DNA of 60,227 nucleotides, counting the filler, from Hausera hauseri (lineage: Eukaryota): assembly GCA_046269625.1 (NCBI GenBank). It is 10 parts of 10 records of this genome, joined end to end, with 100 filler letters (N's around TTAATTAATTAA, not from the genome) between each part and the next. Parts side by side here need not be neighbours in the genome. Positions count along the whole stretch, not along the records: positions 21,587 to 33,368 come from JBJURY010072216.1; 9 more parts are not named here. The stretch is one strand, 5' to 3'. Each line of letters opens with the position of its first letter. Positions within the stretch are counted from its first letter, which is position 1. The notes beneath the pieces were generated by a model. The model saw only the letters and a list, made by a program, of their open reading frames with translations, had not been told where the DNA came from and did not search any database. Below, one piece after another: positions 1 through 60,227 of the stretch. Both the position numbers and the translations under genes were made by a program.

Positions 1-855
1 CAAAGTAAATATCTATTGTTTACAATGAAAACAAACCGGTATGAACAAATTTGATATAAATATGGATGCTATTTCATATCATGTTTGTCTTATTAAAAAA
101 TATCTTTGGAAAACAATACAGAAGGTGACAGTCTCTCAAAAAAGCCAAGGTACAGCAAATATTCGCTCAGAAATTCCCGGCTGTATAATGGATAAAACTT
201 ACATTATCTGCGTAACGCTATTCAATTGCCATTGACGCATACGGTCAAAATCGAACCGGTGAAATATTGTCTATAGATGAAAAAGATCAGCAACGATAAT
301 TTGGATACGACGGAAGATATAATTAGAGACGTTGACAGTGACTTGGTGTTGAGTAACGATATTCGAGATACATCGTCGATTTTTCTCAAAGGAAATATGG
401 TAAAAATTGTCGGTTCACATGGCGGAGAAACAGCAGAGGCAGTTTTCCCACCGGAAGGAGCTAAAGGCTACCTGACACTGAAACTCAAATGATTCAAGGA
501 AAGGAGCGGCGTCAAATCTACAATATAGAAAATGGGGAAGTTTACTATGATTTAACTGTCCTACTTTGTGTTTTTGTGATTTTAATTTTTCTCCGATCAA
601 TAAATAAATGTAATCGTGTTACATATTTTGTTTTCTCGTACAAGGTTATTGTTTTACTTTTACTTCTATCTTACTTAATAATAATAGGTTAAGTAAGTAA
701 CCGAAAACAAAACAGAAAAGACACTGAAAAAGTACATTATTATCATTGAAATAAAACTATGTACAAAAGATAATTGTCAATAATTGTCACAATATCTATA
801 CCAGATTGATTTGCCTGTATCTGATCTGATATGATATCACCGAACGTGTTTTATT

Positions 856-3800
856 TCAACCTCCAATGTCCACACGGCGAACTCTTATTTGTCCCACCAA
901 CTTTCGCTTATCATAGTTACATGACAAAGCGACTTTCACACTAGTTATTGTATATAGCTGGTTCTCAATTGATCGGATGATCGTTTGAGACACAACAGCC
1001 ACTGGTTGTCCTCCTTCTGCTGCTGCTGCTTCTTCATATATAAAGCGATAATTACTGTGACCGATTTCCGTCTGTCTTAGCTGAACTCCTTTTGCCTGCA
1101 TTTTCGGTCCACAGTCCGTCAGAAGACTGTAGCACTTTGGCGTAGGAATATCCATTCCCGATACAGGACATGACCTTCACTTTCATCCTTGAAGCAGCCG
1201 ATTTCATTGGTGATCGCGCTGCTGTATAACGGATGATCCAGTGAGTAGTTGGACGTGTCCAGTAATCCATATGACTGCATTAGCTGCAGTAGCTGTTTGC
1301 GATTGACGCCTTTCAGCCGCAAGAAAAACTGTCTGTGTCACCGGCAATTATGTCAACATTGCAGCCGTCAAACATTTGCCGGTAACGTGACAAGTCGCGA
1401 TACTCCAGCTCATACATCTGCAACTTGCTCAGGTCCAATACCACTTGTCCTATATAACTTGGTAGGTACAGTACGATTTCGTCCCTGTTTAACAGCACCG
1501 CAACCAATCCATCGGCAATGTGCGTTGACTACCAAAACTGTGCGTTGGTGGTATAAGTAACCAGCTGCTTTTCCGAGTTACATAGGCGCACATTGAGCCG
1601 CTATTTCAGATTCTCTAGGGAATTGTTTTTCAGCTTGTAGTAGTCCTTTTCGAACTGTGTACAAGCTGCGTCTCGCTTCTCTGAATTTCCATCCATGTAT
1701 GCCTTAAATATGGGAGCCTGAGAAAATGGGATTGCAAGATGCAGTTGTGTGACGCGTAAACCTGGCGGACAGTGGTTAAATGGTGTGAGCGGCGAATCGT
1801 CCAAAGCGTCATGCAGCTCATTTAGTATCTTGATACCGACCTACATTAGGTATCCGATTGAGCCTACCATGTCTTCTCGTGATAAGTTGATAATTATGTC
1901 GTCCGGATCTTGTCTGTCAACTACCATTCAAATGAACCGCCAATGGACCACGTAATTCAGATTTGGTTTATGCGTCATGAGCAGTTTCTTTACTTTTGAG
2001 CCTGGCGGACATTGGTTAAATGGTGCAACCGGTAAATCGTCCAAAACGTCATGCAGCTCACCCGGTACCACTAGATAGACCTCCATCAGGTATCCGACTG
2101 ACTCTGCCATGTCTGCTCGTAATAGGTCGACTACTATGTCGTCCAGATTTGGTCTATTGACAACCCATTCAAATGAACCGTACGGCAAGGGTTGCGAAAT
2201 CGCCCAGCCATACAGGTTATTAATATAAATATACAGCAGTGATGTGGTATCGGTGGCACTGACATGATGCTTGTTGACCAATGTCATGCCGCCGCAAATA
2301 CCAACATCAAACAGCCGGTACATTTCTGGATCTTTCAGCAGCTCAATGTCTCGATCCAGTGACATTAGAACTGACGCCAAACTCATTCCCGGCATGGAAT
2401 AAAAGTTGAGTGACACCAGCCTATCTTCAGCCAACGCTTTCGCTCGAAAGGCCTGGAACACATCGGCTAACAGGTACACGTTCAGTTTAAGATACTGGCG
2501 TATGTAATCCAACATGTTTCTACAGCGGAGATCTGTCCAACACCTCTGTGCTTGCCGGTATTCATCCTCTGCGATACCTGTCCATCGCGGCGGTAATTCC
2601 TCTGCTGTCCGGAGTCGCTCATACGATGTTGCAAAATCATATGGAAATATGCCTTTGCTGCGTGCAATGTGCGGAGAACTGCGTCAGTGATATCGGCACA
2701 TCTGGCAAGGCATTTACAAGCTTTGCCAATGATTCATTGAGAAATTGCAATGAATCAAGGAAGCATACCTGGAACCGGTTTATACGAGCAGACGGTGACA
2801 GGTATTTCTCCATCGTAATCGGAATTATGGATAGTTCCCAGTGCGGAAATCCGTTTATTGTCCATTTCAAAATATGGTGACAATCATAACCCCTGAAGTT
2901 ATAAAATACCGCCGGTAAGAATGGCTACACACGTCTTGCTAAATTTCATGAATTGCATGCGGCTCCGAGATATCGACCAGTAAAATGATCGTGATCCCGT
3001 ACCAGCCGTTCCAGTGCGTCAAACAGTAATATTTTGTGGCAGACGTAACATTCACTTGTGACTGTAAACGTCAGGCGTTCATCTTCATCTGTCAACATCA
3101 ATGCTTTATTGCCATTTCTACTGTACCATTGTGTAATTTCAGTTTTCCCTATGGTTTGCAACTGCTGCAAGAAATCGCGTACACAATTCCATCAGTGGAA
3201 AACATAATACTGATGTTGACTTGCAGCTTTTATTGGGACAACCAACATACCGACAGCAATTGGAACATGTTTTGGTTATATATGTTGTGCCCTGGTAAGA
3301 TAGCTTCAATATTGGCATTTAATACGTATGCCAGACTGTCTGTTTTTAACCAATCAGTGAACCTGAGTTTTTTTGACGGGGATGACGTACATTTTGGTTC
3401 CTGACGAATTTTGTCTACACAGAGTCACATGTTTCTCTCATGTTGTTTCCAACCTGAATCCCTAAAGACATACAGGAAACCATTTACACTGTATCCATTT
3501 TTGGAGGAAATGGTCATGCTCCATATTCAGTAGTCTGTCCCGATTAGTCACTACAACGCAAAGATACTTTTCTTTTTGTTCCAGTAGCAACATATTTACT
3601 GAGCGGTCATTTTTGTTCCGACTACGATAGATTATATCCGCATGAGGATTTTGTAAATTTCTTCATCCACCGGTATTTCTACGATTGTTTTGTACCGGAA
3701 CACGTTGACGGCCAGTGTCGGATTACGCCATTCAAAAGCCGAAATTGATTTCAGTTTTATCGGCATCCAGCTTTCATCCAAATCCAATTCGGAAAAATAT

Positions 3801-4530
3801 TTTTGATACTGTTTTGGACGAGATGCACTATGTATGTCTACTTCATCATATTTCAATACCACCAATATACTGTAAAGAAAACAGTATTCATCGTTAGTAT
3901 TTTTTACATTCACTACCGCCAGAGACTGCTTCAGATCTGTAGGTGTCGGTATGAATGATCGTCCAGACAAATATATTATGTCACTCGACTTTGTTATGAT
4001 AAATCCGAGGATGACAATGCGTATAATTCGCCAACCACTATCCTTTTCCGAGTAGTTGGCGATTTTCTATTCGAACTTTTCTCCTACGTCGGCAATAAAA
4101 TCACTGGTATATGGTAGCGCTCGATGTGACAGGTACCATTGTTTCCTGTTACCTTCAACGTTTAAAAATTCTGAATGTGCATAATATTGCACTTTGCAGT
4201 GGTGGTGTTGGAATTTCTCCACTTCTGATTCCAATCGGTTGCGCACATTTTGCGGAAAATGTCCCAATTGCGTTGTTGCTGTTGTTGTTTTCGTCGACAT
4301 GTTGGCTTTTATGCCCACGTACGATCTGTTCAGATCGTACTTGATATTAATGTCGGATACCTGTTGCATCTGTTCGTCTTGATGTTGCTGCTCCTGCTGA
4401 TCCTGCTCTTGCTCTTCTTCTTGCAGCTCGGTGCTGGTTCTGATGTATTTTTCCAGACTTGTTTATGCCTTGCGTTTCCTACTGGTTGTTTTTGGTGGTG
4501 GTGGGATACTGCTGATTTTGTTGATTCCAT
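856..4530 (-). pseudogene. Polinton/Maverick protein-primed DNA polymerase B (pPolB), copy 1, many stops/frameshifts
   Basis: Fragments in expected order: SGRSFIPTP..AVVNVKNTNDEYCFLYSIL (N-terminal region), CYVC..VRDHDHFTGRYLGAACN (endoVII-like), FLDSLQFLNESLAKLV, YLKLNVYLLADVFQAFR, LLYIYINNLYGWAISQPLPYG (motif A), YYKLKNNS (motif B), AGDTDS (motif C), KGV, KVALSCNYDKR. Boundaries approximate. Confidence 0.93.
1741..2180. repeat. Diverged ~200-bp direct duplication (period 240 bp) inside pPolB
   Basis: 1741-1940 and 1981-2180 share cctggcggaca.tggttaaatggtg, atcgtccaaa.cgtcatgcagctca, aggtatccga and ccattcaaatgaaccg; both encode ELHD.LDD.P..PFN.CPPG on the minus strand. Confidence 0.9.
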
Positions 4531-4634
4531 TAATATTTGTTTTTTCGACCACCGCTAAAACTGGTTTAAGTGGTCCTGGTGCTCATTGTAAAATTGTTCA
4601 TAGTTGATTTGATCATCAACTATAGAACAACCGG

Positions 4635-4734
4635 NNNNNNNNNNNNNNNNNNNNNNNNNNNNNNNNNNNNNNNNNNNNTTAATTAATTAANNNNNNNNNN
4701 NNNNNNNNNNNNNNNNNNNNNNNNNNNNNNNNNN
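4635..4734. other. Artificial contig-joining spacer (same spacer at 9254-9353, 13869-13968, 21487-21586, 33369-33468, 37621-37720, 41973-42072, 49589-49688, 55339-55438)
   Basis: 44 N + TTAATTAATTAA (stops in all six frames) + 44 N, nine times. Confidence 0.99.
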
Positions 4735-7700
4735 TTTCCCTAGGACTTTCTTGTTGGCAATTGAATAGTTGAGGTGTTCCTTTGGTTAGTCCGAGGTATC
4801 CATGTGTTGAGACAATTGGGCAAAATCCTGATAAATGCCCTCAGTATAGATCTGATAGCTGAAACTATCATTATCCATATACATCAGCTGCATAAACTTG
4901 AATGTGGGGACCAAGATGTCGTAGTGGAAATTGTACATTAGGGTCTTTGATAGATCCAATAATGCCATACCCACATATATGGGCTTGTTGAATACCAATG
5001 CTGTTTTTAGCATATGGATTCCTACCAAGTTCTTAGTATATATTGTGCTGCTATGAAAGTTAGGCTTGGCAATTAGCTTCTTTGCCCGCTTCCAGTCACA
5101 TACCGGCTCGATATTTATCCTATTGTGGATATTCTCCATAGTCTTGCCAAAAACGCTGTTGTTATATAGTTTGAATTGGTCATTCTCAAAGTCGTTCTTG
5201 GCATGAGTTCGCAGCTTCGTATTGAGGTCTATGTATGACTGCAGCCACATAGACTGGCTGAACTGCAGGGCTTTATGGATCTTAGTAAAACGACGTCCAT
5301 GTCTAACGGCTTGCTGGAAATTGATATAGTGAACTACATACCTCTCCCTATTATCTAGGTGGCAGAGCAGCTTTCACTGTTTTCCATGGGGCGGAGGCTT
5401 GCTCTGACGGAGGAAAGGCAGCTGTTGATGCCTTGTGTGGATAGGAGCCGGATATTCCATAACTACCTCCAGTATGTATCCCGTATATCCAGTGGGATCC
5501 GAGTCCAATATAGGAATGTTTTCAGGATTCTCGACCCATTTGAAGTTATCATATGGCAATGGGGCGCTCATTGCCCATCCATATAAGTTGTTGGCATCCA
5601 GGTATGATATAGATGAGATTCCTTGGATGGATCATACTGGGCCATATACTTGTTGTTGGTCTCACTATACCGATGAATGGCCTGATATATTCCGCCTCTA
5701 ATGCCTCTCTCGATCATAAGGATCATATCATATTCCTTAATGATCTGCAGCCTAATACCAGTATAGCGCAGCATTGCTGCTCAACTCATTCCTGCAGCCG
5801 TAAAAAAATGAGCAGGATCCAAATCATGGCTCTTCATTGTAACATCCCTGAAACTCTCAAAGACATTTGTCAGCAGCAGCATGTCTGTCTTCACGTATAT
5901 GTCGCTGTATTCCCCTATTGTGCTGCATTGGAATGTTGCCGGACATTCTGAGCACGCTAGTTGTCAGCACCACTGATATCGAAATCAGAAAGGATATTGT
6001 AAAAGTCCTTCTTGGCCGGCAATGAGGTCTCATGCAGTGTTTTCCATGAAGTTTTATATTCATAGGGAAACACACTTTCCTGTTGACTAAATCCAAGATA
6101 GTGGGGAAGAATCGCTTCGCCTCTTCGAGTTCTTCTTCAGGGAGGTTCTTCACTAAACTGTCCAGTTAAGACGACATGAAACGAAAGCTGTCTATGAAGC
6201 GAAGCCTGATTTTCCCAACATGCTTCGTAAATGTGATGTATTTTTCCTCACTGCTTGGGATAACATCTATATTACCATCAATGCTGCCTAATTCTCGGAC
6301 TATGAAATGGGAATCATAGCAACTGAGATTATGGAACACAACAGACACATATGTGCATGTTTTGCAGCGAATATTGCAGTTGTTTCATGTTGCCCCTCGA
6401 TATGCACCTGTAAAATGGCAGTGATTCTTAACTTTCCAATTTTCCTTGTTGAAGGACTTGTCACACAAGTAGCATGATGCTGCCTTGTGCCATTCTTCTT
6501 CTTGTTTCCACGATATGCTCATATTATATTTACGCTCCTGAAGCATGTTTTTAAGCTTGTGAACCATGTCTTCAAGTCTCTTCATGAAATGCGCTGCTGA
6601 ACCTGGACCTCGGAATAGAAATGGCGCAATGTCCAGTCCTTTGGCATAATATTGGTATGCCGTTGTGCTGCTATATTGAGGACTGGGAGTGTAGCGGTGA
6701 ATTGGATGCAGGATCGCTTCAAAGTCTCAATAGACGACAATTGGGACCTTGAGCTTCTTCTCGAATTCCTTGAATTCAATGTAGGTCTCTTTGGGGAATT
6801 TTGACCTGATACAGCAATTGTTGTTGCAGTACATCTTATACTCTGCAAGCTTATCCACTGCAGTATCACTGCTAAAATGGGACAAGCACCGTTTGCATAT
6901 TTCTATTCTTTCCTTATGTTTCGTAATTTGGGATCTGACTAGACGTTCAAAATTCTTTATCCAGATGAAATGCCTCTTTTTACCGTCATTTAGTGGGAGT
7001 AGATCCCTATGATCTTCCAATTCAGCATCACATATCTGCAGGAATAGAATTTGCGTTCATCATCCAATGCAAAGATATTGGTGGACATGTTGTTGATTTG
7101 CCCGATTTTTTTGACTTCATCTATGGATGGTGGGAACTTAATACATTGGAAATCATAGTTGTGCTGCAGATCACTATATAGCCAAACTCGTTCTGCTGCA
7201 TGTTTTTGATCCCATACGAGTTTACATAAAATGGCATACATGAAATACTTGTTGACATCATTAAGGTCATTGACGCATGCTTTTTATTAGCGATCCAATC
7301 AGAGAGCTGAACATATGAACACATCGCATGGGAGAGTACTTGTGAACATACACAAGCAATCTCTTGATGGTTGTCAAGGTCCATCTGCTCTTCTTATCCT
7401 GGCTGTCATCGGCTTCATAAACCAGCTTCAAATGCTCTTCATGCAGCCATTCTGCTATATTGGTGACTTCAAAAATGGGTATTATTTTGGTCTTGAATGC
7501 CCTTTTGAACTCTTCGCCATCAACATTGACGTATGTGGCCTCAAGTTTCATACTAACCTTAAGGGCCTTGAGCTCAGCTATGTTGTCCTGGAAAATCCCT
7601 ATTGTTTCTTCCTCTGTGTACTCCAGGAACTCCGTGATAATTGTTTGACCAGCTGCATCAATGACATATTTGCGGACTTTTCTCTTTAATTCTGCAGCAT

Positions 7701-7899
7701 TAACTGACGGCTGTCTTTGGCTTTTTAATTGGGCCGCTACGCCTGATGGGCCTGATGCGCCTGATGGTCCTGATTCGCGTTTTAGTCCTGCATTTAAATG
7801 TACTGCTGCATCTGGCTGTAGTACTGCAGGCTGTGATGCTGCAACTGGCTTATGTTCATTAAAGATGATCTTCTTTGACTTTGATGCGAAGTCAGTCAA
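4735..7899 (-). pseudogene. Polinton/Maverick pPolB, copy 2 (different family), degraded and 3'-truncated by contig end
   Basis: SRWTLTTIKRLLVYVHKYSP, HFIWIKNFERLVRSQITKHK..CKRCLSHF, KVPIVVY, CYLC..VKNHCHFTGAYRGA, VVFHNLSCYDSHFI, RFIDSFRFMSS, ERGIRGGI, MSAPLPY, WLQSYIDLNTKLR..FKLYNNSVFGKTMENI, KPIYVGMALLDLSK, YMDNDS. Confidence 0.95.
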
Positions 7900-8153
7900 A
7901 TGATGTTTGTGATATTCATAAAACTGTATGTATTCTCCATTACAGCATCACATCCTGGGCAGATATAATAGATGATCCTATTGAATTTGTGCCAATAATA
8001 GCTCCTCATGGTATTGTGGCAATTCTCAGGGTTGTGTACTGAACATGTGCAATACACATATAAATTGAATCCTTGATTTTCCTTTGGCACGAAAGTCGTT
8101 ATTGGCATATTGGTACTGAATGTTTGATTTTTCGACATGGTGAAGGAAATCAA
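7896..8153 (-). CDS. Small Cys/His-rich ORF directly upstream of pPolB copy 2 (possible Zn-binding Polinton ORF)
   Basis: CTC..H....C ... CPGC pattern; abuts the polB start on the same strand. Confidence 0.35.
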   Translation of the reverse strand: MISFTMSKNQTFSTNMPITTFVPKENQGFNLYVYCTCSVHNPENCHNTMRSYYWHKFNRIIYYICPGCDAVMENTYSFMNITNII

Positions 8154-10084
8154 GTGTTGTTTATGGACATTGTAAAAGTCTCCATAACTGGTTTGGCACA
8201 GAACCTCACATGTAGGTCATATATAATACGGAACCCTGTTGTAAATATGGCTAAAGTACTTTTTCATAATACTGTGGCAATTTCCAGGCTCATGGATTTG
8301 AGCCAAGCATTCTCGGTAAAGTTTGCACATCTAAAATCAACCAATTATTTGAGGACCACAATTAAAAACTCATCATTCGTTGACGTGATATTGGAAATAA
8401 TGAAAAATATAGCCATATTACCATGTATTGCCCCGCTTATTGATCGGTTTTAATGCATGAATTAAATTAAATGATTATTAGCACCAAATTTAAGTTTCTC
8501 GACCATGGGGAATCGATCGACGTCATTAGATTCTTCGAATAATGCATGCTTGATCAAATATTCGAATTCGAATAGCTAAATATTCGACTTGAAAGCTTGA
8601 AGGCAAATATCTAACATCACATTCAGATTCGGCATATACACTTTCCTATCTGTGCCCGCTTATAGATTTATTGTTTTCCGCTTCACTGCACTTTAAATGT
8701 ACAGTTTGCTTAATTCGAAACATTGATTTTCTATCTATATAGTACAATTTCATGGAATAATTTTTATGTGTAAGGGGTTTTTCATACATGAGAAATCGAC
8801 TGCCATTGTTAGATTTTTCGAATAGTTCGAACTACGATATTCGAGCTCGAAAATAATCGAATTTTGAATATCTGATTTGAGATTCGAGATCGCCATATTT
8901 GACTTCCTATCTGTTCCCGCTAATTATAATATCGAATTTTGACTCATTAGGACCTAAAAATCCTATTGGACGTCTGTCTGAGTTGCAATTTTGATCGATA
9001 TTATTCGAAAACTAATCGATAAATTTAAATTCTAACTGCACATTCATATACTGCACCACGTTCGTGTCGAATGCATCCGGTTACATGTCTTAATCATCAA
9101 TATTGGAAATATAGAAAATCCGATATTATTGATTTTTGCACACTTGCATGTGTTTTTGCACTGCACAGTATATATCAAGGTGCATCGCGATGTGCTATAT
9201 TTACATGCACTTGACCCCAATCGATTCCATCAAAACTGCGCTGCACAGTGACCNNNNNNNNNNNNNNNNNNNNNNNNNNNNNNNNNNNNNNNNNNNNTTA
9301 ATTAATTAANNNNNNNNNNNNNNNNNNNNNNNNNNNNNNNNNNNNNNNNNNNNCCACAGTCCCCACGTTGAGAAGTGGATCACTCCTAGGAGGCCAAGCA
9401 TAGCACTCAAGCCTGGAGGACCCCGGTCCATCCTACTAGACTCCAATGGGACAGAAGGAATGCTCAACAAAACCACTCCTGTGGTCCTTTTTAGGGCCAC
9501 GGCCCTTGCCCAGGGCCTATCAACAAGAGCTGACGCTCGTCGATGAGGAGATCAACAACAACAATAACACCAAGGAGAAGGCTACCTCCGAAACTAAACC
9601 TCAACTGTCTTGCGGGAAATCCTGTATTCATGAAAGGCTTTGGAGTAAATTCTGAGGAAAAATCCTGACGAAGGGACAATAAGGCAGTTGATATTAAGGA
9701 CTGTCACAACCTGTATTCTGGCATCTCCTGCAGCTCTGTCTCATTCCCAGATGTATCAATTGTATCTTTCCCTGAGGCAAGTAAGTGGAGATGAGAGGGC
9801 ACTAATGTAACGGTGCTATGGCACATCCTCCATATTATTAGCCCAGGCAAGCAGAAAATGTGTAGAATGGAGATGAAACACCATCCTTGCATTGTTTCCG
9901 TAGCGGTTAGTTTACAGGATCGGGCTGCTAACCCCATATCCCACCATCCTACGTTTTCCTGACCTGGGACTTGCAGCAGACCACAAGGATACTGCACGTG
10001 GAGTTAGGTAAATTACAAGGAATCTTGATACTTTGTTCCCCAAGGTCTCTTGTCTGTAAATGTATTCAAGACATACACGACAAG

Positions 10085-10323
10085 AGTAACATTCGAAAGA
10101 GTTTTAGAAAATGTTTCGAACATGGCCATGTTTTAAGAAGAGAAGGTATGGCGAACTAGGTTACGACAGGCGAAATACCAGTAAATAGAATTAGTGAACA
10201 CATAGGATACAGTGCCTAGCTGACTTGCGTGAATGGGTCGTAAGTGGGTCAATAGCAGAGATGATTGAAGATACCAGGAATCGCGAGAGATTGAGAACCG
10301 CGACAACCTGATGATGATGATGA
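10085..10323 (+). mobile_element. 3' end remnant of RTE-clade LINE with (TGA)n tail
   Basis: IRK..GHVLRREGMAN*VTTGEI..LREW..TRNRERLR resembles the RTE ORF C-terminus; tgatgatgatgatga at 10309-10323. Confidence 0.7.
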
Positions 10324-10463
10324 TTAGAACATTAGATTATGATTAGGCTTCGACAAAAAATGATGACGGCCTTATACGGACTATTTTATTTTCCAATAAA
10401 TCTTGTCCCTAGATTTGTTCTTATAAATTTGTCGACATTATTGATCTCTTAGTTTGAAACCTG

Positions 10464-10531
10464 AGGTCCGGCGGATGGAATTGAACCCGCGGCACTCGAG
10501 TAATGCACTAATCACTCGGCCACCACGAACC
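10464..10531 (-). pseudogene. tRNA-like sequence (tRNA pseudogene or SINE head)
   Basis: Minus strand has A-box-like TGGCCGAGTGA, B-box GGTTCAATTCC and an acceptor-like pairing GGTTCG/CGGACC; anticodon arm irregular. Confidence 0.55.
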
Positions 10532-10819
10532 AGGATTGTATAAGACAACCACCAAACGGCTGACGGTAAAAAATCAACAAACTCTTGGAAAAGTCACTAA
10601 CTCACGTTTGCTGGATAAGCAAACTGCACATGACAAATTTAAGCAACGGCTCCGAAATCAAGTTTTAAATGTGTGGTAAATCATTGATGTCGATTTCAAT
10701 GCTGTGAGGGTCTGTACTTTTCATGTTGTCATTTATATTAGTACATGTTTTGTCAATAAATTAATTTTCATGATGTCAGTATTACGGATCTCTTAATTGT
10801 AAATGTCGCGTCTTTCGTG

Positions 10820-10891
10820 TCCTCGGTAGTATAGTGGTAAGTATCTCCGCCTGTCACGCGGGAGACTGGGGTTCGATTCCCCGCCGGTTAG
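10820..10891 (+). tRNA. tRNA-Asp(GTC), variant/probable pseudogene
   Basis: Four substitutions versus the 12594 copy; 3' acceptor strand CCGGTTA gives two mismatches with TCCTCGG; T-run downstream. Confidence 0.85.
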
Positions 10892-11227
10892 GAATTGTTT
10901 TTCCCCAATATTTGTTGGTAATGTAATTGACATTGCAATTCTTGAGCTGCGATTACATAAAATATGCAACAATAAAAGCAATGTTCACTTTAACATTGAA
11001 GCAAACTCTTGAAAGAAACATCCTGTTTATTACCATGTACACAAACGGACCACAATCACCTGATGACATGGCTAGTTGAGATTGACTGAGAAGTTCAATA
11101 ATTGTACACAGAATACTTGAAAATAATATTAGAGGATGGCATCTTTTAAAAATAAAATATACAGCTATAAAATGTATTTTTACTTTAAAATTAAAGCAAA
11201 CACTTAAGAGAAACATCCCATTTATTA

Positions 11228-12108
11228 CAGTGGCGGAGCGTGGATTTTTCAGAGTGTTAGCACATTATATTATTTGTCAAATGTCACTACTCACCACTGT
11301 TTACCCATAGATTAAGTCATTAAGAAAAGTTTTTACTAGTTAAGATAAGATCAGGTAAAATAGATAAGATTATTATTTAACCAGGGTTGAGAAATTGGCA
11401 GTACTGCCTTTTTATATTTCTGCCCTGGGAGTAGATTGCTCCCAGAATTTTTTTCCCGGACAGCGGCCGTTAGGCCTACTCTTTTTCGATTTCCAACGGC
11501 CAAGGAATTTTGAACGCGAACGATAATGAACACGGACATCCGATCTCACTACCCAGAGAAATGGGGAATTTATTACTAGAAATTCCAAGAGAAGAAAGTC
11601 AAAAGTGCTTCCACTGGGATTCGAACAAATACCTCTAGCACTCGAGTCGAACGGAAGAGCAAATTTCAAATGCTTTCACGAGGATTTGAAATTACTTAAT
11701 TATATTAGTTAAATTAAGAAATAGTTTACCTCTGTATTGTCTGGTCTAAAATTCTTGAAGGAAATAGTGACTACGTAGGTCCTGTGGAGCCGTATTGAAA
11801 CAATACTCTCTTCTGAAGATAATTTTTAAAAGTAGAAATAATGCTAAGTACACATCCGTTCGTCTGAACTGTGACCTGTCTGCATTTGACGAGTTGCTAA
11901 CATTGAGTTGAATGCAGATGGCTAATTTTAAAAAGAAATACGTAACGGGATTGTCGGATCATCACAATACCCCACCGCCCCAGCTCAACTATGTTAGCGA
12001 GAACAACTTGTGACACGTTGCGGTAAAGGAGCGAGGGGGTAACAAAGGCTAAGAAAAATGCTTTTTTTCCCTACTGCTAAATTTGTGAACATAAAAGCAC
12101 CGCCACTG
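11228..12108. mobile_element. Non-autonomous hAT-type DNA transposon (881 bp)
   Basis: TIRs CAGTGGCGGAGC / GCACCGCCACTG; exact 8-bp TSD ATTTATTA at 11220-11227 and 12109-12116; empty-site paralog at ~11010-11050. Confidence 0.88.
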
Positions 12109-12593
12109 ATTTATTACCATATACACAAACAGACCACATTACCTGATGAAATGGCTAGTTGAGATTGTACACAGAATACCTGAATAGAATATTAGAGGAT
12201 GGTTTCTTTTTCTCCTTGCTTACATTGAGGGACGCTGAGACTTGAGATCGCTTCGCGATCTTATTCAGGGCCAGGAACCAACATACTGACCAAATCTTCC
12301 AACACTTCCACGCATGGCGTCCTGGATACAGAGGCAATTTTGGCCAACGTTGGAAGAATCGCCCACGGTCCCTAGCTGAGAGATATCCGATCACTTCTAG
12401 GAAGCCAAACATTGCACTATAGCTTGGAGGACCGCACTCCACCTTCCCAGACTCCACTGGAACAGCAGGAATGCTCAACACAACTATTCCTGAGTCCATC
12501 TTAGGACTACAGCTGTACTAAACTTTGTAACAAAGTTGATTTCATGAAGTCAGTATTTTCGATAACATAGTTGTACAAACAACACCTTACGTG

Positions 12594-12665
12594 TCCTCGG
12601 TAGTATAGTGGTAAGTATCCCCGCCTGTCACGCGGGAGACCGGGGTTCGATTCCCCGCCGGGGAG
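12594..12665 (+). tRNA. tRNA-Asp(GTC), canonical
   Basis: TCCTCGGTAGTATAGTGGTAAGTATCCCCGCCTGTCACGCGGGAGACCGGGGTTCGATTCCCCGCCGGGGAG; full cloverleaf, no encoded CCA (eukaryotic). Confidence 0.97.
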
Positions 12666-12670
12666 GAGAG

Positions 12671-12677
12671 TTTTTTT
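12671..12677 (+). terminator. Pol III terminator (T7) for tRNA-Asp
   Basis: TTTTTTT starting 6 nt after the discriminator base. Confidence 0.8.
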
Positions 12678-12959
12678 GTTAAATATTCTATAAAATAATA
12701 TAATTGATTTTACCTGTGGTTGTGTGATTGCATGAAATATATACACATACAATTTTTTTTTTTAATTTTAGAAATGAAGGAAACTGAAAAGAATCGTCCG
12801 GTATGTTACCTTAAGAACAAACTATCCACTTATTTCCATATTGCTTTTCTTGTATTCATCATTAATAGAACTGATAATCGCAGAAGAGCCTAAACTTAAT
12901 AGATGCATTGTGCTTCAGGGCAGAGCAAAAGACTTTTCCTTCTTCATACGCTTTCAGAC

Positions 12960-13260
12960 ATTAACTTGAATTTGTTTAAAGACAATATCTGTCTTCTTGA
13001 GGCCATCAGCTCCTCCACACAGCTTGTCTTGGACGGTCACTGAGGTTGGCTACTGAAGCTTTCTCTGTTCCTCGTATAATTTGCAATCCTGCATTAGGTG
13101 TTCAGCTGTCATTTTCTCTGTACTGCAGTCACACTGATTGGTGGTTCCTACCTTCAATCTATTGAGCATGTGTTATTTAAGTCTGTTGTGTCGTGTGCGG
13201 AGTCGAAATATGGAAACTGTTATTTTGTGTTTAGCTGGTGGTAGGCGTTACTTTTCTTGT
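12960..13260 (-). mobile_element. 3' remnant of a non-LTR retrotransposon ORF2 (C-terminal CCHC knuckle; I/R1-group-like)
   Basis: Minus strand reads IFRLRTRHNRLK*HMLNRLKVGTTNQCDCSTEKMTAEHLMQDCKLYEEQR. Confidence 0.75.
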
Positions 13261-13968
13261 AGCCTGGATGATCTCTCTCCCACTTTTCTCTGTATTTGCT
13301 CATACCTATTCACTTTGCCTCTTCATATGTTGCACTTGTCAGTGAGTTTGGTTTATACGTGGAAAAGGAGTATTAGCTCCTATTAAAACAATAATACTGC
13401 TGATCATCCTCGAACTCCTTACAGCTAACTTTCTTTCAAAGCATACAGTAGTTATTTCAGAATTAATCTAGCTTGAGGCTGATGTTGATGTTATCGATCT
13501 CCTCATCGATGAGCGTCAGCTCTTGTTGATAGGCCCTGAGCAAGGGCTGTGGCCAAAGCGATCTCACTTCTCACCGTCCCAGCCTTCTCCTAGATGACTT
13601 AAACCAACCAATGGTTAACGAGCCTCATCTACTCAATAACTAAGCTAGATTAGGGTCACGGAGACAGCTGTGACCGCCGCTTCGCGGTCCTCGTCAGGGC
13701 CAGGAACAACAGACTGGCCAAGACCTCCCACCACTTCCTCGCAGTGTGTCCTTGAAACATAAGAAATTCTGGCTGACGGTAGGAGGATCGACCACAGTCC
13801 CCACGTTGAGAAGTGGATCACTCCTAGGAGGCCAAGCATAGCACTCAAGCCTGGAGGACCCCGGTCCANNNNNNNNNNNNNNNNNNNNNNNNNNNNNNNN
13901 NNNNNNNNNNNNTTAATTAATTAANNNNNNNNNNNNNNNNNNNNNNNNNNNNNNNNNNNNNNNNNNNN

Positions 13969-14098
13969 CTCTCACTTGGTGGATTTCTTTAACTTTGACA
14001 AATACTGTACCTTCATTGTGGAAGACTTCTTCCTTAGCCTCTGTCAAATTGACAATTATCCAGCTTGCGATGATTACTATCAGTTGATAGGCGTTCAT
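13969..14098 (-). CDS. N-terminus of env-like ORF (truncated by contig end)
   Basis: Signal peptide MNAYQLIVIIASWIIVNLTEA then EEVFHNEGTVFVKVKEIHQVR, at the canonical env position 3' of pol. Confidence 0.55.
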
Positions 14099-14131
14099 CT
14101 TTATCTGTGGAAGTATATTTTCTCGTTACTA

Positions 14132-14575
14132 CTATGCTAGCTTCAACATCGTTTGCAGTAACAATTTCATGATACTTTCATCCTTCGCTTCCTTTGTGTC
14201 TACTGTTTTATCTACACTTATTACTTCGTTCGACGTGCTTTGACTGTGCGCCTTAGCTTCTGCTATCCCTTTAGGTTTACTTATCTCCCGTTTCTCACAT
14301 GTTATCATTGTAGTTTGTTTTCCTATTTCGTCTGGATTTTCCTTTCCTTTAACTACTTCTGTTAACTGTTTTCTTAACTTTGTGATCGTTTCCGCTTTCT
14401 CGGCATTTTCTTCTTCTAGTCTGGCGGAATGATTTTCCACTTCTCGTATCATTTCTTCTTTTTCTCGTACTTTGCCTTGGAGTTCATTAACTTCCATATC
14501 TACTTTTCGTTTGGCTTCGGTTAATTTTGCTACCATTTCTTTATCTTCTTCAACTACTGTTATTGCGCGTGGCAT
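14132..14575 (-). CDS. Charged coiled-coil ORF between pol and env
   Basis: E/K-rich heptad pattern, same strand and base skew as pol. Confidence 0.55.
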   Translation of the reverse strand: MPRAITVVEEDKEMVAKLTEAKRKVDMEVNELQGKVREKEEMIREVENHSARLEEENAEKAETITKLRKQLTEVVKGKENPDEIGKQTTMITCEKREISKPKGIAEAKAHSQSTSNEVISVDKTVDTKEAKDESIMKLLLQTMLKLA

Positions 14576-14623
14576 ACTTTCGCCACGTGCTCCGGCTTCA
14601 GCGACCTTCTTTTCTTTTAGTTT

Positions 14624-17600
14624 CTATGTTTGATTTGCTCGGTTTTTCTCTTTTAGCTGCTTTCTTAACTCATTTATTATTCCGGTTTGTTTCATATTTT
14701 CTGCTTTCAAATTCCTCGTCTGTATTTCTAATTCTCGTAGCTCTTTTTCCTTTCTTTTCGTTTTTGATTGCATGGCTTCACTTATTGGAATTCTTGACTT
14801 TTTCTCACCAACTTCTGCTATTCTCCAAGTATATTTTCTTCTAAGTGCTGCCTGCCTTGTAACTTTTGCTCTGGGTTCATCCTCTGTGGATGTACCTGAA
14901 TCTCGAAGTCTTTTTAGTCTCTTGACCATTTGGTCTAATTCCGACGTTTCCGTTTCCGTATCCTCCACCAATGTGTCTGAACTACTATCTTCAGTTTCCT
15001 TATCATCCTTTTGTTCCCCTTGCGTTTCTTCATCGTCTCCTTCGGCTTCTTGTGCTTCTCTTTTTTCTCGATCTTCTAGACGTCTTTTCCTTTCTAGTAA
15101 CGGCATGTCACTATCTTCTGACGAACTGCTTCGTATCGTTCTTCTCCTCTTCAACTGTTGGGCTCGTGCTTCTTCAAATCTTCTTCTTGCTGCTGCTCTT
15201 GTATTTTGGTATGGGGCAGTCGTGTCAGTTTCGATTTCCGTTTTTGTTTCAGTCCCCTTCTTCGCCTGAGTGAATGTTTTTGTCGGGTATGGAACTGCTA
15301 TTTCATACCTTGTATCGCTTTCATCTTCTTCTGACGTTTCCTCACTACTTTGGCTCGTTTCCGTTGAGGTTTCTGACTTGCTTTCTCCTTTTGGTGGTAC
15401 TACATATCTCGACTTCCTGATTTTGCTCTTGAGCTCAACCTTTGGCTCTTCCCAAAATTTTCTATCATCTTTTCTCAGTTGACTGGTGGTAGCTGTCACT
15501 TCATGTTTTGTGAGTTGGTTTGTTATAAAATAAGATATCGGTCCTCTTTTCTCTATTATTTTGTATCCTGGAATCCAGTTGTTTTCCATTTTCGAGCTTT
15601 TCTTATGTTTCCTATAATATACCCTGTCTCCTATCTCAAAATCTTGTTGTACTGTCTTGGGATCACTTCTTGTCTTCCTTTTCTGGAATGCATTTTTCAC
15701 ATTTCTACTAACCTTGACCATAATTTCGTGTAGTTTCTGTAATAGGTAGTGATGAAACTCTTCTCCTTGGTATCTAAGTCTCGGCTTTAGTAAGTTGTCT
15801 ATTGGTAGGATCGGTTCCCTGCCGAAGATCATTTCATACGGCGAGTATTTTCTGCTTCCGTTCTCCATGAACCTTACTACCATCGCCGCTTGACTCAAGT
15901 ATAAGTCCCACTCCTTTGGTTGGTCTTGAGTATACTTCGCTATCACATCGTACAAGGTAGAATGCTGTCTTTCATTTATACCATTCGCTCCTGGGTTATA
16001 ACAGGACGTCTTCACATGTTTGATGTTCAGTTCTCTTAGTGTGTCATTCATTGCCTTGTTCACAAATTCACGTCCGTTATCAGTTACTATCACTCTCGGG
16101 CACCCATATCTTGGTATAAATTTTTCCAGTAGTATATCTATTACGTTTTCTGCTGCCTTGTCTGGCACGGCGTATAATTCCGGCCATCCACTATATATAT
16201 CCACGATGTGTAGAATGTGTTTATTTCCCGATATTGTCAGTGGATGTGGTCCCGATAGGTCGAGACTTATCTTTTCAATAGGGAAGCTGGCATACTCAGG
16301 CTCTTGCATGGGGTGTTTCAACATTTCCATGTTTCTGAGCTTGCATACTTCGCAGTCTTTAACGTATTTTCCTATTTCTTGCAGCATATTTTTCCAATAG
16401 TATTTCCTGCTGATGAGTTCAGTCGTACGATCTCTCCCTAGGTGTCCTAAGTTATCGTGATGTTGCTGTATCACCATTCGTTTCATATTCTCTGGTACGC
16501 ATAGCTGAAGATTTCTCTTCTCTCCTCCATCTACTCGGTATAGCTCTTCGTCTTCTAATACGAATTTCTTCCACTTCTTTAACTTCTCTTCTTTGCCTGA
16601 TTTTAGATCTTCTATAATGCAGCGTAGTTCTTTGTCTTTTAGTTGTTCCAGTTTCATTTCGATTTTATTTTCTTCCTTTTCGCTCTCTTCCTCGTTTGTA
16701 TCCACTGTTTCGAAAAGGGTTTTGTCATTCGAATTAATAGCTGAAATTTGTAGTGTATGTTCATCGATTTCCAATGTGTCCTCTTCTGCTTTTTCCTCTA
16801 GCGTTTCTTCTTCGTGATTCTTATCTGGAATTCTCGATAGCAGATCGGCTACGGTGTTCTCCGGACCTGGTATATATTCTATGTCCATATTATATCCTTG
16901 TAGGTTCAAGATCCACGGTTGGATTCTTCTATTCTGGACGTCTGACTTCAACATTGCTTTCAATGGTTTATGGTCCGTTCTTACGACGAATTTGCTATTA
17001 TGCAGATAGAAGTTTAGTTTTTGTAGGGCATAGTGTATGGCATAGGCTTCTTTCTCCGTTACTGACCATTTTCTTTGGGATTTCGTTAGCCTGTGCGACA
17101 AGTAGTATATTGGTTTCTCTTTTGTTACTTCTTTCCCTTTCACTACTTCCTTGCCATCTTCCTGTTGTAGTACTGCTCCAATCGCGTAATCCGAAGCATC
17201 CGTGTATAGCACGTATTTCTTGCTTGGGTCTGGGTATGCGAGTAATGGTATAACAGTCATACTTTCCTTCAATTCATCAAACGCTCTTTGGCATTCTTCC
17301 GTCCATTTGAATCTGGCGAACTTCCGGGTTAGGGCCACTAGCGGTTCGGCTATCACTGAGAATTTTGGTACGAATCTTCGATAGTAGCCGCACGTTCCTA
17401 GAAAGCCTCTCACTTCCTTGGTATTTTTCGGTTCCGCCATCGACCTTATTGCTTTCACTTTTTCATTGTCTGGTTTTATGCCTTCTCTTGTTATTATGAA
17501 TCCCAAATATTTTGTTTCTTGCTTCAGGAATTCACACTTGCTCAGTTTTAATCTGACCTGGTGTTCTCTCATCCTATCAAAGACTTTTTCTACGTGTCGG

Positions 17601-17897
17601 AGATGGTCTTCTATGTCCCCCTTTGTAAATATCAGGACATCGTCGATATAAGCGAGCGCGTAGTCTTGCATTCCCTCTAACACGATGTTCATTAGGGACA
17701 TATAAGTAGCGGGTGAGCCCTTCAACCCGAACGGCATCACGTTCCACGTGTATAGTCCTGTGTGGGTACAGAAAGCGCTCTTCATCTTCGCTTCTGGCGA
17801 CATTGGGCGTTGTGAAGTAAGTCGTGCCGTCTAACATTCCTAGAATATCATCGATTAACGGCATGGGGTAGCTTACGTTAGCCGTAATGGCGTTCAA
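14624..17897 (-). CDS. pol: Gypsy pol: RT - RNase H - integrase plus ~300-aa acidic/charged C-terminal extension (RT disrupted at 5' end)
   Basis: MPFGL, YIDD, YTDAS/EKEA/TDHK/ADLLS, HHCC (HDNLGH..CEVC), SLDL/VTDNG/NERQH DDE triad. Confidence 0.97.
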
Positions 17898-17908
17898 GGC
17901 CCGGTAAT

Positions 17909-19720
17909 CTACACAAAATCTGTGGCTGCCGTCTTTTTTGACACTATAACGACCGGGAACGGTCTGGTCCTCTCGATTATACCGGCTTGTAACATTTCTT
18001 CTACAGCCTTTTCTACTATTTCTCTATTCCCTAATGGTGTTCTATATGGTTTCAGACTTATGGGCGCATGGTCTCCTGTCTCGATTTTCATCATAACCGT
18101 TTGTGTCCGCCCAAGCTCCATGTCTGATAACGCAAACACGTCTGCGTGTTTCCTGACGAACGTTTCTATTCTTTCTTGGTGTACTGGTTCCACTTTTAAT
18201 GTTTCCAGTAGTTTCCTGGTTCTTTCATTATCTTGTGTTATTTCGGCCACTACCTTGCCTCGTTTCTTTCTCCAAAGTCCTTCTCGTATTTCTTTTAGTA
18301 CATTGTCTCGATGTAGTCTTCTCTGCTGTCTTTCTTCTGCTTCTATACTTGATCGTATGTCTGGTTTCCTTTCTCTTTGGTCTTTTCTCTCACCATTGAA
18401 AATTGCTTCACATTTCATTACTTGTGGTTTTTCTACTTTTGCTATGATACAGCCTTTTTGTAATGTAATCGTTTTTCCTGTGTGGTTCATCACCATCACC
18501 GGTATTTCCTTTTTTTCGTTTAACTTTACTAATCCGCATATAGTTTCTAGCCCTGGTTCATCAATTATTTCCTTCTCGTCTAGCGCTGTTATCGTTATGT
18601 TCTCCCCTTCTTGCCAGTATTGGTTCTTCTTCATTGCTGCTATTACTATATTAATCGAATTCGGTTTCATGGTGATCTTCTGTTTCACCCGTATAATCGA
18701 GGCGATGTGGATATCATCTTCTAAGTCCACATATTCATCTTCTACCCTTATTTTCTTTAGGTCGAAGTAGATACGAACCTTATTTTTCCTCAGAAAATCT
18801 CTTCCTATTATGGCACTTCTACACATATTCTTGATCACTAAAAAGTTATGTCTCATCACTTTATTTCCGATCTTGAATTCTAGTTGGGTTTTTCCTAACA
18901 CCTTTAATGCACTCCCCGATACTGATCTTAAGTCGATGTTTTGTCTCACCAATTTGCTTGGTCTTTTCAGCATTTTGTAAACCCTTTCACTGATAATACT
19001 CACTTGGGCTCCTGTGTCAATTAAGCATCTTACTCTGACTTTCCCGAAGTATATTATACATGAACTCGGATCTTCTGTACAGTTTATTTCGTATCTTCTT
19101 TTTAGTTTCTCCCTTCCTTGGTTGTTGCTCCAATCTCTGTTTTTATTCGTTACTTCGGTTTGGTTTTGTAGTTGTTTCCTTGCATTCGTTGTCGTTTCTA
19201 TTCGTTGTTGGGGACAGGGTCGTTGTTCTTTGGGTTTTGGTGTATGGTTGTTAACTTCCTTCTTGTATGTGGGAATGGGTGGGATTTGACTTTGGGTTTT
19301 GTTTTCTACTGTTTCCTCGGTGTATTGCCTGTTCCTAGTTTCATCTATTTCCATTGGTTCCGGTTCTGGTCTTTTGTGTTCGTCGTTGTTTCTGTTTCTG
19401 TGATGTTGTATATCTTCGCTTATTGCTCCTCTTCTGTTTTGATACCATCGTTGTCTCGTTCTCACTGGTGTTTGCTTTCCCTTTCCGTTTTCCCAGTGTC
19501 TTTGTCTCGGTTCTCTAGGTACATGATAACATTTGTTGCTTCTTGGGTTTATGTTTCTTCTCGTAATTTCATATTTTCTATTGTTCGGTTCCTGGTATGC
19601 CCTGTAATTTCTTTTCATAAATTCTCTCTTGTTATCTCTTTTCGGGATTGCTCTTCTACAATTCACTTCTTTTGGTTCTCTTCGTCTCATAATTCTATTT
19701 TCATATTTATCTTCTTTCAT
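17909..19720 (-). CDS. Gypsy gag-pol linker, aspartic protease and RT N-terminus
   Basis: CLIDTGAQVSII, AIIGRDFL, IETGDHAPISLKPYRTP..EMLQAGIIE. Confidence 0.95.
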   Translation of the reverse strand: MKEDKYENRIMRRREPKEVNCRRAIPKRDNKREFMKRNYRAYQEPNNRKYEITRRNINPRSNKCYHVPREPRQRHWENGKGKQTPVRTRQRWYQNRRGAISEDIQHHRNRNNDEHKRPEPEPMEIDETRNRQYTEETVENKTQSQIPPIPTYKKEVNNHTPKPKEQRPCPQQRIETTTNARKQLQNQTEVTNKNRDWSNNQGREKLKRRYEINCTEDPSSCIIYFGKVRVRCLIDTGAQVSIISERVYKMLKRPSKLVRQNIDLRSVSGSALKVLGKTQLEFKIGNKVMRHNFLVIKNMCRSAIIGRDFLRKNKVRIYFDLKKIRVEDEYVDLEDDIHIASIIRVKQKITMKPNSINIVIAAMKKNQYWQEGENITITALDEKEIIDEPGLETICGLVKLNEKKEIPVMVMNHTGKTITLQKGCIIAKVEKPQVMKCEAIFNGERKDQRERKPDIRSSIEAEERQQRRLHRDNVLKEIREGLWRKKRGKVVAEITQDNERTRKLLETLKVEPVHQERIETFVRKHADVFALSDMELGRTQTVMMKIETGDHAPISLKPYRTPLGNREIVEKAVEEMLQAGIIERTRPFPVVIVSKKTAATDFV

Positions 19721-19803
19721 CTGTACTGGTTTAACACTTTCGTTTCTAGTTCTCCTTGTATTGTTCTGGTGGGCCCTTACTGTTCTCCTGCCCTGCGTGA
19801 GCC

Positions 19804-20971
19804 CTAGTGCTGAGCAGGACTTCCGTTTCCCTGCTGTGTCTGACTTCCAGTATCTCTTCGCTCGTTTGTATCACTTGACCTACAGACTCTGGCAAAGTGT
19901 CCTTCTTTGCCGTGCTTGTAGCATAGTCTACTATTCTCTGTCTTCTGTCTAGGATTGTTTGGTTTTGTTGCTTTGTTTCTGCATTCTCTTGTCATGTGTC
20001 GAACCTTTCCGCATCTATAACACTGCATTCTCTTTTCGACTTCGTGAACTGCCTTTCTGTCTTCGAACCATCTTTATCTATGTTGTTCATGTTCATGTGG
20101 CATTCTTTGCCGTCTGGGACTTCCATTTGTTCTTCACTTCTATCATCGTATTTCTCTCTACCCAGTCTCATGTTAAATCTCTTACTGGTTTTCTTCTTCG
20201 AGGGCTGTTTGTATGGCCGCTTGAATTGTCTTAGGCTTATCTTTCATTAACTTGATTTTAATTATCGTGTTTCACAACCCGTCCGTGAAGATTGATATCA
20301 ATATCTGTCCTATTTCTTCTGTCATTATGGTTTGGCCTGCGTATGCTTCCTCGGCCAAGTTCAACATCCTGTCTCCATAAAGTTGAACTGACTCTTCCTT
20401 TTCCTGTTTGATTTTCCATAGTGCAGCAATAGTATATTGCATGTCACATACTTCGGCGCACCTATTTGCTAATGTCTTTTTAAAATCTTCCCATGTCTCA
20501 TCTGGGTGCGAACTGAACCTTCTTCTGATGAAATCGTTTGCTAGCGCATCTGAAGTCATGTAAGCTAGCTCTTTCTTTTCTTCTTCAGTAGCCTTAACAA
20601 ATATGAGTACTTCTCAATCTGTGAGATCCAGGTCTTGAATGCCTTGGTTTCCTTTCCACTAAATGTTTGAACAAATGTTCTTATGTTCTGGTGTCTACTG
20701 TTCATGTCCACTTTAGTCACCATTGTTTCTATTTTATCCAACGCCTTCCTGACCTTTCTTCTTTTCCCAAACCTGACTTTATAGGATGAAGTTTCCCTTT
20801 CTTGACTGGGGTCTGACCTCCAATCTGTAAATGCTCTACCATTTTTCTCATGTCTTCATATGTTCCTTCATGGCACCATATTCTGCCATCATAGTATCTA
20901 GTTGTTGCGGTATGGCAACAATTCTTTCTGCCACGGCAGGAGGTGGAGATTCCATTTTGTCTTCGATACAA
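19804..20971 (-). pseudogene. gag: Gypsy gag (capsid + two CCHC zinc knuckles), fragmented
   Basis: TWEDFKKTL, MHR-like IKQEKEESVQLYGDRM, IFTDGL; CYRCGKVRHMTREC and CYKHGKEGHFARVC. Confidence 0.9.
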
Positions 20972-21586
20972 CCCCTTAAATCTGATATAAACAGGTTGTA
21001 ATCAATGTTGATATGGTTTAATTACCACACAGGCTGTACCTGCTTCTCTTGTCTCAATATTTTCTAAACCACAATTACGTCTAGTTAACTAACAATATTA
21101 TAGCTGTACTGACTTCTCTTGCTAGACGCTTTCTAAGTTACAATTGTTTCTAATTATCTAGCTTCTCTTGATATATACCACTTGTATTTTCTAATTACAA
21201 AATTATATCTCAATCAATATGCTAATTATCAACCTAAGGCTGTACCAATCTCCGACTGTTGCGCTACTCTGTTATATTGTTCTTTCTTACTGTTGATGGT
21301 TGTTCTGTTGTTTCTACCATGTTGTTGTGCTAGCGGTAGTGCTCAGTGGTTCGTGTTTTTGGTGCCTGGGCTATCTTTTCTGTGCTCTCTCGTAACGGCT
21401 ATCTAATTTTCTCTACCAAATCCTGGTCCAGTCGGATCACGAAAACAAAATGGTATATTGTATAATAGATTAACCCTTAAATATATNNNNNNNNNNNNNN
21501 NNNNNNNNNNNNNNNNNNNNNNNNNNNNNNTTAATTAATTAANNNNNNNNNNNNNNNNNNNNNNNNNNNNNNNNNNNNNNNNNNNN

Positions 21587-22512
21587 TAAGGACAAAACCC
21601 GAAGAGACAGTTAAAGTAAAAGTATCGTCGGACAGCATGGACGAGAAAGAACACTAGTTTACTACGCGCTACTCCGTAAGGAACGTGGTACAGTGGCTAA
21701 TGAGTAATGGTTACGCAAACCAACTGAACTATAGACCCTACTTTAGAGGTAGAATATTGGACGAACTGGAGAAATAAATAGACGTCGGAATTATCCCAGG
21801 CGAAACGAATCGAATAATAGTAACGGTCGCCACAGAGGAGACAAAAGAAGAGGCCACAAGGAAAGCTAAAACAGATCAGTGTGTAGGATGAATCATGGGA
21901 GTTCGAGATGCAGCAATGTACTTTGAATATTTGCAAACGGACGAAGAAAAAGAACAATATGATAAGAATTTAGTAGCACCCGACGAGACCGCATCGGTTA
22001 TAGCGAAACAGAAGCGTTCCGTTGGTAGACCGCACAAAACACGAGAAGAAATTGATTATAATGGAGACTTAATTAGAGAATTGAAGCAAATGTCCATATC
22101 AACCTTTAGTGCAGAAAACGAAGAACTGAATGAACTTATGAAAAATTTGATACGCATAGTAAATCATTCCAGTATCTGTGGCGAAATATTAAATGAAAAA
22201 GAGAAATCTATATACAATGCAGCCAAAACAATGAGAGATTTCCTATGTAAATTATCGAGAAGCACCTTAAGTGATGAATCAGTGATCGAAAAGATTATGG
22301 TAGACAACACCATAGAAGAGTTAAGGAAAGTGCTATTGTATTTGGCCATAAAAACAAATCCAACTCGAGAAAATTAATTTAATAAAGCCACTAGTTTAGC
22401 GCGGAAAGCTGGCAGAAAATTACCCCGAGAAGTAAACTGGTATAAGTTATTCGAAAAAGAAGAACATCAGAATAAGGCCCCCTTTAGCAATAGTAATAGT
22501 ATATTCGAAGAC
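21587..22512 (+). pseudogene. C-terminal part of ORF1 (unknown domain preceding the glycoprotein)
   Basis: Homologous to 45239-46050 (GVRDAA.YFEYL, KQKR.VGRP.KT, NTIEELRKVLLY.A.KT); same frame as 22513 ORF; the TAA at 22375 is GAA in copy B. Confidence 0.75.
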
Positions 22513-24609
22513 ATGTTACGAAATTTAACTGGGAATAATTGGGGAAATGAATCAAACTGGCTAATTAATTTCCTAACTGTGATGATGTTAATAAGACACA
22601 TGGGAGCGGTTACAATATGTGACTGTGACAAATTCAGATTTTGCCAAAGATATTCATTGATGGATTTGGAAATGTGCAAGGATGCGAGACCACATAAATT
22701 AGAAACAAAAGAAAAAAGATACTTACTATATAAGCAACGGGCGTTAGTTTCATTGGATGGGATAGAATGCATGTTACGACGATCTCGCAGTATTTTCTAT
22801 TGTGGATTAATACACGGACATTCATCCATAATCAAGCCGACGACCCCACTAATTCCAATGAACTTAGAACGCCAGCATTGTAAGCAGGCTAGAGAGACAG
22901 GCAGGCTGAAGTGGGACGGCATTGAATTAGAAATGCAGCAAGGGAAAATAATCAGAGCATACAAAGTAGCGGCAGGAAGATAAGATATGCATACGGGTCG
23001 CTGTAACGGCGCAGAATACGATACTGGAAAAGGATAAGATTAGACATAGTGGTTGTGGATTTCTACGAAACCGAGATGCGCCCACAAAAAGTTATGTTTT
23101 ATAGCGTTACTAAGCTCTATACGGAAAACCAAAAGTGCCACATCCAAGACTGCACCTGTGTTTTTAGAAGTTCGGTAGTATTTTGGGAATCTCCAGCTAA
23201 GACCGATTGCAATTTTAACAAAATTAATGAACTTAAGTTTAACGAGACGACAGGAAAACGCTACGTAAGTAATACGGATACAAACTCAAAAACACGAGAA
23301 GATGTAGCGGAACAGCCTACACGTACCATATTAAAATCCGATACTCACGGGTTAAATTTTGTGAAGAAAGATGTACACACAAAGTGTGATGTAGTAATGT
23401 ACGCCACCAATTATGAAGCATTCTTTGTAGCTGAAACCGAAATAAATACCAGAACGTTCAAGCTTGAGACTCAAGATATTCGAATTGAAGATTATTTGTA
23501 AAATATAGACGATCATTTCTACTACAAGGGACAGGCCGGAATTGCTGAGTTATACTATAAGATGATAACGAACGACTGCAAACTAGACTTAGAAGTCATG
23601 AGAACCAAACTGGCCTTAATATATGCTAATTCCAAGTTAGCGTCACGAATAATTCCGATGAAAGAAGGCGTTTTTGGACAAGTGACCGGAGAAGTTCTGC
23701 TGACTTCCGAATGCGAGAAGGATGTACCTATTAATGTAGAAGAGAAAAGGTGCATTTAAGAACTTCCAGTGATATATAAGGACATACGGAGATTAGTGAT
23801 GTCGATTACGAGAGTATTACTGGCAAACTCTACCTAACCGACGATTCTGAAAGATTGTAAGACCAGTCTGGGAGAACCAATGTTTAGACGTAGCGAAACC
23901 GATTGGGTAAGCTTACCAAACGGTGGTATAATTACGCCGCCCACCAAGTTAACTGGAACGAACTTAATAAAAGGAATAACCGATAATAAGTTTCAAGATA
24001 CAGCAGCAAAAGGCATTTACCGACCGAAAGAAGTGGAGGCATTTAGACAATTTCTCGCTTTCCCACTCCAGCGCACACATGAACTAAACAGAGCTATGCA
24101 TACAATATTGGAGGATTCACGCTATCAAGCGAAATAGGAATCGTTACTTGGCGTTAACTAATATCAAAAAGTCACTACTGGAATACTGTATAAAATTTGC
24201 GGAAGATTTCTGATATTCGGACAAGCCGCATCAGGATTCCTAGCAATTTACTTCTTAATTCAACTGGTTAAAGCGATAATTCAAGCGGTCATAAATGGAT
24301 ACGAGATCTACACTCTAACAGGATTCTCATGTAAAATTTTAACAGCTGTTATCACACCTTTCGGTAAATTCTTAAAAGCGGATGTGGAACGACATGTTGG
24401 CTATCATAATCGAAAACGTAAAAAGAAACATGTTGTTACAAAAGTAAATTCATATATATATCAAGGCACGAAGAGATAACTCGGATGATGACGAACCTAA
24501 GGGAGGAGAAGCCGTCTTAAAGACAAATAGACACAAAAACTATTCCGTTATAAAACCACCAGTACCAATATTATCGCCAAGTGCACCTACATATGAAGAC
24601 TGTGAGTAA
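22513..24609 (+). pseudogene. env: Chuvirus/jingchuvirus-like glycoprotein (env), copy A, several stops
   Basis: Signal WLINFLTVMMLIRHMGA; CDC..YSLMDLEMC; IEC..FYCG..HSS; AAG..GRCNG; GQVTGEV..C..RCI.ELPV; TRVL; KGIY..FLAFP; TM region FLIFGQAASGFLAIYFLIQLVK..INGYEIYTLTGFS. Pattern recalled from chuviral glycoproteins. Confidence 0.85.
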
Positions 24610-24615
24610 CAATCT

Positions 24616-27600
24616 ATGAGCTCATATCAAACGGATATCTATAGAAAACCGTTCAGCCTGGAAGATCCTTATAAGGGAACAAAACACTACGGAATATTGC
24701 GTAAGGCACACGAAACGAAAAGAACAATTGTCCCATATCGTCTCTCTGCAGTCGACGACCATGGAATAATTTATTCACCCAGAATTCCTAGGCCGAACGA
24801 AATACGATCAACATTCTCAAGAGACCATGAGATGCAGAATTTCAGGGACCCAGAAATACAGCCACCAGTTAGAAGTCACGAAACGGAAAACGTCAATTGT
24901 ACGAACAATAAACTGTACCTAAATGAAGAGCTAAGACAGTTAATCGACCAGCCAGTTGCGACCACTGAAGTTAGAATTAACGGCTATAAGGTCTCGACGA
25001 TTCCACACCCAAAGATAGCGCCAAATTGCTATGATACGGTAATCGAAGGTAAACCCTTCGCAAAAATTCACTTAGAAGATTGGGAAGTTTACGCATTGAT
25101 AGAGACAGGATCCGAGATATCACTGATGAAGCATGACTCAATACCACAGTCCCTACGAAAACAAGTATATCCACTTCCCACAACAGACCCAGGGAGCATC
25201 GGGGCTTTTGGACAGTTGTCGAAAAGAAAATTCCGATGGAAGCCAGAAATGAGCATAATGGGACAATCTTTTCACCACGAATTCTCAGTAATTGCACAAT
25301 TAACGGATGATGTGGTATTAAGGTGCGATTTATTGAGACAACTGCCGAATATAGCAATAGACGTCCATGCAGTGGAAAAGTAATAGAATTCGGCCCGATA
25401 AAAGGCGTCAAAACCACCAAGGATAGGCAAATTGGAGAAGTATGGATCCCAGTAGATGAGAACGTTCCACTTAGACCCGAGGTATTAATATATGCTCAGA
25501 TACGTCAAGATGACGACCAACCAGTGTATTTCGAACCAGAGGAATCGTTAAATTCAAGCATCGCACTCAGTAACGTATTAACAAGAGTATCGACGGGCCG
25601 TGTACCTATTAGGATAGCTAATAATGTACCAACTCCGATTAAACTGTATGCCAATACCACTTTGGGTAATACATATAGAGTATCGTCAATAACTATTGAA
25701 GAAAAACCTTACAAATGTGCCGAATTTCCACCTCGCGTTGATACTAAATTTTCATCAGAAGCATACTGTCGATTTTACGAATTACTTTCTCATTATAGCT
25801 CAGTCATCGCGAGAGACGACGAAGACATTGGCAGAGCCAAAGCCTTGAGACTAACAATTCCAGTTAAGAAAAAGCCTGGCTTCAATGATGAAATAGAATT
25901 AGAGGATCAAAAGATGCCGAAATGGTATCCCCTCCGCACTCATTAAGGCCGGATATAACGAAAGAAGTCGAACGAATGCTAAAGGCCGACATAATCAGAC
26001 CAAACTATAGATCTTGGTATTCACCTATTTCATGGTCAAGAAAAAAGGTACCACAAAGCATCGAATTTTGTATTGATTACCGAGCATTAAACACACTTAT
26101 GATGAAAAATTCTTTCACATTTTCATCAGTAAAAGAAGCCCTAGATAGACTTTCCGGAGCTAAATGGTTTACCACGCTCAATCTGCAATCCGGATATTGG
26201 CAAGTAGAAATAGAAGAAGAAGATCGTTATAAAACTGCGTTTAAAACACACAACGATGCATACGAATTTAATGTCATGCCATTAGGGGATAACTACTGGA
26301 CCAGCCATTTGTACTCGAATGAAGAACAAGATGCTAATGGGTCTGGAACATGCGTTCGCGTATCTGGACGACGTAATGAATGCATCAAAGACAGAAGAAG
26401 AACATTTAAGGGATATTGAGGACACGCTCATGAGAGTGGAGCAAGCCGGATTGAAATTAAACCACAATAAATGTAAATGGGCTCAAAACGCTGTATCTTA
26501 TCTCGGACATATAGTTGGAGAAGGAGGATCGAAACCTGATAAATCTTTGTTAAGTAAGATATCAGATTCTATGGAGCCCCAGAATCAAAAAGAGTTGCGA
26601 CACTGGTTAGGTTTATGTGGATATTACGCCACTTAATTACCGGATAATTCAAAAAGAAATGCGTCTTTGTATCGTTTACTTAAAAAGGGAATTAAATGGA
26701 AATGGACGAACGTAGAACAAAAAGCTTTCGACGAAATGAAGAAAATCTTAACTAGCGAACCCGTTTTAAGATACCCTGATTTTAACCTTCTGTTTATAAT
26801 TAAAACGGGTGCTAGTGAAGAGTCATTGGATATGATTTAGCACAAAAACGTGAGGATAAAGAACTAGAACACCCAATCGCCTATGGAGGACGATCACTAA
26901 AGAAGGCTGAAAAGAATTATTCGGTCACGGAATTAGAAACGTTAGCTTTAAAAGACAGAAGATTATAATTGTTACGAATCACAAAGTAGTTACAACTTAA
27001 AAAGGTAGAGCAAATAACCCAACGTGTAAGTTCAACCGATGGATCGAAGAGATCTCACGGTATAACATCGAATTTCAATACAAACCCGGAAGCAAACATG
27101 TCGATGCCGATGCACTATAAAGGCTTAAAACTAAAACGGGCGCAATCACTGTGATGAGAAAGTCTCGGCTCGAAGAACTAGTGGACAGACAACGAGCTCT
27201 AACATTGGATAAAACAATAAAAATTTCTGCTGAACAAAAGAAGGACAACGTTATACAACAAATCATTGAGTTTGTCGAAAATGAAACAATACCAAAGGGC
27301 CACCAATTGCGGAAACATGTACGCAGACATGGTCATAAATACTGCATAACGGGCAACACAAGCCATGAAAATGTACTGTATTATGAGCGGAAAGGCCGGA
27401 AGTTGGTAGTCATACCAAAAGGATTACGCACAGGAATACTAATGGCCGAACATGATTCATACTTAGCCTGACACATGTCATGGAAGAAGACATTAGAAAG
27501 AATATTAAATAAATATTACTGGTCGAACGTATACATCGATGTGAAGAATTGGGTAAGTGCTTGCGAAGTATACGCAACCAAACAAAAAAAGTGAAAAACT

Positions 27601-28560
27601 ACGTTCTCGAACATAAACCAATAAGCGTGCCGGACAGACCGATGCAAGCGATGTCCATGGATATTGTAGGACCGTTACCTATAACTCATAAGAATAATAA
27701 ATACATTCTGACATGTATAGATCGCTTATCTCATTTCGTCGAGCTTGTGTCATTAGTGGACCAAAAAGCTGAGATATTGGCTAAGGCCGTAGTAAGGAAA
27801 ATTATCTGCTGATTCGGACCTCCCGAACAAATTCTGACAGACCGAGGAAGAAACATTACGTGTGAACTATTAAAAAAATTACTAAAATATTTGAAATTGA
27901 AAGATTAACCACAACAGCTTACCACCCGCAATGTAACGGAATGGTCGAACGAACGAATGCAACAGTTATATGGATCCTATCAACAGTATTTGCGAAAGGC
28001 CAGAAGGATTGGGATGAATTTTTCGAAGACACGTAATTTGCCATAAACACTACATCACACACTGCAACAGGATTTACCCCATTTTTATGATGTATGGCAG
28101 AGGCGGTACTACGCACAGACTTAGGAATGATACCATATACAGTAAAAGCGGACGATTCAGAGCAAAATTTTGTTGAAGTATTACAGACGAAGCTACAAAA
28201 GTGTTTGGAAATAGCCAAAGAATTGTCCAAAAAATATCAAGAACAATTTAAAAGGCAAGACAATAAGAAGGCTAAACCACATGATCTAGAGCAAGGAAAT
28301 TGGGTTTATGTACATTACCCAGTCGCAAAGAAAGGCACATCTCTGAAATTCACTCGAACAGGCAGAGAACCTTACGAAGTTATCAGAACCACACCAACTA
28401 CAGTCTATATTAATAAAAATGGCAAAGAGGAGGTCATATCAATACAAAGAGTAGTTAAAACGGAAATAAGACCGAATAAACGCTATAACCTGCACCCAAA
28501 CAAAGAAAATCCAAGTCAAACCAAGAAGGAAAAGAAAACGTCATCGATAGTAACCAGACC
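24616..28560 (+). pseudogene. pol: Gypsy-type pol (PR-RT-RH-IN), copy A, multiple stops/frameshifts
   Basis: ALIETGSEISL, FCIDYRALN, WFTTLNLQSGYWQV, YLDD, WLGLCGYY, HPIAY..YSVTELE, MSMDIVGPLP, ILTDRG, YHPQCNGMVERTN. Confidence 0.95.
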
Positions 28561-29931
28561 GATATATTATGCACAAATAATTCTTGCACTATCGCTAATC
28601 GCTTCATATGTGCTAAAGGCAAAGACACAATGGACAATGGATTTAGTAGAAGTTATCCACGGAGTTATGAAATATTTCCCAATTGAAAAAGAATGACATG
28701 CGGAAAGACGCAAAGATATACAGAATTTACAGTCGCTCAGAGTCTACGATATGAATTGGATCAAGCCTTGCGCCTGGTTCAAGGCAAGTGAATCTGTTAA
28801 GAACCACGCAAAATTTCAAATAATATTTGTGGATCAAACTAGTTCTGCGATGAAGACATGTGATTTTCCGTATGGCGCCTATCAGAGATGTTGCGATTTA
28901 GATTTCGGGCGAACCTATAAATACAAATTTCAAATGTTCTATTATAATCTACCCGGAGCCCAGGCCTATATAATTACCGAATTTGAAATAAGAATGCCTC
29001 AACGCAACGACACAAACCAAGCCAGAACGGACGATATAGTCCGAGATGCCTATCCATTTAAGAGAATCCTAGATTATAACATTATTGGTATCTCTAAAGA
29101 TTTTAAAAACCAATGTATTCGAATTAAGACCAAAATAGAATTGCTGAGAGGCAGACAAATTTCCATCCGATTCATAGCGATACGGAAATCAAACACTCCT
29201 CTGAAATACTGTTATATTGCGCGAGGACAGCAAAATTCGTGCTGCAGAATACCCTTCAAACATGAATACCAATTGCAATTCGATCTGTACAATACTTACT
29301 CAAACGAACCGAGTACCTATCTAAGAGGATACCGTCCAAAGGTCGGAATATGAAAGATTTCCTTTCCAACAACTACGAGAAAACCGTCTACCATTCCAAA
29401 TGCGACTCGTACCACTTATATTCTCCTTTCGAGAAAAATGTCCGAGAGAGCTGAAAAACATGCTTGTTAGAATTTTGGTACGGCATAACAGAATTGTATT
29501 TTATGTTGAGGAAACAGTGGATTACGAAATTAAAATCGAATGTCGCACCTTTATATACCAACCAAATTGTAATCTTAAGGAGGAATAGTCGGGAAATCGA
29601 ATGGAAATCCCTACGATCACAAAATGATATAATGCAAATGACTGAAGATGGTAAAAGACAGAAAACTCTTACAGTACTAAACCTTAACAATGAAGTTCAC
29701 GTAATGCAATATAAAGATACTAGCACCCAACATGCAATTACTACGGAACTTTCTATTGAATCTAATAACTTACCGATAATATCTATATTCAGTTTGTCTA
29801 TTTTCTTTCTTATCATATTAACAGCGACGATTTTCTTACTTTCCAAAAAACGTAATATTCGACGTCAAAATCAACAGAGAGGTAAACGGGTAAAAGGGAA
29901 CCAAGGCGGACTTTATGATAGCATAATCTGA
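28561..29931 (+). pseudogene. Putative type I membrane protein in frame with integrase C-terminus
   Basis: Hydrophobic IILALSLIASYVL, Cys-containing region (28751-29353, same frame after one TGA), then after a frameshift IISIFSLSIFFLIILTATIFLL followed by basic SKKRNIRR. Confidence 0.55.
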
Positions 29932-30033
29932 CAATTACAGATTGGGTTACTCTATCATCAGACGGAGAAAATGTTTTTGTTTCAAAACGATGATCTATCT
30001 TAGGATTGACCTTTATTTTTTTAGCAGAGTAAG

Positions 30034-31758
30034 TATGGCCAAAAAAGCTAGGAATCCAGCACACAGTCCTAGATACGACATCGATGACTTCCTACAGCAG
30101 AATGTGGATGTTCTTAAGCCTCCTTCCAAAAGCTTATATCGTCAAATCAGAGAAAGCCCGAAAAACCAAACTTATGTAGAAATCGATCGAGAGAGCAAAA
30201 TACCAAATGGATTGAAATGTGGCTTAGAGGAAAATCGATTAATCCGATTATATGCAATGCGAAGCTCAAGGGATGCACGAGCATACCTATTGATAGATAT
30301 GATCCCATATGAACCGACACATCAGTAAATGTACATATATGTCGCTGATGGAGAAATACGGCACAGGATCGTAGGACAATCCTGGAGTACTCAAAGTGGT
30401 CAACAATGGAAAATTAGCACATATGAGCTATGTTGCTCTAGCCTCATGGATTACGCTTTGGAGTTCAGAATCGCAGAGCTTCCAACCAAACTTATGTTTA
30501 AATTAACCCCACGAACAGAGGTGATGAGGCCACTACCACCTATACTGTGTATACAAAAGCCCTCAGAGGATGAGATAGAACGAAACGGAGAATCCTTCAG
30601 ACTACTTACAGATGGCAGGAATACTCGAATTCAAGCTGTAAACTATGGAGAAAAGGATGATGGATGGTACACCTCAATCGAAGTCTCTATCCGAAATATA
30701 AATGGAGAAGAGATTATAAACAAAATAATTGCACCTAGAACTAAGGTAAAGGATACATTTCCCGACGTTTCTGGAATTACAAAATTACGACTCGAGGAGG
30801 GTAAAGATATCCAAGAAATTCAAGAAGACATAAGCCATATCTTATATGGATTCATTGTAACCGGATTTAGAGTACACGAGATACTAGAAAGGTTAGGAAT
30901 TCGACAGGAATATATAGCCGGAATTCGTGAATTAAGTCGCAATCCGACAGTCGTAAGTCGAACGGAAAGCATTCTAATGAGAAAAAGAGGATGTCTACTT
31001 CCTCCAGCGTCACGAGAATTCCAATTTAAGATGATATTAGAAGCTATGAATGGTGAACGCTTCCATATCCCTAAACTAATGTCAGCGAGTCAGAGGACGA
31101 AACTCATAAGAGACGTGTATGGTTCTCTACGACGGGAACATGTGTGGAAACCCGGAAACCCTATACAGAATGTGATATCTGATAGTAACCCAAAAATTTT
31201 GATACAGAAATTTCGAAAAGGAATTAGTGAATACCCCATACATAGACAGATTGAACCTCAGGGGCATAATAGCCTCCAAATAACCGTTCAAAACAGCTCG
31301 GTCAAGTTGTCCAAACAGAAGGGATCAAACGGGGATAATCAAGAAACCCTATCGACCAGCCGGAATCGAACCGAATGCGGATCAACCTCTCAAAAAGCAA
31401 CAGAAAGAGTGGAAATCATGGAGTCGAACCTCAGAGAAGACAAAAGACAAAATTCTCCTTCTTCGAAAATAACAGTAGAAAGAAAAAGAAGACCAGTAAC
31501 AACTCTGCCGAACAAATGAAACCGATTGCTAGCAGCCGCACACCGGTTGATAAAGAAGAGACGGAAAATTCCAAGGAGAGACCGAAAATACAAGAAAACG
31601 GAAATTTTAACGAACCGAGAACGCAACCCCTCAGTTATGAACCGCCCAGAACAGAACTTAATGTTCTTCGAAGAAATTGGGAAGAACCGATCCCTATTAT
31701 TGTGGTCAAATTTGGTCAAGTTAAGGAATACACCAGAATGCTCCTAAATGCAAAATAA
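30034..31758 (+). pseudogene. Accessory ORF containing a REX4/ISG20-like DEDDh exonuclease fold (~30626-31120), catalytic residues absent
   Basis: EVSIRNINGEEIINKIIAPRTKVKDTFPDVSGITKLRLEEGKDIQEIQEDISHILYGFIVTGF parallels REX4 RVSIVN..G....D..V.P...V.D..T.VSGI....L..G.....VQ.EV..IL.G.I.VGH; the 29942 and 30329 ORFs are one frame split by a single stop. Confidence 0.7.
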
Positions 31759-31922
31759 AAGAGGCCGTATTTTATGTCTCCACCGTTCCAAGAAGAATCG
31801 TAAGCGGAAACGGATACGCCCGAGAAGACACGACCATTGGCAGATATTTAGCCCCGATATTTCAATCAAAAAACGGAACTAAACGACTAACCCTCCCAGT
31901 AGATACCCAAGTCCGGATTCAG

Positions 31923-32450
31923 TTGAAGAGCCAATATAAGAAGACAGGAATACCAGATCTAGACCAACAGGAAACCGTTAAATGGACATTGATAACCGTA
32001 TTGGATGACTCCAGGAAAAGCTCTATAGACCATAAACAAAACAATTATATAGATGAAAATGTTGTAGATATAGATGGAGGTGAAAAGGATGAATGTCCCA
32101 TTTGTGACGCAAACCTATACCAAGGATTTGTGGTGTTAGATAATAAGGATTGCACCCATAAATACTGTCGGTACTGCTTAGAAACGTGGACCCTGAAAAA
32201 TGGGAAGACGACCTGCCCAGTATGTAGGGCTGAAGCTACGAGGTTGCGTTACTTCTCCAGTAGAGAGAGTAAGAAAATAGTGGAGATATTCCTTCAAAAA
32301 CCTACTTCAGCATACCGCTTCGAATTGCGATCCCCGCGAGATAAGTCTGATTCGGAAGCGGACTTACGCGGACGAATGAATCGATTTCGCGGCACCTCTT
32401 CTGACGCAATGGGTACATCTGAGAGTGCCGTTCAGGTAGAAATGTTGTAA
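31923..32450 (+). CDS. C3HC4 RING finger accessory ORF
   Basis: CPIC-x14-CTHKYCRYC-x12-CPVC. Confidence 0.9.
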   Translation: MKSQYKKTGIPDLDQQETVKWTLITVLDDSRKSSIDHKQNNYIDENVVDIDGGEKDECPICDANLYQGFVVLDNKDCTHKYCRYCLETWTLKNGKTTCPVCRAEATRLRYFSSRESKKIVEIFLQKPTSAYRFELRSPRDKSDSEADLRGRMNRFRGTSSDAMGTSESAVQVEML

Positions 32451-32490
32451 AAGCAATATAATAATTGTACAAATGTAAATCGAAAGTGAA

Positions 32491-33137
32491 AGTAGTATAA
32501 CCGAAAGCAAAAGTAGATATGCATAATGTAAATTTAGCAAGAAATTTAATTATTTAATTGAAATACAGGAAAATTGTTTATTCATTAGCCAGTGCATGAA
32601 ATTACTGAATTCGCTAAACATTCTTGTGAAATTATTATTTATCATTGATGGCCGAATTAATTGGGTGAAAATTGAAAAAAACAAAAAAATATTGATGTGA
32701 AAATTCCTACCAGTTTGATATATAAATGCCTAGATTGTGGCTAGTGGAGAGAGAGAGTAAATTCAGAGCGATCCAAAATTATCGATTGAAGTAAACGTTA
32801 GTGGATTGATTCAGTCGTGAACATTATTCTTTTGACGTGCTATCCTTACGGTTGTAACATCTGGTATTATTTTTAGTTTGTTGAAAATAAATTTGTATTT
32901 AAAATCCTTAATAGTTTTCGTCGCTTTTTACGAGGAACTAGCACTACACTAAGTGTCAAATTTATACTAAAATAAATAGTTAAGTCGAGATTCTTTCAAA
33001 CTTTCAAGCAAATTCACGCAGTACACGCATACTAAAATCAGTACAAACCTTCTAACGAGAACGTTAGAACTTATCTGCTCCCGAAATATCGAATTATATT
33101 CATTGTTATAGTTGGGTGTTGGATAGGGCCCACCTCC
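32491..33137 (+). repeat. Probable 3' LTR of copy A (start tentative)
   Basis: TATATAAA 32719-32726, AATAAA 32886-32891; 33101-33137 matches (30/37) the sequence just upstream of the PBS in copy B (49552-49588, minus). Confidence 0.7.
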
Positions 33138-33138
33138 T

Positions 33139-33273
33139 GTTGAATATCGAAGCGTGATAAAGTTCCTAGTTTTACGCCATGAAAAGAGTGAGCAAATCCT
33201 GAAGTTTCTACAAGAGACTTATGCAAATGAATTTCCCTCACGCACCACAATGTATGATTGGATCAGTCTGTAA
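33139..33273 (+). mobile_element. Mariner transposase N-terminal HTH fragment
   Basis: VEYRSVIKFLVLRHEKSEQILKFLQETYANEFPSRTTMYDW fits the mariner EYR.VIKFL...I...L...YG...PS..TV..W pattern. Confidence 0.75.
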
Positions 33274-36200
33274 GTAGACCGCGTATCTACAATTCCAACC
33301 TCAACGTCATTTGATGATTCTAAGATTGAATTATGCATTAGAAATTTATTATAAAAGTTGGTATAACANNNNNNNNNNNNNNNNNNNNNNNNNNNNNNNN
33401 NNNNNNNNNNNNTTAATTAATTAANNNNNNNNNNNNNNNNNNNNNNNNNNNNNNNNNNNNNNNNNNNNTAATCTTAGGGACGTCAAATCGCTTTTAAGAA
33501 GCGATGGAAAACTATGGAATAATTTATACTGAAGAAAATTTACTATACAACAATTACCAGTTAAGGAATTACAGTACGTTTCGTATCACAACGTCTCGAA
33601 TGTCTTTCTAACGTTCACAGAAGTAAGATTAATTTTCAATTTGATCCAACAGTTAAATTTCTATCGTAAACTTGTAACTCGTAGCTCTCCTTTTTTACGT
33701 CTGTTCCATCCTTTATATAGTTTTTCAATCACGCAATTTGCTCATTGCTATTGAATTTTTATCGATTTCGTCTCTTTATTGGCATTGTTTTCTTCTTTTT
33801 ATATTCAATTTCCTTTTTATGGCACACAATAAATTGTAAAATCTGATTATTTTATGTAATTATCCATTCCATATTAATTACTATTCGTGCAAATTATGAT
33901 TAAATTCTGAAGGAACTGATTATTTACAAACTATTCATTGATGCAGATGATTGATGGAGTTTACGTACAACTTTGTTCTACTAATCTCGTAGTCTACAAC
34001 AAAAATATTTATTGAAATGTACACAGTTGATATAAAGTGACGTCTCCCAGACGTCTTTTTTATTAGGTCAAAATAGATAACAACGTCTCAAGGACATCCT
34101 TTGTTTTCAGTATCAAAACAGACAAATACGTGTGACAATGTTCGATATTATTTATTGCATTTTCAACAAAATACTGTAATATTAGTATATTACATTGTTG
34201 TCTTTATATCGACAAACATCTATGACAGTTATTAGGTAATTATATTTGTATGTGAAAGGGTTAATAAAGTCAAGGGGCACTTTTCTATATCTTAAGACTA
34301 ACAAGGAAATTGTCATTGTAGTGATCAACTTCCAACCATCAGAATTGCGTATCTGAATTCTGGATATGCGTTTTATCAATAATGAAGCCGGGAAGTTGTC
34401 AGAAATATTTCACGGTTTCTGCGTTTGACAACCAAAAAGTAATACAAATTTTGCTTAATTTTTTATATATATAGTTAAAATATGATATGCACAGATATCA
34501 TTTTATAATATTGTTGGCTTCTTTATCCAATTATTTCAATTCTTTCTAAGTTTAAATTTGAAACTGATTGTGCAATAGAATCTACTAGGAATGGTTATTC
34601 AAATATGGAAAGAGATTATTTTATGTATTAATGAGCCTACTTGCGCTTCGGCTATAGACGCTTTATTCAACTGGAAATAATTTATAATATTTACGAAGAA
34701 GAGAAGAACTCAATTCTAATATTTAGATATTTTCATTCTGCAAAAAATATTTTCTGATAAAAATATTTTCTGTCTTCTGGGTCCAAAAATTTTAAATATT
34801 CATAAAAGAAGTTGCTTTTCCAACTGCAAACGAAAAGTTTTTCTAAACTTTGTCAAGAACAATTTAAACTCCAGTGAATTAGAGAATTATATTTAAATGA
34901 AAAGACAATACTGCTGAATGGTAAGATAAACAAAACAATAAAAATACAACAAATAAATAATTGACAGTTAGTAAAAATTACCAAATTCACTTATGGAAAT
35001 TAAAACGCCCGAATAGGACTAATCGCTTTATTGCTTTGAAAATTGAGGGATCCGAAAGAAACGGATTTGTTAAATTGAAGGCAAACTCAAACAAGCATTA
35101 ATCTTTTCAAAATACTTTAAGGGCGCAGTGGCATAACAACTGGCGGTTTAGTTGAGTGCACTATGGTAAATTCATCACAGATTTATATACCTGCTTTGAA
35201 TCGTGGTGGTTTTTAATGTTACCTTTTTGGAAACTTTTCGTTGGTGTGACTATCCTTATCGTCTTATTTTTATTATAATAAGGTTTATTTTACACTGTTC
35301 GTTTTTGGTAACTCATAAATTATTGCTTTTGTGTACTTTTCTAATTTTTAACTGTTTGGGTTGTGGGTTGCCATCATAGGTGATAGATTGAAAAGATTAT
35401 GACTAATTGTTTCTCTTTTAAATGTAGTAGGTTACTATTGTGTTGATTGATCACTCAAGAGCTTCAAAAATATTGTCCGAATCATTATAAAATTCATAAA
35501 TTGTTAAATTTATTCACATACAAGTTTTGTTCTAAACCATCAAGTTTAATCATAGAAGAACAGCAAATTCACTTAACTACCAGAATTTATAACCGTAACT
35601 ACGCATATTACAGTGAAGCCGCTGTTGTATAAAATACTCTAATTCTACTTTGGATTTGTCATAAAAACATCTTTTTATCTAAACTACGCACATTATCTGA
35701 AAAGATTATTTTACTAAATTCATCCATGAATCTTAAAATGTCCTTAATCTTAAAACACTTAAAAATCTGAATTGGTTCTGAAACCCTAACAATATTATAT
35801 TTTAGAAATTGGTACAATGAAAAGAATTTTTGATACTAATTGGTTTCACGCTAAATAGAAAATCAGGCATCAAATAAAAATTCTCAAATCAGTTAAATTA
35901 TAATAAAAAGTAACATCGCCAAAATTACACCGAATTTACAGAAACTTATTTTGACACATGCAATAGCCATATTGTCCATGGCAGTTTTTCCAATAATTTG
36001 TACATAATTAAATTTCCCACAATCTGTATGTATTAAAACTTCCCACACTAAATTCGGAAACATCCCATTTATTTCAATTGAGTAGTGAGCAACGACAAAT
36101 CTAAATATAAATTCTTTTTGTTTCTTTAAGAATAAACAAGTGCCGTGAACAGTGGTATGGTCATTTTGCCCGACTATTGTTATTGTTGCGTTTTTAAAAT

Positions 36201-37817
36201 TCTAGAAAACAAAAAAACGACAATTGTTTTAACGAAATTAAAAAATCGAAACTAGCAATACCAAATTGAGCTGCCAAAAGTGTTGAGACCCGACTGTTTA
36301 GCTGGGTAATCCGGAGGACATGCGAAATATAAATAGGAAAAGAATGTATATGGTGTATATATAAAAGTGTGTGTGTGTGTGTGCATATATATGTACAGAA
36401 TGGAGTGTGCGATTGTTTTAATTATATGTATATTGTACACAAAATTTTATGTTATTATGTTAATTTGTGTGGAATGGAGTCTGTTTGAAAGAAATACATG
36501 TGCCTGAAATGTAAAAATGTGAAATAAAAAAGTAAACTGTGTTGTGACTGCTATAAATGAACAGCCCTGGTCGACACTTGGGGAACTGAAGGTGAAGGCA
36601 GCTACTATCGTTTATTCTATGCTAGTCTTGGTCTCATTCCACTATTTATTCCGTTTAATGTTCTCGTGTCTAAGTTTAGTCAACGGTTTTCGGAGTTTAA
36701 ACTCGAGTAGGAAGACGAAAAGAGAAAGATCATTCGAACAAAACTAATAAGACTTGAAAATTCCGCTTCCTTAAATCACGAAAATGCCTATCAAAAATAT
36801 TAAATATAATAAGCAAAGATATAAAAACATTGAAAGATTATTAATGTTCAATCATATAGTAGAATGAATTGCAAGAGAAGGAAAATATGTTACGATATTT
36901 TAAGTATCACAAGAGAGATATTAGAATACAAATATTTTGGCGAATGATTCGAATTCGGAATGACTATAGGAGTTCAATTTATAATAAAAACCCTTCAGTA
37001 AAGTCATTAAATGAATTTCGTACTTAGAAAATAATTTTGACAAATATCAGCATATTAGGGACTTCATCAAATGGGTAGAATTCACATAATACTGATATTT
37101 ACGTACAAAAGTTTGACTATAAATTTGCATAGAGGAATTATATCCGGTAAATTCTGACTGCCTGTTTATTTGTTCCCTGTCTCACTGAGTTTCTCACCCA
37201 GGGTGACGGCCCATTAATATAGGACAAATGATAAAATTGATTACAAAATTTATTATCTGGTGATCAGAAGAATAAAAGGAATCAATATAAATATTGAATT
37301 CCGACAGATTTAAATTTTAAGTTGAATTTTAAAAAAACAGAATACCATTTCTGGTTCAGTTTCTGCTTTATCAGAGGCCAAGAATAAAGAAAATGAAAAA
37401 CAATGCAAGCTCGTTCAATCGAGGTGACGATTTAATTGGTCTTAAATGACGAATTAAATCAAGAGGAAATTGTATCAAAACAGTGAAATACGAAATAATT
37501 TCTTGAACTCCGACATGCCCGATGAAATTGAAGTTGGAGACGTAATATTAAATGGACAAAATCCATGACTGAGTAAATTGAACCAGATCACTATGTCCGG
37601 TTAAGTCTGGTTCTTTTAATNNNNNNNNNNNNNNNNNNNNNNNNNNNNNNNNNNNNNNNNNNNNTTAATTAATTAANNNNNNNNNNNNNNNNNNNNNNNN
37701 NNNNNNNNNNNNNNNNNNNNAGGGATATGTAGGATTATATTATCTCATTTTCAAATTCTCCATTCCGTTGCAAGTATTAAGAAGCGACATCTATCGATCA
37801 TAATTACCTTTGTATAG

Positions 37818-40145
37818 GTATCTGGTTCGTATGTTCATGACTCTACTCATGGATCTCATCATTTCGGAAAGTCCTGTTGTCAAGACTGACCAGGAAAAAG
37901 CTGAAGAAATAAGTAATTTTGAACTAGTTTCTGTAGTTCTCCGACTGATCCTACATCTTCTAATGTATGAAAATCTATCAGTTGTAAGCATGACCAATCG
38001 GGATGACAACAACTCGACGTCTGCAGATTGTAAATTTCCCTCAGTATCACAACAGTCACTTAGTGAACATTCCGTTGCATATCTAGTACTAAACCTCGTT
38101 CACGGGAAACAACTGCTTTCGTTTTGTTTACTCAATTTGGAGAGACTGTTAATGCACTGGAAAGCAACCGACAAGACTAAGTCACGAGAAACTGATGTTG
38201 GTAGAATGTCACTCAAGGGTGGACGACGCATCAGTGTGGATCACATAGCACAGTCATGTCCATGGGTTCCAGTTGCCGATGTGTACGTTCCCCAGGATTT
38301 GCCTATGGATGTGACGGAAGTGCTTTTGCGATTACCGTACGCCGTGCTGAAGTTGTGCAGGAACATCAGTAAAGGTACATCATCTTTGAAATGTCATCAT
38401 TTTTGATATGTTATCAGTGAGGAAATCTTCGACCGATGGAGCGCAATTTTTTACAGAATTGACCAACTGTATACAAAAGGAGACCAAATGGCATGCTGTA
38501 TTGTGCGAGTTTATTGAGACGTCAGTCAGTGAACCGGTTACCAAGGCTAGTAAAATGGTAAATGTCATGACTCATTGTTAACATTTTCATTCATTCGCCA
38601 TCTTCAGTTACTTAACGCCGTAGTTGGTGCCAAACACTATCGTACAATTCGTGACATTCACATGATCGGCGGTTCTGTCAACAAGATAAAGGCATTGTTG
38701 GGACAACCAGCAGACGTAACGAGCACATCGCACGTACGATTACCGCATCACGAAGTCGTTCGTCTGTTGGATCTCATAAACAGTTGTCTGACAAAGGCTC
38801 GTGAGCGTCCTGATAATTGGAAAGTGTATTGCATTAAATGTCCCGATGTATTGCCATTTCTCTTTGCTCATTGTGTTTCGGCCAATAGGCTCGTTGCAAT
38901 CAAACTACTGTACTTACTTCAATTGGCCGTTCTTGAGCCTGATCAATCAACGAAAACTGTACGTAAAGACCGACCAGCTACAAATGTCACCGAGTGTAAA
39001 ACCGAGACCGAATCGGGTAAGTTAGGGTCGCAGTCGAGCAGACAAGAAGTGAAAATGTGCCGTGCGTTGTCGAGCAAAATTGACGATGACATGTTACTAC
39101 AGTTCCTGAGAATATATCTGTGTGAACACGAGGAAGAAGTTGTTCGATGGCTGGCAGAAGCAGTGTTGGCTAATCTGTATAACCACGGCAAACCTCAGTT
39201 TAGAGTGCGTATGATCACAGCGATGACAAATGTCTGGTCTCACTGGCGAATCTCGTCACAGACCGCTGATTTTATGGGTCACTTGATTGCTAAACATACA
39301 GGCTGGGCTGACCTTTCTCGGTTTTTGGAGACACTTATCAATGGATTGTTACAGACTTGCCAGCAATTTTTGTCCCATCCCAATACACCGTTTTACAGTT
39401 TCTTCCAGAGATTCGTCAGACTATCATCGTGTTTCTTAGAAACGGAACCATGCCCATCATGTGTAGCTATGTCACCGACCGTTGAAATGCGAACATATCG
39501 TTGGGATAGTGAACCCACGGACAACAGGCGAAATCAAGCTCGTGCTGCCACTATCACTGGCATGGGACTTCATACTACAGCTAATACGGTTACTTCGGTT
39601 GCATCTGGACTACCGACAGGAACGTCTGGTGTTCCGTCGGACTATTTGGCACCAAATGTAAGAGCAAGTCCTACAGTGCACGTTTTTAATCTCCGAGCAC
39701 CTTATTCTATCCAATCGGTAACAGTGAAATTCAGTAGCACACGTCGACAGCGACCGCAATGTCACATAAATATGTATTACAGTGATATTAGCACTGTACC
39801 TACCACACAGATGCTTGAACAATCCCATCTCTGGCGGCGCATCCGATCTGTATCCGTATCCAGGGATAACGCCGAAGTGCGAGTCGATTTTCCAGTCTTA
39901 CTGACCGCCGTTTATCTAATATTTGAGTACGATTGTCTATCTGGTGCCGCGGCCGGCACGGAGACTGTGAAATGTCCTCGTTGTCACAGTTCCAGTATTC
40001 AGGGTAATGTTTGTCTCAATTGCAGAGACAACATAAATCAATGCTTTCGATGTCGTGCAATAAACTACGCTGGTATAGATTCGTTTATTTGTGCCAACTG
40101 CAGTAGCTGTCGTTACGGGAAAATAGACTTTTCCATGGTAGCCAG
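37818..40145 (+). CDS. UBR4: UBR4/p600/pushover E3 ligase, three internal exons (37818-38374, 38418-38557, 38608-40145)
   Basis: TEVLLRLPY, WHAVLCEF..KHYRTIRDIH, FLSHPNTPFY..CFLETEPCPSC, CPRC..VCLNCRDNINQCFRCRAINY..FICANCSSCRYGKIDF; GT-AG introns of 43 and 50 bp restore the frame. Confidence 0.9.
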
Positions 40146-40195
40146 GTATGGTTTCTCAATTATTTTGCTAGATGAAATGTTGCTTGCAAAGAATA

Positions 40196-40729
40196 GCACC
40201 TAATTTCTAGTCAGGTTTTTACAAGTTTTACAGGTTCTACCGGTGCAAAAGATTATGATGATTAATAATATGAAAAAATGTTTGCAAACAAATCTAAGAT
40301 TATGTAATATTGGCTTCTAAATATTACGTTTGACACTTTTTCAATTTTCCCTAGCATGCAGAGAAGGTTTGAAATTTCATAAAATTTTTTGCTTCTTTTT
40401 CAACCAATATTTTACTAAGGTTGAATTTCCAGTTTGTCGTTTTTGTTATGAGCAAAATATTAAACGGTTATTCAATAGGTCGACAAACCATCACGAAAAC
40501 ACAATTAGTCAAATATTAATGGTCGAAAAAGTAGCAAAAATTTTGTTAATTCACAAAATTCTTCTGTATGTTAGGGAGAAAATTGAAGAAGTAAGAAATG
40601 ACATATAATCAACAAACACAGCAAAATCTTAGTTTTGTTTGCAAAGGTTTTTCATATTATTAATCATCATAAAATTTTGTACTTGTATAACCTGTAGAAC
40701 TTGTAAAACTCCGACTAGCATTAAGGTGC
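40196..40729. mobile_element. Intronic MITE/foldback with ~110-bp imperfect TIRs
   Basis: 40196-40305 is the reverse complement of ~40620-40729 (ttatgatgattaataatatgaaaaa / tttttcatattattaatcatcataa). Confidence 0.8.
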
Positions 40730-42072
40730 GTTTCCTTGTTAGTTTAATAACGTAACATGAGACAAATAAATACCCTTTGACAACTTAAACTTTTATCTTT
40801 ATCAACGATGACAGGAAATACATTAGAAATTTCAATATTTTATTTTTGCATTTTTTGTTTCATATTCACACATTTTGAATTCATATTCTTTCAATTTAAA
40901 ATGTCTGGTAAAAAGTGTTCGATAGAGCCGACACTCGCTAACGAGAGTATGGTTTTTAATATTCTACCGATTCTCCTTAGAAATAAAATGTGCACTTACT
41001 ATTCGGTCGTAATCAGGTAATTCTTTTTGATTTCTCCAAAAACAGCAACAGTATAAAATGGCAACAAATTACAAAACAAGTATTTCGGTAGAAATGTTGT
41101 ACAATCCTTAAAATGTCCATAAAACATTTTAATGGGATAAATAATGTGTAAGTACATAAATGGCTGTTGAAATTAATTGCACCACCCTGGAGTTTATTTC
41201 TGTTGAATTTTAAGTAGTATGTTTCCAAAAAATATATTTAATGTCTATCACAACTAGAAATATTTAAACATTAAATATTCCATACAGTTTAAATCAACAC
41301 ATGTATTTTTGTTAATTTACCTGCAATTCTATTATTGTTAACATCAATTTTCAACAAAAAAGTTTTTAGGGTAAGACCACATTAAGTCAAAGTTTTCTCT
41401 GGGTACTGTAAACCCTCAAAAGTTACTACTTGATGCACTACACTTCAAGGGTTACATTCAAATATTGACAAAGCTTCAGTCCAGCTTCCTTAATGTCAGC
41501 ATTTTACTCTCATGTGTTTAGGTGGTCGGTCTAAATTGTCGTTCAACTACGATAGTTAAAAATTTGAATTCTGGAACAAATCCCTAACCCCATCCCTTAA
41601 TTAAATTGTTGCGTTAAAACAAGTTATTTTGGCAATTGTGTGAATCGGATTTGATAAATATTACTTATCCACCTATTGGGTGAATTTGTACTTATTTATT
41701 TTCCCCGATTGGGTGAATTTGTATTTATTCCTTAACCCGCGTCACATGAGGTCATTTATTATCACAGTTTTTGCAGATAATATATGAACAAAAGTAAAAA
41801 TGCGTTATAAGAAAATGAAATGGATTTTAATGAGTTGGTTCAGTAGCTCTCATCGAAGTTATGATTATCCTAGTAGGAAATATCAACCAGAAAATCTAGC
41901 AAGTATGTCTTTGAATGCATATGAGTATACCAAATACCCCAGAGAAGCATGTAGGAATTATTTTTATGTGGANNNNNNNNNNNNNNNNNNNNNNNNNNNN
42001 NNNNNNNNNNNNNNNNTTAATTAATTAANNNNNNNNNNNNNNNNNNNNNNNNNNNNNNNNNNNNNNNNNNNN

Positions 42073-43083
42073 TGAAGTGGGCGCATTATTCGCCACTCTG
42101 ATTGGTACGCGGCCTGTTGATACTCTTGTCAAAACATTGCTGAGTACAATGTTTGAATTAAGCGATTCTTTCGGTTCGAAATATACTGCCTCGTCGTCAT
42201 CTTGACGTATTTTGGGCACATATGAGTACTTCAGTTCTGAATGGTATGTTTTCATCTACTGGAATCCACACTTCTCCGAACTTTCTATTTTTGGTGGTTT
42301 TAACCCCTTTTATTGGACCAAGTTTTATCAACTTGCCTTCATTGAAATCGATTGCTATATTGGGTAGTTGTCTCAGTAAGTCACATGCTAACACTACATC
42401 ATCCGTTAATTGATCCATTGCTGAGAATTCATGATGGAAAGAATGTCCTATTATGTGAATTTCCGGTTTCCAACGGAATTTACGTTTCGATGATTGTCCG
42501 AAGACTCCGACGCTTCCTAAATCCGTTGTGGGAGGCGGATACAATTTTTTCCGTAAGAATTGTGGTATTGAATCATATTTTATCAGTGATGTTTCAGATC
42601 CTGTGTGTATTAGCGCATATACTTCCCAGTCTTCCAATTGAATTTTTGCAAATGGCTTTCTTCAATTATCGTACCGTAATAATTTGGTGCTATCGGAGGG
42701 TGTTGGATCGCGGACACTTTGCAACAGTTAATGGTAACCTCGGTAGTTCTACCTGGCTAGTCGATTAACTGTCTCAGTTTTCCCATTAGGTAAAATTCAT
42801 TATTCGCACCATTCGTGTTTTCTATTACTTGGTTTCTAACTGGCGGATGAACATCTTGGTTCTGGAGATTGTGTGTCTGACGGCTTGTGGCAAATATTGA
42901 CTGAGTTTCGTTTGGTCTAGGTACTCTAGGTGAATAGATTATACCGTGATCGTCGACCGCTGAGCGACAATGTGGGATAGACGGTTTTCCTACCTTACGC
43001 AGCACTCCAGAGTGCTTTGTTCCTTCGTAACGATCCTCTAGACTGAACGGCTTCCGATAAATTTCTGTCTGATACAAACTCAT
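42073..43083 (-). pseudogene. pol N-terminus/protease, copy B
   Basis: MSLYQTEIYRKPFSLED, VYALIHTGSETSL, DVVLACDLL; homolog of 24616-25640. Confidence 0.9.
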
Positions 43084-43086
43084 AGA

Positions 43087-45200
43087 TTACTTTTTACAAT
43101 CTTTATATACAGGTGCCGTCGGCGTCAGTATTGGTAATGGTAATTTCACAACAGATTAATTTCTATGTCTGTTCGACTTAGGTATAGCGTCTCCTCCATT
43201 AGGCTCGCCATTGTCTGAGTTATTTCTTCGTATCTTATTAATTATAAAATTTCGCTTGAATAGGTACTTTCTTTTACCGATTTTGATTTTGATAGCTTAC
43301 GTGCGTTCTACCTCAGTTTTCCATCTACTTTCGTCGTATGACTTTAAAAATTTGCCGAAGGGCGTGACAATAGCCGTCAAAATTTTGCACGAAAATCCTG
43401 TCAAGGTGAATATCTCGTATCCATTTATGATTGCTTGAATTATAGCTTTTATCAGTTGAATTAACAAGTATATCATTAGAAATCCTGACGCAGCTTGTCC
43501 AAATATCAGGAATCTTCCCCAGATTTTATATAATATTTCCGTACTTATTTTTTTATAATAGCCAGCACCAAGTAATTATTCCCATTTCGCTTGGTAGCGC
43601 GAATCCTCTAATATTATATGCATTGTTCAATTCAGTTCGTGCGTACGTTGACGAAAAAAGGCGAGAAATTGTCTGAACGCCTCTACTTCTTTTGGTCGGT
43701 AACTATCCTTCGAGGCCGTATCTAGAAATTTATCATCGGTTATTCCTTTTATTAAGTTTGTCCCTGTCGATTTGGTAGGCGGCGCGATTATGCCACCGTT
43801 TGGCAAACTTACCCCGTCAGTTTCGCTACGTCTAAACATTGGTTTGTCCAGGCTGGTCTTGCAATTTCTCAAGATTGTTGGTTGGGTAGAATTTGCCAAC
43901 AATACTCGGGTAATCGGCGATACTAATCTTGGTACCTCCTGGTACATCACGGGAAGTTCTTGTATACACCTTTTCTCCTCCACATTAATAGGTACGTCTT
44001 TCTTATCACACTAATATGTCAGTAAGACCTCTCCGGTTACCCGTGAAAAACACTTTCCTTTATTGGAATTATTGGTGATGCCTACTCGGGATTGACATAT
44101 ATTACGGCCAGCGTAGTTCTCATGACTTCCAAATCCAACTTGCAGTCATATGTTATCATTTTGTGATATAGCTCGGCTATTCCTGCTTGTCCCTTATAGT
44201 AGAAATAGTCGTGTCTGTTTTTCAGGTAATCTTCGATCCCAATATCCTGAGTCTCGAGCTTGAACGTCCTGGCGTTTATTTCCGTTTTAACTACGAAAAA
44301 TGCTTCATAGTTGGTGGCGCACATTATAACATCACATCTTGTGAGTACATCTTTCTTCAACAACTTCAGTCTGTGGGTATCAGAGATCAGTATCGTAGGT
44401 ATTGACTGTTCAGCTACATCTTCTCGTGTTTAGAGTTAGTTTCTGTGCTACTTATGTACCGTTTCCCCATTGTCTCATTAAATTTAAGCTCCTTAATTCT
44501 AATAAAGTTTCAATCGGCCTTAGTCGGAGGTTCCCAAATTAATACGGAACTTCGGAATGGGCATGTGCCATCCTGAATGTGGCACTTATGGTTCTCGGTG
44601 TACAGTTTAGTAACCTTATGGAACATCACCTTCTGTATGCGTATTTCAGTTTTATAAAAGTCTACTACTACGATGTTCGACTCTAATCATTTTCATGTAT
44701 CGTATTCTGCACCATAACAATGCGCGGTGCGCATGTTTAGTCTTCTTGCTGGTACTTTATGTACTCTGATTATTTTCCCTCGCTGAATTTCTAGTTTTAT
44801 GCCATCCCATTTTATTCTCGCCGTCTCTCTAGCTTGCTTACAATGCTAAAGTTCTAAATTCATCGGAATTGGTGGGGTCATTGGCTTTATTATTTATGAG
44901 TGTCCATGTACCAGTTCACAATGGAAGATGTTGCGAAATCGTCGCAACTTACATTCTACTCTATCCTATGTAATTAGTTCGCGTTGTTGACATAGTACGT
45001 AACTTTTCTCTTTTTTTCTAATTTGTGTGGTCTCGCGTCTTCGCACATTTCTATGTCCATTAATGAATGTTTTTGGCCAAGTCTAAATTTGCCACAATCA
45101 TGTACTGTGAATGCACCCATTTGTCTTATTAACATTATCACGATCAAAAAGTTGATTAGCCAATTTGACTCACTTCCTCTGCGATTTCCGTTTACGTTTC
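43087..45200 (-). pseudogene. env: Chuvirus-like glycoprotein, copy B
   Basis: WLINFLIVIMLIRQMGAFTVHDC, ATNYEAFFV, RCIQELPV, SPITRVLL; ends ILTPTAPVYKDCKK*. Confidence 0.85.
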
Positions 45201-48200
45201 GCTGCAGATCTTCGAATGTATTGTTACCTAAGAAGAATCTACTCTGACATACTTCTTCTTCCTCGAATAACTTCCCGAGGTAGGTTCCTGGCAGCCTTTC
45301 TTGCCAAGCTAGCATCCTTGTTGAATTCATTTTCTGGGTTTGTGTTAGTTTTGACGGCCTGATATAACAACACTTTTCTTAATTCTTCTATGGTATTTTT
45401 CGCCATAATTATCTTAATCACCACTTTATCGCCATTACATGGCCTTTGCGACCTTCGCTTTCTCATCCAATATATCACCGCCGAGACTAGAGTGGTTTAC
45501 TATTTGTATCAAATTTTTCATAAGTTCGTTCAGTTCCTCATTATCCGTACTGAAGCTTGGTATAGATATTTGCCTCAACTCTTTGATTAGGTCTCCATTA
45601 TAGTCGATTTCTTCTCATGTCTTCCGTGGTCTACCAACAGGACGCTTCTGTTTTGTTACTGCAGGTACACTGCCGTTAATGGGTATCAAATTTTTATCGC
45701 ATTGCTCCTTATCTTCATCTTTCTTCAGGTACTCGAAATATACTGCTGCATCTCGGACTCCTATTACTCGACCTACCCGCTGCTCTGCTTTAACCTTCCT
45801 TATAGCCTTCTCCTTTGTTTCGTCGATATTAATGGTTACCACTACCCGATTTGCTTTACCTGGAATAATACCGACTTCTATTAATAGTTCCTATTCATTT
45901 AGTATCCTTCCTCTAAAATAAAGTCTATAGATCGGCTCATGGGCGTATCCATTGTTCTTTATCCACAATAATACATCCCTTACAAGGGAGCGCCTCGTGA
46001 ACTCTTGTTCCTTCTCGTCCATTCAGTCAAAAGCTATCTTTACTGGGACCATCCCTCTGCCTTTGCCTTTAAGATTTTATTACATTCTTTAAGTAAAAGC
46101 TTAGGTACCGTACTAAAAATCGTACCTTTGTTAGCTAATTTAGTTAGAGTGGAGACCAACTGTATTAATTGGATTTTAGTGAGGTTTACTTCAATGAACT
46201 GAATTAAATCTTTCTCGGTTTGTACTGGATCCAAAAGAATTCCCACGTTAAATCTTTGGTCCCAACAATATACCTCCATTTCACCCAATCGTATGGGAGT
46301 TTTCGGGTTTCCAGCAATTATTGCGTCTAAATATGCCTCCCAATCTGGTTCGTTTTTATCGTTCGGCAGTTGGTAGTCCGTTGACGGTGTATCGGTTGGT
46401 CCACTCGCACCTGCAATCTTTATGGTTTTTCTGAGTTTCTGTAGCTTCTGTTGCAATTGGACCATTTTCGTCGTTCGGAAACAGTTCCCATTAGCAGAAA
46501 ATTGGTGTAACAGTGTTAACATCGAACATAATTCTTCAGCCGAAATCAGTCCTACTCTTGAGAGCTTGTTAGTTCTGAAGTGACAATTCTTTTCCACCTT
46601 TGCACGAACTGCGACTTGTCAGCCCTTTCTGCTTCTGTAAGGGCGTATTTGTTTTTATAGACTTCGAGTTCTCTAGCTAGTTCGTCTAATCTCATCGCTC
46701 TTTTTTGGTCTTAATGCAAGTCACTTCGACCTGCTGTATCTGCTACAACAAATGTCTTAATTTTGCATCACTGACTTCTGCCATTTTCGCCATCAATAGC
46801 AATAATTCATACATCGCGTTAAGACTGTTTGAATCTGGATCTATTGCTTCTAATCATTTTTTACAAATTTTATCTCTTCGAAGCTAAGGTGGTGATCATT
46901 CTTTATTTTAATTAGTTCACTATGATGCCTTTGATCCGTTCCATCCCTCCATTCCTGTGGACGATGTAAGAACTTCACCGCTTCTTCAACGATTGACCTA
47001 TATTTGGGACAAAAGTCCAAAGTTTTAAGAAGTCGAATCGAGATTTTCTTGATAGGCTTGGCGGGAAAATGTCGGATTCCTTTCAGGCGGATATCTCTCA
47101 ATCTCGGATAGAAGTCCTAAGTCGCATTCCGTTTCCGCGTAAAGTTTGTTTCTTCAATCATCTTATACAGATCATCTAGTATCATCATTTCTTGTTTCTT
47201 TTCCAAAAAGTCCAATTGACGTAGTGCCTCAAATTGGGTTCGGATGTCGATTTCTGCTCTCACCGTATCTAGATTTCGGCCGTCTTCTTTCAGTTGCTTT
47301 TTCACTGTATGTGCGCTCTCCGGAAATTCCTTTTTTCGATTGGCTACTAATTAATCAACCTTGTTATTACTTCGGATCATTCTTTCAACTGATTCGTGAT
47401 TTCTGGTTTTGCCAGTATTGCTTTGTCTAACATTCTGTCAGCGTCTTCTAGTTCATTATTTGGACCTTTAGTAATATCGATGACCCGATGGGCGTAGTCG
47501 AATTCCTCTTTATATTCGTCGAATTCAAAAATACAAGCCATAATTATTTTTTGTATTTCGTCATAGTTTGTGAACATAATTCTATTCCTTAGACCGTATA
47601 TTTGCGACCTTTTTTCGGTTTTAATCTTGATCCGATTTTCTAGACTCGTATATTGTTATTATGACGTACAAGCGACTTTTTTCATTACCAATAAGGGTGG
47701 AATATCTAATGAGTTTATGCGCAACGTCTCTAGGTTACTTCCATCTCGTTCCTTGACCGGTTTTCTTCTAAGTCGTTCGACTATTGCAAATGTAATTTCG
47801 TTCATGACACGTTCCAAATTACGTACTACTCTAATTTCGGATTGGCTTCTAATGTAGTTAATAGTGACTGAGCTTAGTTGATTCTATCTTCGACGCTTTG
47901 GGTCGTTTTATCCCACGCTTCTGGGATTCTCATCTCACTTTTTATCCAGGCTGCCAGTTGGTGTTTCCATTTGACTAGTGTTACTTTTGTCACTTCCTCC
48001 GGTGGATCTAAGTTTACATCTTCGCTTAGTTTCTCTTCACTATATAATTTCATCTTTTTATATAACCTCTCTACAAACTGTTGTTCCTTGCCAGAAATAT
48101 CCACTTGATCACTTATTGTTTTGAGTTTCTCGAGATTCACTTGCACGACCTCTGTGTTGAGACAATTTATTTTCATCCTTTTTAATTCGTCGGCATTTTT

Positions 48201-49252
48201 CCACGAGTGTCTGATTTTCCACTATTTAGGATCAAGTTTCTCCTCCTGTCCTGTTTCCTCTTCGCAAGTAGGTAAAGGACATATATCATTTATTTCATAT
48301 ACAGATTTCGTTAGCTCGTCCATCTCGCCAGGCGTAACAACTTTAATTTCTGGAGTGTCTGAAGCGAATTCTATGTCGTTTTCCAATGCGATTTCAGTCT
48401 CTCTCCTTGTCTCTGATTTCTCCTTAATTATTGGGAATCTCAAAAGATCCTTACGTTTCCGTCTCAATGATGGGTTATGTCCTCTATTCTTGGTAATTAT
48501 GAGTATTAGGGGTTCCAAAAATTCTTTTTCTTCGTCGATCTCTACCTTTTTGCTTACCTTTTTCACCATGTGTTCTGGTTCCACATCTGAATCTACTTCA
48601 TCCAAGGTCTCGAGTTTTCCTGTTTCGTCTAACTCTTTGCTTGTCGTAGGAATATTCTTTTTTCGTGACACATCCGTAAGGCTTGGTGGAGCGATGGAGT
48701 GTTCATATTCCGTTTCCGGTTCACGCAAGCCATGGTAAACTTCCAATAATCGTAATTTGTGTTCATACTCGTTTCTGGCCACTAAAACTTTAGGGTCTTT
48801 AACATTGGGTTAGGCCTTTAAAAACGTTGCAAGTCTTGTATCTAAATGATCATACCTGTGCATTTACAGAAACCATAAATGGCTTCTAAGTTTTCGTTTT
48901 AAATTACATTAGTTTTGGTAGGTTCCACAAACGAGACACTTCGCGGGTTTGGACAGGATCTCGCTGTGTGTTGGGCGCGAGTCCGGCGCATTCTGCGCGT
49001 AACTTTTAGGTTCTCATAAATTCGTTGAGTCTGTCCTGGTCTCCGTCATATGCTGGTAAATTCAGAGTCAAATGTAAAAATGTCCAACTTTTGCGCTACT
49101 GCTTGATTCTCAACCATGTTTTCAACGTTTATAAGATTTTGCTTAATTGCTTTACAAGTTCTAATGCTTTTATCAGGAACTTTAACTTCAATAGGCTGTC
49201 CAATAGATTCAGCGTTAGTTAAATTCGTTTCGGATAACGTACGTCTGATCAA
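45201..49252 (-). pseudogene. Long fragmented ORF1 (gag-like, helical), copy B
   Basis: Nine same-strand ORF fragments tile the interval between PBS and env; weak capsid-like segment (..T*DFYPRLRDIR). Gag identity inferred mainly from position. Confidence 0.6.
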
Positions 49253-49520
49253 TGTCTTATCTTGTCTATATACTTTATTACGTGTTTCGCGAAAATTTAT
49301 ATTCTGCTTACCGTTTAGAATAAAATTTAAACTATCGACAGACCCATGTCTATCAATATTCGTTCTTGATTCAATAGTATGTCGTTATAATACTCAAGGT
49401 TTTCTTTATATCCCAAATTTTAGTCTCACAAAAATCTACAATCAATTATTTGATGTGTTAGCGCTAATCGCTAATGTGTCGTTACTTTTCACTAAAAGTC
49501 AAGTCTAGCAAGTGCAAACT

Positions 49521-49538
49521 GTCCTGCTAGGGTTGCCA
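49521..49538 (-). promoter_or_regulatory. Primer binding site TGGCAACCCTAGCAGGAC
   Basis: Begins TGG, complementary to a tRNA-like 3' end (GTCCTGCTAGGGTTGCCA), directly after LTR-matching sequence; tRNA identity (Arg-like?) uncertain. Confidence 0.75.
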
Positions 49539-49688
49539 AATTTTAGTAGTTGAAGGTAAGTCCTATTCAACACCCAACTACAACAATANNNNNNNNNNNN
49601 NNNNNNNNNNNNNNNNNNNNNNNNNNNNNNNNTTAATTAATTAANNNNNNNNNNNNNNNNNNNNNNNNNNNNNNNNNNNNNNNNNNNN

Positions 49689-49966
49689 ACTGAGGCGTGA
49701 ATGTTATTGATTGGATTTGGTCAATGATAATTCCGAATTGGTTTGCAACAACCCATAATACGACACTTGCCCGATTGAAATATGATGCACTTAAAATCCG
49801 GTTGACACCTGAGGACATACTGCCTCGGATTCCATTGAATAAAAGGTAGTGTGTTAATGTCACACCACTTGCTAAGATGTCCGCGATAGTTGATATTAGC
49901 TAACATTATGGAAACAGTGTTTATATTATAGCTGTTTATATGCGTGCGTAACACGCATATAAACAA
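49689..49966 (-). CDS. TBP-like ORF (partial), divergent from Polinton ATPase
   Basis: LANINYRGHL..DINTL..WNPRQYVLRCQPDFKCIIFQSGKCRIMGC resembles the TBP repeat (NIV..L..L..YNP.RF..R..P...LIF.SGK...TG); IQSITFT in the adjacent frame resembles the start of repeat 2. Confidence 0.6.
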
Positions 49967-50002
49967 ATCATGTAATGAGGAAAGGTTGTATTACTATTAT
50001 TA

Positions 50003-50620
50003 GATCAAACTGCAAAATGATGTCATTTTCCGGATTGTAGGCCCCAGTGGAAGTGTCAAAACACACTTTGTATGTAAACTGTTGCAGAACTACGGTGACA
50101 TGTTCCACTCACCGCGGTACAATCAAATTTACTGGCATCAGGGTGTTGGTGATGTTGGTGAGTCCGATAATTGATGGGTTTGATTAGAACTGCTCAGAGA
50201 GATTACGCAACCGTGAAGTTATTGTCATCGACGATTTATTTCAGGAAGCTGCGAAACAATTCGACTTCAACAACCTCTTCACGAAAATTGCACGACACCG
50301 TGGTGTGACGGTTATTTTCATTACGCAAAACATGTTCCATCAGGGCGGACAGTATCGAACAAGAAATATAAACGTACACTATTTGGTGTTGTACAAACAT
50401 CCCTGTGATCAGACAATCATTGATTATGTTTCACAACAAGCATTTCCTCACAACCGAGCCTACTTAATTAATTCATATCATGATGCTACGACCGAGCCAG
50501 ACGGATACCTGTTCATCGACTTTACATAACAGTGGCACGATGACATGCGTATATGAACAGACATTTTCAATCAAAAAGGTGTTTGTGTCTATAAACAAAT
50601 TCGAAAATCGACGACATGAT
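50003..50620 (+). pseudogene. Polinton A32/FtsK-like packaging ATPase
   Basis: IVGPSGSVKT (Walker A, mutated), VIVIDDL (Walker B), FTKIARHRGVTVIFITQNMF, YHDATTEPDGYLFID. Confidence 0.92.
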
Positions 50621-50836
50621 TATGATAAAAATGAAGAATTTCTGTAAAACAATTATTAACTTAAACCTACCAAGCGGATATCCGGCAAGAAATGTGTACC
50701 AAAACGAACCGCTACAGTCAAGCGATTAATAAATTCTGTGCTTCGAACAACAGCAGCAGCAACTAAACGCAAATCACCGTCACAGTTTTAACGTTTATAA
50801 ACAACTACGTCTCACTAGCATCAATACATCCAAAAA

Positions 50837-51160
50837 ATGGAATTTAAACGTAGTCAGCCGTACTTTATTGCTTTGCTCAAGACACCTACGAGACATAAGC
50901 GAAACATCCCACGATCATTCTGGCAGTTTTTAGAAGACGATTTAATGGAAATTTTGTACAATATTGTTGTGGGTCGCATTGACATTGGTAGTGGCAAGCG
51001 AAATTTACTAAAGTATCGAAAACGACTCATTGGCCTTGCCAACGCCCGTAGTAAACGACTGAAACGGGAGATCATCTACCAGCAATACGGCGGATTCCTT
51101 GGTGCAATTCTGCCGATTGTCACGTCATTACTGGGTGGACTCATTGGTTCTACAGCATAG
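50837..51160 (+). CDS. Polinton small basic core-type protein
   Basis: Basic, ends QQYGGFLGAILPIVTSLLGGLIG (GG protease-site-like motif plus amphipathic helix). Confidence 0.7.
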   Translation: MEFKRSQPYFIALLKTPTRHKRNIPRSFWQFLEDDLMEILYNIVVGRIDIGSGKRNLLKYRKRLIGLANARSKRLKREIIYQQYGGFLGAILPIVTSLLGGLIGSTA

Positions 51161-51271
51161 TATAAACAATGACGGTAAGTATATAATGATTCAGCGATAT
51201 AGGCGCATGGTTTTCATTATTTTGCCCAACTTTACTAAATCTTTTATTTACGTTTCGTTCTAATTGTTGTA

Positions 51272-52328
51272 ATGCAAGCAAAACCGATACCATTGACGAC
51301 AACAATGGGCGACTTGTGGTTCCACCCGCGTCATTCCATCGGATATACTGGCGTCGACAAACTGGCAAAGACTGTCAAACAGACTCAGCAACAGACCCAA
51401 CGTTGGCTCGGGAAACAGTTAGAATATAGCCTAAACAAACCGATAAAAAGGCGGTTTCCAACTCGTGCATACCGTGATGCCTGTTTAAACAACGTATTGC
51501 AAATGGATCTGATTGAAATGATTCCGTACGCCAGCATCAACGATGAGTATCGGTACGTGCTGATATGCGTCGATGAGTTTAGTCGTTTTGCACGTGCAAT
51601 TGCCGTGAAATCTAAATCCGGTAAAGAGATTGTCGACGCTGTTCAGACACTGGTGCAACAATAATAGCCAAAGCATTTACAAACGGATTTGGGTAAAGAA
51701 TTCTACAACACCCACGTTGCAGAGGTCTTGAAACGTTTTGGCGTAAACCACTACTCGGTGTTTTCCCAATACAAGGCTGCACTCGTTGAATGATTTAATT
51801 GAACATTGCGCGGTCGCCTAAAAATTTTTTTACGAAGCAAGGCAACAAGCGTTGGGTAGATGGATTGCCACATATTATTCATGCATACAATCATTCGACA
51901 CATCGTGGAATCAAGGGATTACGGCCGGTTGACGCAGTCGATGATTTGGACATGCGGATTTATTAAAACCGACAAGGACGACCAACTAAACGCCCAAAAT
52001 ATAAAATCGGTGATTATGTACGTATTTCAAAAATAAGTGCTACGCCATTTATTAAGAATTTTAATCAGAATTGAAGCGACGAGGGTTTCCGCATTTTGGC
52101 AATCAACACAAAATAAACACCTGTCATGTACGTTTTATAGGATGAAAACGGCGAGGAAATACGCGGTAAATTTTATGAAGAGGAATTGCAGGTACTGCCC
52201 GAGAAATCCGATGTACATCGTATTCAAGAAATTCTACGTTCATGTGGCAAAGGTTCGAATAAACAATGTCACGTCAAGTCGCACGGATATACTACACCGA
52301 CTTGGATTTTTGCATTGCAGATTGAGTG
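51272..52328 (+). pseudogene. Polinton retroviral-like (c-)integrase with chromodomain-like tail
   Basis: YSLNKPIKRRFPT, QMDLIEM, YVLICVDEFSRFA, LQTDLGKEFYN, AYNHSTH, YKIGDYVRISK, GKFYEEELQ. Confidence 0.93.
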
Positions 52329-53403
52329 ATGAGCATTTATTTGGTACTTGATAGTAACAGATAATTATCACAACATGACGACGACAATGACAATGACAGT
52401 ATCGCTAAACAGTTTACAGTGCACTTCGACCAGACAGTCGATTCGCGTTACGAAGCCTGGGAAGTGGCTTTGACGAAATTCACATTTACATTTTCACCAA
52501 TGTCAATACGTCAGAATAATGGTATTTACTTTATCCGACAAGAACAGAACCTTATTTCAAGTCGTTTTCGGTCAATCTGACACAATTACCGATATACTCT
52601 TCGCAATTATTCAAGAGAAAATTTCTCGGTTTATGCTTATTTTTCAAACTACCGTATGAAACTAATACATCGAAATCCCATGGAAATGCAGTTTAATTCT
52701 ATAGCTGATGCTCAAACATGGGTTTCTCAATCAGTCAATGTACACTCAAAACGTCTACGGCTAAGTGGACATGTTATAACTGGTGAAAAATTGGATTTTT
52801 CATCCGATGTGGAATCCGATATTATAGTAAAGTGAACTAAGTCAGAATCAGTCTTCGGCTCATATATTATACCACACGATTTACTAATAGAAACTAAATT
52901 GGAATTGTGTGAAAGCATCAAGAAAACGGTTACATTAGCCGCAAAGACATGTGAAATAAACGCAGATGGTCATATTTCGATTACACTCCATGACAATGTT
53001 ACCTATTTTGTCTTTTATGAATTATTGGCTCGTATCTAAGTTTTTCACAACGCGTATTCTATCAAAACATTGTTGGACGATCTATTGTTGCCAAATATAA
53101 ACCACAACTGTATGGAGAATTTCACAGAATCAACATTTTAACGGACTTAACGGAATCCGTGTTCGTTGGTGGAGAACGTAAACAACTGCTGGCTACTATG
53201 TTACTGGAAACTGATACGTACAAAACATCATCGGATAAAACTATTCGCGTTATTATGTTCAGACAGTGTACTTATCATTGTCTCACAATATCGTGCACAG
53301 TATTTCTGTGTATATGCTTGATAAATTTTGGGAACCCATTAAATTTCTGTTAGGGTCTACAACACATTTGACGTTACATCTTCTACATCGTCAACGTAAA
53401 TAA
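52329..53403 (+). pseudogene. Polinton minor capsid (penton)-like gene 1
   Basis: MSIYLVLDSN..FTVHF..WEVALTKFTF at start; ESVFVGGERKQLL and THLTLHL at end. Confidence 0.75.
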
Positions 53404-53416
53404 TAAACAAGCTTCG

Positions 53417-53493
<77 letters not shown>
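53417..53493. repeat. (TCA)n microsatellite, ~25 units
   Basis: Perfect trinucleotide run between the two penton genes. Confidence 0.98.
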
Positions 53494-53499
53494 GAGATC

Positions 53500-54564
53500 A
53501 TGAGTATTTGCCTTGTGTTGCCAAGCAACAGTTGTCCTACTACTCGTTCCAACAATTCCTCCAGTGAACACGTTGTAGATTGGAACACTCCTTTGGATTT
53601 ATCTGGACAATGGGAGGTTGCACTGATGGTATTTAACTTTCCCTATGTACTGGTGACATTGAAAGGTAGTATAAAAATAACGTACAACAAGACTTTTTCT
53701 GAAAACAAAGCACATTATTGTCCTCTGACACTTACTAACAATAAAATAACAGTTGGGGAATCGGGCATTTGCACGACCGAAACAGGTTACGGTTCATACG
53801 GCAAAATCGGTGTTTTTATTACAGATGAAAACTTACATTTTCTTGCACATTCTGAATTTACTGCTACCTTTTCGTCCTCTAATATGGCGCAGAAATTTGG
53901 ATTCAGAAATATAGTGTACAAAGGTAAACATATTAAAAGTGAATTAGTAGTTGCTCCAAGATAAAAAGGTGAAATTTACCCATACAACAAAAAGGGTGTC
54001 AGCGTCATACGTATCGATTAAAGACAATATCTATTGCGAATCTGTAGAACAGCTCTGTCAACAGTGTTCTTCTTCAAATAAAAAGTACAAGGCGATATTT
54101 AAAGTTTTCGATTCAGACGTTATGGGTACGTTAAATTTGAACTGGCTAAGGATATTGTCGACATGTCATTGGATAAAGCTTTCTCCATGGTATTGGGTTA
54201 TGAAAAACATCGGTTTGAGGCATCGACGACGGCAGCAATGGCATATGTTGCAACACTCAAACCTAAACTGAAAACGGGACTAAGTCAAATGTACATTTAC
54301 GTGAATGTCACGGAATCGATTTTGGTCAGTGGAGTACGCGTACCGCTACTCCGTGCAATTTATCAGGAAAGCAGCAAGTATACTGCCGGTGACAATGTCA
54401 CTATCAAGATCGATAATGTAATGTACCTACTTGTGGCATCTACATATATAAACAATGTTGAAGTAACTATTCGGTGTGACGCGGGCTGCCTTATCGAATT
54501 TCCGTACGGTACAACAACCAGTCTAACTCTTCATTTCCGTCAAATCCAACAACAACATGATTGA
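53500..54564 (+). pseudogene. Polinton minor capsid (penton)-like gene 2
   Basis: MSICLVLPSNS..LDLSGQWEVAL..FP; MYIYVNVTESILVSGVRVPLLR; TSLTLHFR. Confidence 0.85.
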
Positions 54565-54908
54565 TTCCGAAATCGTTTTCATTTACAGTAAACCGCAGCA
54601 GGGCGGGGAACTGCCGTATTTTGTTGGTAAACAGTGTGGCTCAGAATAGTTGCGTACATTGGTACATTTAGCATTTCCTGTGTTGAAGGATATTGGAGCC
54701 GTTGCAGCACAGGACGTACTATATGAAAACAAATCGATTTACCATCACTGAAGGAAATGCCTTGTCAGAAATAAAAAGGCGCTGCACCGGGAGTCATTGA
54801 ATCGGTTAAAAAACAATTAGCTGGCAACGGCTTCAGGAGGAAACGCTGTAGAGCATCATCGACCTCATGAATTATAAACAAACGTCGTCGTCATACGATT
54901 TTCGATTG
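54558..54908 (+). pseudogene. Polinton core-type protein (QxGG/QxGxG motifs)
   Basis: YSKPQQGGELPYFVGKQCG..AFPVLK..AAQDVL..QLAGNGFRRKR. Confidence 0.7.
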
Positions 54909-55338
54909 ATTGATAGACAAACGGCATCTGCAAAATCTGAATTGTGTATATTTTACAAAGCGGTGCCACAAGTTGTTATTAACAATGGGGCATTTGAAGA
55001 AATTTACCCCGTTAATTCGGTTTCAACGGACGATAACATTGACATTCAATTCAACATTATGGCATCGGAAAATGAATACCTGGACTTGAGCGATACGCTA
55101 CTCCATGTAATAGTGATTGTTAAAAAGGATTTGTCAACGATTCTCGCTGCAACAGACACTGTCACACCGGCCAATTACCTTTTACTCACACTGTTCCAGG
55201 AGGCCTCACTGACTCTGAACAACGTCAAAATCGAAAGCAACACAAGTCTATACAATATCAAAGCACGGCTCTAAATTACAGTAACGACTCATTTGACGAA
55301 AACCATTGGATACGATGCCACAGCGGCAAACCGTCAGG
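54867..55338 (+). pseudogene. Polinton major capsid protein N-terminus (truncated)
   Basis: AKSELCIF..PQVVI..EEIYP..IQFNI..EYLDLSDTLLHV..PANYLLLTLF. Confidence 0.85.
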
Positions 55339-55439
55339 NNNNNNNNNNNNNNNNNNNNNNNNNNNNNNNNNNNNNNNNNNNNTTAATTAATTAANNNNNN
55401 NNNNNNNNNNNNNNNNNNNNNNNNNNNNNNNNNNNNNNA

Positions 55440-56483
55440 CCATCTGACCACGTTACCTATTACTACACTTGGAATATAACAACCCCTTTCTCTATTCCAT
55501 ATTTTCAATTACACATGTGTTGCCTATGCCAAAAACCTAATAGAATAGCCTACCAATTTAGCTGTTGTAATGCTGAGTACTGTGCCCATTGCTATCAACT
55601 AGAATCCCATCATCGATATTTAATCTGTAGCATATGTTATTTTTGCCCTCAATTCATTTACTCGTATTTTCATCATCCTAGAAGAGCTCTCCTTACTATT
55701 ACTAATACGCCAATTCCTCAAATACTTCCAACAAGATACTTTCGACTAGAACGACAAGCATCAGTTCGAATCGAATTCCCAATTCATAAATTCGACCCTT
55801 CTACAATAACTAGACCACCACCAATTACTTTTCAAACATCTTTACCTCATATTAATGTTATGACTCTTTTACGCCAACTATCTTCAATACCACATCTACG
55901 TTATCACCCCGAGCAAATCACTAGACCATTGCCTGAATTACCAGTACCCGCACTTTCAATAATACCTACACCAACCATCTCCTACAGTCCACCACTGCCA
56001 ATATCATTACAAGAAGATTGGTTTCCTGTCTTCAATAAATGCCCAATCGACCTTATTTCTGACTTAGCCCCTCCTGACTTATGGGCAACACTACAATCTC
56101 TCTACTATGATCAACTCCCTACCTATGAATGTACAATATGCCTTACCGAAAGAATAACAGTGGTTCAATTTCAATGTAACCACAAATTATGTGCAACCTG
56201 TTTTAACAAACTTCGATCCCAATCCCTCAAATCGATCAATCCAGAGGATGCTCTTCAGATGACTTTTCAGAATGGCATTTCATGTCCATATTGACGACAA
56301 CCATCAGTCTATTATCATTTCTCCTATACCTACGACAATCGTACTCAACGATTATGCCACTGGATGAATCCAGTAAATGATGCGACTCTAACGATCAGAC
56401 CAAGAAATCTCAGCTTCATCGATGTTAGTACCCAGAGTGATCCGGAGGACCGAATCCTTTTTCAAAAGGAGGAGCAATGTTAG
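55440..56483 (+). CDS. Double RING-like accessory ORF of an LTR element (5' partial; one internal TGA at 56292)
   Basis: CCLC..CC..YCAHC..CSIC and CTIC..CNHKLCATC..CPY*R; frame open from contig start and again from 56295 to TAG 56481-56483. Confidence 0.75.
56464..56477 (+). promoter_or_regulatory. Polypurine tract
   Basis: aaaaggaggagcaa immediately followed by TGTTA, preceded by gaggac..tttt. Confidence 0.75.
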
Positions 56484-59465
56484 GACCAGACTTTTAGAAC
56501 TGACCAGACTTTTAGAACTGACTTCAGATAATTAACAACGTAAACTTCCTTTGTGATTAACGATTTATGCACCCCAACATAACATCAACATAACATCATT
56601 TGGACAGTTTATGTATTTCTTTTATTTTGTTGAGCCCCACCTGATGGGCATTTTTACCTTGCTGACATGTGTACAATAATTGTATCCAATATTCGATTAC
56701 TTAATAGCGGCTGACTGAATAAATAAAATGATGATGATTAAATAAAATGATTAATTGATTGCGTTGAGTGAGTGAACAGCCTGTGACAAATAATGACGCA
56801 TTTGGACCGTAATTCTAGAAATATGAAATGACACATGTTAACAATCCTAAAAATAAGAAATTACGCATTTCAACAAAATCGAATACTAAATGACGCATGA
56901 CATTAGTCACCATATGACAATAATCGCAATTCTGAAAATCAATTATAAAAATAAAGAATGACGCACAAAATGCCTAGTACAAGTGACGCATGACAATAAT
57001 CACAATTTTGTTAATCGATTATAAAAATAAAAGAATGACGCATAAATGCTTAGTAAAATAGTATATAAAGGCAATGTAATTTACACAAAAAACCAACAAA
57101 AATTAGAATTAGAAACAGAATTATACTTACACAATTTTCTTTGAGAAAATACTGGTTGTACGCTATTGAAGAACATTGAACTTACTTAAAGGTAAGTCGT
57201 TGTGTATGATTCTATTTATTCAGTGTTAACTAGTTGTTACGGTAAAAGAGGTTGACTATTCTTATTAAAAGATCGAGAAATTCAGATTCAAGAAAACCTA
57301 CGAGTAGTGTAAATTGCCATCGTTATTCGAGTGAATTCCTACATTTAACCTGGTGAACCGGAATATTGTATATCGGTGTATAATGGCTAATTCTCATGAC
57401 AACAATACGGTTGAAGAACCAGAGATGGGTAAGAAAGGTTTTGGCTGTTCATTCATAAATAAATAAATAGCAAAATGATGATTTTTGGGGCGCCGCTGAT
57501 ATTTTAGTTTCTTTATATGTACATTGATGTCGTTCAATAAATATTTTGTTACATTAAATTGGGTGTGTAGTGAGACTGTGGTTATACTCTTTTATTAATT
57601 AAATAGTCTCTGCGAAATTGATCGTGAAATTAATATTGAAATACACAATGATGGAAAAAGGAAATTTTAAGTTTATCCTTATGTATACGAGAAATACTAA
57701 GACATCTACCGGAAAGGGAGTGCCTTATCCTAAAAACAAAAGAAGCCGAACAACAAGGTTATTCAGTTATAACAACAAATCAAAGATAGCATCCCAATCA
57801 AACTCAACAGATTTGGAGTTGGTGGGTAGCCGAAATTGTTGGAAATTGTTGACAGACTATTAGGACAATGGCGAAGATGTCATAGTGGATACCGAAGCTG
57901 CGACTACCAACAGTGTCATTAGGTACTCCAGAGAAAATAAAATTCTTGACTATTCCTGGTTTACTATAGCCTTGTTACCTTTATCAGTGATTTAAGAGAA
58001 AATAACATCTTATACTTGAAATTTCATTAATTATTATGTCAGGTATTCGTTGTTTACTATGACGATATAATACTCGATAGTTTTGTAATAGTATTGAAAT
58101 ATTGATGTCATGCTCGATACCATAATTTGAATGTAAAATATTGGGTCTTTATCGAGGGGTCGATATGTGTTAATACATCTCTATTAAATGTTAAAAATAT
58201 TAAGAGTATAGATATAGTAATGTAAATGTCTCACAATTGTGAATATGGTAATAATGTAATTTTAGTTTCTCTGCTTGTGAACATTAATAACCTCAAAATT
58301 TATTACTTAATCGTTAATGCTGATAGATAGAATCAAGGGTTTGTTATTGACAAATTTGTATGAAAGACTTCTATCTCGGCAAGAAGGGAATATTTTATAG
58401 ATAAGTAAATAATCAAAACGCTGCACTGGTTATTATTACATGTTTGATAATATTGTACTGAATACCGATTTATCCTATTTCCATAATTATATACTCAGAC
58501 ATATTTGAAACCAAAGTAATAGTCCATACCGACACCCAAACGAACAAATAGTGGTTGATTGTTGAGAATTTTGTGGGTTGTGATCATTAGAATGAGAGGT
58601 TAAAATTATGGACAACTAGCAATATTGTCAAAGATAGGATAAATACAAATAGCTTTCCGGACCATAAAACTTTCTAACTTTCAGATGGAGAAGTACACAT
58701 TGAATACTACAAAAAGGGGTACATTTACACAAAAATTAAGAACAAACAGATCATTTGGGACTTATAAATGGTAGGTTCTATTAGGAAAGAATTTCTCTGA
58801 ATGCCCCGTAACCCTTTATATGTGGATACACACTAAGGTTGAAATAATACCCCTGTATCTAACATATGGGTCTGTCGTTTGAAAAATTTCGGAAATGTTT
58901 GGGAGCAAGGATTTAAGGCTGGATGGTAAAAGAATTAATAGACTATTGGCCTTGAAGAAAGGGTCGGTTATCTTATTCGATTTTAGCCATTGTGCATGGA
59001 ATTCCAACCATGTACGACTGGAATGTTGTTTATCTGTAAAATAGTCGGCACAAGGGAAATTGGTCAAAGAGGATGCTGCAGGTAGAAATAAAGGGGACTG
59101 CTTTAGAGGAAAGTGTATGGTGGGAATATCGTTGAGTTCCTGAAGATCGTTTAATGCAGATTTAGTGTCGGAACCGCCGAATAGGCGTGGACATAAAGTT
59201 GTTATTAGTGGTGAAGGGGGGGTAAAAATGATGATATTAGATCAGAATAATGAAGGTAGTATCCGTTTATGCATAGTGTGAATCATTTTAAGTTAATTCG
59301 ATAAGCCAAATCTACAAATAAATCTACTACTGTTGCCTTAGCGTGTGTGATGTGTGTATATATTTATTTTGAAGGAAAAGTAAAATAGGAAAAAAGACGT
59401 GTCATATCGGGGATGTAGTGCGCCACCGGGGACACGCTTGCGCTAAAACCACAGGTAATGTAACA
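56478..59465 (+). repeat. Probable ~3-kb 3' LTR (TGTTA...TAACA)
   Basis: Starts after PPT; five TGACGCA motifs, TATATAAA 57062-57069, donor AG|GTAAGT 57192; candidate end TAACA at 59461-59465 where sequence character changes. Right end is inferred. Confidence 0.65.
58816..59067 (-). CDS. Antisense ORF with gag N-terminal (DUF7041-like) pattern
   Basis: TWLEFHAQWLKSNKITDPFFKANSLLILLP..DPYVRYRGII resembles WF..E..F....IT....K...L...LP......PY..LK..I. Confidence 0.35.
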   Translation of the reverse strand: MTNFPCADYFTDKQHSSRTWLEFHAQWLKSNKITDPFFKANSLLILLPSSLKSLLPNISEIFQTTDPYVRYRGIISTLVCIHI

Positions 59466-60227
59466 TTAGGTCGTGACTGCCGCTCTATAATTTTCACCTG
59501 CTGGCGGTGGCACACTGACCTTTAGACTCATTGTAGGTTGTCTTCGAGTGATCGTATTAAAGTATTGTAAAAATTTAAAAACGTATTTTTCTTCTTCTGA
59601 AATTTGACGTACTTGGTGTATCGTATTATTTTTACTGACGAACAGAAAACACGTTGAAGGATTATCTACGCTGCATGTTACGAGAAGATTGCTGGAACCT
59701 AGGAAATCAGATTTATTGGTATTGTACAGAATGACGTCAAAATAAACTATATCCAAAATACGAAAATAGCTAATTCTGAAAACTGTATGATCATCTATCG
59801 TGATTGACGTCTTAGATTTGTAGAATCCTATTTTTTACCGATTCCTGTAAAAGGTATATGTAATTTAAATGGTAATTTAGACGATGCATTTGACACTTGA
59901 ATGATAGACTTGACAGTTTTATTTATGTAAGGTTCTTTAGGTCGGTAAATCAGGGTTCGCATGTATCTTCGTATTCTAGTAATGTTATATGAGCACGCAT
60001 AAACATATAAAGGTGCTATTGAGAGATAATTAAAATACATGATCCAACCTTTGACTTGGGAAGGCAATGTTCCAAATTTTTGAGCAATATCGTTTGGAAA
60101 TTTATCACACTGACAAATTACTACAGTAGTACAATTTTGTGGAACACATTTACATTTATCATTCAAATTATGTGGTCGTAATAACGTTTTGAGTTGAATA
60201 GTTCGATCCACCTTGTTTTTCACATTT

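Follow-up and report, generated by a model that had tools for sequence, protein, structure and literature searches.

Where does the envelope protein of a retroelement begin and end when its coding sequence shares a reading frame with the Gag side? The question is raised by a decayed element in a 60,227-nucleotide stretch of Hausera hauseri DNA (assembly GCA_046269625.1; hereafter the window), in which an env-like open reading frame (ORF) lies behind another ORF of the same frame. The initial annotation had taken Env for the C-terminal part of a Gag-side polyprotein with an internal signal peptide. We assign a probability of roughly 70% to a related reading, that this locus preserves, in broken form, the gag-env junction of a Burro-like Ty3/gypsy element whose Gag-Env-Pol polyprotein would be cut by the host signal peptidase. 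Within that reading the fusion of gag to env is highly probable.

Two decayed copies in the window

The window consists of separate contigs strung together with N-spacers, so neighbouring elements are not necessarily linked; between 4635 and 55438 there are eight spacers, each with a 12-base A/T linker flanked on both sides by 44 N. Copy A (21587..33368, plus strand), delimited by the N-spacers at its contig bounds and by a path of low-stop frames, starts at a contig edge (21587) and is a decayed Ty3/gypsy element running from the gag-env spacer to a probable 3' LTR. Copy B (42073..49588, minus strand), recognised by alignment to A, extends from the gag region through env to protease and is heavily broken. 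The copies share about 73% nucleotide identity over 4053 columns, and A belongs to a high-copy family, with 21030 contigs of run X1 matching it at a likeness of at least 80%.

The gag end is present in B only, where a capsid N-terminal profile gives a weak match (49059-48979, iE 0.077). No intact CCHC knuckle was noted in the translations of B, tblastn with the relatives' Gag-side parts returned nothing significant against A or B, and a profile of the helical domain that precedes the ubiquitin-like domain reached an iE of 2-3 only, in B. An extra low-stop block lies in B between gag and the ubiquitin-like domain (47130-46850, minus strand), for which no counterpart was found in the relatives. 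Both copies in the window are dead elements; each is broken at the gag-env junction, and no open copy of the A/B family was seen.

The window also holds a second, better preserved Ty3/gypsy element (14624-20502, minus strand) with protease (PR), reverse transcriptase (RT), RNase H (RH), integrase (IN) and a long charged tail, a capsid match at 20502-20203, and no env in the two ORFs scanned. Fragments at 1928-7947 (minus strand) resemble by eye a protein-primed DNA polymerase B of the Polinton/Maverick type, long exons at 37804-40203 (plus strand) look by eye like the host gene UBR4, and a 570-nt inverted repeat lies at 40187-40738. A further RING-finger ORF of retroelement-like strand composition stands on a separate contig (55443-56294, plus strand).

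One frame across the stop at 22375

Stops in the frame of 21895 fall at 21889, 22375 and 22981, so ORFs 21895-22377 and 22513-22983 lie in one frame with a single stop between them, as had been annotated. The TAA concerned (22375..22377, plus strand) is confined to copy A, and the earlier statement that B reads a sense codon there also holds, B differing at 45328 (minus strand) by one base. These facts were right, but the account omitted three further in-frame stops upstream in A (21655, 21775 and 21889), two frame breaks of B's own before the signal (opposite A 22204-22281 and 22430-22492) and the start of A at a contig edge. Given A's upstream stops, 21895 is not a start; with those stops in A and the breaks in B, neither copy is open across the junction.

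The record of the frame is carried by the differences between the copies, which concentrate at the third positions of codons in a single frame all the way from 21603 to 22980, the interval 22378-22429 included. Counted at codon positions 1/2/3, they number 18/13/48 over 21895-22203, 6/5/14 directly before the stop at 22375, 3/2/13 directly after it (p 7e-4), 5/7/15 from the stop to the Met at 22513 (p 0.014) and 6/7/19 over the signal. The substitution pattern shows a single frame under codon-level constraint across the stop. No stop is common to both copies along 1276 aligned codons, 12 being found only in A and 19 only in B. Because it is sense in B, because no stops are shared, and because the third-position bias continues across it, the stop at 22375 behaves as the other decay stops do, and it too looks like decay. 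From B's gag region to the transmembrane (TM) helix of Env we count about 1970 codons, in agreement with the roughly 2000 aa first estimated for the ORF.

Domains between gag and env

The gag-to-env span here is about 1300 codons. The segment formerly listed as unknown now contains a ubiquitin-like domain, identified by profile, and probably a Bcl-2-like domain, identified through the model of a relative and a weak alignment in A. The ubiquitin-like domain of A (21604..21837, plus strand) is broken by two stops, 21655 and 21775, and a profile built from five relatives matches A at 21742-21837 (iE 2.9e-3) and B at 45923-45822 (iE 3.9e-5). The corresponding segment of the relative L001 matches Pfam ubiquitin at E 5e-5, under the curated cut-off, and the A piece 21658-21774 has no match in Pfam. 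Farther along, a GRP motif is apparent in the sequence (22021..22038, plus strand), which we take to be AT-hook-like; GRP-like motifs also precede Env in P0001, P0003 and P0015.

A probable, degenerate Bcl-2-like core follows at 22249..22452 (plus strand), spanning the stop at 22375. It was placed by alignment to the cores of four relatives (z 3.1, 13/2000 shuffles, in a window chosen by eye); its spacing matches that of the relatives, and a Bcl-2-like profile search of copy A gave a weak match (E 0.024). In P0006 and L001, Pfam Bcl-2 gives a weak match on the helical domain that precedes the signal. For the L001 domain, modelled from a 4-sequence alignment (pLDDT 81), the best 22 matches in a wide structural search (VIA) are all Bcl-2 family members, with Z of 9.0-11.6, values which for a helical model, being below about 13, are not conclusive by themselves; the best rmsd to the family is 3.1 over 134 residues, and the Foldseek matches listed are again Bcl-2 family (best E 7e-3). 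By these comparisons the spacer of copy A would comprise a ubiquitin-like domain and, probably, a Bcl-2-like domain. A stop inside a Bcl-2-like core is a poor site for a natural protein end.

The internal signal-like segment and Env

The signal-peptide-like segment occupies 22558..22608 in A (plus strand), with cleavage predicted after 22608 from its hydrophobic core and -1 register, and 45168-45109 in B (minus strand). The internal signal-like segment that had been proposed is thus recovered, its hydrophobic stretch (22558-22596) having an 11-residue Kyte-Doolittle peak of 2.45 in A and 3.16 in B. Signals were called from hydropathy and simple -1/-3 counts. Among the 25 relatives with the start motif (3 without it and 5 other entries were excluded), the -1 residue of the predicted cleavage register is small in 23, the -3 residue is small or aliphatic in 24, and a hydrophobic core lies ahead of the site in 23. 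Copy A has a small -1 residue in the relatives' register and an atypical -3. Cleavage by signal peptidase at the internal signal is plausible on these features.

Behind it lies the Env ectodomain (22609..24230, plus strand), assigned to the gB/chuvirus-type class III fusogens by PF24664 and by tblastn of relatives, and interrupted by stops and a frame break near 23040. PF24664, the Monjiviricetes fusion family, matches 4/5 pieces scanned (best E 2.9e-15; span 22378-24476) and exceeds its cut-off on two pieces of A; Pfam Glycoprotein_B gives a weak match on the relative P0028. A profile from alignment A3 returned proteases and no Env relative among solved structures. The Env TM helix, a predicted stop-transfer segment by hydropathy, is at 24231..24293 (plus strand). 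Since the PF24664 match at 22378-24476 is followed by protease, RT and integrase, env precedes pol in this Ty3/gypsy-type element.

Relatives of the Env start

A HMMER search with A's Env start among 1.84 billion representatives found 24 relatives at 25-35% identity. Eleven are 471-3243 aa long, and all 11 have 141-889 residues before the predicted mature Env: five carry a CCHC knuckle upstream of Env, eight a protease motif downstream (the other three end within or just behind Env), and four RT, RH and IN. The other 13 are fragments of 126-318 aa; the 10 of these that have the start motif begin 13-42 residues before the mature Env and could be read as stand-alone env. A cluster look-up and further search added P0025, P0027 and P0028, which have Env and protease in one chain. 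Among the 816 candidates of a word-indexed search, none was a longer relative of A's Env start, scans of viral and prokaryote-genome contigs gave no relative, and a metagenome contig scan gave at least two loci.

Raw DNA of the relative L002 contains a 2693-codon frame with no stop, encoding capsid, knuckle, Env, PR, RT, RH and IN. As read from protein chains and this frame, intact relatives have gag, env and pol in one ORF. Locus L001 is the one DNA-level counter-example to an open junction, its Gag-side frame of 999 codons ending at a stop, beyond which the Env signal continues that frame and no Met intervenes. The L001 stop (3058-3060) falls precisely where the Bcl-2-like domain gives way to the Env signal, in a frame otherwise open over 1400 codons. 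P0010, which resembles L001 by eye, is open at that place.

Some relatives have features of their own. Two or more tandem aspartic-protease-like domains follow Env in P0003, P0008, P0010, P0025 and P0027, and P0025 (4844 aa) has an ankyrin-like stretch by eye. P0007 (HBK71150.1) is an Env-Pol polyprotein with a zinc knuckle that is labelled a hypothetical protein of a Flavobacteriaceae MAG and is probably mis-binned animal DNA, and P0029 (2213 aa) has a gB-type Env behind a Gag and protease that look Bel/Pao-like by eye, with no intervening RT.

Pol and the env-pol junction

Pol (25048..28453, plus strand) comprises protease (25048-25371), a PR-RT insert (25437-25865), RT (25934-26816), an RNase H region and integrase (27615-28453), identified by Pfam RVP, RVT_1 and rve and by tblastn of P0002, P0007 and P0025, with several frame breaks. 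Its order PR-RT-RH-IN is that of Ty3/gypsy (Metaviridae). Membership in Bel/Pao (Belpaoviridae) was rejected, since Env precedes PR and the RT motif is YLDD. The PR-RT insert is conserved, is about 145 aa long and has no match in Pfam, to dUTPase or otherwise. Both copies (25081 region; 42630 region) have a degenerate active-site motif in protease, as befits dead elements.

Does the chain stop behind Env? Intact relatives encode Gag, signal, Env, TM, protease, RT, RNase H and integrase in one frame, and Env is therefore likely to be internal in a Gag-Env-Pol chain; the earlier placing of Env at the C-terminus gives way here, protease following in the same chain in the eight long relatives counted above. 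The initial annotation's own version, in which a single Gag-Env ORF ends after the Env tail and Pol is translated by frameshift or from a start of its own, we consider unlikely, though several features of the Env tail and pre-protease linker (24294..25047, plus strand, delimited by frame comparison) speak for it. Env and pol are in different frames in A, the change falling between 24392 and 24477; both copies read a stop at 24477 in the env register; 5/8 differences over 24393-24428 are at env-frame third positions; one-base gaps occur near 24514-24524 in sister contigs, among the matches listed; and the stops at 24607 (A) and 43089 (B) adjoin and are followed by a Met common to both copies. 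Against this, B keeps to one frame, scattered stops aside, between the Env TM and the pre-protease region; an adjacent pair of stops is unremarkable, about 0.36 being expected from 12 + 19 stops scattered over 1276 codons; and every relative that reaches well past Env runs on into protease as one chain. A shared ORF end at 24607/43089 was rejected, these being adjacent codons and not one codon, and the ORF end that had been put at 43087 is accordingly a B-only stop beside an A-only stop, with none in common. Up to 24428, with only 8 differences to count, third positions favour A's env frame, and from 24477 onward they favour the pol frame. They do not tell which copy kept the ancestral state; the relatives' single chains favour continuity, and we judge that the env frame probably ran on into pol.

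How Env is reached

Less likely still, and in our view improbable, is a separate Env, translated from a spliced RNA or initiated at Met 22513, with the common frame incidental. That Met, present in A 32 codons ahead of the predicted cleavage, would make an ordinary 32-residue signal peptide and so counts against a single chain; pyrimidine-AG sites at 22486 and 22492 in A and 45229 in B, and the short relatives that start at the signal, point the same way. The Met is missing from B, however, which also has none opposite 21895, and the only Mets near the signal common to both copies, 22585 and 22600, lie inside or behind the hydrophobic core. A conserved env Met was rejected on this ground, and the earlier statement that none precedes the signal stands. 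The acceptor-like sites of A are out of phase with that of B, and such sites recur throughout the element at a rate of 2-2.6 per kb; a conserved splice acceptor was likewise rejected, and no stop, start or acceptor common to A and B separates the upstream ORF from env. Moreover, the sequence from the stop to the Met carries the coding constraint given above, and L002, P0001, P0002, P0010, P0015 and P0027 have no Met 18-50 residues before the mature Env.

A programmed read-through stop that parts the Gag side from Env and reduces Env output is very improbable: in A and L001 alike a stop does interrupt the frame somewhere between the ubiquitin-like domain and the signal, but its position differs, lying within the Bcl-2-like core of A and beyond that core in L001. 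Moreover, B has a sense codon opposite the stop of A, no stop separates the Bcl-2-like domain from the signal in P0001, P0006 or P0010, and A has 12 such stops along the aligned path.

Behind integrase

The Gag-Env-Pol chain that we favour would not end with integrase. Copy A has a second signal-like segment at 28562..28618 (plus strand, hydropathy peak 2.58) and a second TM helix at 29770..29847 (plus strand, peak 2.94). A hydrophobic segment occurs at the matching place in P0002, P0007, P0015, P0025 and L002, and the pair is found in the first four of these; L002 has A's hydrophobic series, to which it adds one segment directly ahead of the signal and, within protease, a marginal one. In copy A and five relatives the predicted segments suggest that a signal-TM-signal-TM topology is a trait of the lineage. 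The relatives' post-integrase lumenal segments have no detectable homology to A and belong to no Pfam family; an FN3-like look of the lumenal part is by eye only. In the literature covered, which lay outside subscription papers, we found no description of a signal-peptidase topology in these elements, nor, in searches aimed at other topics, of the post-integrase signal/TM pair.

About 2.5 kb more low-stop coding sequence follows (29927-32450), with a RING finger at its end (32088..32228, plus strand; zf-RING_2 E 3.9e-8). The copy closes with a purine tract (32746-32757) and a probable 3' LTR remnant (32746..33368 in all, plus strand), called from a match to B and from depth: A 33102-33135 agrees with B 49587-49554 at 85% over 34 nt (E 1e-6), the contigs ending within elements, and the bin of highest summed depth in run X1 contigs lies here. 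The domain order established for the element is ubiquitin-like, signal, gB-type Env, TM, PR, RT, RH, IN, second signal, second TM and RING.

A proposed membrane-threaded polyprotein

How might such a chain be made? Gag and the ubiquitin-like and Bcl-2-like domains would be synthesised in the cytosol; the segment at 22558-22608 would insert into the endoplasmic reticulum (ER) and be cleaved on the lumenal side, and the left-over signal helix would stay as a tail anchor of the Bcl-2-like domain. The Env TM would then stop transfer and bring the chain back to the cytosol, where PR-RT-RH-IN would be made and set free by the element's own protease, and the post-integrase signal and TM would yield a second lumenal protein. 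Alternating signal and stop-transfer segments would in this way leave Gag and Pol in the cytosol and place Env and the second protein in the lumen. Gag, Env and Pol would be produced in equal amounts, without splicing, and assembly would start at the membrane, unlike in retroviruses and insect gypsy, where control is typically by splicing and frameshifting. The post-integrase signal/TM protein and the Bcl-2-like domain, which would be tail-anchored, offer concrete testable handles.

More speculatively, the four-pass membrane polyprotein (signal, TM, signal, TM) could build the whole particle. In that picture the Env signal peptide would also anchor a viral Bcl-2 by its tail, Pol would emerge at the ER still joined to the tail of Env, and the fast-evolving second surface protein behind integrase would be the receptor-binding partner missing from a gB-type fusogen on its own. 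We hold this extension to be tentative and rather doubtful, yet we regard the four-segment topology, with its second surface protein, as the most rewarding line to follow. If true, it would represent a flavivirus-like expression strategy in a retroelement, and it would supply a candidate answer to cell entry by gB-carrying errantiviruses, which the errantivirus study describes as unexplained (PMC13524379).

Comparison with known systems

Several systems share parts of this organisation. The polyproteins of alphaviruses and flaviviruses, in which internal signals alternate with stop-transfer segments and signal peptidase does the processing, are our working analogy; these viruses are unrelated, have class II fusogens and show no homology to the element here. 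Nematode NERVs (Sacco et al. 2022) reportedly have a continuous gag-env-pro-pol ORF, being metaviruses with a captured RNA-virus glycoprotein, and are said to lack a ubiquitin-like or Bcl-2-like spacer. Atlas virus (Belpaoviridae) is described as encoding a single Gag-Pol-Env polyprotein, and it belongs to the Bel/Pao lineage with a class II phlebovirus-like Env at the C-terminus and YVDN in RT (PMC9094657), whereas the element here has a class III Env in the middle and YLDD in RT.

Errantiviruses of GAG-ENV-POL order with an HSV/gB-type Env are described from Platyhelminthes, Bryozoa and Nematoda by Chary & Hayashi 2026 (PMC13524379), and share with our element both the gene order, env upstream of pol, and the class III gB/mononegavirus-like Env. 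A's Env appears by eye, with no alignment, closer to the Schmidtea rows than to the bryozoan rows of supplement 2 of that paper, which describes three ORFs and whose main text does not use 'polyprotein', 'single ORF' or 'fused'.

The closest comparison is planarian Burro, set by published description rather than by direct sequence comparison, and it takes the place of the alphavirus likeness first put forward. Burro and GYPSM1 are giant gypsy-like LTR elements of planarians for which the Burro section of Arkhipova & Yushenova 2019 gives Gag-Ubi2/SUMO-like-BCL2-Env-PR in frame, an Env related to mononegavirus fusion proteins, an internal region of up to 25 kb with an ORF of about 5000 aa, a dUTPase-like insert between PR and RT, a RING motif and MATH/BIR/ankyrin extras, and the occurrence of decayed copies (PMC6431247). 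MATH, BIR and ankyrin were not found in the pieces scanned here, and that section mentions neither a signal-peptidase topology nor a post-integrase signal/TM pair. An in-frame gag-env-pol layout has already been published, so this core claim is not new. The in-frame env of Burro is supported here on the gag side; on the pol side it is in frame in B and out of frame in A, and L002 has it. The ubiquitin/SUMO-like domain is present here, and the BCL2-like domain directly before Env is found in L001, with a weak match in copy A. In the order of Gag side, ubiquitin-like domain, probable Bcl-2-like domain, Env and PR, in its RING finger and in its decay, the element corresponds to Burro as that section describes it (PMC6431247).

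Follow-up and report, generated by a model that had tools for sequence, protein, structure and literature searches.

The window, i.e. the whole 60,227 nt stretch of Hausera hauseri DNA analyzed here, contains two degenerate copies of a Ty3/gypsy element of the Burro-like kind, in which a chuvirus-type env precedes pol. Env and pol likely formed one reading frame, and a P(T/S)AP motif in the tail of the glycoprotein likely brought in TSG101/ESCRT-I for particle scission; we assign to this reading a probability of about 60%. Late domains, such as the PTAP and YPxL motifs of retroviral Gag, are normally carried by Gag or matrix proteins. The layout of the element is already known; the place of the budding signal may be new.

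The two copies, A and B, lie on separate contigs, joined by N-linkers in the window, and are 74% alike. Their features are collected in Table 1.

Table 1. Features of copies A and B, in positions of the window.
Copy	Feature	Position	Strand	Basis or remark
A	Ubiquitin/SUMO-like domain preceding env; contains two stops	21604..21834	+	Profile built from both copies and three relatives
A	Helical region, where Burro has its BCL2-like domain	22060..22476	+	Weak alignment to N-termini of P0004 and P0008
A	Hydrophobic, signal-like internal segment and env ectodomain of chuvirus type (gB-like), interrupted by stops and frameshifts	22555..24210	+	
A	Env transmembrane helix	24237-24293	+	KD 2.16
A	Second hydrophobic helix, weaker	24321-24362	+	KD 1.28, insertion score unfavourable; basic stretch after it
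A	Predicted cytosolic tail / Env-protease linker	24393..24606	+	DNA alignment to B; out of frame with helix
A	PSAP late-domain-like motif	24577..24588	+	
A	Junction: private stop 24607-24609, ATG 24616-24618	24607..24618	+	ATG likely an internal Met
A	Protease, spacer, RT, RNase H, integrase, in gypsy order and several frames	25051..28471	+	Pfam and tblastn with relatives
A	After the integrase, another signal-like stretch plus a second membrane protein; helix near 29770	28560..29931	+	
B	Junction: PTAP 43111-43122, stop 43087-43089, ATG 43081-43083	43081..43122	-	
B	Gag-side region of roughly 1100 codons, ubiquitin-like domain, env, linker, protease	42073..49588	-	Contig ends inside pol
B	Homologue of the ubiquitin/SUMO-like domain	45810-46046	-	

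The copies were assigned to the Burro-like Ty3/gypsy elements because a ubiquitin/SUMO-like fold, a Burro trait present in both A and B, precedes the chuvirus-type env. This domain produced no match in a Pfam search. A profile combining both copies with three relatives retrieved ubiquilin UBLs (best E 7e-4), that of A and B alone being weak (E 0.2-0.8), and the Foldseek matches listed for its structure model (pLDDT 54.5) were ubiquitin-like folds throughout, with Rad60 SLD2 at rank 2. For the helical stretch that follows, a low-confidence model was obtained, and PDB profile and fold searches gave no significant match; P0008, one of the relatives weakly aligned to it, has a Pfam Bcl-2 hit. The env ectodomain of copy A was recognized as PF24664 (Monjiviricetes_fusion, E 9.5e-41 and 4.6e-9), in an order colinear with that of the relatives. 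Pol of copy A matched RVP (E 0.004), RVT_1, Integrase_H2C2 and rve, and shows the PR-RT-RH-IN order and H2C2 integrase of Ty3/gypsy elements (Metaviridae); its RT is 37-44% identical to those of seven fused relatives. The spacer at 25395-25865, where a dUTPase-like domain was sought, matches the protease-RT spacer of relatives and is devoid of Pfam hits. Another gypsy element in the window shows 36% RT identity to copy A. Behind the integrase, the hydrophobic pattern of copy A recurs in P0005, P0006, P0019, P0154 and P0157, with no sequence match to them past the integrase end. The decayed Gag-side frames of copy B gave no Pfam match of note, including retrotrans_gag and CCHC knuckles, and no terminal repeats (LTRs) were found within the contigs of A and B (11.8 and 7.5 kb, both cutting the element).

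Both copies are pseudogenes. Over the homologous frames, 10 stops in 1311 codons were counted in A and 18 in 1181 in B, i.e. 28 in about 2,500, none at the same codon, and the two sequences differ by 15 indels, 10 of them frameshifting. The best relatives are recorded as long single ORFs: ten carry the Pfam env followed by a protease, five of those also an RT, and gag traits are contained within the env ORF of P0010 (zf-CCHC) and P0013 (Retrotrans_gag). In a quick tree, A and B fall in a 16-row env clade (SH-aLRT 100), where env runs into a protease motif in 11 of the 14 relatives; P0008, P0015 and P0018 are recorded as not fused, and P0015 ends after a 45-residue tail. The branch leading to A and B in this quick tree is long (1.62). 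P0054, selected as a fused relative by pattern match, was rejected, as Pfam found no protease in it, and the fused set comprises 13 sequences. Word-based protein searches and a metagenome contig scan, both weak as blanks, revealed no intact member of the A/B lineage and no close relative crossing the junction.

The position of the tail was evaluated from hydropathy, basic residues and the enzymes located downstream. After the helices of copy A, 9 K/R are found in the next 30 residues; the same helix/basic pattern is present in B and 8 relatives, and the overall signal/helix/signal/helix pattern is also seen in relatives. The topology check proposed in the first-pass annotation thus predicts a cytosolic tail, which we regard as very probable, and the exact P(T/S)AP consensus sits in a disordered segment predicted to face the cytosol. 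The motif, which had been described as lying on the glycoprotein tail, is therefore on the predicted cytosolic side, but within the Env-protease linker and not at a protein end.

Six-frame translation of the window contains 4 occurrences of P(T/S)AP, two of them at the homologous tail site of A and B. The motif was then counted in 132 tails of related glycoproteins, by using 1000 shuffles as a baseline: P(T/S)AP was found in 22 tails (shuffle mean 1.13, max 6), a roughly 20-fold enrichment, and YPxL in 35 (mean 1.57, max 6), while PPxY-type motifs were not clearly enriched (7/132 vs 3.3, shuffle max 11). Anagrams of P(T/S)AP occur 1-5 times each in tails; the variable residue is S in 10 cases and T in 12, any other reaching at most 2. 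Ectodomains show P(T/S)AP once in 49,061 residues. The flanks of the motif are unalignable, with 0 of 231 pairs of PTAP tails aligning once the motif is masked. Standalone (non-fused) tails contain P(T/S)AP in 21 and YPxL in 30 cases out of 119, and four of the 10 PTAP tails looked up belong to named chuviruses. Among the 13 fused relatives, PTAP is found in 1, a count reached by 43 of 1000 shuffles, YPxL in 5 and hydrophobic-YP in 9. The late-domain reading of the first-pass annotation is supported by this family-level enrichment (22 and 35 of 132), together with the predicted cytosolic tail; two decayed copies cannot carry it. As judged from sequence comparison, a putative role of the tail motif in ESCRT binding and budding is rather probable.

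The enrichment shows selection for ESCRT-type ligands, not the step that they serve. On the same continuous Env-Pol frame, the motif might direct ESCRT-dependent Env sorting (endosome, multivesicular body, exosome loading, turnover) and not particle scission, and ESCRT-type ligand motifs are also found in cellular membrane proteins. We consider this unlikely, since PTAP and YPx[LIV] occur together in 14 of the 22 PTAP tails, as in retroviral late-domain clusters, and P(T/S)AP is absent both from the Gag-side stretches of 8 relatives and from the Gag-side frames of copy B. Moreover, no other driver of chuvirus budding is apparent, as only three ORFs, G, N and L, are described for these viruses (PMC13240903, PMC10084718).

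At the junction with pol, copy A ends with ILSPSAPTYEDCE and a stop and copy B with ILTPTAPVYKDCKK and a stop, and the motif, stop and ATG were located in both sequences as first annotated, with the minus strand of copy B, omitted there, added. The two stops do occupy adjacent, non-identical codons, offset by one codon in the aligned DNA, each facing a sense codon in the other copy. In contigs placed on copy A, the first base of A's stop differs in 5227 of 5254.5 depth (99.5%; 63 contigs of run X1) and in 21.4 of 21.4 depth in run X2. Among the matches listed, with shares down to about 73%, none falls at 24608-24612, which limits to under about 73% the fraction of copies that have a stop where B has one, with A as a reference that may miss B-like copies. 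An A/B stop pair within one codon has a chance probability of 0.37; other pairs are spaced by 6 and 9 nt, and a stop followed by an ATG is also found at sites distant from the junction (21889, 46025 and 43629). No stimulatory RNA structure above shuffles was predicted behind either junction stop (z 0.44 and 0.04). Given this chance level, the private stop base of A, the lack of a predicted structure and the 11 fused relatives out of 14, the stops at the junction seem to have arisen independently by decay, i.e. as separate nonsense mutations after insertion. Env and pol share the same frame in B, interrupted by stops, and are frameshifted in A. Decay statistics, aligned contigs and single-ORF relatives all favour the ancestrally continuous frame, one of the possibilities raised in the first-pass annotation, and make it highly probable that env and pol were one reading frame in the A/B lineage.

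The other possibility raised there, that the lineage split env from pol by a real stop and obtained Pol via readthrough or reinitiation at the ATG, is very improbable. CAR-YYA is a leaky-stop context, and the hexamer that follows A's stop agrees with it at 5 of 6 places; the stops lie within one codon in both copies with the ATG kept, P0015 does end after its tail, and the above bound is compatible with part of the family having a stop where B has one. Programmed readthrough is characterized by one conserved stop with a conserved 3' context or structure, however, and the A/B junction shows stops at different codons, one of them private, a spacing that chance readily produces, and three other stop-then-ATG sites in a mostly fused clade. 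The context of B's stop is not known to correspond to a leaky-stop motif.

Within the two copies, the letters and the site of the motif at the env tail were correctly annotated, but its frame is damaged in both. In copy A, the frame holding the transmembrane helix stops at 24477-24479 and PSAP sits in a different one, a 23-nt gap relative to B being located between the two, at about 24392; in copy B, helix and PTAP share a frame, with two extra stops between them (43299, 43158). The tails are 58% identical as proteins, with 16/10/21 differences by codon position in the PSAP frame, and neither contains YPxL. At position 24581, Thr is encoded in 830.5 of 870.6 depth of the contigs placed on copy A, so that its Ser is a minority letter. 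Comparison of these further copies showed Thr or Ser kept at the variable place, with no high-share Pro/Ala change among the matches listed, but not A's stop. Because the tails are 58% identical and other copies mostly encode Thr, the agreement between A and B is, taken by itself, a weak indication of selection. A fortuitous word in a proline-rich linker, which the two copies would share through common descent alone, would agree with such similarity between only two copies and with the low PTAP count of the fused relatives, but is hardly probable, as the motif sits in the sole segment where the family is enriched for exactly this word, about 20-fold, and as Thr or Ser is kept at its variable place, with no high-share change at the Pro and Ala codons among the matches listed.

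Planarian Burro and GYPSM1, published in 2019, are giant gypsy-like LTR retrotransposons whose env lies between gag and pol in the same frame (PMC6431247). As in copy A, where PF24664 lies upstream of PR-RT-RH-IN, their Env resembles mononegaviral fusion proteins, and the likeness extends to the ubiquitin/SUMO-like domain before env, the protease-RT spacer, accessory domains such as a RING finger, the many copies, and decay by stops and frameshifts, reported for Dugesia japonica (PMC6431247). Gag, CCHC knuckles, BCL2-like and dUTPase-like domains, long LTRs and a total size over 30 kb, described for Burro (PMC6431247), were not confirmed in A/B, whose env differs in being only about 30% identical to any relative. 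The section on Burro of that paper does not mention a late domain. GAG-ENV-POL errantiviruses with an HSV/gB-type env, from Nematoda, Bryozoa and Platyhelminthes, share gene order, gypsy-type pol and type of env, and the Schmidtea env rows of their supplement 2 look by eye like P0004-P0006; the main text differs in treating GAG, ENV and POL as three ORFs, and the terms fused, polyprotein, readthrough, late domain, PTAP and ESCRT are all absent from it (PMC13524379). G of chuviruses (Jingchuvirales) and their BEL/Pao captures belongs to the PF24664 family and has tails with P(T/S)AP and YPxL, but either terminates behind the tail or comes after pol (P0026, P0131), whereas in the A/B element the tail continues into the protease. 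Among the papers listed in literature searches, titles and abstract openings contained no prior report of late domains in chuvirus or errantivirus glycoprotein tails. Bluetongue NS3, a membrane glycoprotein whose PSAP, the same consensus as in the A/B tail, binds TSG101, is non-structural and no fusogen (PMC7409164). The GP2 tail of hartmanivirus was proposed as a matrix surrogate, providing tail-driven ESCRT access in a matrix-less virus, through a predicted ALG-2 site that is neither PTAP nor YPxL (PMC6261641). Neither involves class III fusogens or an Env-Pol chain.

According to the favoured reading, one polyprotein would be threaded through the ER membrane, with Gag and the ubiquitin-like domain on the cytosolic side. 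The internal signal would deliver the env ectodomain to the lumen, and the env helix would bring the chain back, so that tail, protease, RT, RNase H and integrase would be cytosolic; the second signal and helix would place a second membrane protein at the polyprotein end. Pol would be packaged via its tether to Env and then released by the element's protease, in a presumed processing step after which the Env tail at the bud neck would retain the late domain.

More generally, and tentatively, chuvirus-type class III fusion proteins may themselves provide ESCRT late domains (PTAP for TSG101, YPxL for ALIX) on their cytosolic tails and drive budding as substitutes for a matrix protein, both in Jingchuvirales and in the retroelements that acquired them. 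The membrane-threaded polyprotein of Burro-like elements may use Env both as budding engine and as Pol-packaging tether. Should the budding-signal reading be wrong, an ordinary decayed Burro-like copy is left. The roughly 20-fold enrichment in tails bears on the exit from cells of chuviruses, for which only G, N and L are described, and on the assembly of Env-Pol polyproteins in giant retroelements.

The two elements carrying env ahead of pol, copies A and B, share 73-74% identity across 4 kb of aligned DNA. The contigs of the window are separated by N44 - 12-base linker - N44 spacers (4635-4734 and eight more sites); since ten short contigs are joined, neighbours across a spacer are not real neighbours. 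Within frames homologous between the copies, 10 stops were counted in 1311 codons of A and 18 in 1181 codons of B, a few of the latter at frame boundaries, and none is common to both. Ten of the 15 indels shift the frame, and the pol of A is also scattered across several frames. A/B differences at first, second and third codon positions number 62/41/171 in env, 30/31/61 after the junction and 12/10/48 in the protease; this concentration at third positions indicates that A and B come from two subfamilies that were once active. Diverged copies of the family are numerous: 1292 contigs of run X1 align to 751 bases around the junction, 617 of them less than 90% alike.

Features located in the window
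Feature	Position	Strand	Remarks
Copy A	21587-33368	+	own contig
Copy B	42073-49588	-	own contig
PSAP, copy A	24577-24588		
PTAP, copy B	43111-43122	-	
GRP motif, copy A	~22020	+	
GRP motif, copy B	45630	-	
Second membrane protein, copy A	28560-29931	+	after integrase
ORFs behind copy A	30329-32450	+	396-codon ORF, no Pfam match; RING-finger ORF, E 3.9e-8
Second gypsy element	14132-20613	-	Retrotrans_gag; protease ORF 653 codons; RT-RNase H-integrase ORF 1068 codons; env-less-looking, much less decayed than A and B
UBR4 stretch	38554-40203	+	549 codons of host UBR4; human UBR4 chains matched at E 2e-48; places the host among eukaryotes, likely animals
Self-complementary stretch	40187-40738		~550 bases at 71%; like a decayed miniature inverted-repeat element
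Decayed frames	1928-7947	-	no Pfam match; resemble Polinton/Maverick genes for DNA polymerase and packaging ATPase
Decayed frames	50188-51160	+	as for 1928-7947

The env of A and B matches PF24664, the chuvirus-type fusion glycoprotein, and is followed in gypsy order by protease, RT, RNase H and integrase, then by a second signal-like stretch and a membrane helix. The region upstream of env holds a ubiquitin/SUMO-like domain: when A and B were profiled together with three relatives, ubiquilin domains matched at E 7e-4 (only 0.2-0.8 for A and B alone), and all matches listed for its predicted structure (pLDDT 54.5) are ubiquitin-like folds. For a BCL2-like domain before env, profile and fold searches gave no significant match, the model being of low confidence. 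The AT-hook-like GRP motif stands upstream of env in both copies and likewise in the related proteins P0006, P0007, P0010 and P0154. The second membrane protein shares one ORF with the integrase in the relatives P0005, P0006, P0154 and P0157, whose last tails have a Y-x-P-P word in common. The two ORFs behind copy A show the same strand skew as the copy and are possibly accessory genes of the element; Burro likewise has a RING-type motif. Elements of GAG-ENV-POL order with a gB-type env are described from nematodes, bryozoans and flatworms (PMC13524379).

The first-pass annotation had read a P(T/S)AP motif at the env tail, followed by a stop and the pol ATG, and the positions of both motifs, both stops and both ATGs were confirmed. 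The placement on the env tail holds for the letters but not for the frame of copy A, where the env transmembrane frame stops at 24479 and PSAP lies in another frame, preceded by a 23-nt gap relative to B. In copy B, two extra stops separate the env helix from PTAP.

Of the three explanations offered for this junction, which was checked in further copies and in relatives, two found no support. These are readthrough and reinitiation at the ATG. A stop followed by ATG within two codons occurs also at 21889, 46025 and 43629, the last within the ectodomain, and env and pol are fused in relatives. The chance of a stop pair at most one codon apart is 0.37 under random placement of the observed stops (other stop pairs are separated by 6 and 9 nt), and nothing unusual was seen in the RNA structure behind either stop. 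The stop of A is moreover private, its first base being another letter in 5227 of 5254.5 depth. Among the 40 of 249 change rows listed, down to about 73% share, none falls at 24608-24612, so copies resembling A probably do not all carry a stop at the codon where B has one. The two stops are most simply explained by independent decay of a single frame.

The third explanation, an ancestrally continuous env-pol frame, is supported by the relatives and is an already known arrangement. A search over 1.84 billion representatives found 418 relatives; among the best 150, the top-ranking ones are long ORFs, with cluster mates as long as 3003 and 4844 residues. Of the 20 relatives scanned, 11 have a Pfam protease behind env, and RT is present in five of these as well. 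In a quick, midpoint-rooted env tree of 63 rows (segments of at least 300 residues, omitting shorter rows and most lower-ranked matches), A and B, on a long branch, fall inside a 16-row clade (SH-aLRT 100), in which 11 of the 14 relatives run from env into a protease motif. The three unfused members end at the second helix (P0018), diverge from their kin inside it (P0008) or end after 45 residues (P0015). Tandem aspartic protease repeats, interspersed with ankyrin and C2H2 fingers, were seen in P0154 (up to 7 matched stretches), P0010 and P0004. The full Env-Pol polyprotein P0005 is recorded under a Flavobacteriaceae bacterium MAG as a hypothetical protein; the contig is likely an animal one that was binned wrongly.

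The topology of the tail was evaluated by simple hydropathy scales, which predict a cytosolic tail. In A, B and eight relatives, the first helix scores KD 1.8-2.4; the second, at KD 1.0-1.6, has a poor insertion score and is mostly followed by basic residues. Five full-length relatives have hydrophobic stretches ahead of env and after integrase, and in four of them the stretch at the env end is above the cut-off. Since protease, RT and integrase must be cytosolic, the linker of a fused chain must be cytosolic too.

The late-domain reading of the motif is plausible from sequence. The match between A and B proves little by itself, because the tails are 58% identical and Thr is encoded by most of the depth; the segment behind the membrane region was therefore compared across relatives. 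Tails were found in 138 of 154 proteins; four shorter than 20 residues were removed, as were two cluster mates, leaving 132. P(T/S)AP is present in 22 of these, against a mean of 1.13 and a maximum of 6 in 1000 shuffles, and YPxL in 35 (shuffle mean 1.57, maximum 6); enrichment was judged against shuffles, anagrams and ectodomains. Each of the 11 anagrams is found 1-5 times, the variable residue is S in 10 tails, T in 12 and any other in at most 2, and the ectodomains of relatives hold one P(T/S)AP in 49,061 residues. YPx[LIV] is also present in 14 of the 22 P(T/S)AP tails. Once motifs are masked, none of 231 pairs of these tails aligns, and the tails are dispersed across the env tree, a pattern suggesting that the word was selected repeatedly. 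Ten proteins with a PTAP tail were looked up, and four of them are named chuvirus glycoproteins. PPxY showed no clear enrichment in the 132 tails, and P(T/S)AP was absent from the Gag-side stretches of eight relatives and of copy B. The 13 fused relatives count against the late-domain reading, with PTAP in one, YPxL in five and hydrophobic-YP in nine.

In the arrangement we propose, a single polyprotein would cross the membrane and keep both its leading Gag and its trailing Pol in the cytosol, and the element's protease would release the enzymes; the late domain would stay on the Env tail and recruit ESCRT-I, where relatives would likely recruit ALIX via YPxL. Late-domain exchange between viruses is described as established (PMC8402826). 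PSAP of the bluetongue membrane protein NS3 is reported to bind TSG101 (PMC7409164), and a GP2 tail motif has been proposed as ESCRT access in the matrix-less hartmanivirus (PMC6261641). For chuviruses, three ORFs are described (PMC13240903, PMC10084718); titles, abstracts and terms of the open-access literature returned no paper on late domains in the glycoprotein tails of chuviruses or errantiviruses. The support for a late domain on the Env tail is a family-wide signal, extending beyond the window.

Follow-up and report, generated by a model that had tools for sequence, protein, structure and literature searches.

In the accessible part of PMC12529657, KSHV ORF24, a TBP mimic of the beta/gammaherpesvirus type, acts on TATTWAA late promoters; it has additional domains at its N- and C-termini, contacts Pol II directly and depends on five other viral activators. 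The TBPs of Nucleocytoviricota are two-lobe proteins with a diverged N-lobe signature and a diverged TFIIB site, often found with a viral TFIIB, according to the portion of PMC7221094 at hand, which also assigns TFIIB binding to the C-lobe glutamates of TBP, and the binding of TFIIA, TAF1 and Mot1 to a patch on helix 2 (H2) of the N-lobe.

For Polintons (Mavericks, adintoviruses), the available text of Starrett 2021 (PMC8502044) carries 'TBP' only as a label in the legend of Fig. 5, for MELD viruses, where a member of the same family may be meant. The label appears in two legends of the Starrett preprint, as far as its accessible text goes; in the published paper, TBP is absent from the section on other adintovirus genes and from the extracted text of Fig. 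S2, and no promoter box is described in the available parts. TBP, TATA and promoter are not mentioned in the main texts of PMC11161782, 10.1101/2023.08.22.554363, PMC11131425, 10.64898/2026.10.13.758929 and 10.64898/2026.06.19.733378, nor is TBP in that of PMC12220804. Among the matches listed from literature outside subscription journals and Repbase reports, the 8-bp box TATAAACA described below was not found, and none brought Polintons, promoters, late genes and TATA together. In the literature covered, and in the parts of it available, the published trace of a Polinton TBP is the figure-legend label alone (Starrett 2021). Because it takes only one small protein and one 8-bp site, an element that encodes its own TBP along with a matching box offers a way to test the timing of Polinton capsid genes and whether virions are made on a schedule of their own.

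The window analysed here is a 60,227-nt stretch from Hausera hauseri (GCA_046269625.1), in which nine identical N44-TTAATTAATTAA-N44 linkers (4635-55438) join ten pieces; adjacency across a linker is no evidence of linkage. The element lies on the piece at 49689-55338, which we compared with two related loci, L001 and L002. Its features are as follows.

49589..49688, no strand: artificial linker N44-TTAATTAATTAA-N44 joining contig pieces; the left-hand DNA is not shown to be contiguous
49690..49716, minus strand: IQSITFTPQ, the opening of the C-terminal lobe, read in a different frame and truncated where the contig piece stops
49721..49906, minus strand: TBP-like gene, N-terminal lobe, 61 codons and then a premature stop; a broken version of a Polinton TBP of ~150 aa
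49918..49925, minus strand: TATAAACA box, lying 19 nt upstream of the TBP ATG
49933..49965, no strand: perfect 14-bp inverted repeat (arms 49933-49946 and 49952-49965, 5-nt spacer)
50004..50601, plus strand: A32-like packaging ATPase, in pieces, 47-52% identical to the intact L002 ATPase
50590..50597, plus strand: TATAAACA box within the 3' end of the ATPase (YKQ), at the same place in L001 and L002
50796..50803, plus strand: TATAAACA box, 41 nt before ORF107
50837..51160, plus strand: 107-aa ORF (ORF107), homolog of L002 ORF121, putative virion core protein
51161..51168, plus strand: TATAAACA box immediately following the stop of ORF107, at the same place in L002
51272..52326, plus strand: rve integrase with chromodomain, in pieces
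52365..53353, plus strand: likely first minor-capsid-like gene, heavily broken, recognised by eye only
53500..54564, plus strand: minor-capsid-like gene, in pieces, named from the position and size of its L002 counterpart
54447: TATAAACA inside the minor-capsid-like gene at 53500..54564
54560..54721, plus strand: homolog of L002 ORF105, a small protein before MCP
54867..55338, plus strand: 5' part of the double-jelly-roll major capsid gene, truncated by the end of the piece, 41% identical to the L002 MCP
54873: TATAAACA, 42 nt before the homologous part of MCP

The genes run in the order TBP (minus strand), then ATPase, ORF107, integrase, minor-capsid-like genes, ORF105-like gene and MCP (plus strand). 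All are broken or cut except ORF107, and the piece is cut inside TBP at one end and inside MCP at the other. The rve integrase, the A32-like ATPase and the double-jelly-roll (DJR) major capsid gene identify the element as a Polinton. Its order from ATPase to MCP is shared with L002 (1-12415), a nearly whole, intact element that lacks its left end and is arranged PolB, ORF128, ATPase, ORF121, integrase-chromo, minor capsid, ORF105, MCP, protease, TBP and exonuclease-like gene; its PolB, rve-chromo integrase, A32 ATPase, DJR MCP and protease are those of Polintons/Mavericks/adintoviruses (Starrett 2021, PMC8502044). The L002 ATPase matches Pfam Pox_A32 above cut-off, the protease has a Pfam match at E 1e-7, ORF121 has a weak adenovirus pX-like C-terminus (E 0.05), and the modelled MCP is a double jelly roll that matches PBCV-1, iridovirus and virophage MCPs (E 1.7e-17). 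The L002 PolB has no Pfam PolB match and is named, presumptively, from its sequence motifs. Its homologs in the window lie on other pieces (1241-7023, minus strand; two pieces, broken, 27-43% identity to L002), and a search with the L002 element proteins gave no match to the adenain-like protease in the window. No tblastn match to the L002 minor capsid protein was found for 52365..53353 at E 0.01.

The minus-strand ORF runs from an ATG at 49906 to a stop at 49723-49721 and encodes a 61-aa peptide. The earlier note had seen in it a TBP-repeat signature, IF.SGK...G after NI....L..D...L, and both motifs are there (IFQSGKCRIMG and NINYRG...). It had also counted NP.....R..P as part of the signature; the motif is present (NPRQ...R..P), but its NP probably does not correspond to the one in cellular YNPKRF. 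The P is conserved in 121/121 family rows after a residue that is mostly K or P, and by spacing it probably corresponds to the P of the 'FP' pair. The proposed second repeat in a shifted frame held up: IQSITFTPQ (about 49716-49690) stands where lobe 2 begins in intact relatives, with a weak match to the TBP family profile (2.9 bits). So did the placement of the ORF within about 100 bp of the opposite-strand ATPase, the ATG and the start of the ATPase match at 50004 being 98 bp apart. The ORF is real, but the span first given to it, 49689..49966, is too long, because the gene starts at 49906 and 49907-49966 is intergenic promoter.

With its stop and its frame change, this copy is broken; it runs off the end of the piece after lobe 1 and nine codons of lobe 2, leaving the glutamate part of the C-lobe beyond the contig end, and a full protein is impossible from it. 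Its value is that of a decayed fragment pointing to a family. The 89-aa stop-to-stop frame that contains it matches Pfam TBP below cut-off (E 0.042, 14.1 bits), a PDB sequence search with the 61-aa fragment returned no match, and its Atlas match scores <0.9. The four closest proteins share 48-54% identity with it, and three of them are 147-151 aa long, each with two Pfam TBP stretches (59-66 bits).

Against a profile of the element family the window peptide scores 70.7 bits, versus 12.5 bits against a cellular TBP profile (the reversed peptide scores 0.8 bits against the family profile). This difference, together with the compact homologs at 48-54% identity whose relatives lie in Polinton loci, led us to reject the reading of the ORF as a host TBP pseudogene beside the element by chance. 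Such a reading would suit a broken copy at a contig end (the left edge at 49689 is the end of the contig piece, and the element boundary is not visible in it); it is extremely improbable, and the inverted-repeat promoter that the gene has in common with the ATPase also speaks against it.

The family was delimited with two profiles. The first, built from 11 relatives, collected 2436 representatives at E<=0.001, 36 of them at 1e-30, with a tail that includes cellular TBPs; the second, built from 42 rows, retained 582 of 3864 candidates at E<=1e-10, some cellular TBPs included. In a quick tree of the 119/154 rows of at least 140 aa, drawn up apart from the window fragment and the 582-protein hits, 94 family rows split from 25 cellular-type rows with SH-aLRT 100. 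The 25 outside rows are eukaryotic, archaeal-type and other two-repeat sequences, with group labels assigned mostly by eye. A compact subgroup of 58 rows has support of 97; the tree is midpoint-rooted and so says nothing on the donor of the family.

Structural comparison also agrees with the TBP assignment. The AF2 model of an intact relative, P0002 (pLDDT 97), matches solved cellular TBPs in Foldseek at E ~1e-9 (best 1.6e-9; TM ~0.7 by query), and every hit listed at E<=0.001 among solved structures is a cellular TBP. Viral TBPs match the model more weakly: those of Nucleocytoviricota (BFVD) at E 9e-9 to 1e-3 with 8-20% identity, and BcRF1/U58 at E ~1.5e-3. The model and the two Pfam TBP stretches support two TBP lobes in one chain, in a saddle fold, in the intact relatives.

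Intact copies of the gene occur in L001 and L002 beside the same ATPase/capsid module. In L001, TBP precedes the ATPase by 843 bp on the same strand with one ORF between, and in L002 it follows 4.7 kb downstream of the ATPase, after the protease. The head-to-head TBP/ATPase layout, which the earlier note expected to find in other Polintons, is seen in only one of three loci (the window), and pairing is therefore not conserved; we rejected it as a general feature. Among 120 TBP and 120 MCP hits listed, 8/27 TBP hits on contigs >=4 kb pair with one of 47 MCP hits of identical size and source, against 0.075 expected from 400 shifted comparisons, which is indirect evidence of co-location. In sequencing run X1, 44,304 contigs fall on the piece, with the TBP bins covered as the remaining ones are; this depth gives no copy number, and X1 may stem from the source itself or from something closely related to it. 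The host of the element is likely an animal. The profile score, the contexts in L001 and L002, the TBP/MCP pairing and the X1 coverage together identify TBP as a gene of the element, as had been proposed, with the qualification that the window piece, L001 and L002 are mutually related and hence not fully independent.

In a viral contig collection we found no relatives of TBP or MCP; the ATPase gave none with a single query and 13 weak hits with an alignment (E 5e-5 to 7e-4), one of which, L003, was discarded as a phage DnaC-like gene. Phage and plasmid collections contained one haloarchaeal-virus TBP and no MCP. A TBP-less Polinton with which to compare the box was not found in the viral contig, phage or plasmid collections or in the L002 genome, which holds a single copy of the element. 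The L002 record is a soil bacterial MAG, and the element in it is likely a contaminating eukaryotic-virus contig.

The intact family proteins are a bare two-lobe core of ~147 aa (145-151 aa). They resemble cellular TBP (eukaryotic TBP/TRF, archaeal TBP; PF00352) in the two-lobe saddle, the YEPELFP stirrup and three of the four intercalating Phe; unlike it, they have a length of ~147 aa, a shortened N-lobe, new fixed residues, a separate branch and a mobile element as their source. We read residue conservation from the 121 rows that score highest against the family profile, a choice that inflates it. In these rows F40, F101, F117, E99, R46, M48 and N115 are present in 121/121, N6 in 120/121, E97 in 119/121 and S70 in 118/121. 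The Phe kept are F40, F101 and F117; the fourth position, mapped by spacing, is K/P/S/T in 115/121 rows, and the nearby F20 (110/121) might replace it.

The two lobes differ. The C-lobe has normal spacing (47 vs 47-49), both Phe, the YEPELFP stirrup and both TFIIB glutamates, E97 and E99. In the N-lobe, the N-to-F spacing is 37 vs 47 in cellular TBP (~10 aa shorter across helix 1), and the G-to-Q distance in the helix 2 region is ~21 vs 33 aa (~12 aa shorter). Consistent with this, the P0002 model has no helix between strands 44-50 and 63-76, so N-lobe helix 2 is absent, and the family lacks the host-type basic patch on helix 2 for TFIIA, TAF1 and Mot1. The fixed N6, R46, M48, S70 and N115 replace cellular V/I, V, T, N and L, mostly, in the compared cores. 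These five positions presumably face the minor groove, and the L-to-N change at N115 affects what we take to be the site altered in a known altered-specificity TBP mutant. The N-lobe presumably contacts the 3' half of the box.

The box TATAAACA was first spotted by reading L002 upstream of several ATGs and was then tested against dinucleotide shuffles. It occurs 8 times vs 0.57 in the window piece, 3 vs 0.39 in L001 and 7 vs 1.81 in L002, counts reached by 0/100 shuffles in each case. In 40 kb of other window DNA there is no excess (3 vs 3.7 expected), and the window PolB pieces and the last piece contain none. An unbiased scan ranks TATAAACA first of the 158 8-mers that all three loci with a TBP gene have in common (16 vs 1.6 expected). 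Single changes of it are mostly unenriched, among them the canonical TATAAAAA (8 vs 4.2) and TATAAATA (4 vs 2.5), the exception being TATAAACG (4 vs 0.5); TATAAGA is found 0, 0 and 4 times in the three loci. The fourth most enriched shared 7-mer is GACATGT (9 vs 1.6), which resembles a p53 half-site and whose sites are mostly coding.

The consensus of forkhead factors is RYAAAYA, of which ATAAACA is a site, and RYAAAYA is common in the three loci. A host forkhead-factor site unrelated to the TBP gene is nevertheless a highly improbable account of the box, and we rejected it as the main reading on two grounds: TATAAACA requires its first T (counts T 16, A 3, C 0, G 0), with TGTAAACA occurring 0 times and GTAAACA 6 times in the three loci, and the sites are oriented. 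Sixteen TATAAACA sites lie on the module strand and only 2 on the opposite strand, both facing the TBP gene, so that all 18 point to a downstream gene or along the module strand.

This orientation goes with placement at genes. TATAAACA stands on the sense strand before packaging, integrase and capsid genes, and TATAAAC occurs <=130 nt upstream of 8/10 plus-strand L002 genes, as compared with 15% of random windows (P ~9e-6, for a 130-nt window picked after the distances were seen). The L002 genes without TATAAAC upstream are TBP and the exonuclease-like gene, and no TATA-type box is present in the 200 nt before L002 PolB. Box-to-ATG distances range from 17 to 119 nt, and several TATAAACA sites overlap coding sequence. 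The sites recur at homologous places, often in the 3' end of the preceding gene; the box encodes YKQ in ATPase, integrase and ORF105 and is read in another frame in the minor capsid gene. From this recurrence inside coding 3' ends we infer a constraint at the DNA level.

The element TBP could instead bind element DNA for replication or packaging, at terminal repeats or with the ATPase as partner, and lie near the ATPase for that reason. Its position next to or near the ATPase in 2/3 loci (window and L001) fits such a role, which the 4.7 kb between the two genes in L002, the nearly invariant TFIIB stirrup and a box that marks gene starts and not the L002 ends make quite improbable.

The TBP genes themselves have boxes of two kinds. 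In the window, each arm of the inverted repeat carries an outward-facing TATAAACA, 34 nt before the TBP ATG on one side and 46 nt before the ATPase match on the other, and the repeat is predicted from its layout to be a back-to-back TBP/ATPase promoter. The window TBP gene has TATAAACA at -34, which is the inverted-repeat arm, and again at -19. The TBP genes of L001 and L002 have an ordinary TATATA-type box at -35 (TATATAAG and TATATATT).

On the observed fold, family, element context, box enrichment and orientation, and conserved residues, we propose, with a probability of roughly 60%, that the element TBP binds TATAAACA and recruits host TFIIB and Pol II to the late genes while avoiding the regulators of host TBP. 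The C-lobe, which keeps both Phe and the EPE stirrup, is predicted to hold the TATA half of TATAAACA, to bend the DNA there and to bind host TFIIB. The rebuilt N-lobe, shortened at helix 1 and helix 2 and with invariant N6, R46 and M48, would read the AACA half and, lacking these helices, evade control by TFIIA, TAF1 and Mot1. In elements of the L001/L002 type, the TATATA-type box at -35 suggests that TBP would be made early by host TBP; recruitment of host TFIIB and Pol II to packaging, integrase and capsid genes would then act as a late-gene switch. In the window, TBP behind TATAAACA would give positive feedback, and a TBP behind its own box is a poor fit to a clean early-to-late cascade. 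The orientation of the box lends independent support to the earlier suggestion that the TBP serves the capsid module as a transcription factor, its function still being deduced from sequence. A wider version, in which a large Polinton lineage has a private one-protein transcription system, with a minimal TBP that has shed the surfaces for host regulators, is re-tuned to TATAAACA and brings host TFIIB and Pol II to virion genes only, we hold at slightly better than even odds.

The mild rise of canonical TATAAAAA (8 vs 4.2), compared with 16 vs 1.6 for TATAAACA, and the new invariant saddle-face residues (118-121/121 rows), which point to a DNA contact that is kept and altered, bear on a further reading: TATAAACA could be a TATA variant read by host TBP, with the element TBP having another role, such as that of a decoy sequestering TFIIB or obstructing host promoters. 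We consider this unlikely in view of those two observations, while noting what it would accommodate. The family has lost one Phe and the N-lobe helices and retained the TFIIB glutamates, and the window TBP gene sits behind the same box. In 1qn3, wild-type TBP was crystallised on the TATA box of the adenovirus major late promoter in a C(-25) variant, which presumably reads TATAAAC; host TBP is thus able to bind a similar box.

If the element TBP does read TATAAACA, it would resemble KSHV ORF24 as a virus-encoded TBP-like factor proposed to serve a non-standard TATA-like late box with host Pol II, and would differ from it in keeping the TFIIB site; a section heading terms the ORF24 model incompatible with TFIIB binding (available part of PMC12529657). 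The Polinton protein has neither the Pol II-binding N-domain nor the multi-subunit activator complex of herpesvirus vTBP, and no partner of the herpesvirus type was recognised in L002. By analogy it may work like a herpesvirus vTBP, though not as a member of that system. The TBPs of Nucleocytoviricota are often accompanied by a viral RNA polymerase. Among the 11 L002 ORFs scanned with Pfam, in a locus without its left end, no TFIIB or RNA polymerase family was found, so that the giant-virus combination of own TFIIB and RNA polymerase is absent from these ORFs, and the Polinton TBP keeps the glutamates of the TFIIB site that is diverged in the giant-virus proteins (PMC7221094, in the part available).

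Should the proposed mechanism be correct, it would be a parallel to the late-gene TBP mimic of herpesviruses in an unrelated and far smaller virus, and the smallest known viral early-to-late switch, with evidence that these 'transposons' run a timed virus programme. The protein would also be a natural altered-specificity TBP that retains TFIIB binding, useful for the study of TBP-DNA reading and as part of an orthogonal promoter pair.

Several minor observations were made in the same DNA. The stretch 52365-54564 apparently holds two tandem minor-capsid-like genes, as compared with one in L002, each with AATAAACA, one mismatch from TATAAACA, 98-122 nt upstream, and a (CAT)n microsatellite (53406-53504) lies between them. 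In L002, an exonuclease-like ORF (10485-10964) stands behind TATAAATA and a tiny C2H2-finger ORF (3463-3564) precedes PolB, both named by eye. LTR-retrotransposon sequence occupies 14132-20559 (minus strand), in which 14624-19720 has confirmed domains for protease, RT, RNase H and integrase, and also 21895-31758, the latter recognised by eye. Long plus-strand ORFs at 37831-40203, with no Pfam match, have a Cys-rich C-terminus that we take to resemble a UBR4-type E3 ligase exon. The last piece contains an ORF (55515-56294) that carries a RING finger at its C-terminus and is rich in Cys at its N-terminus, and a fragment that matches Pfam HAT_KAT11 above cut-off (59466-59834; E 2e-5); these could be host or viral accessory genes.
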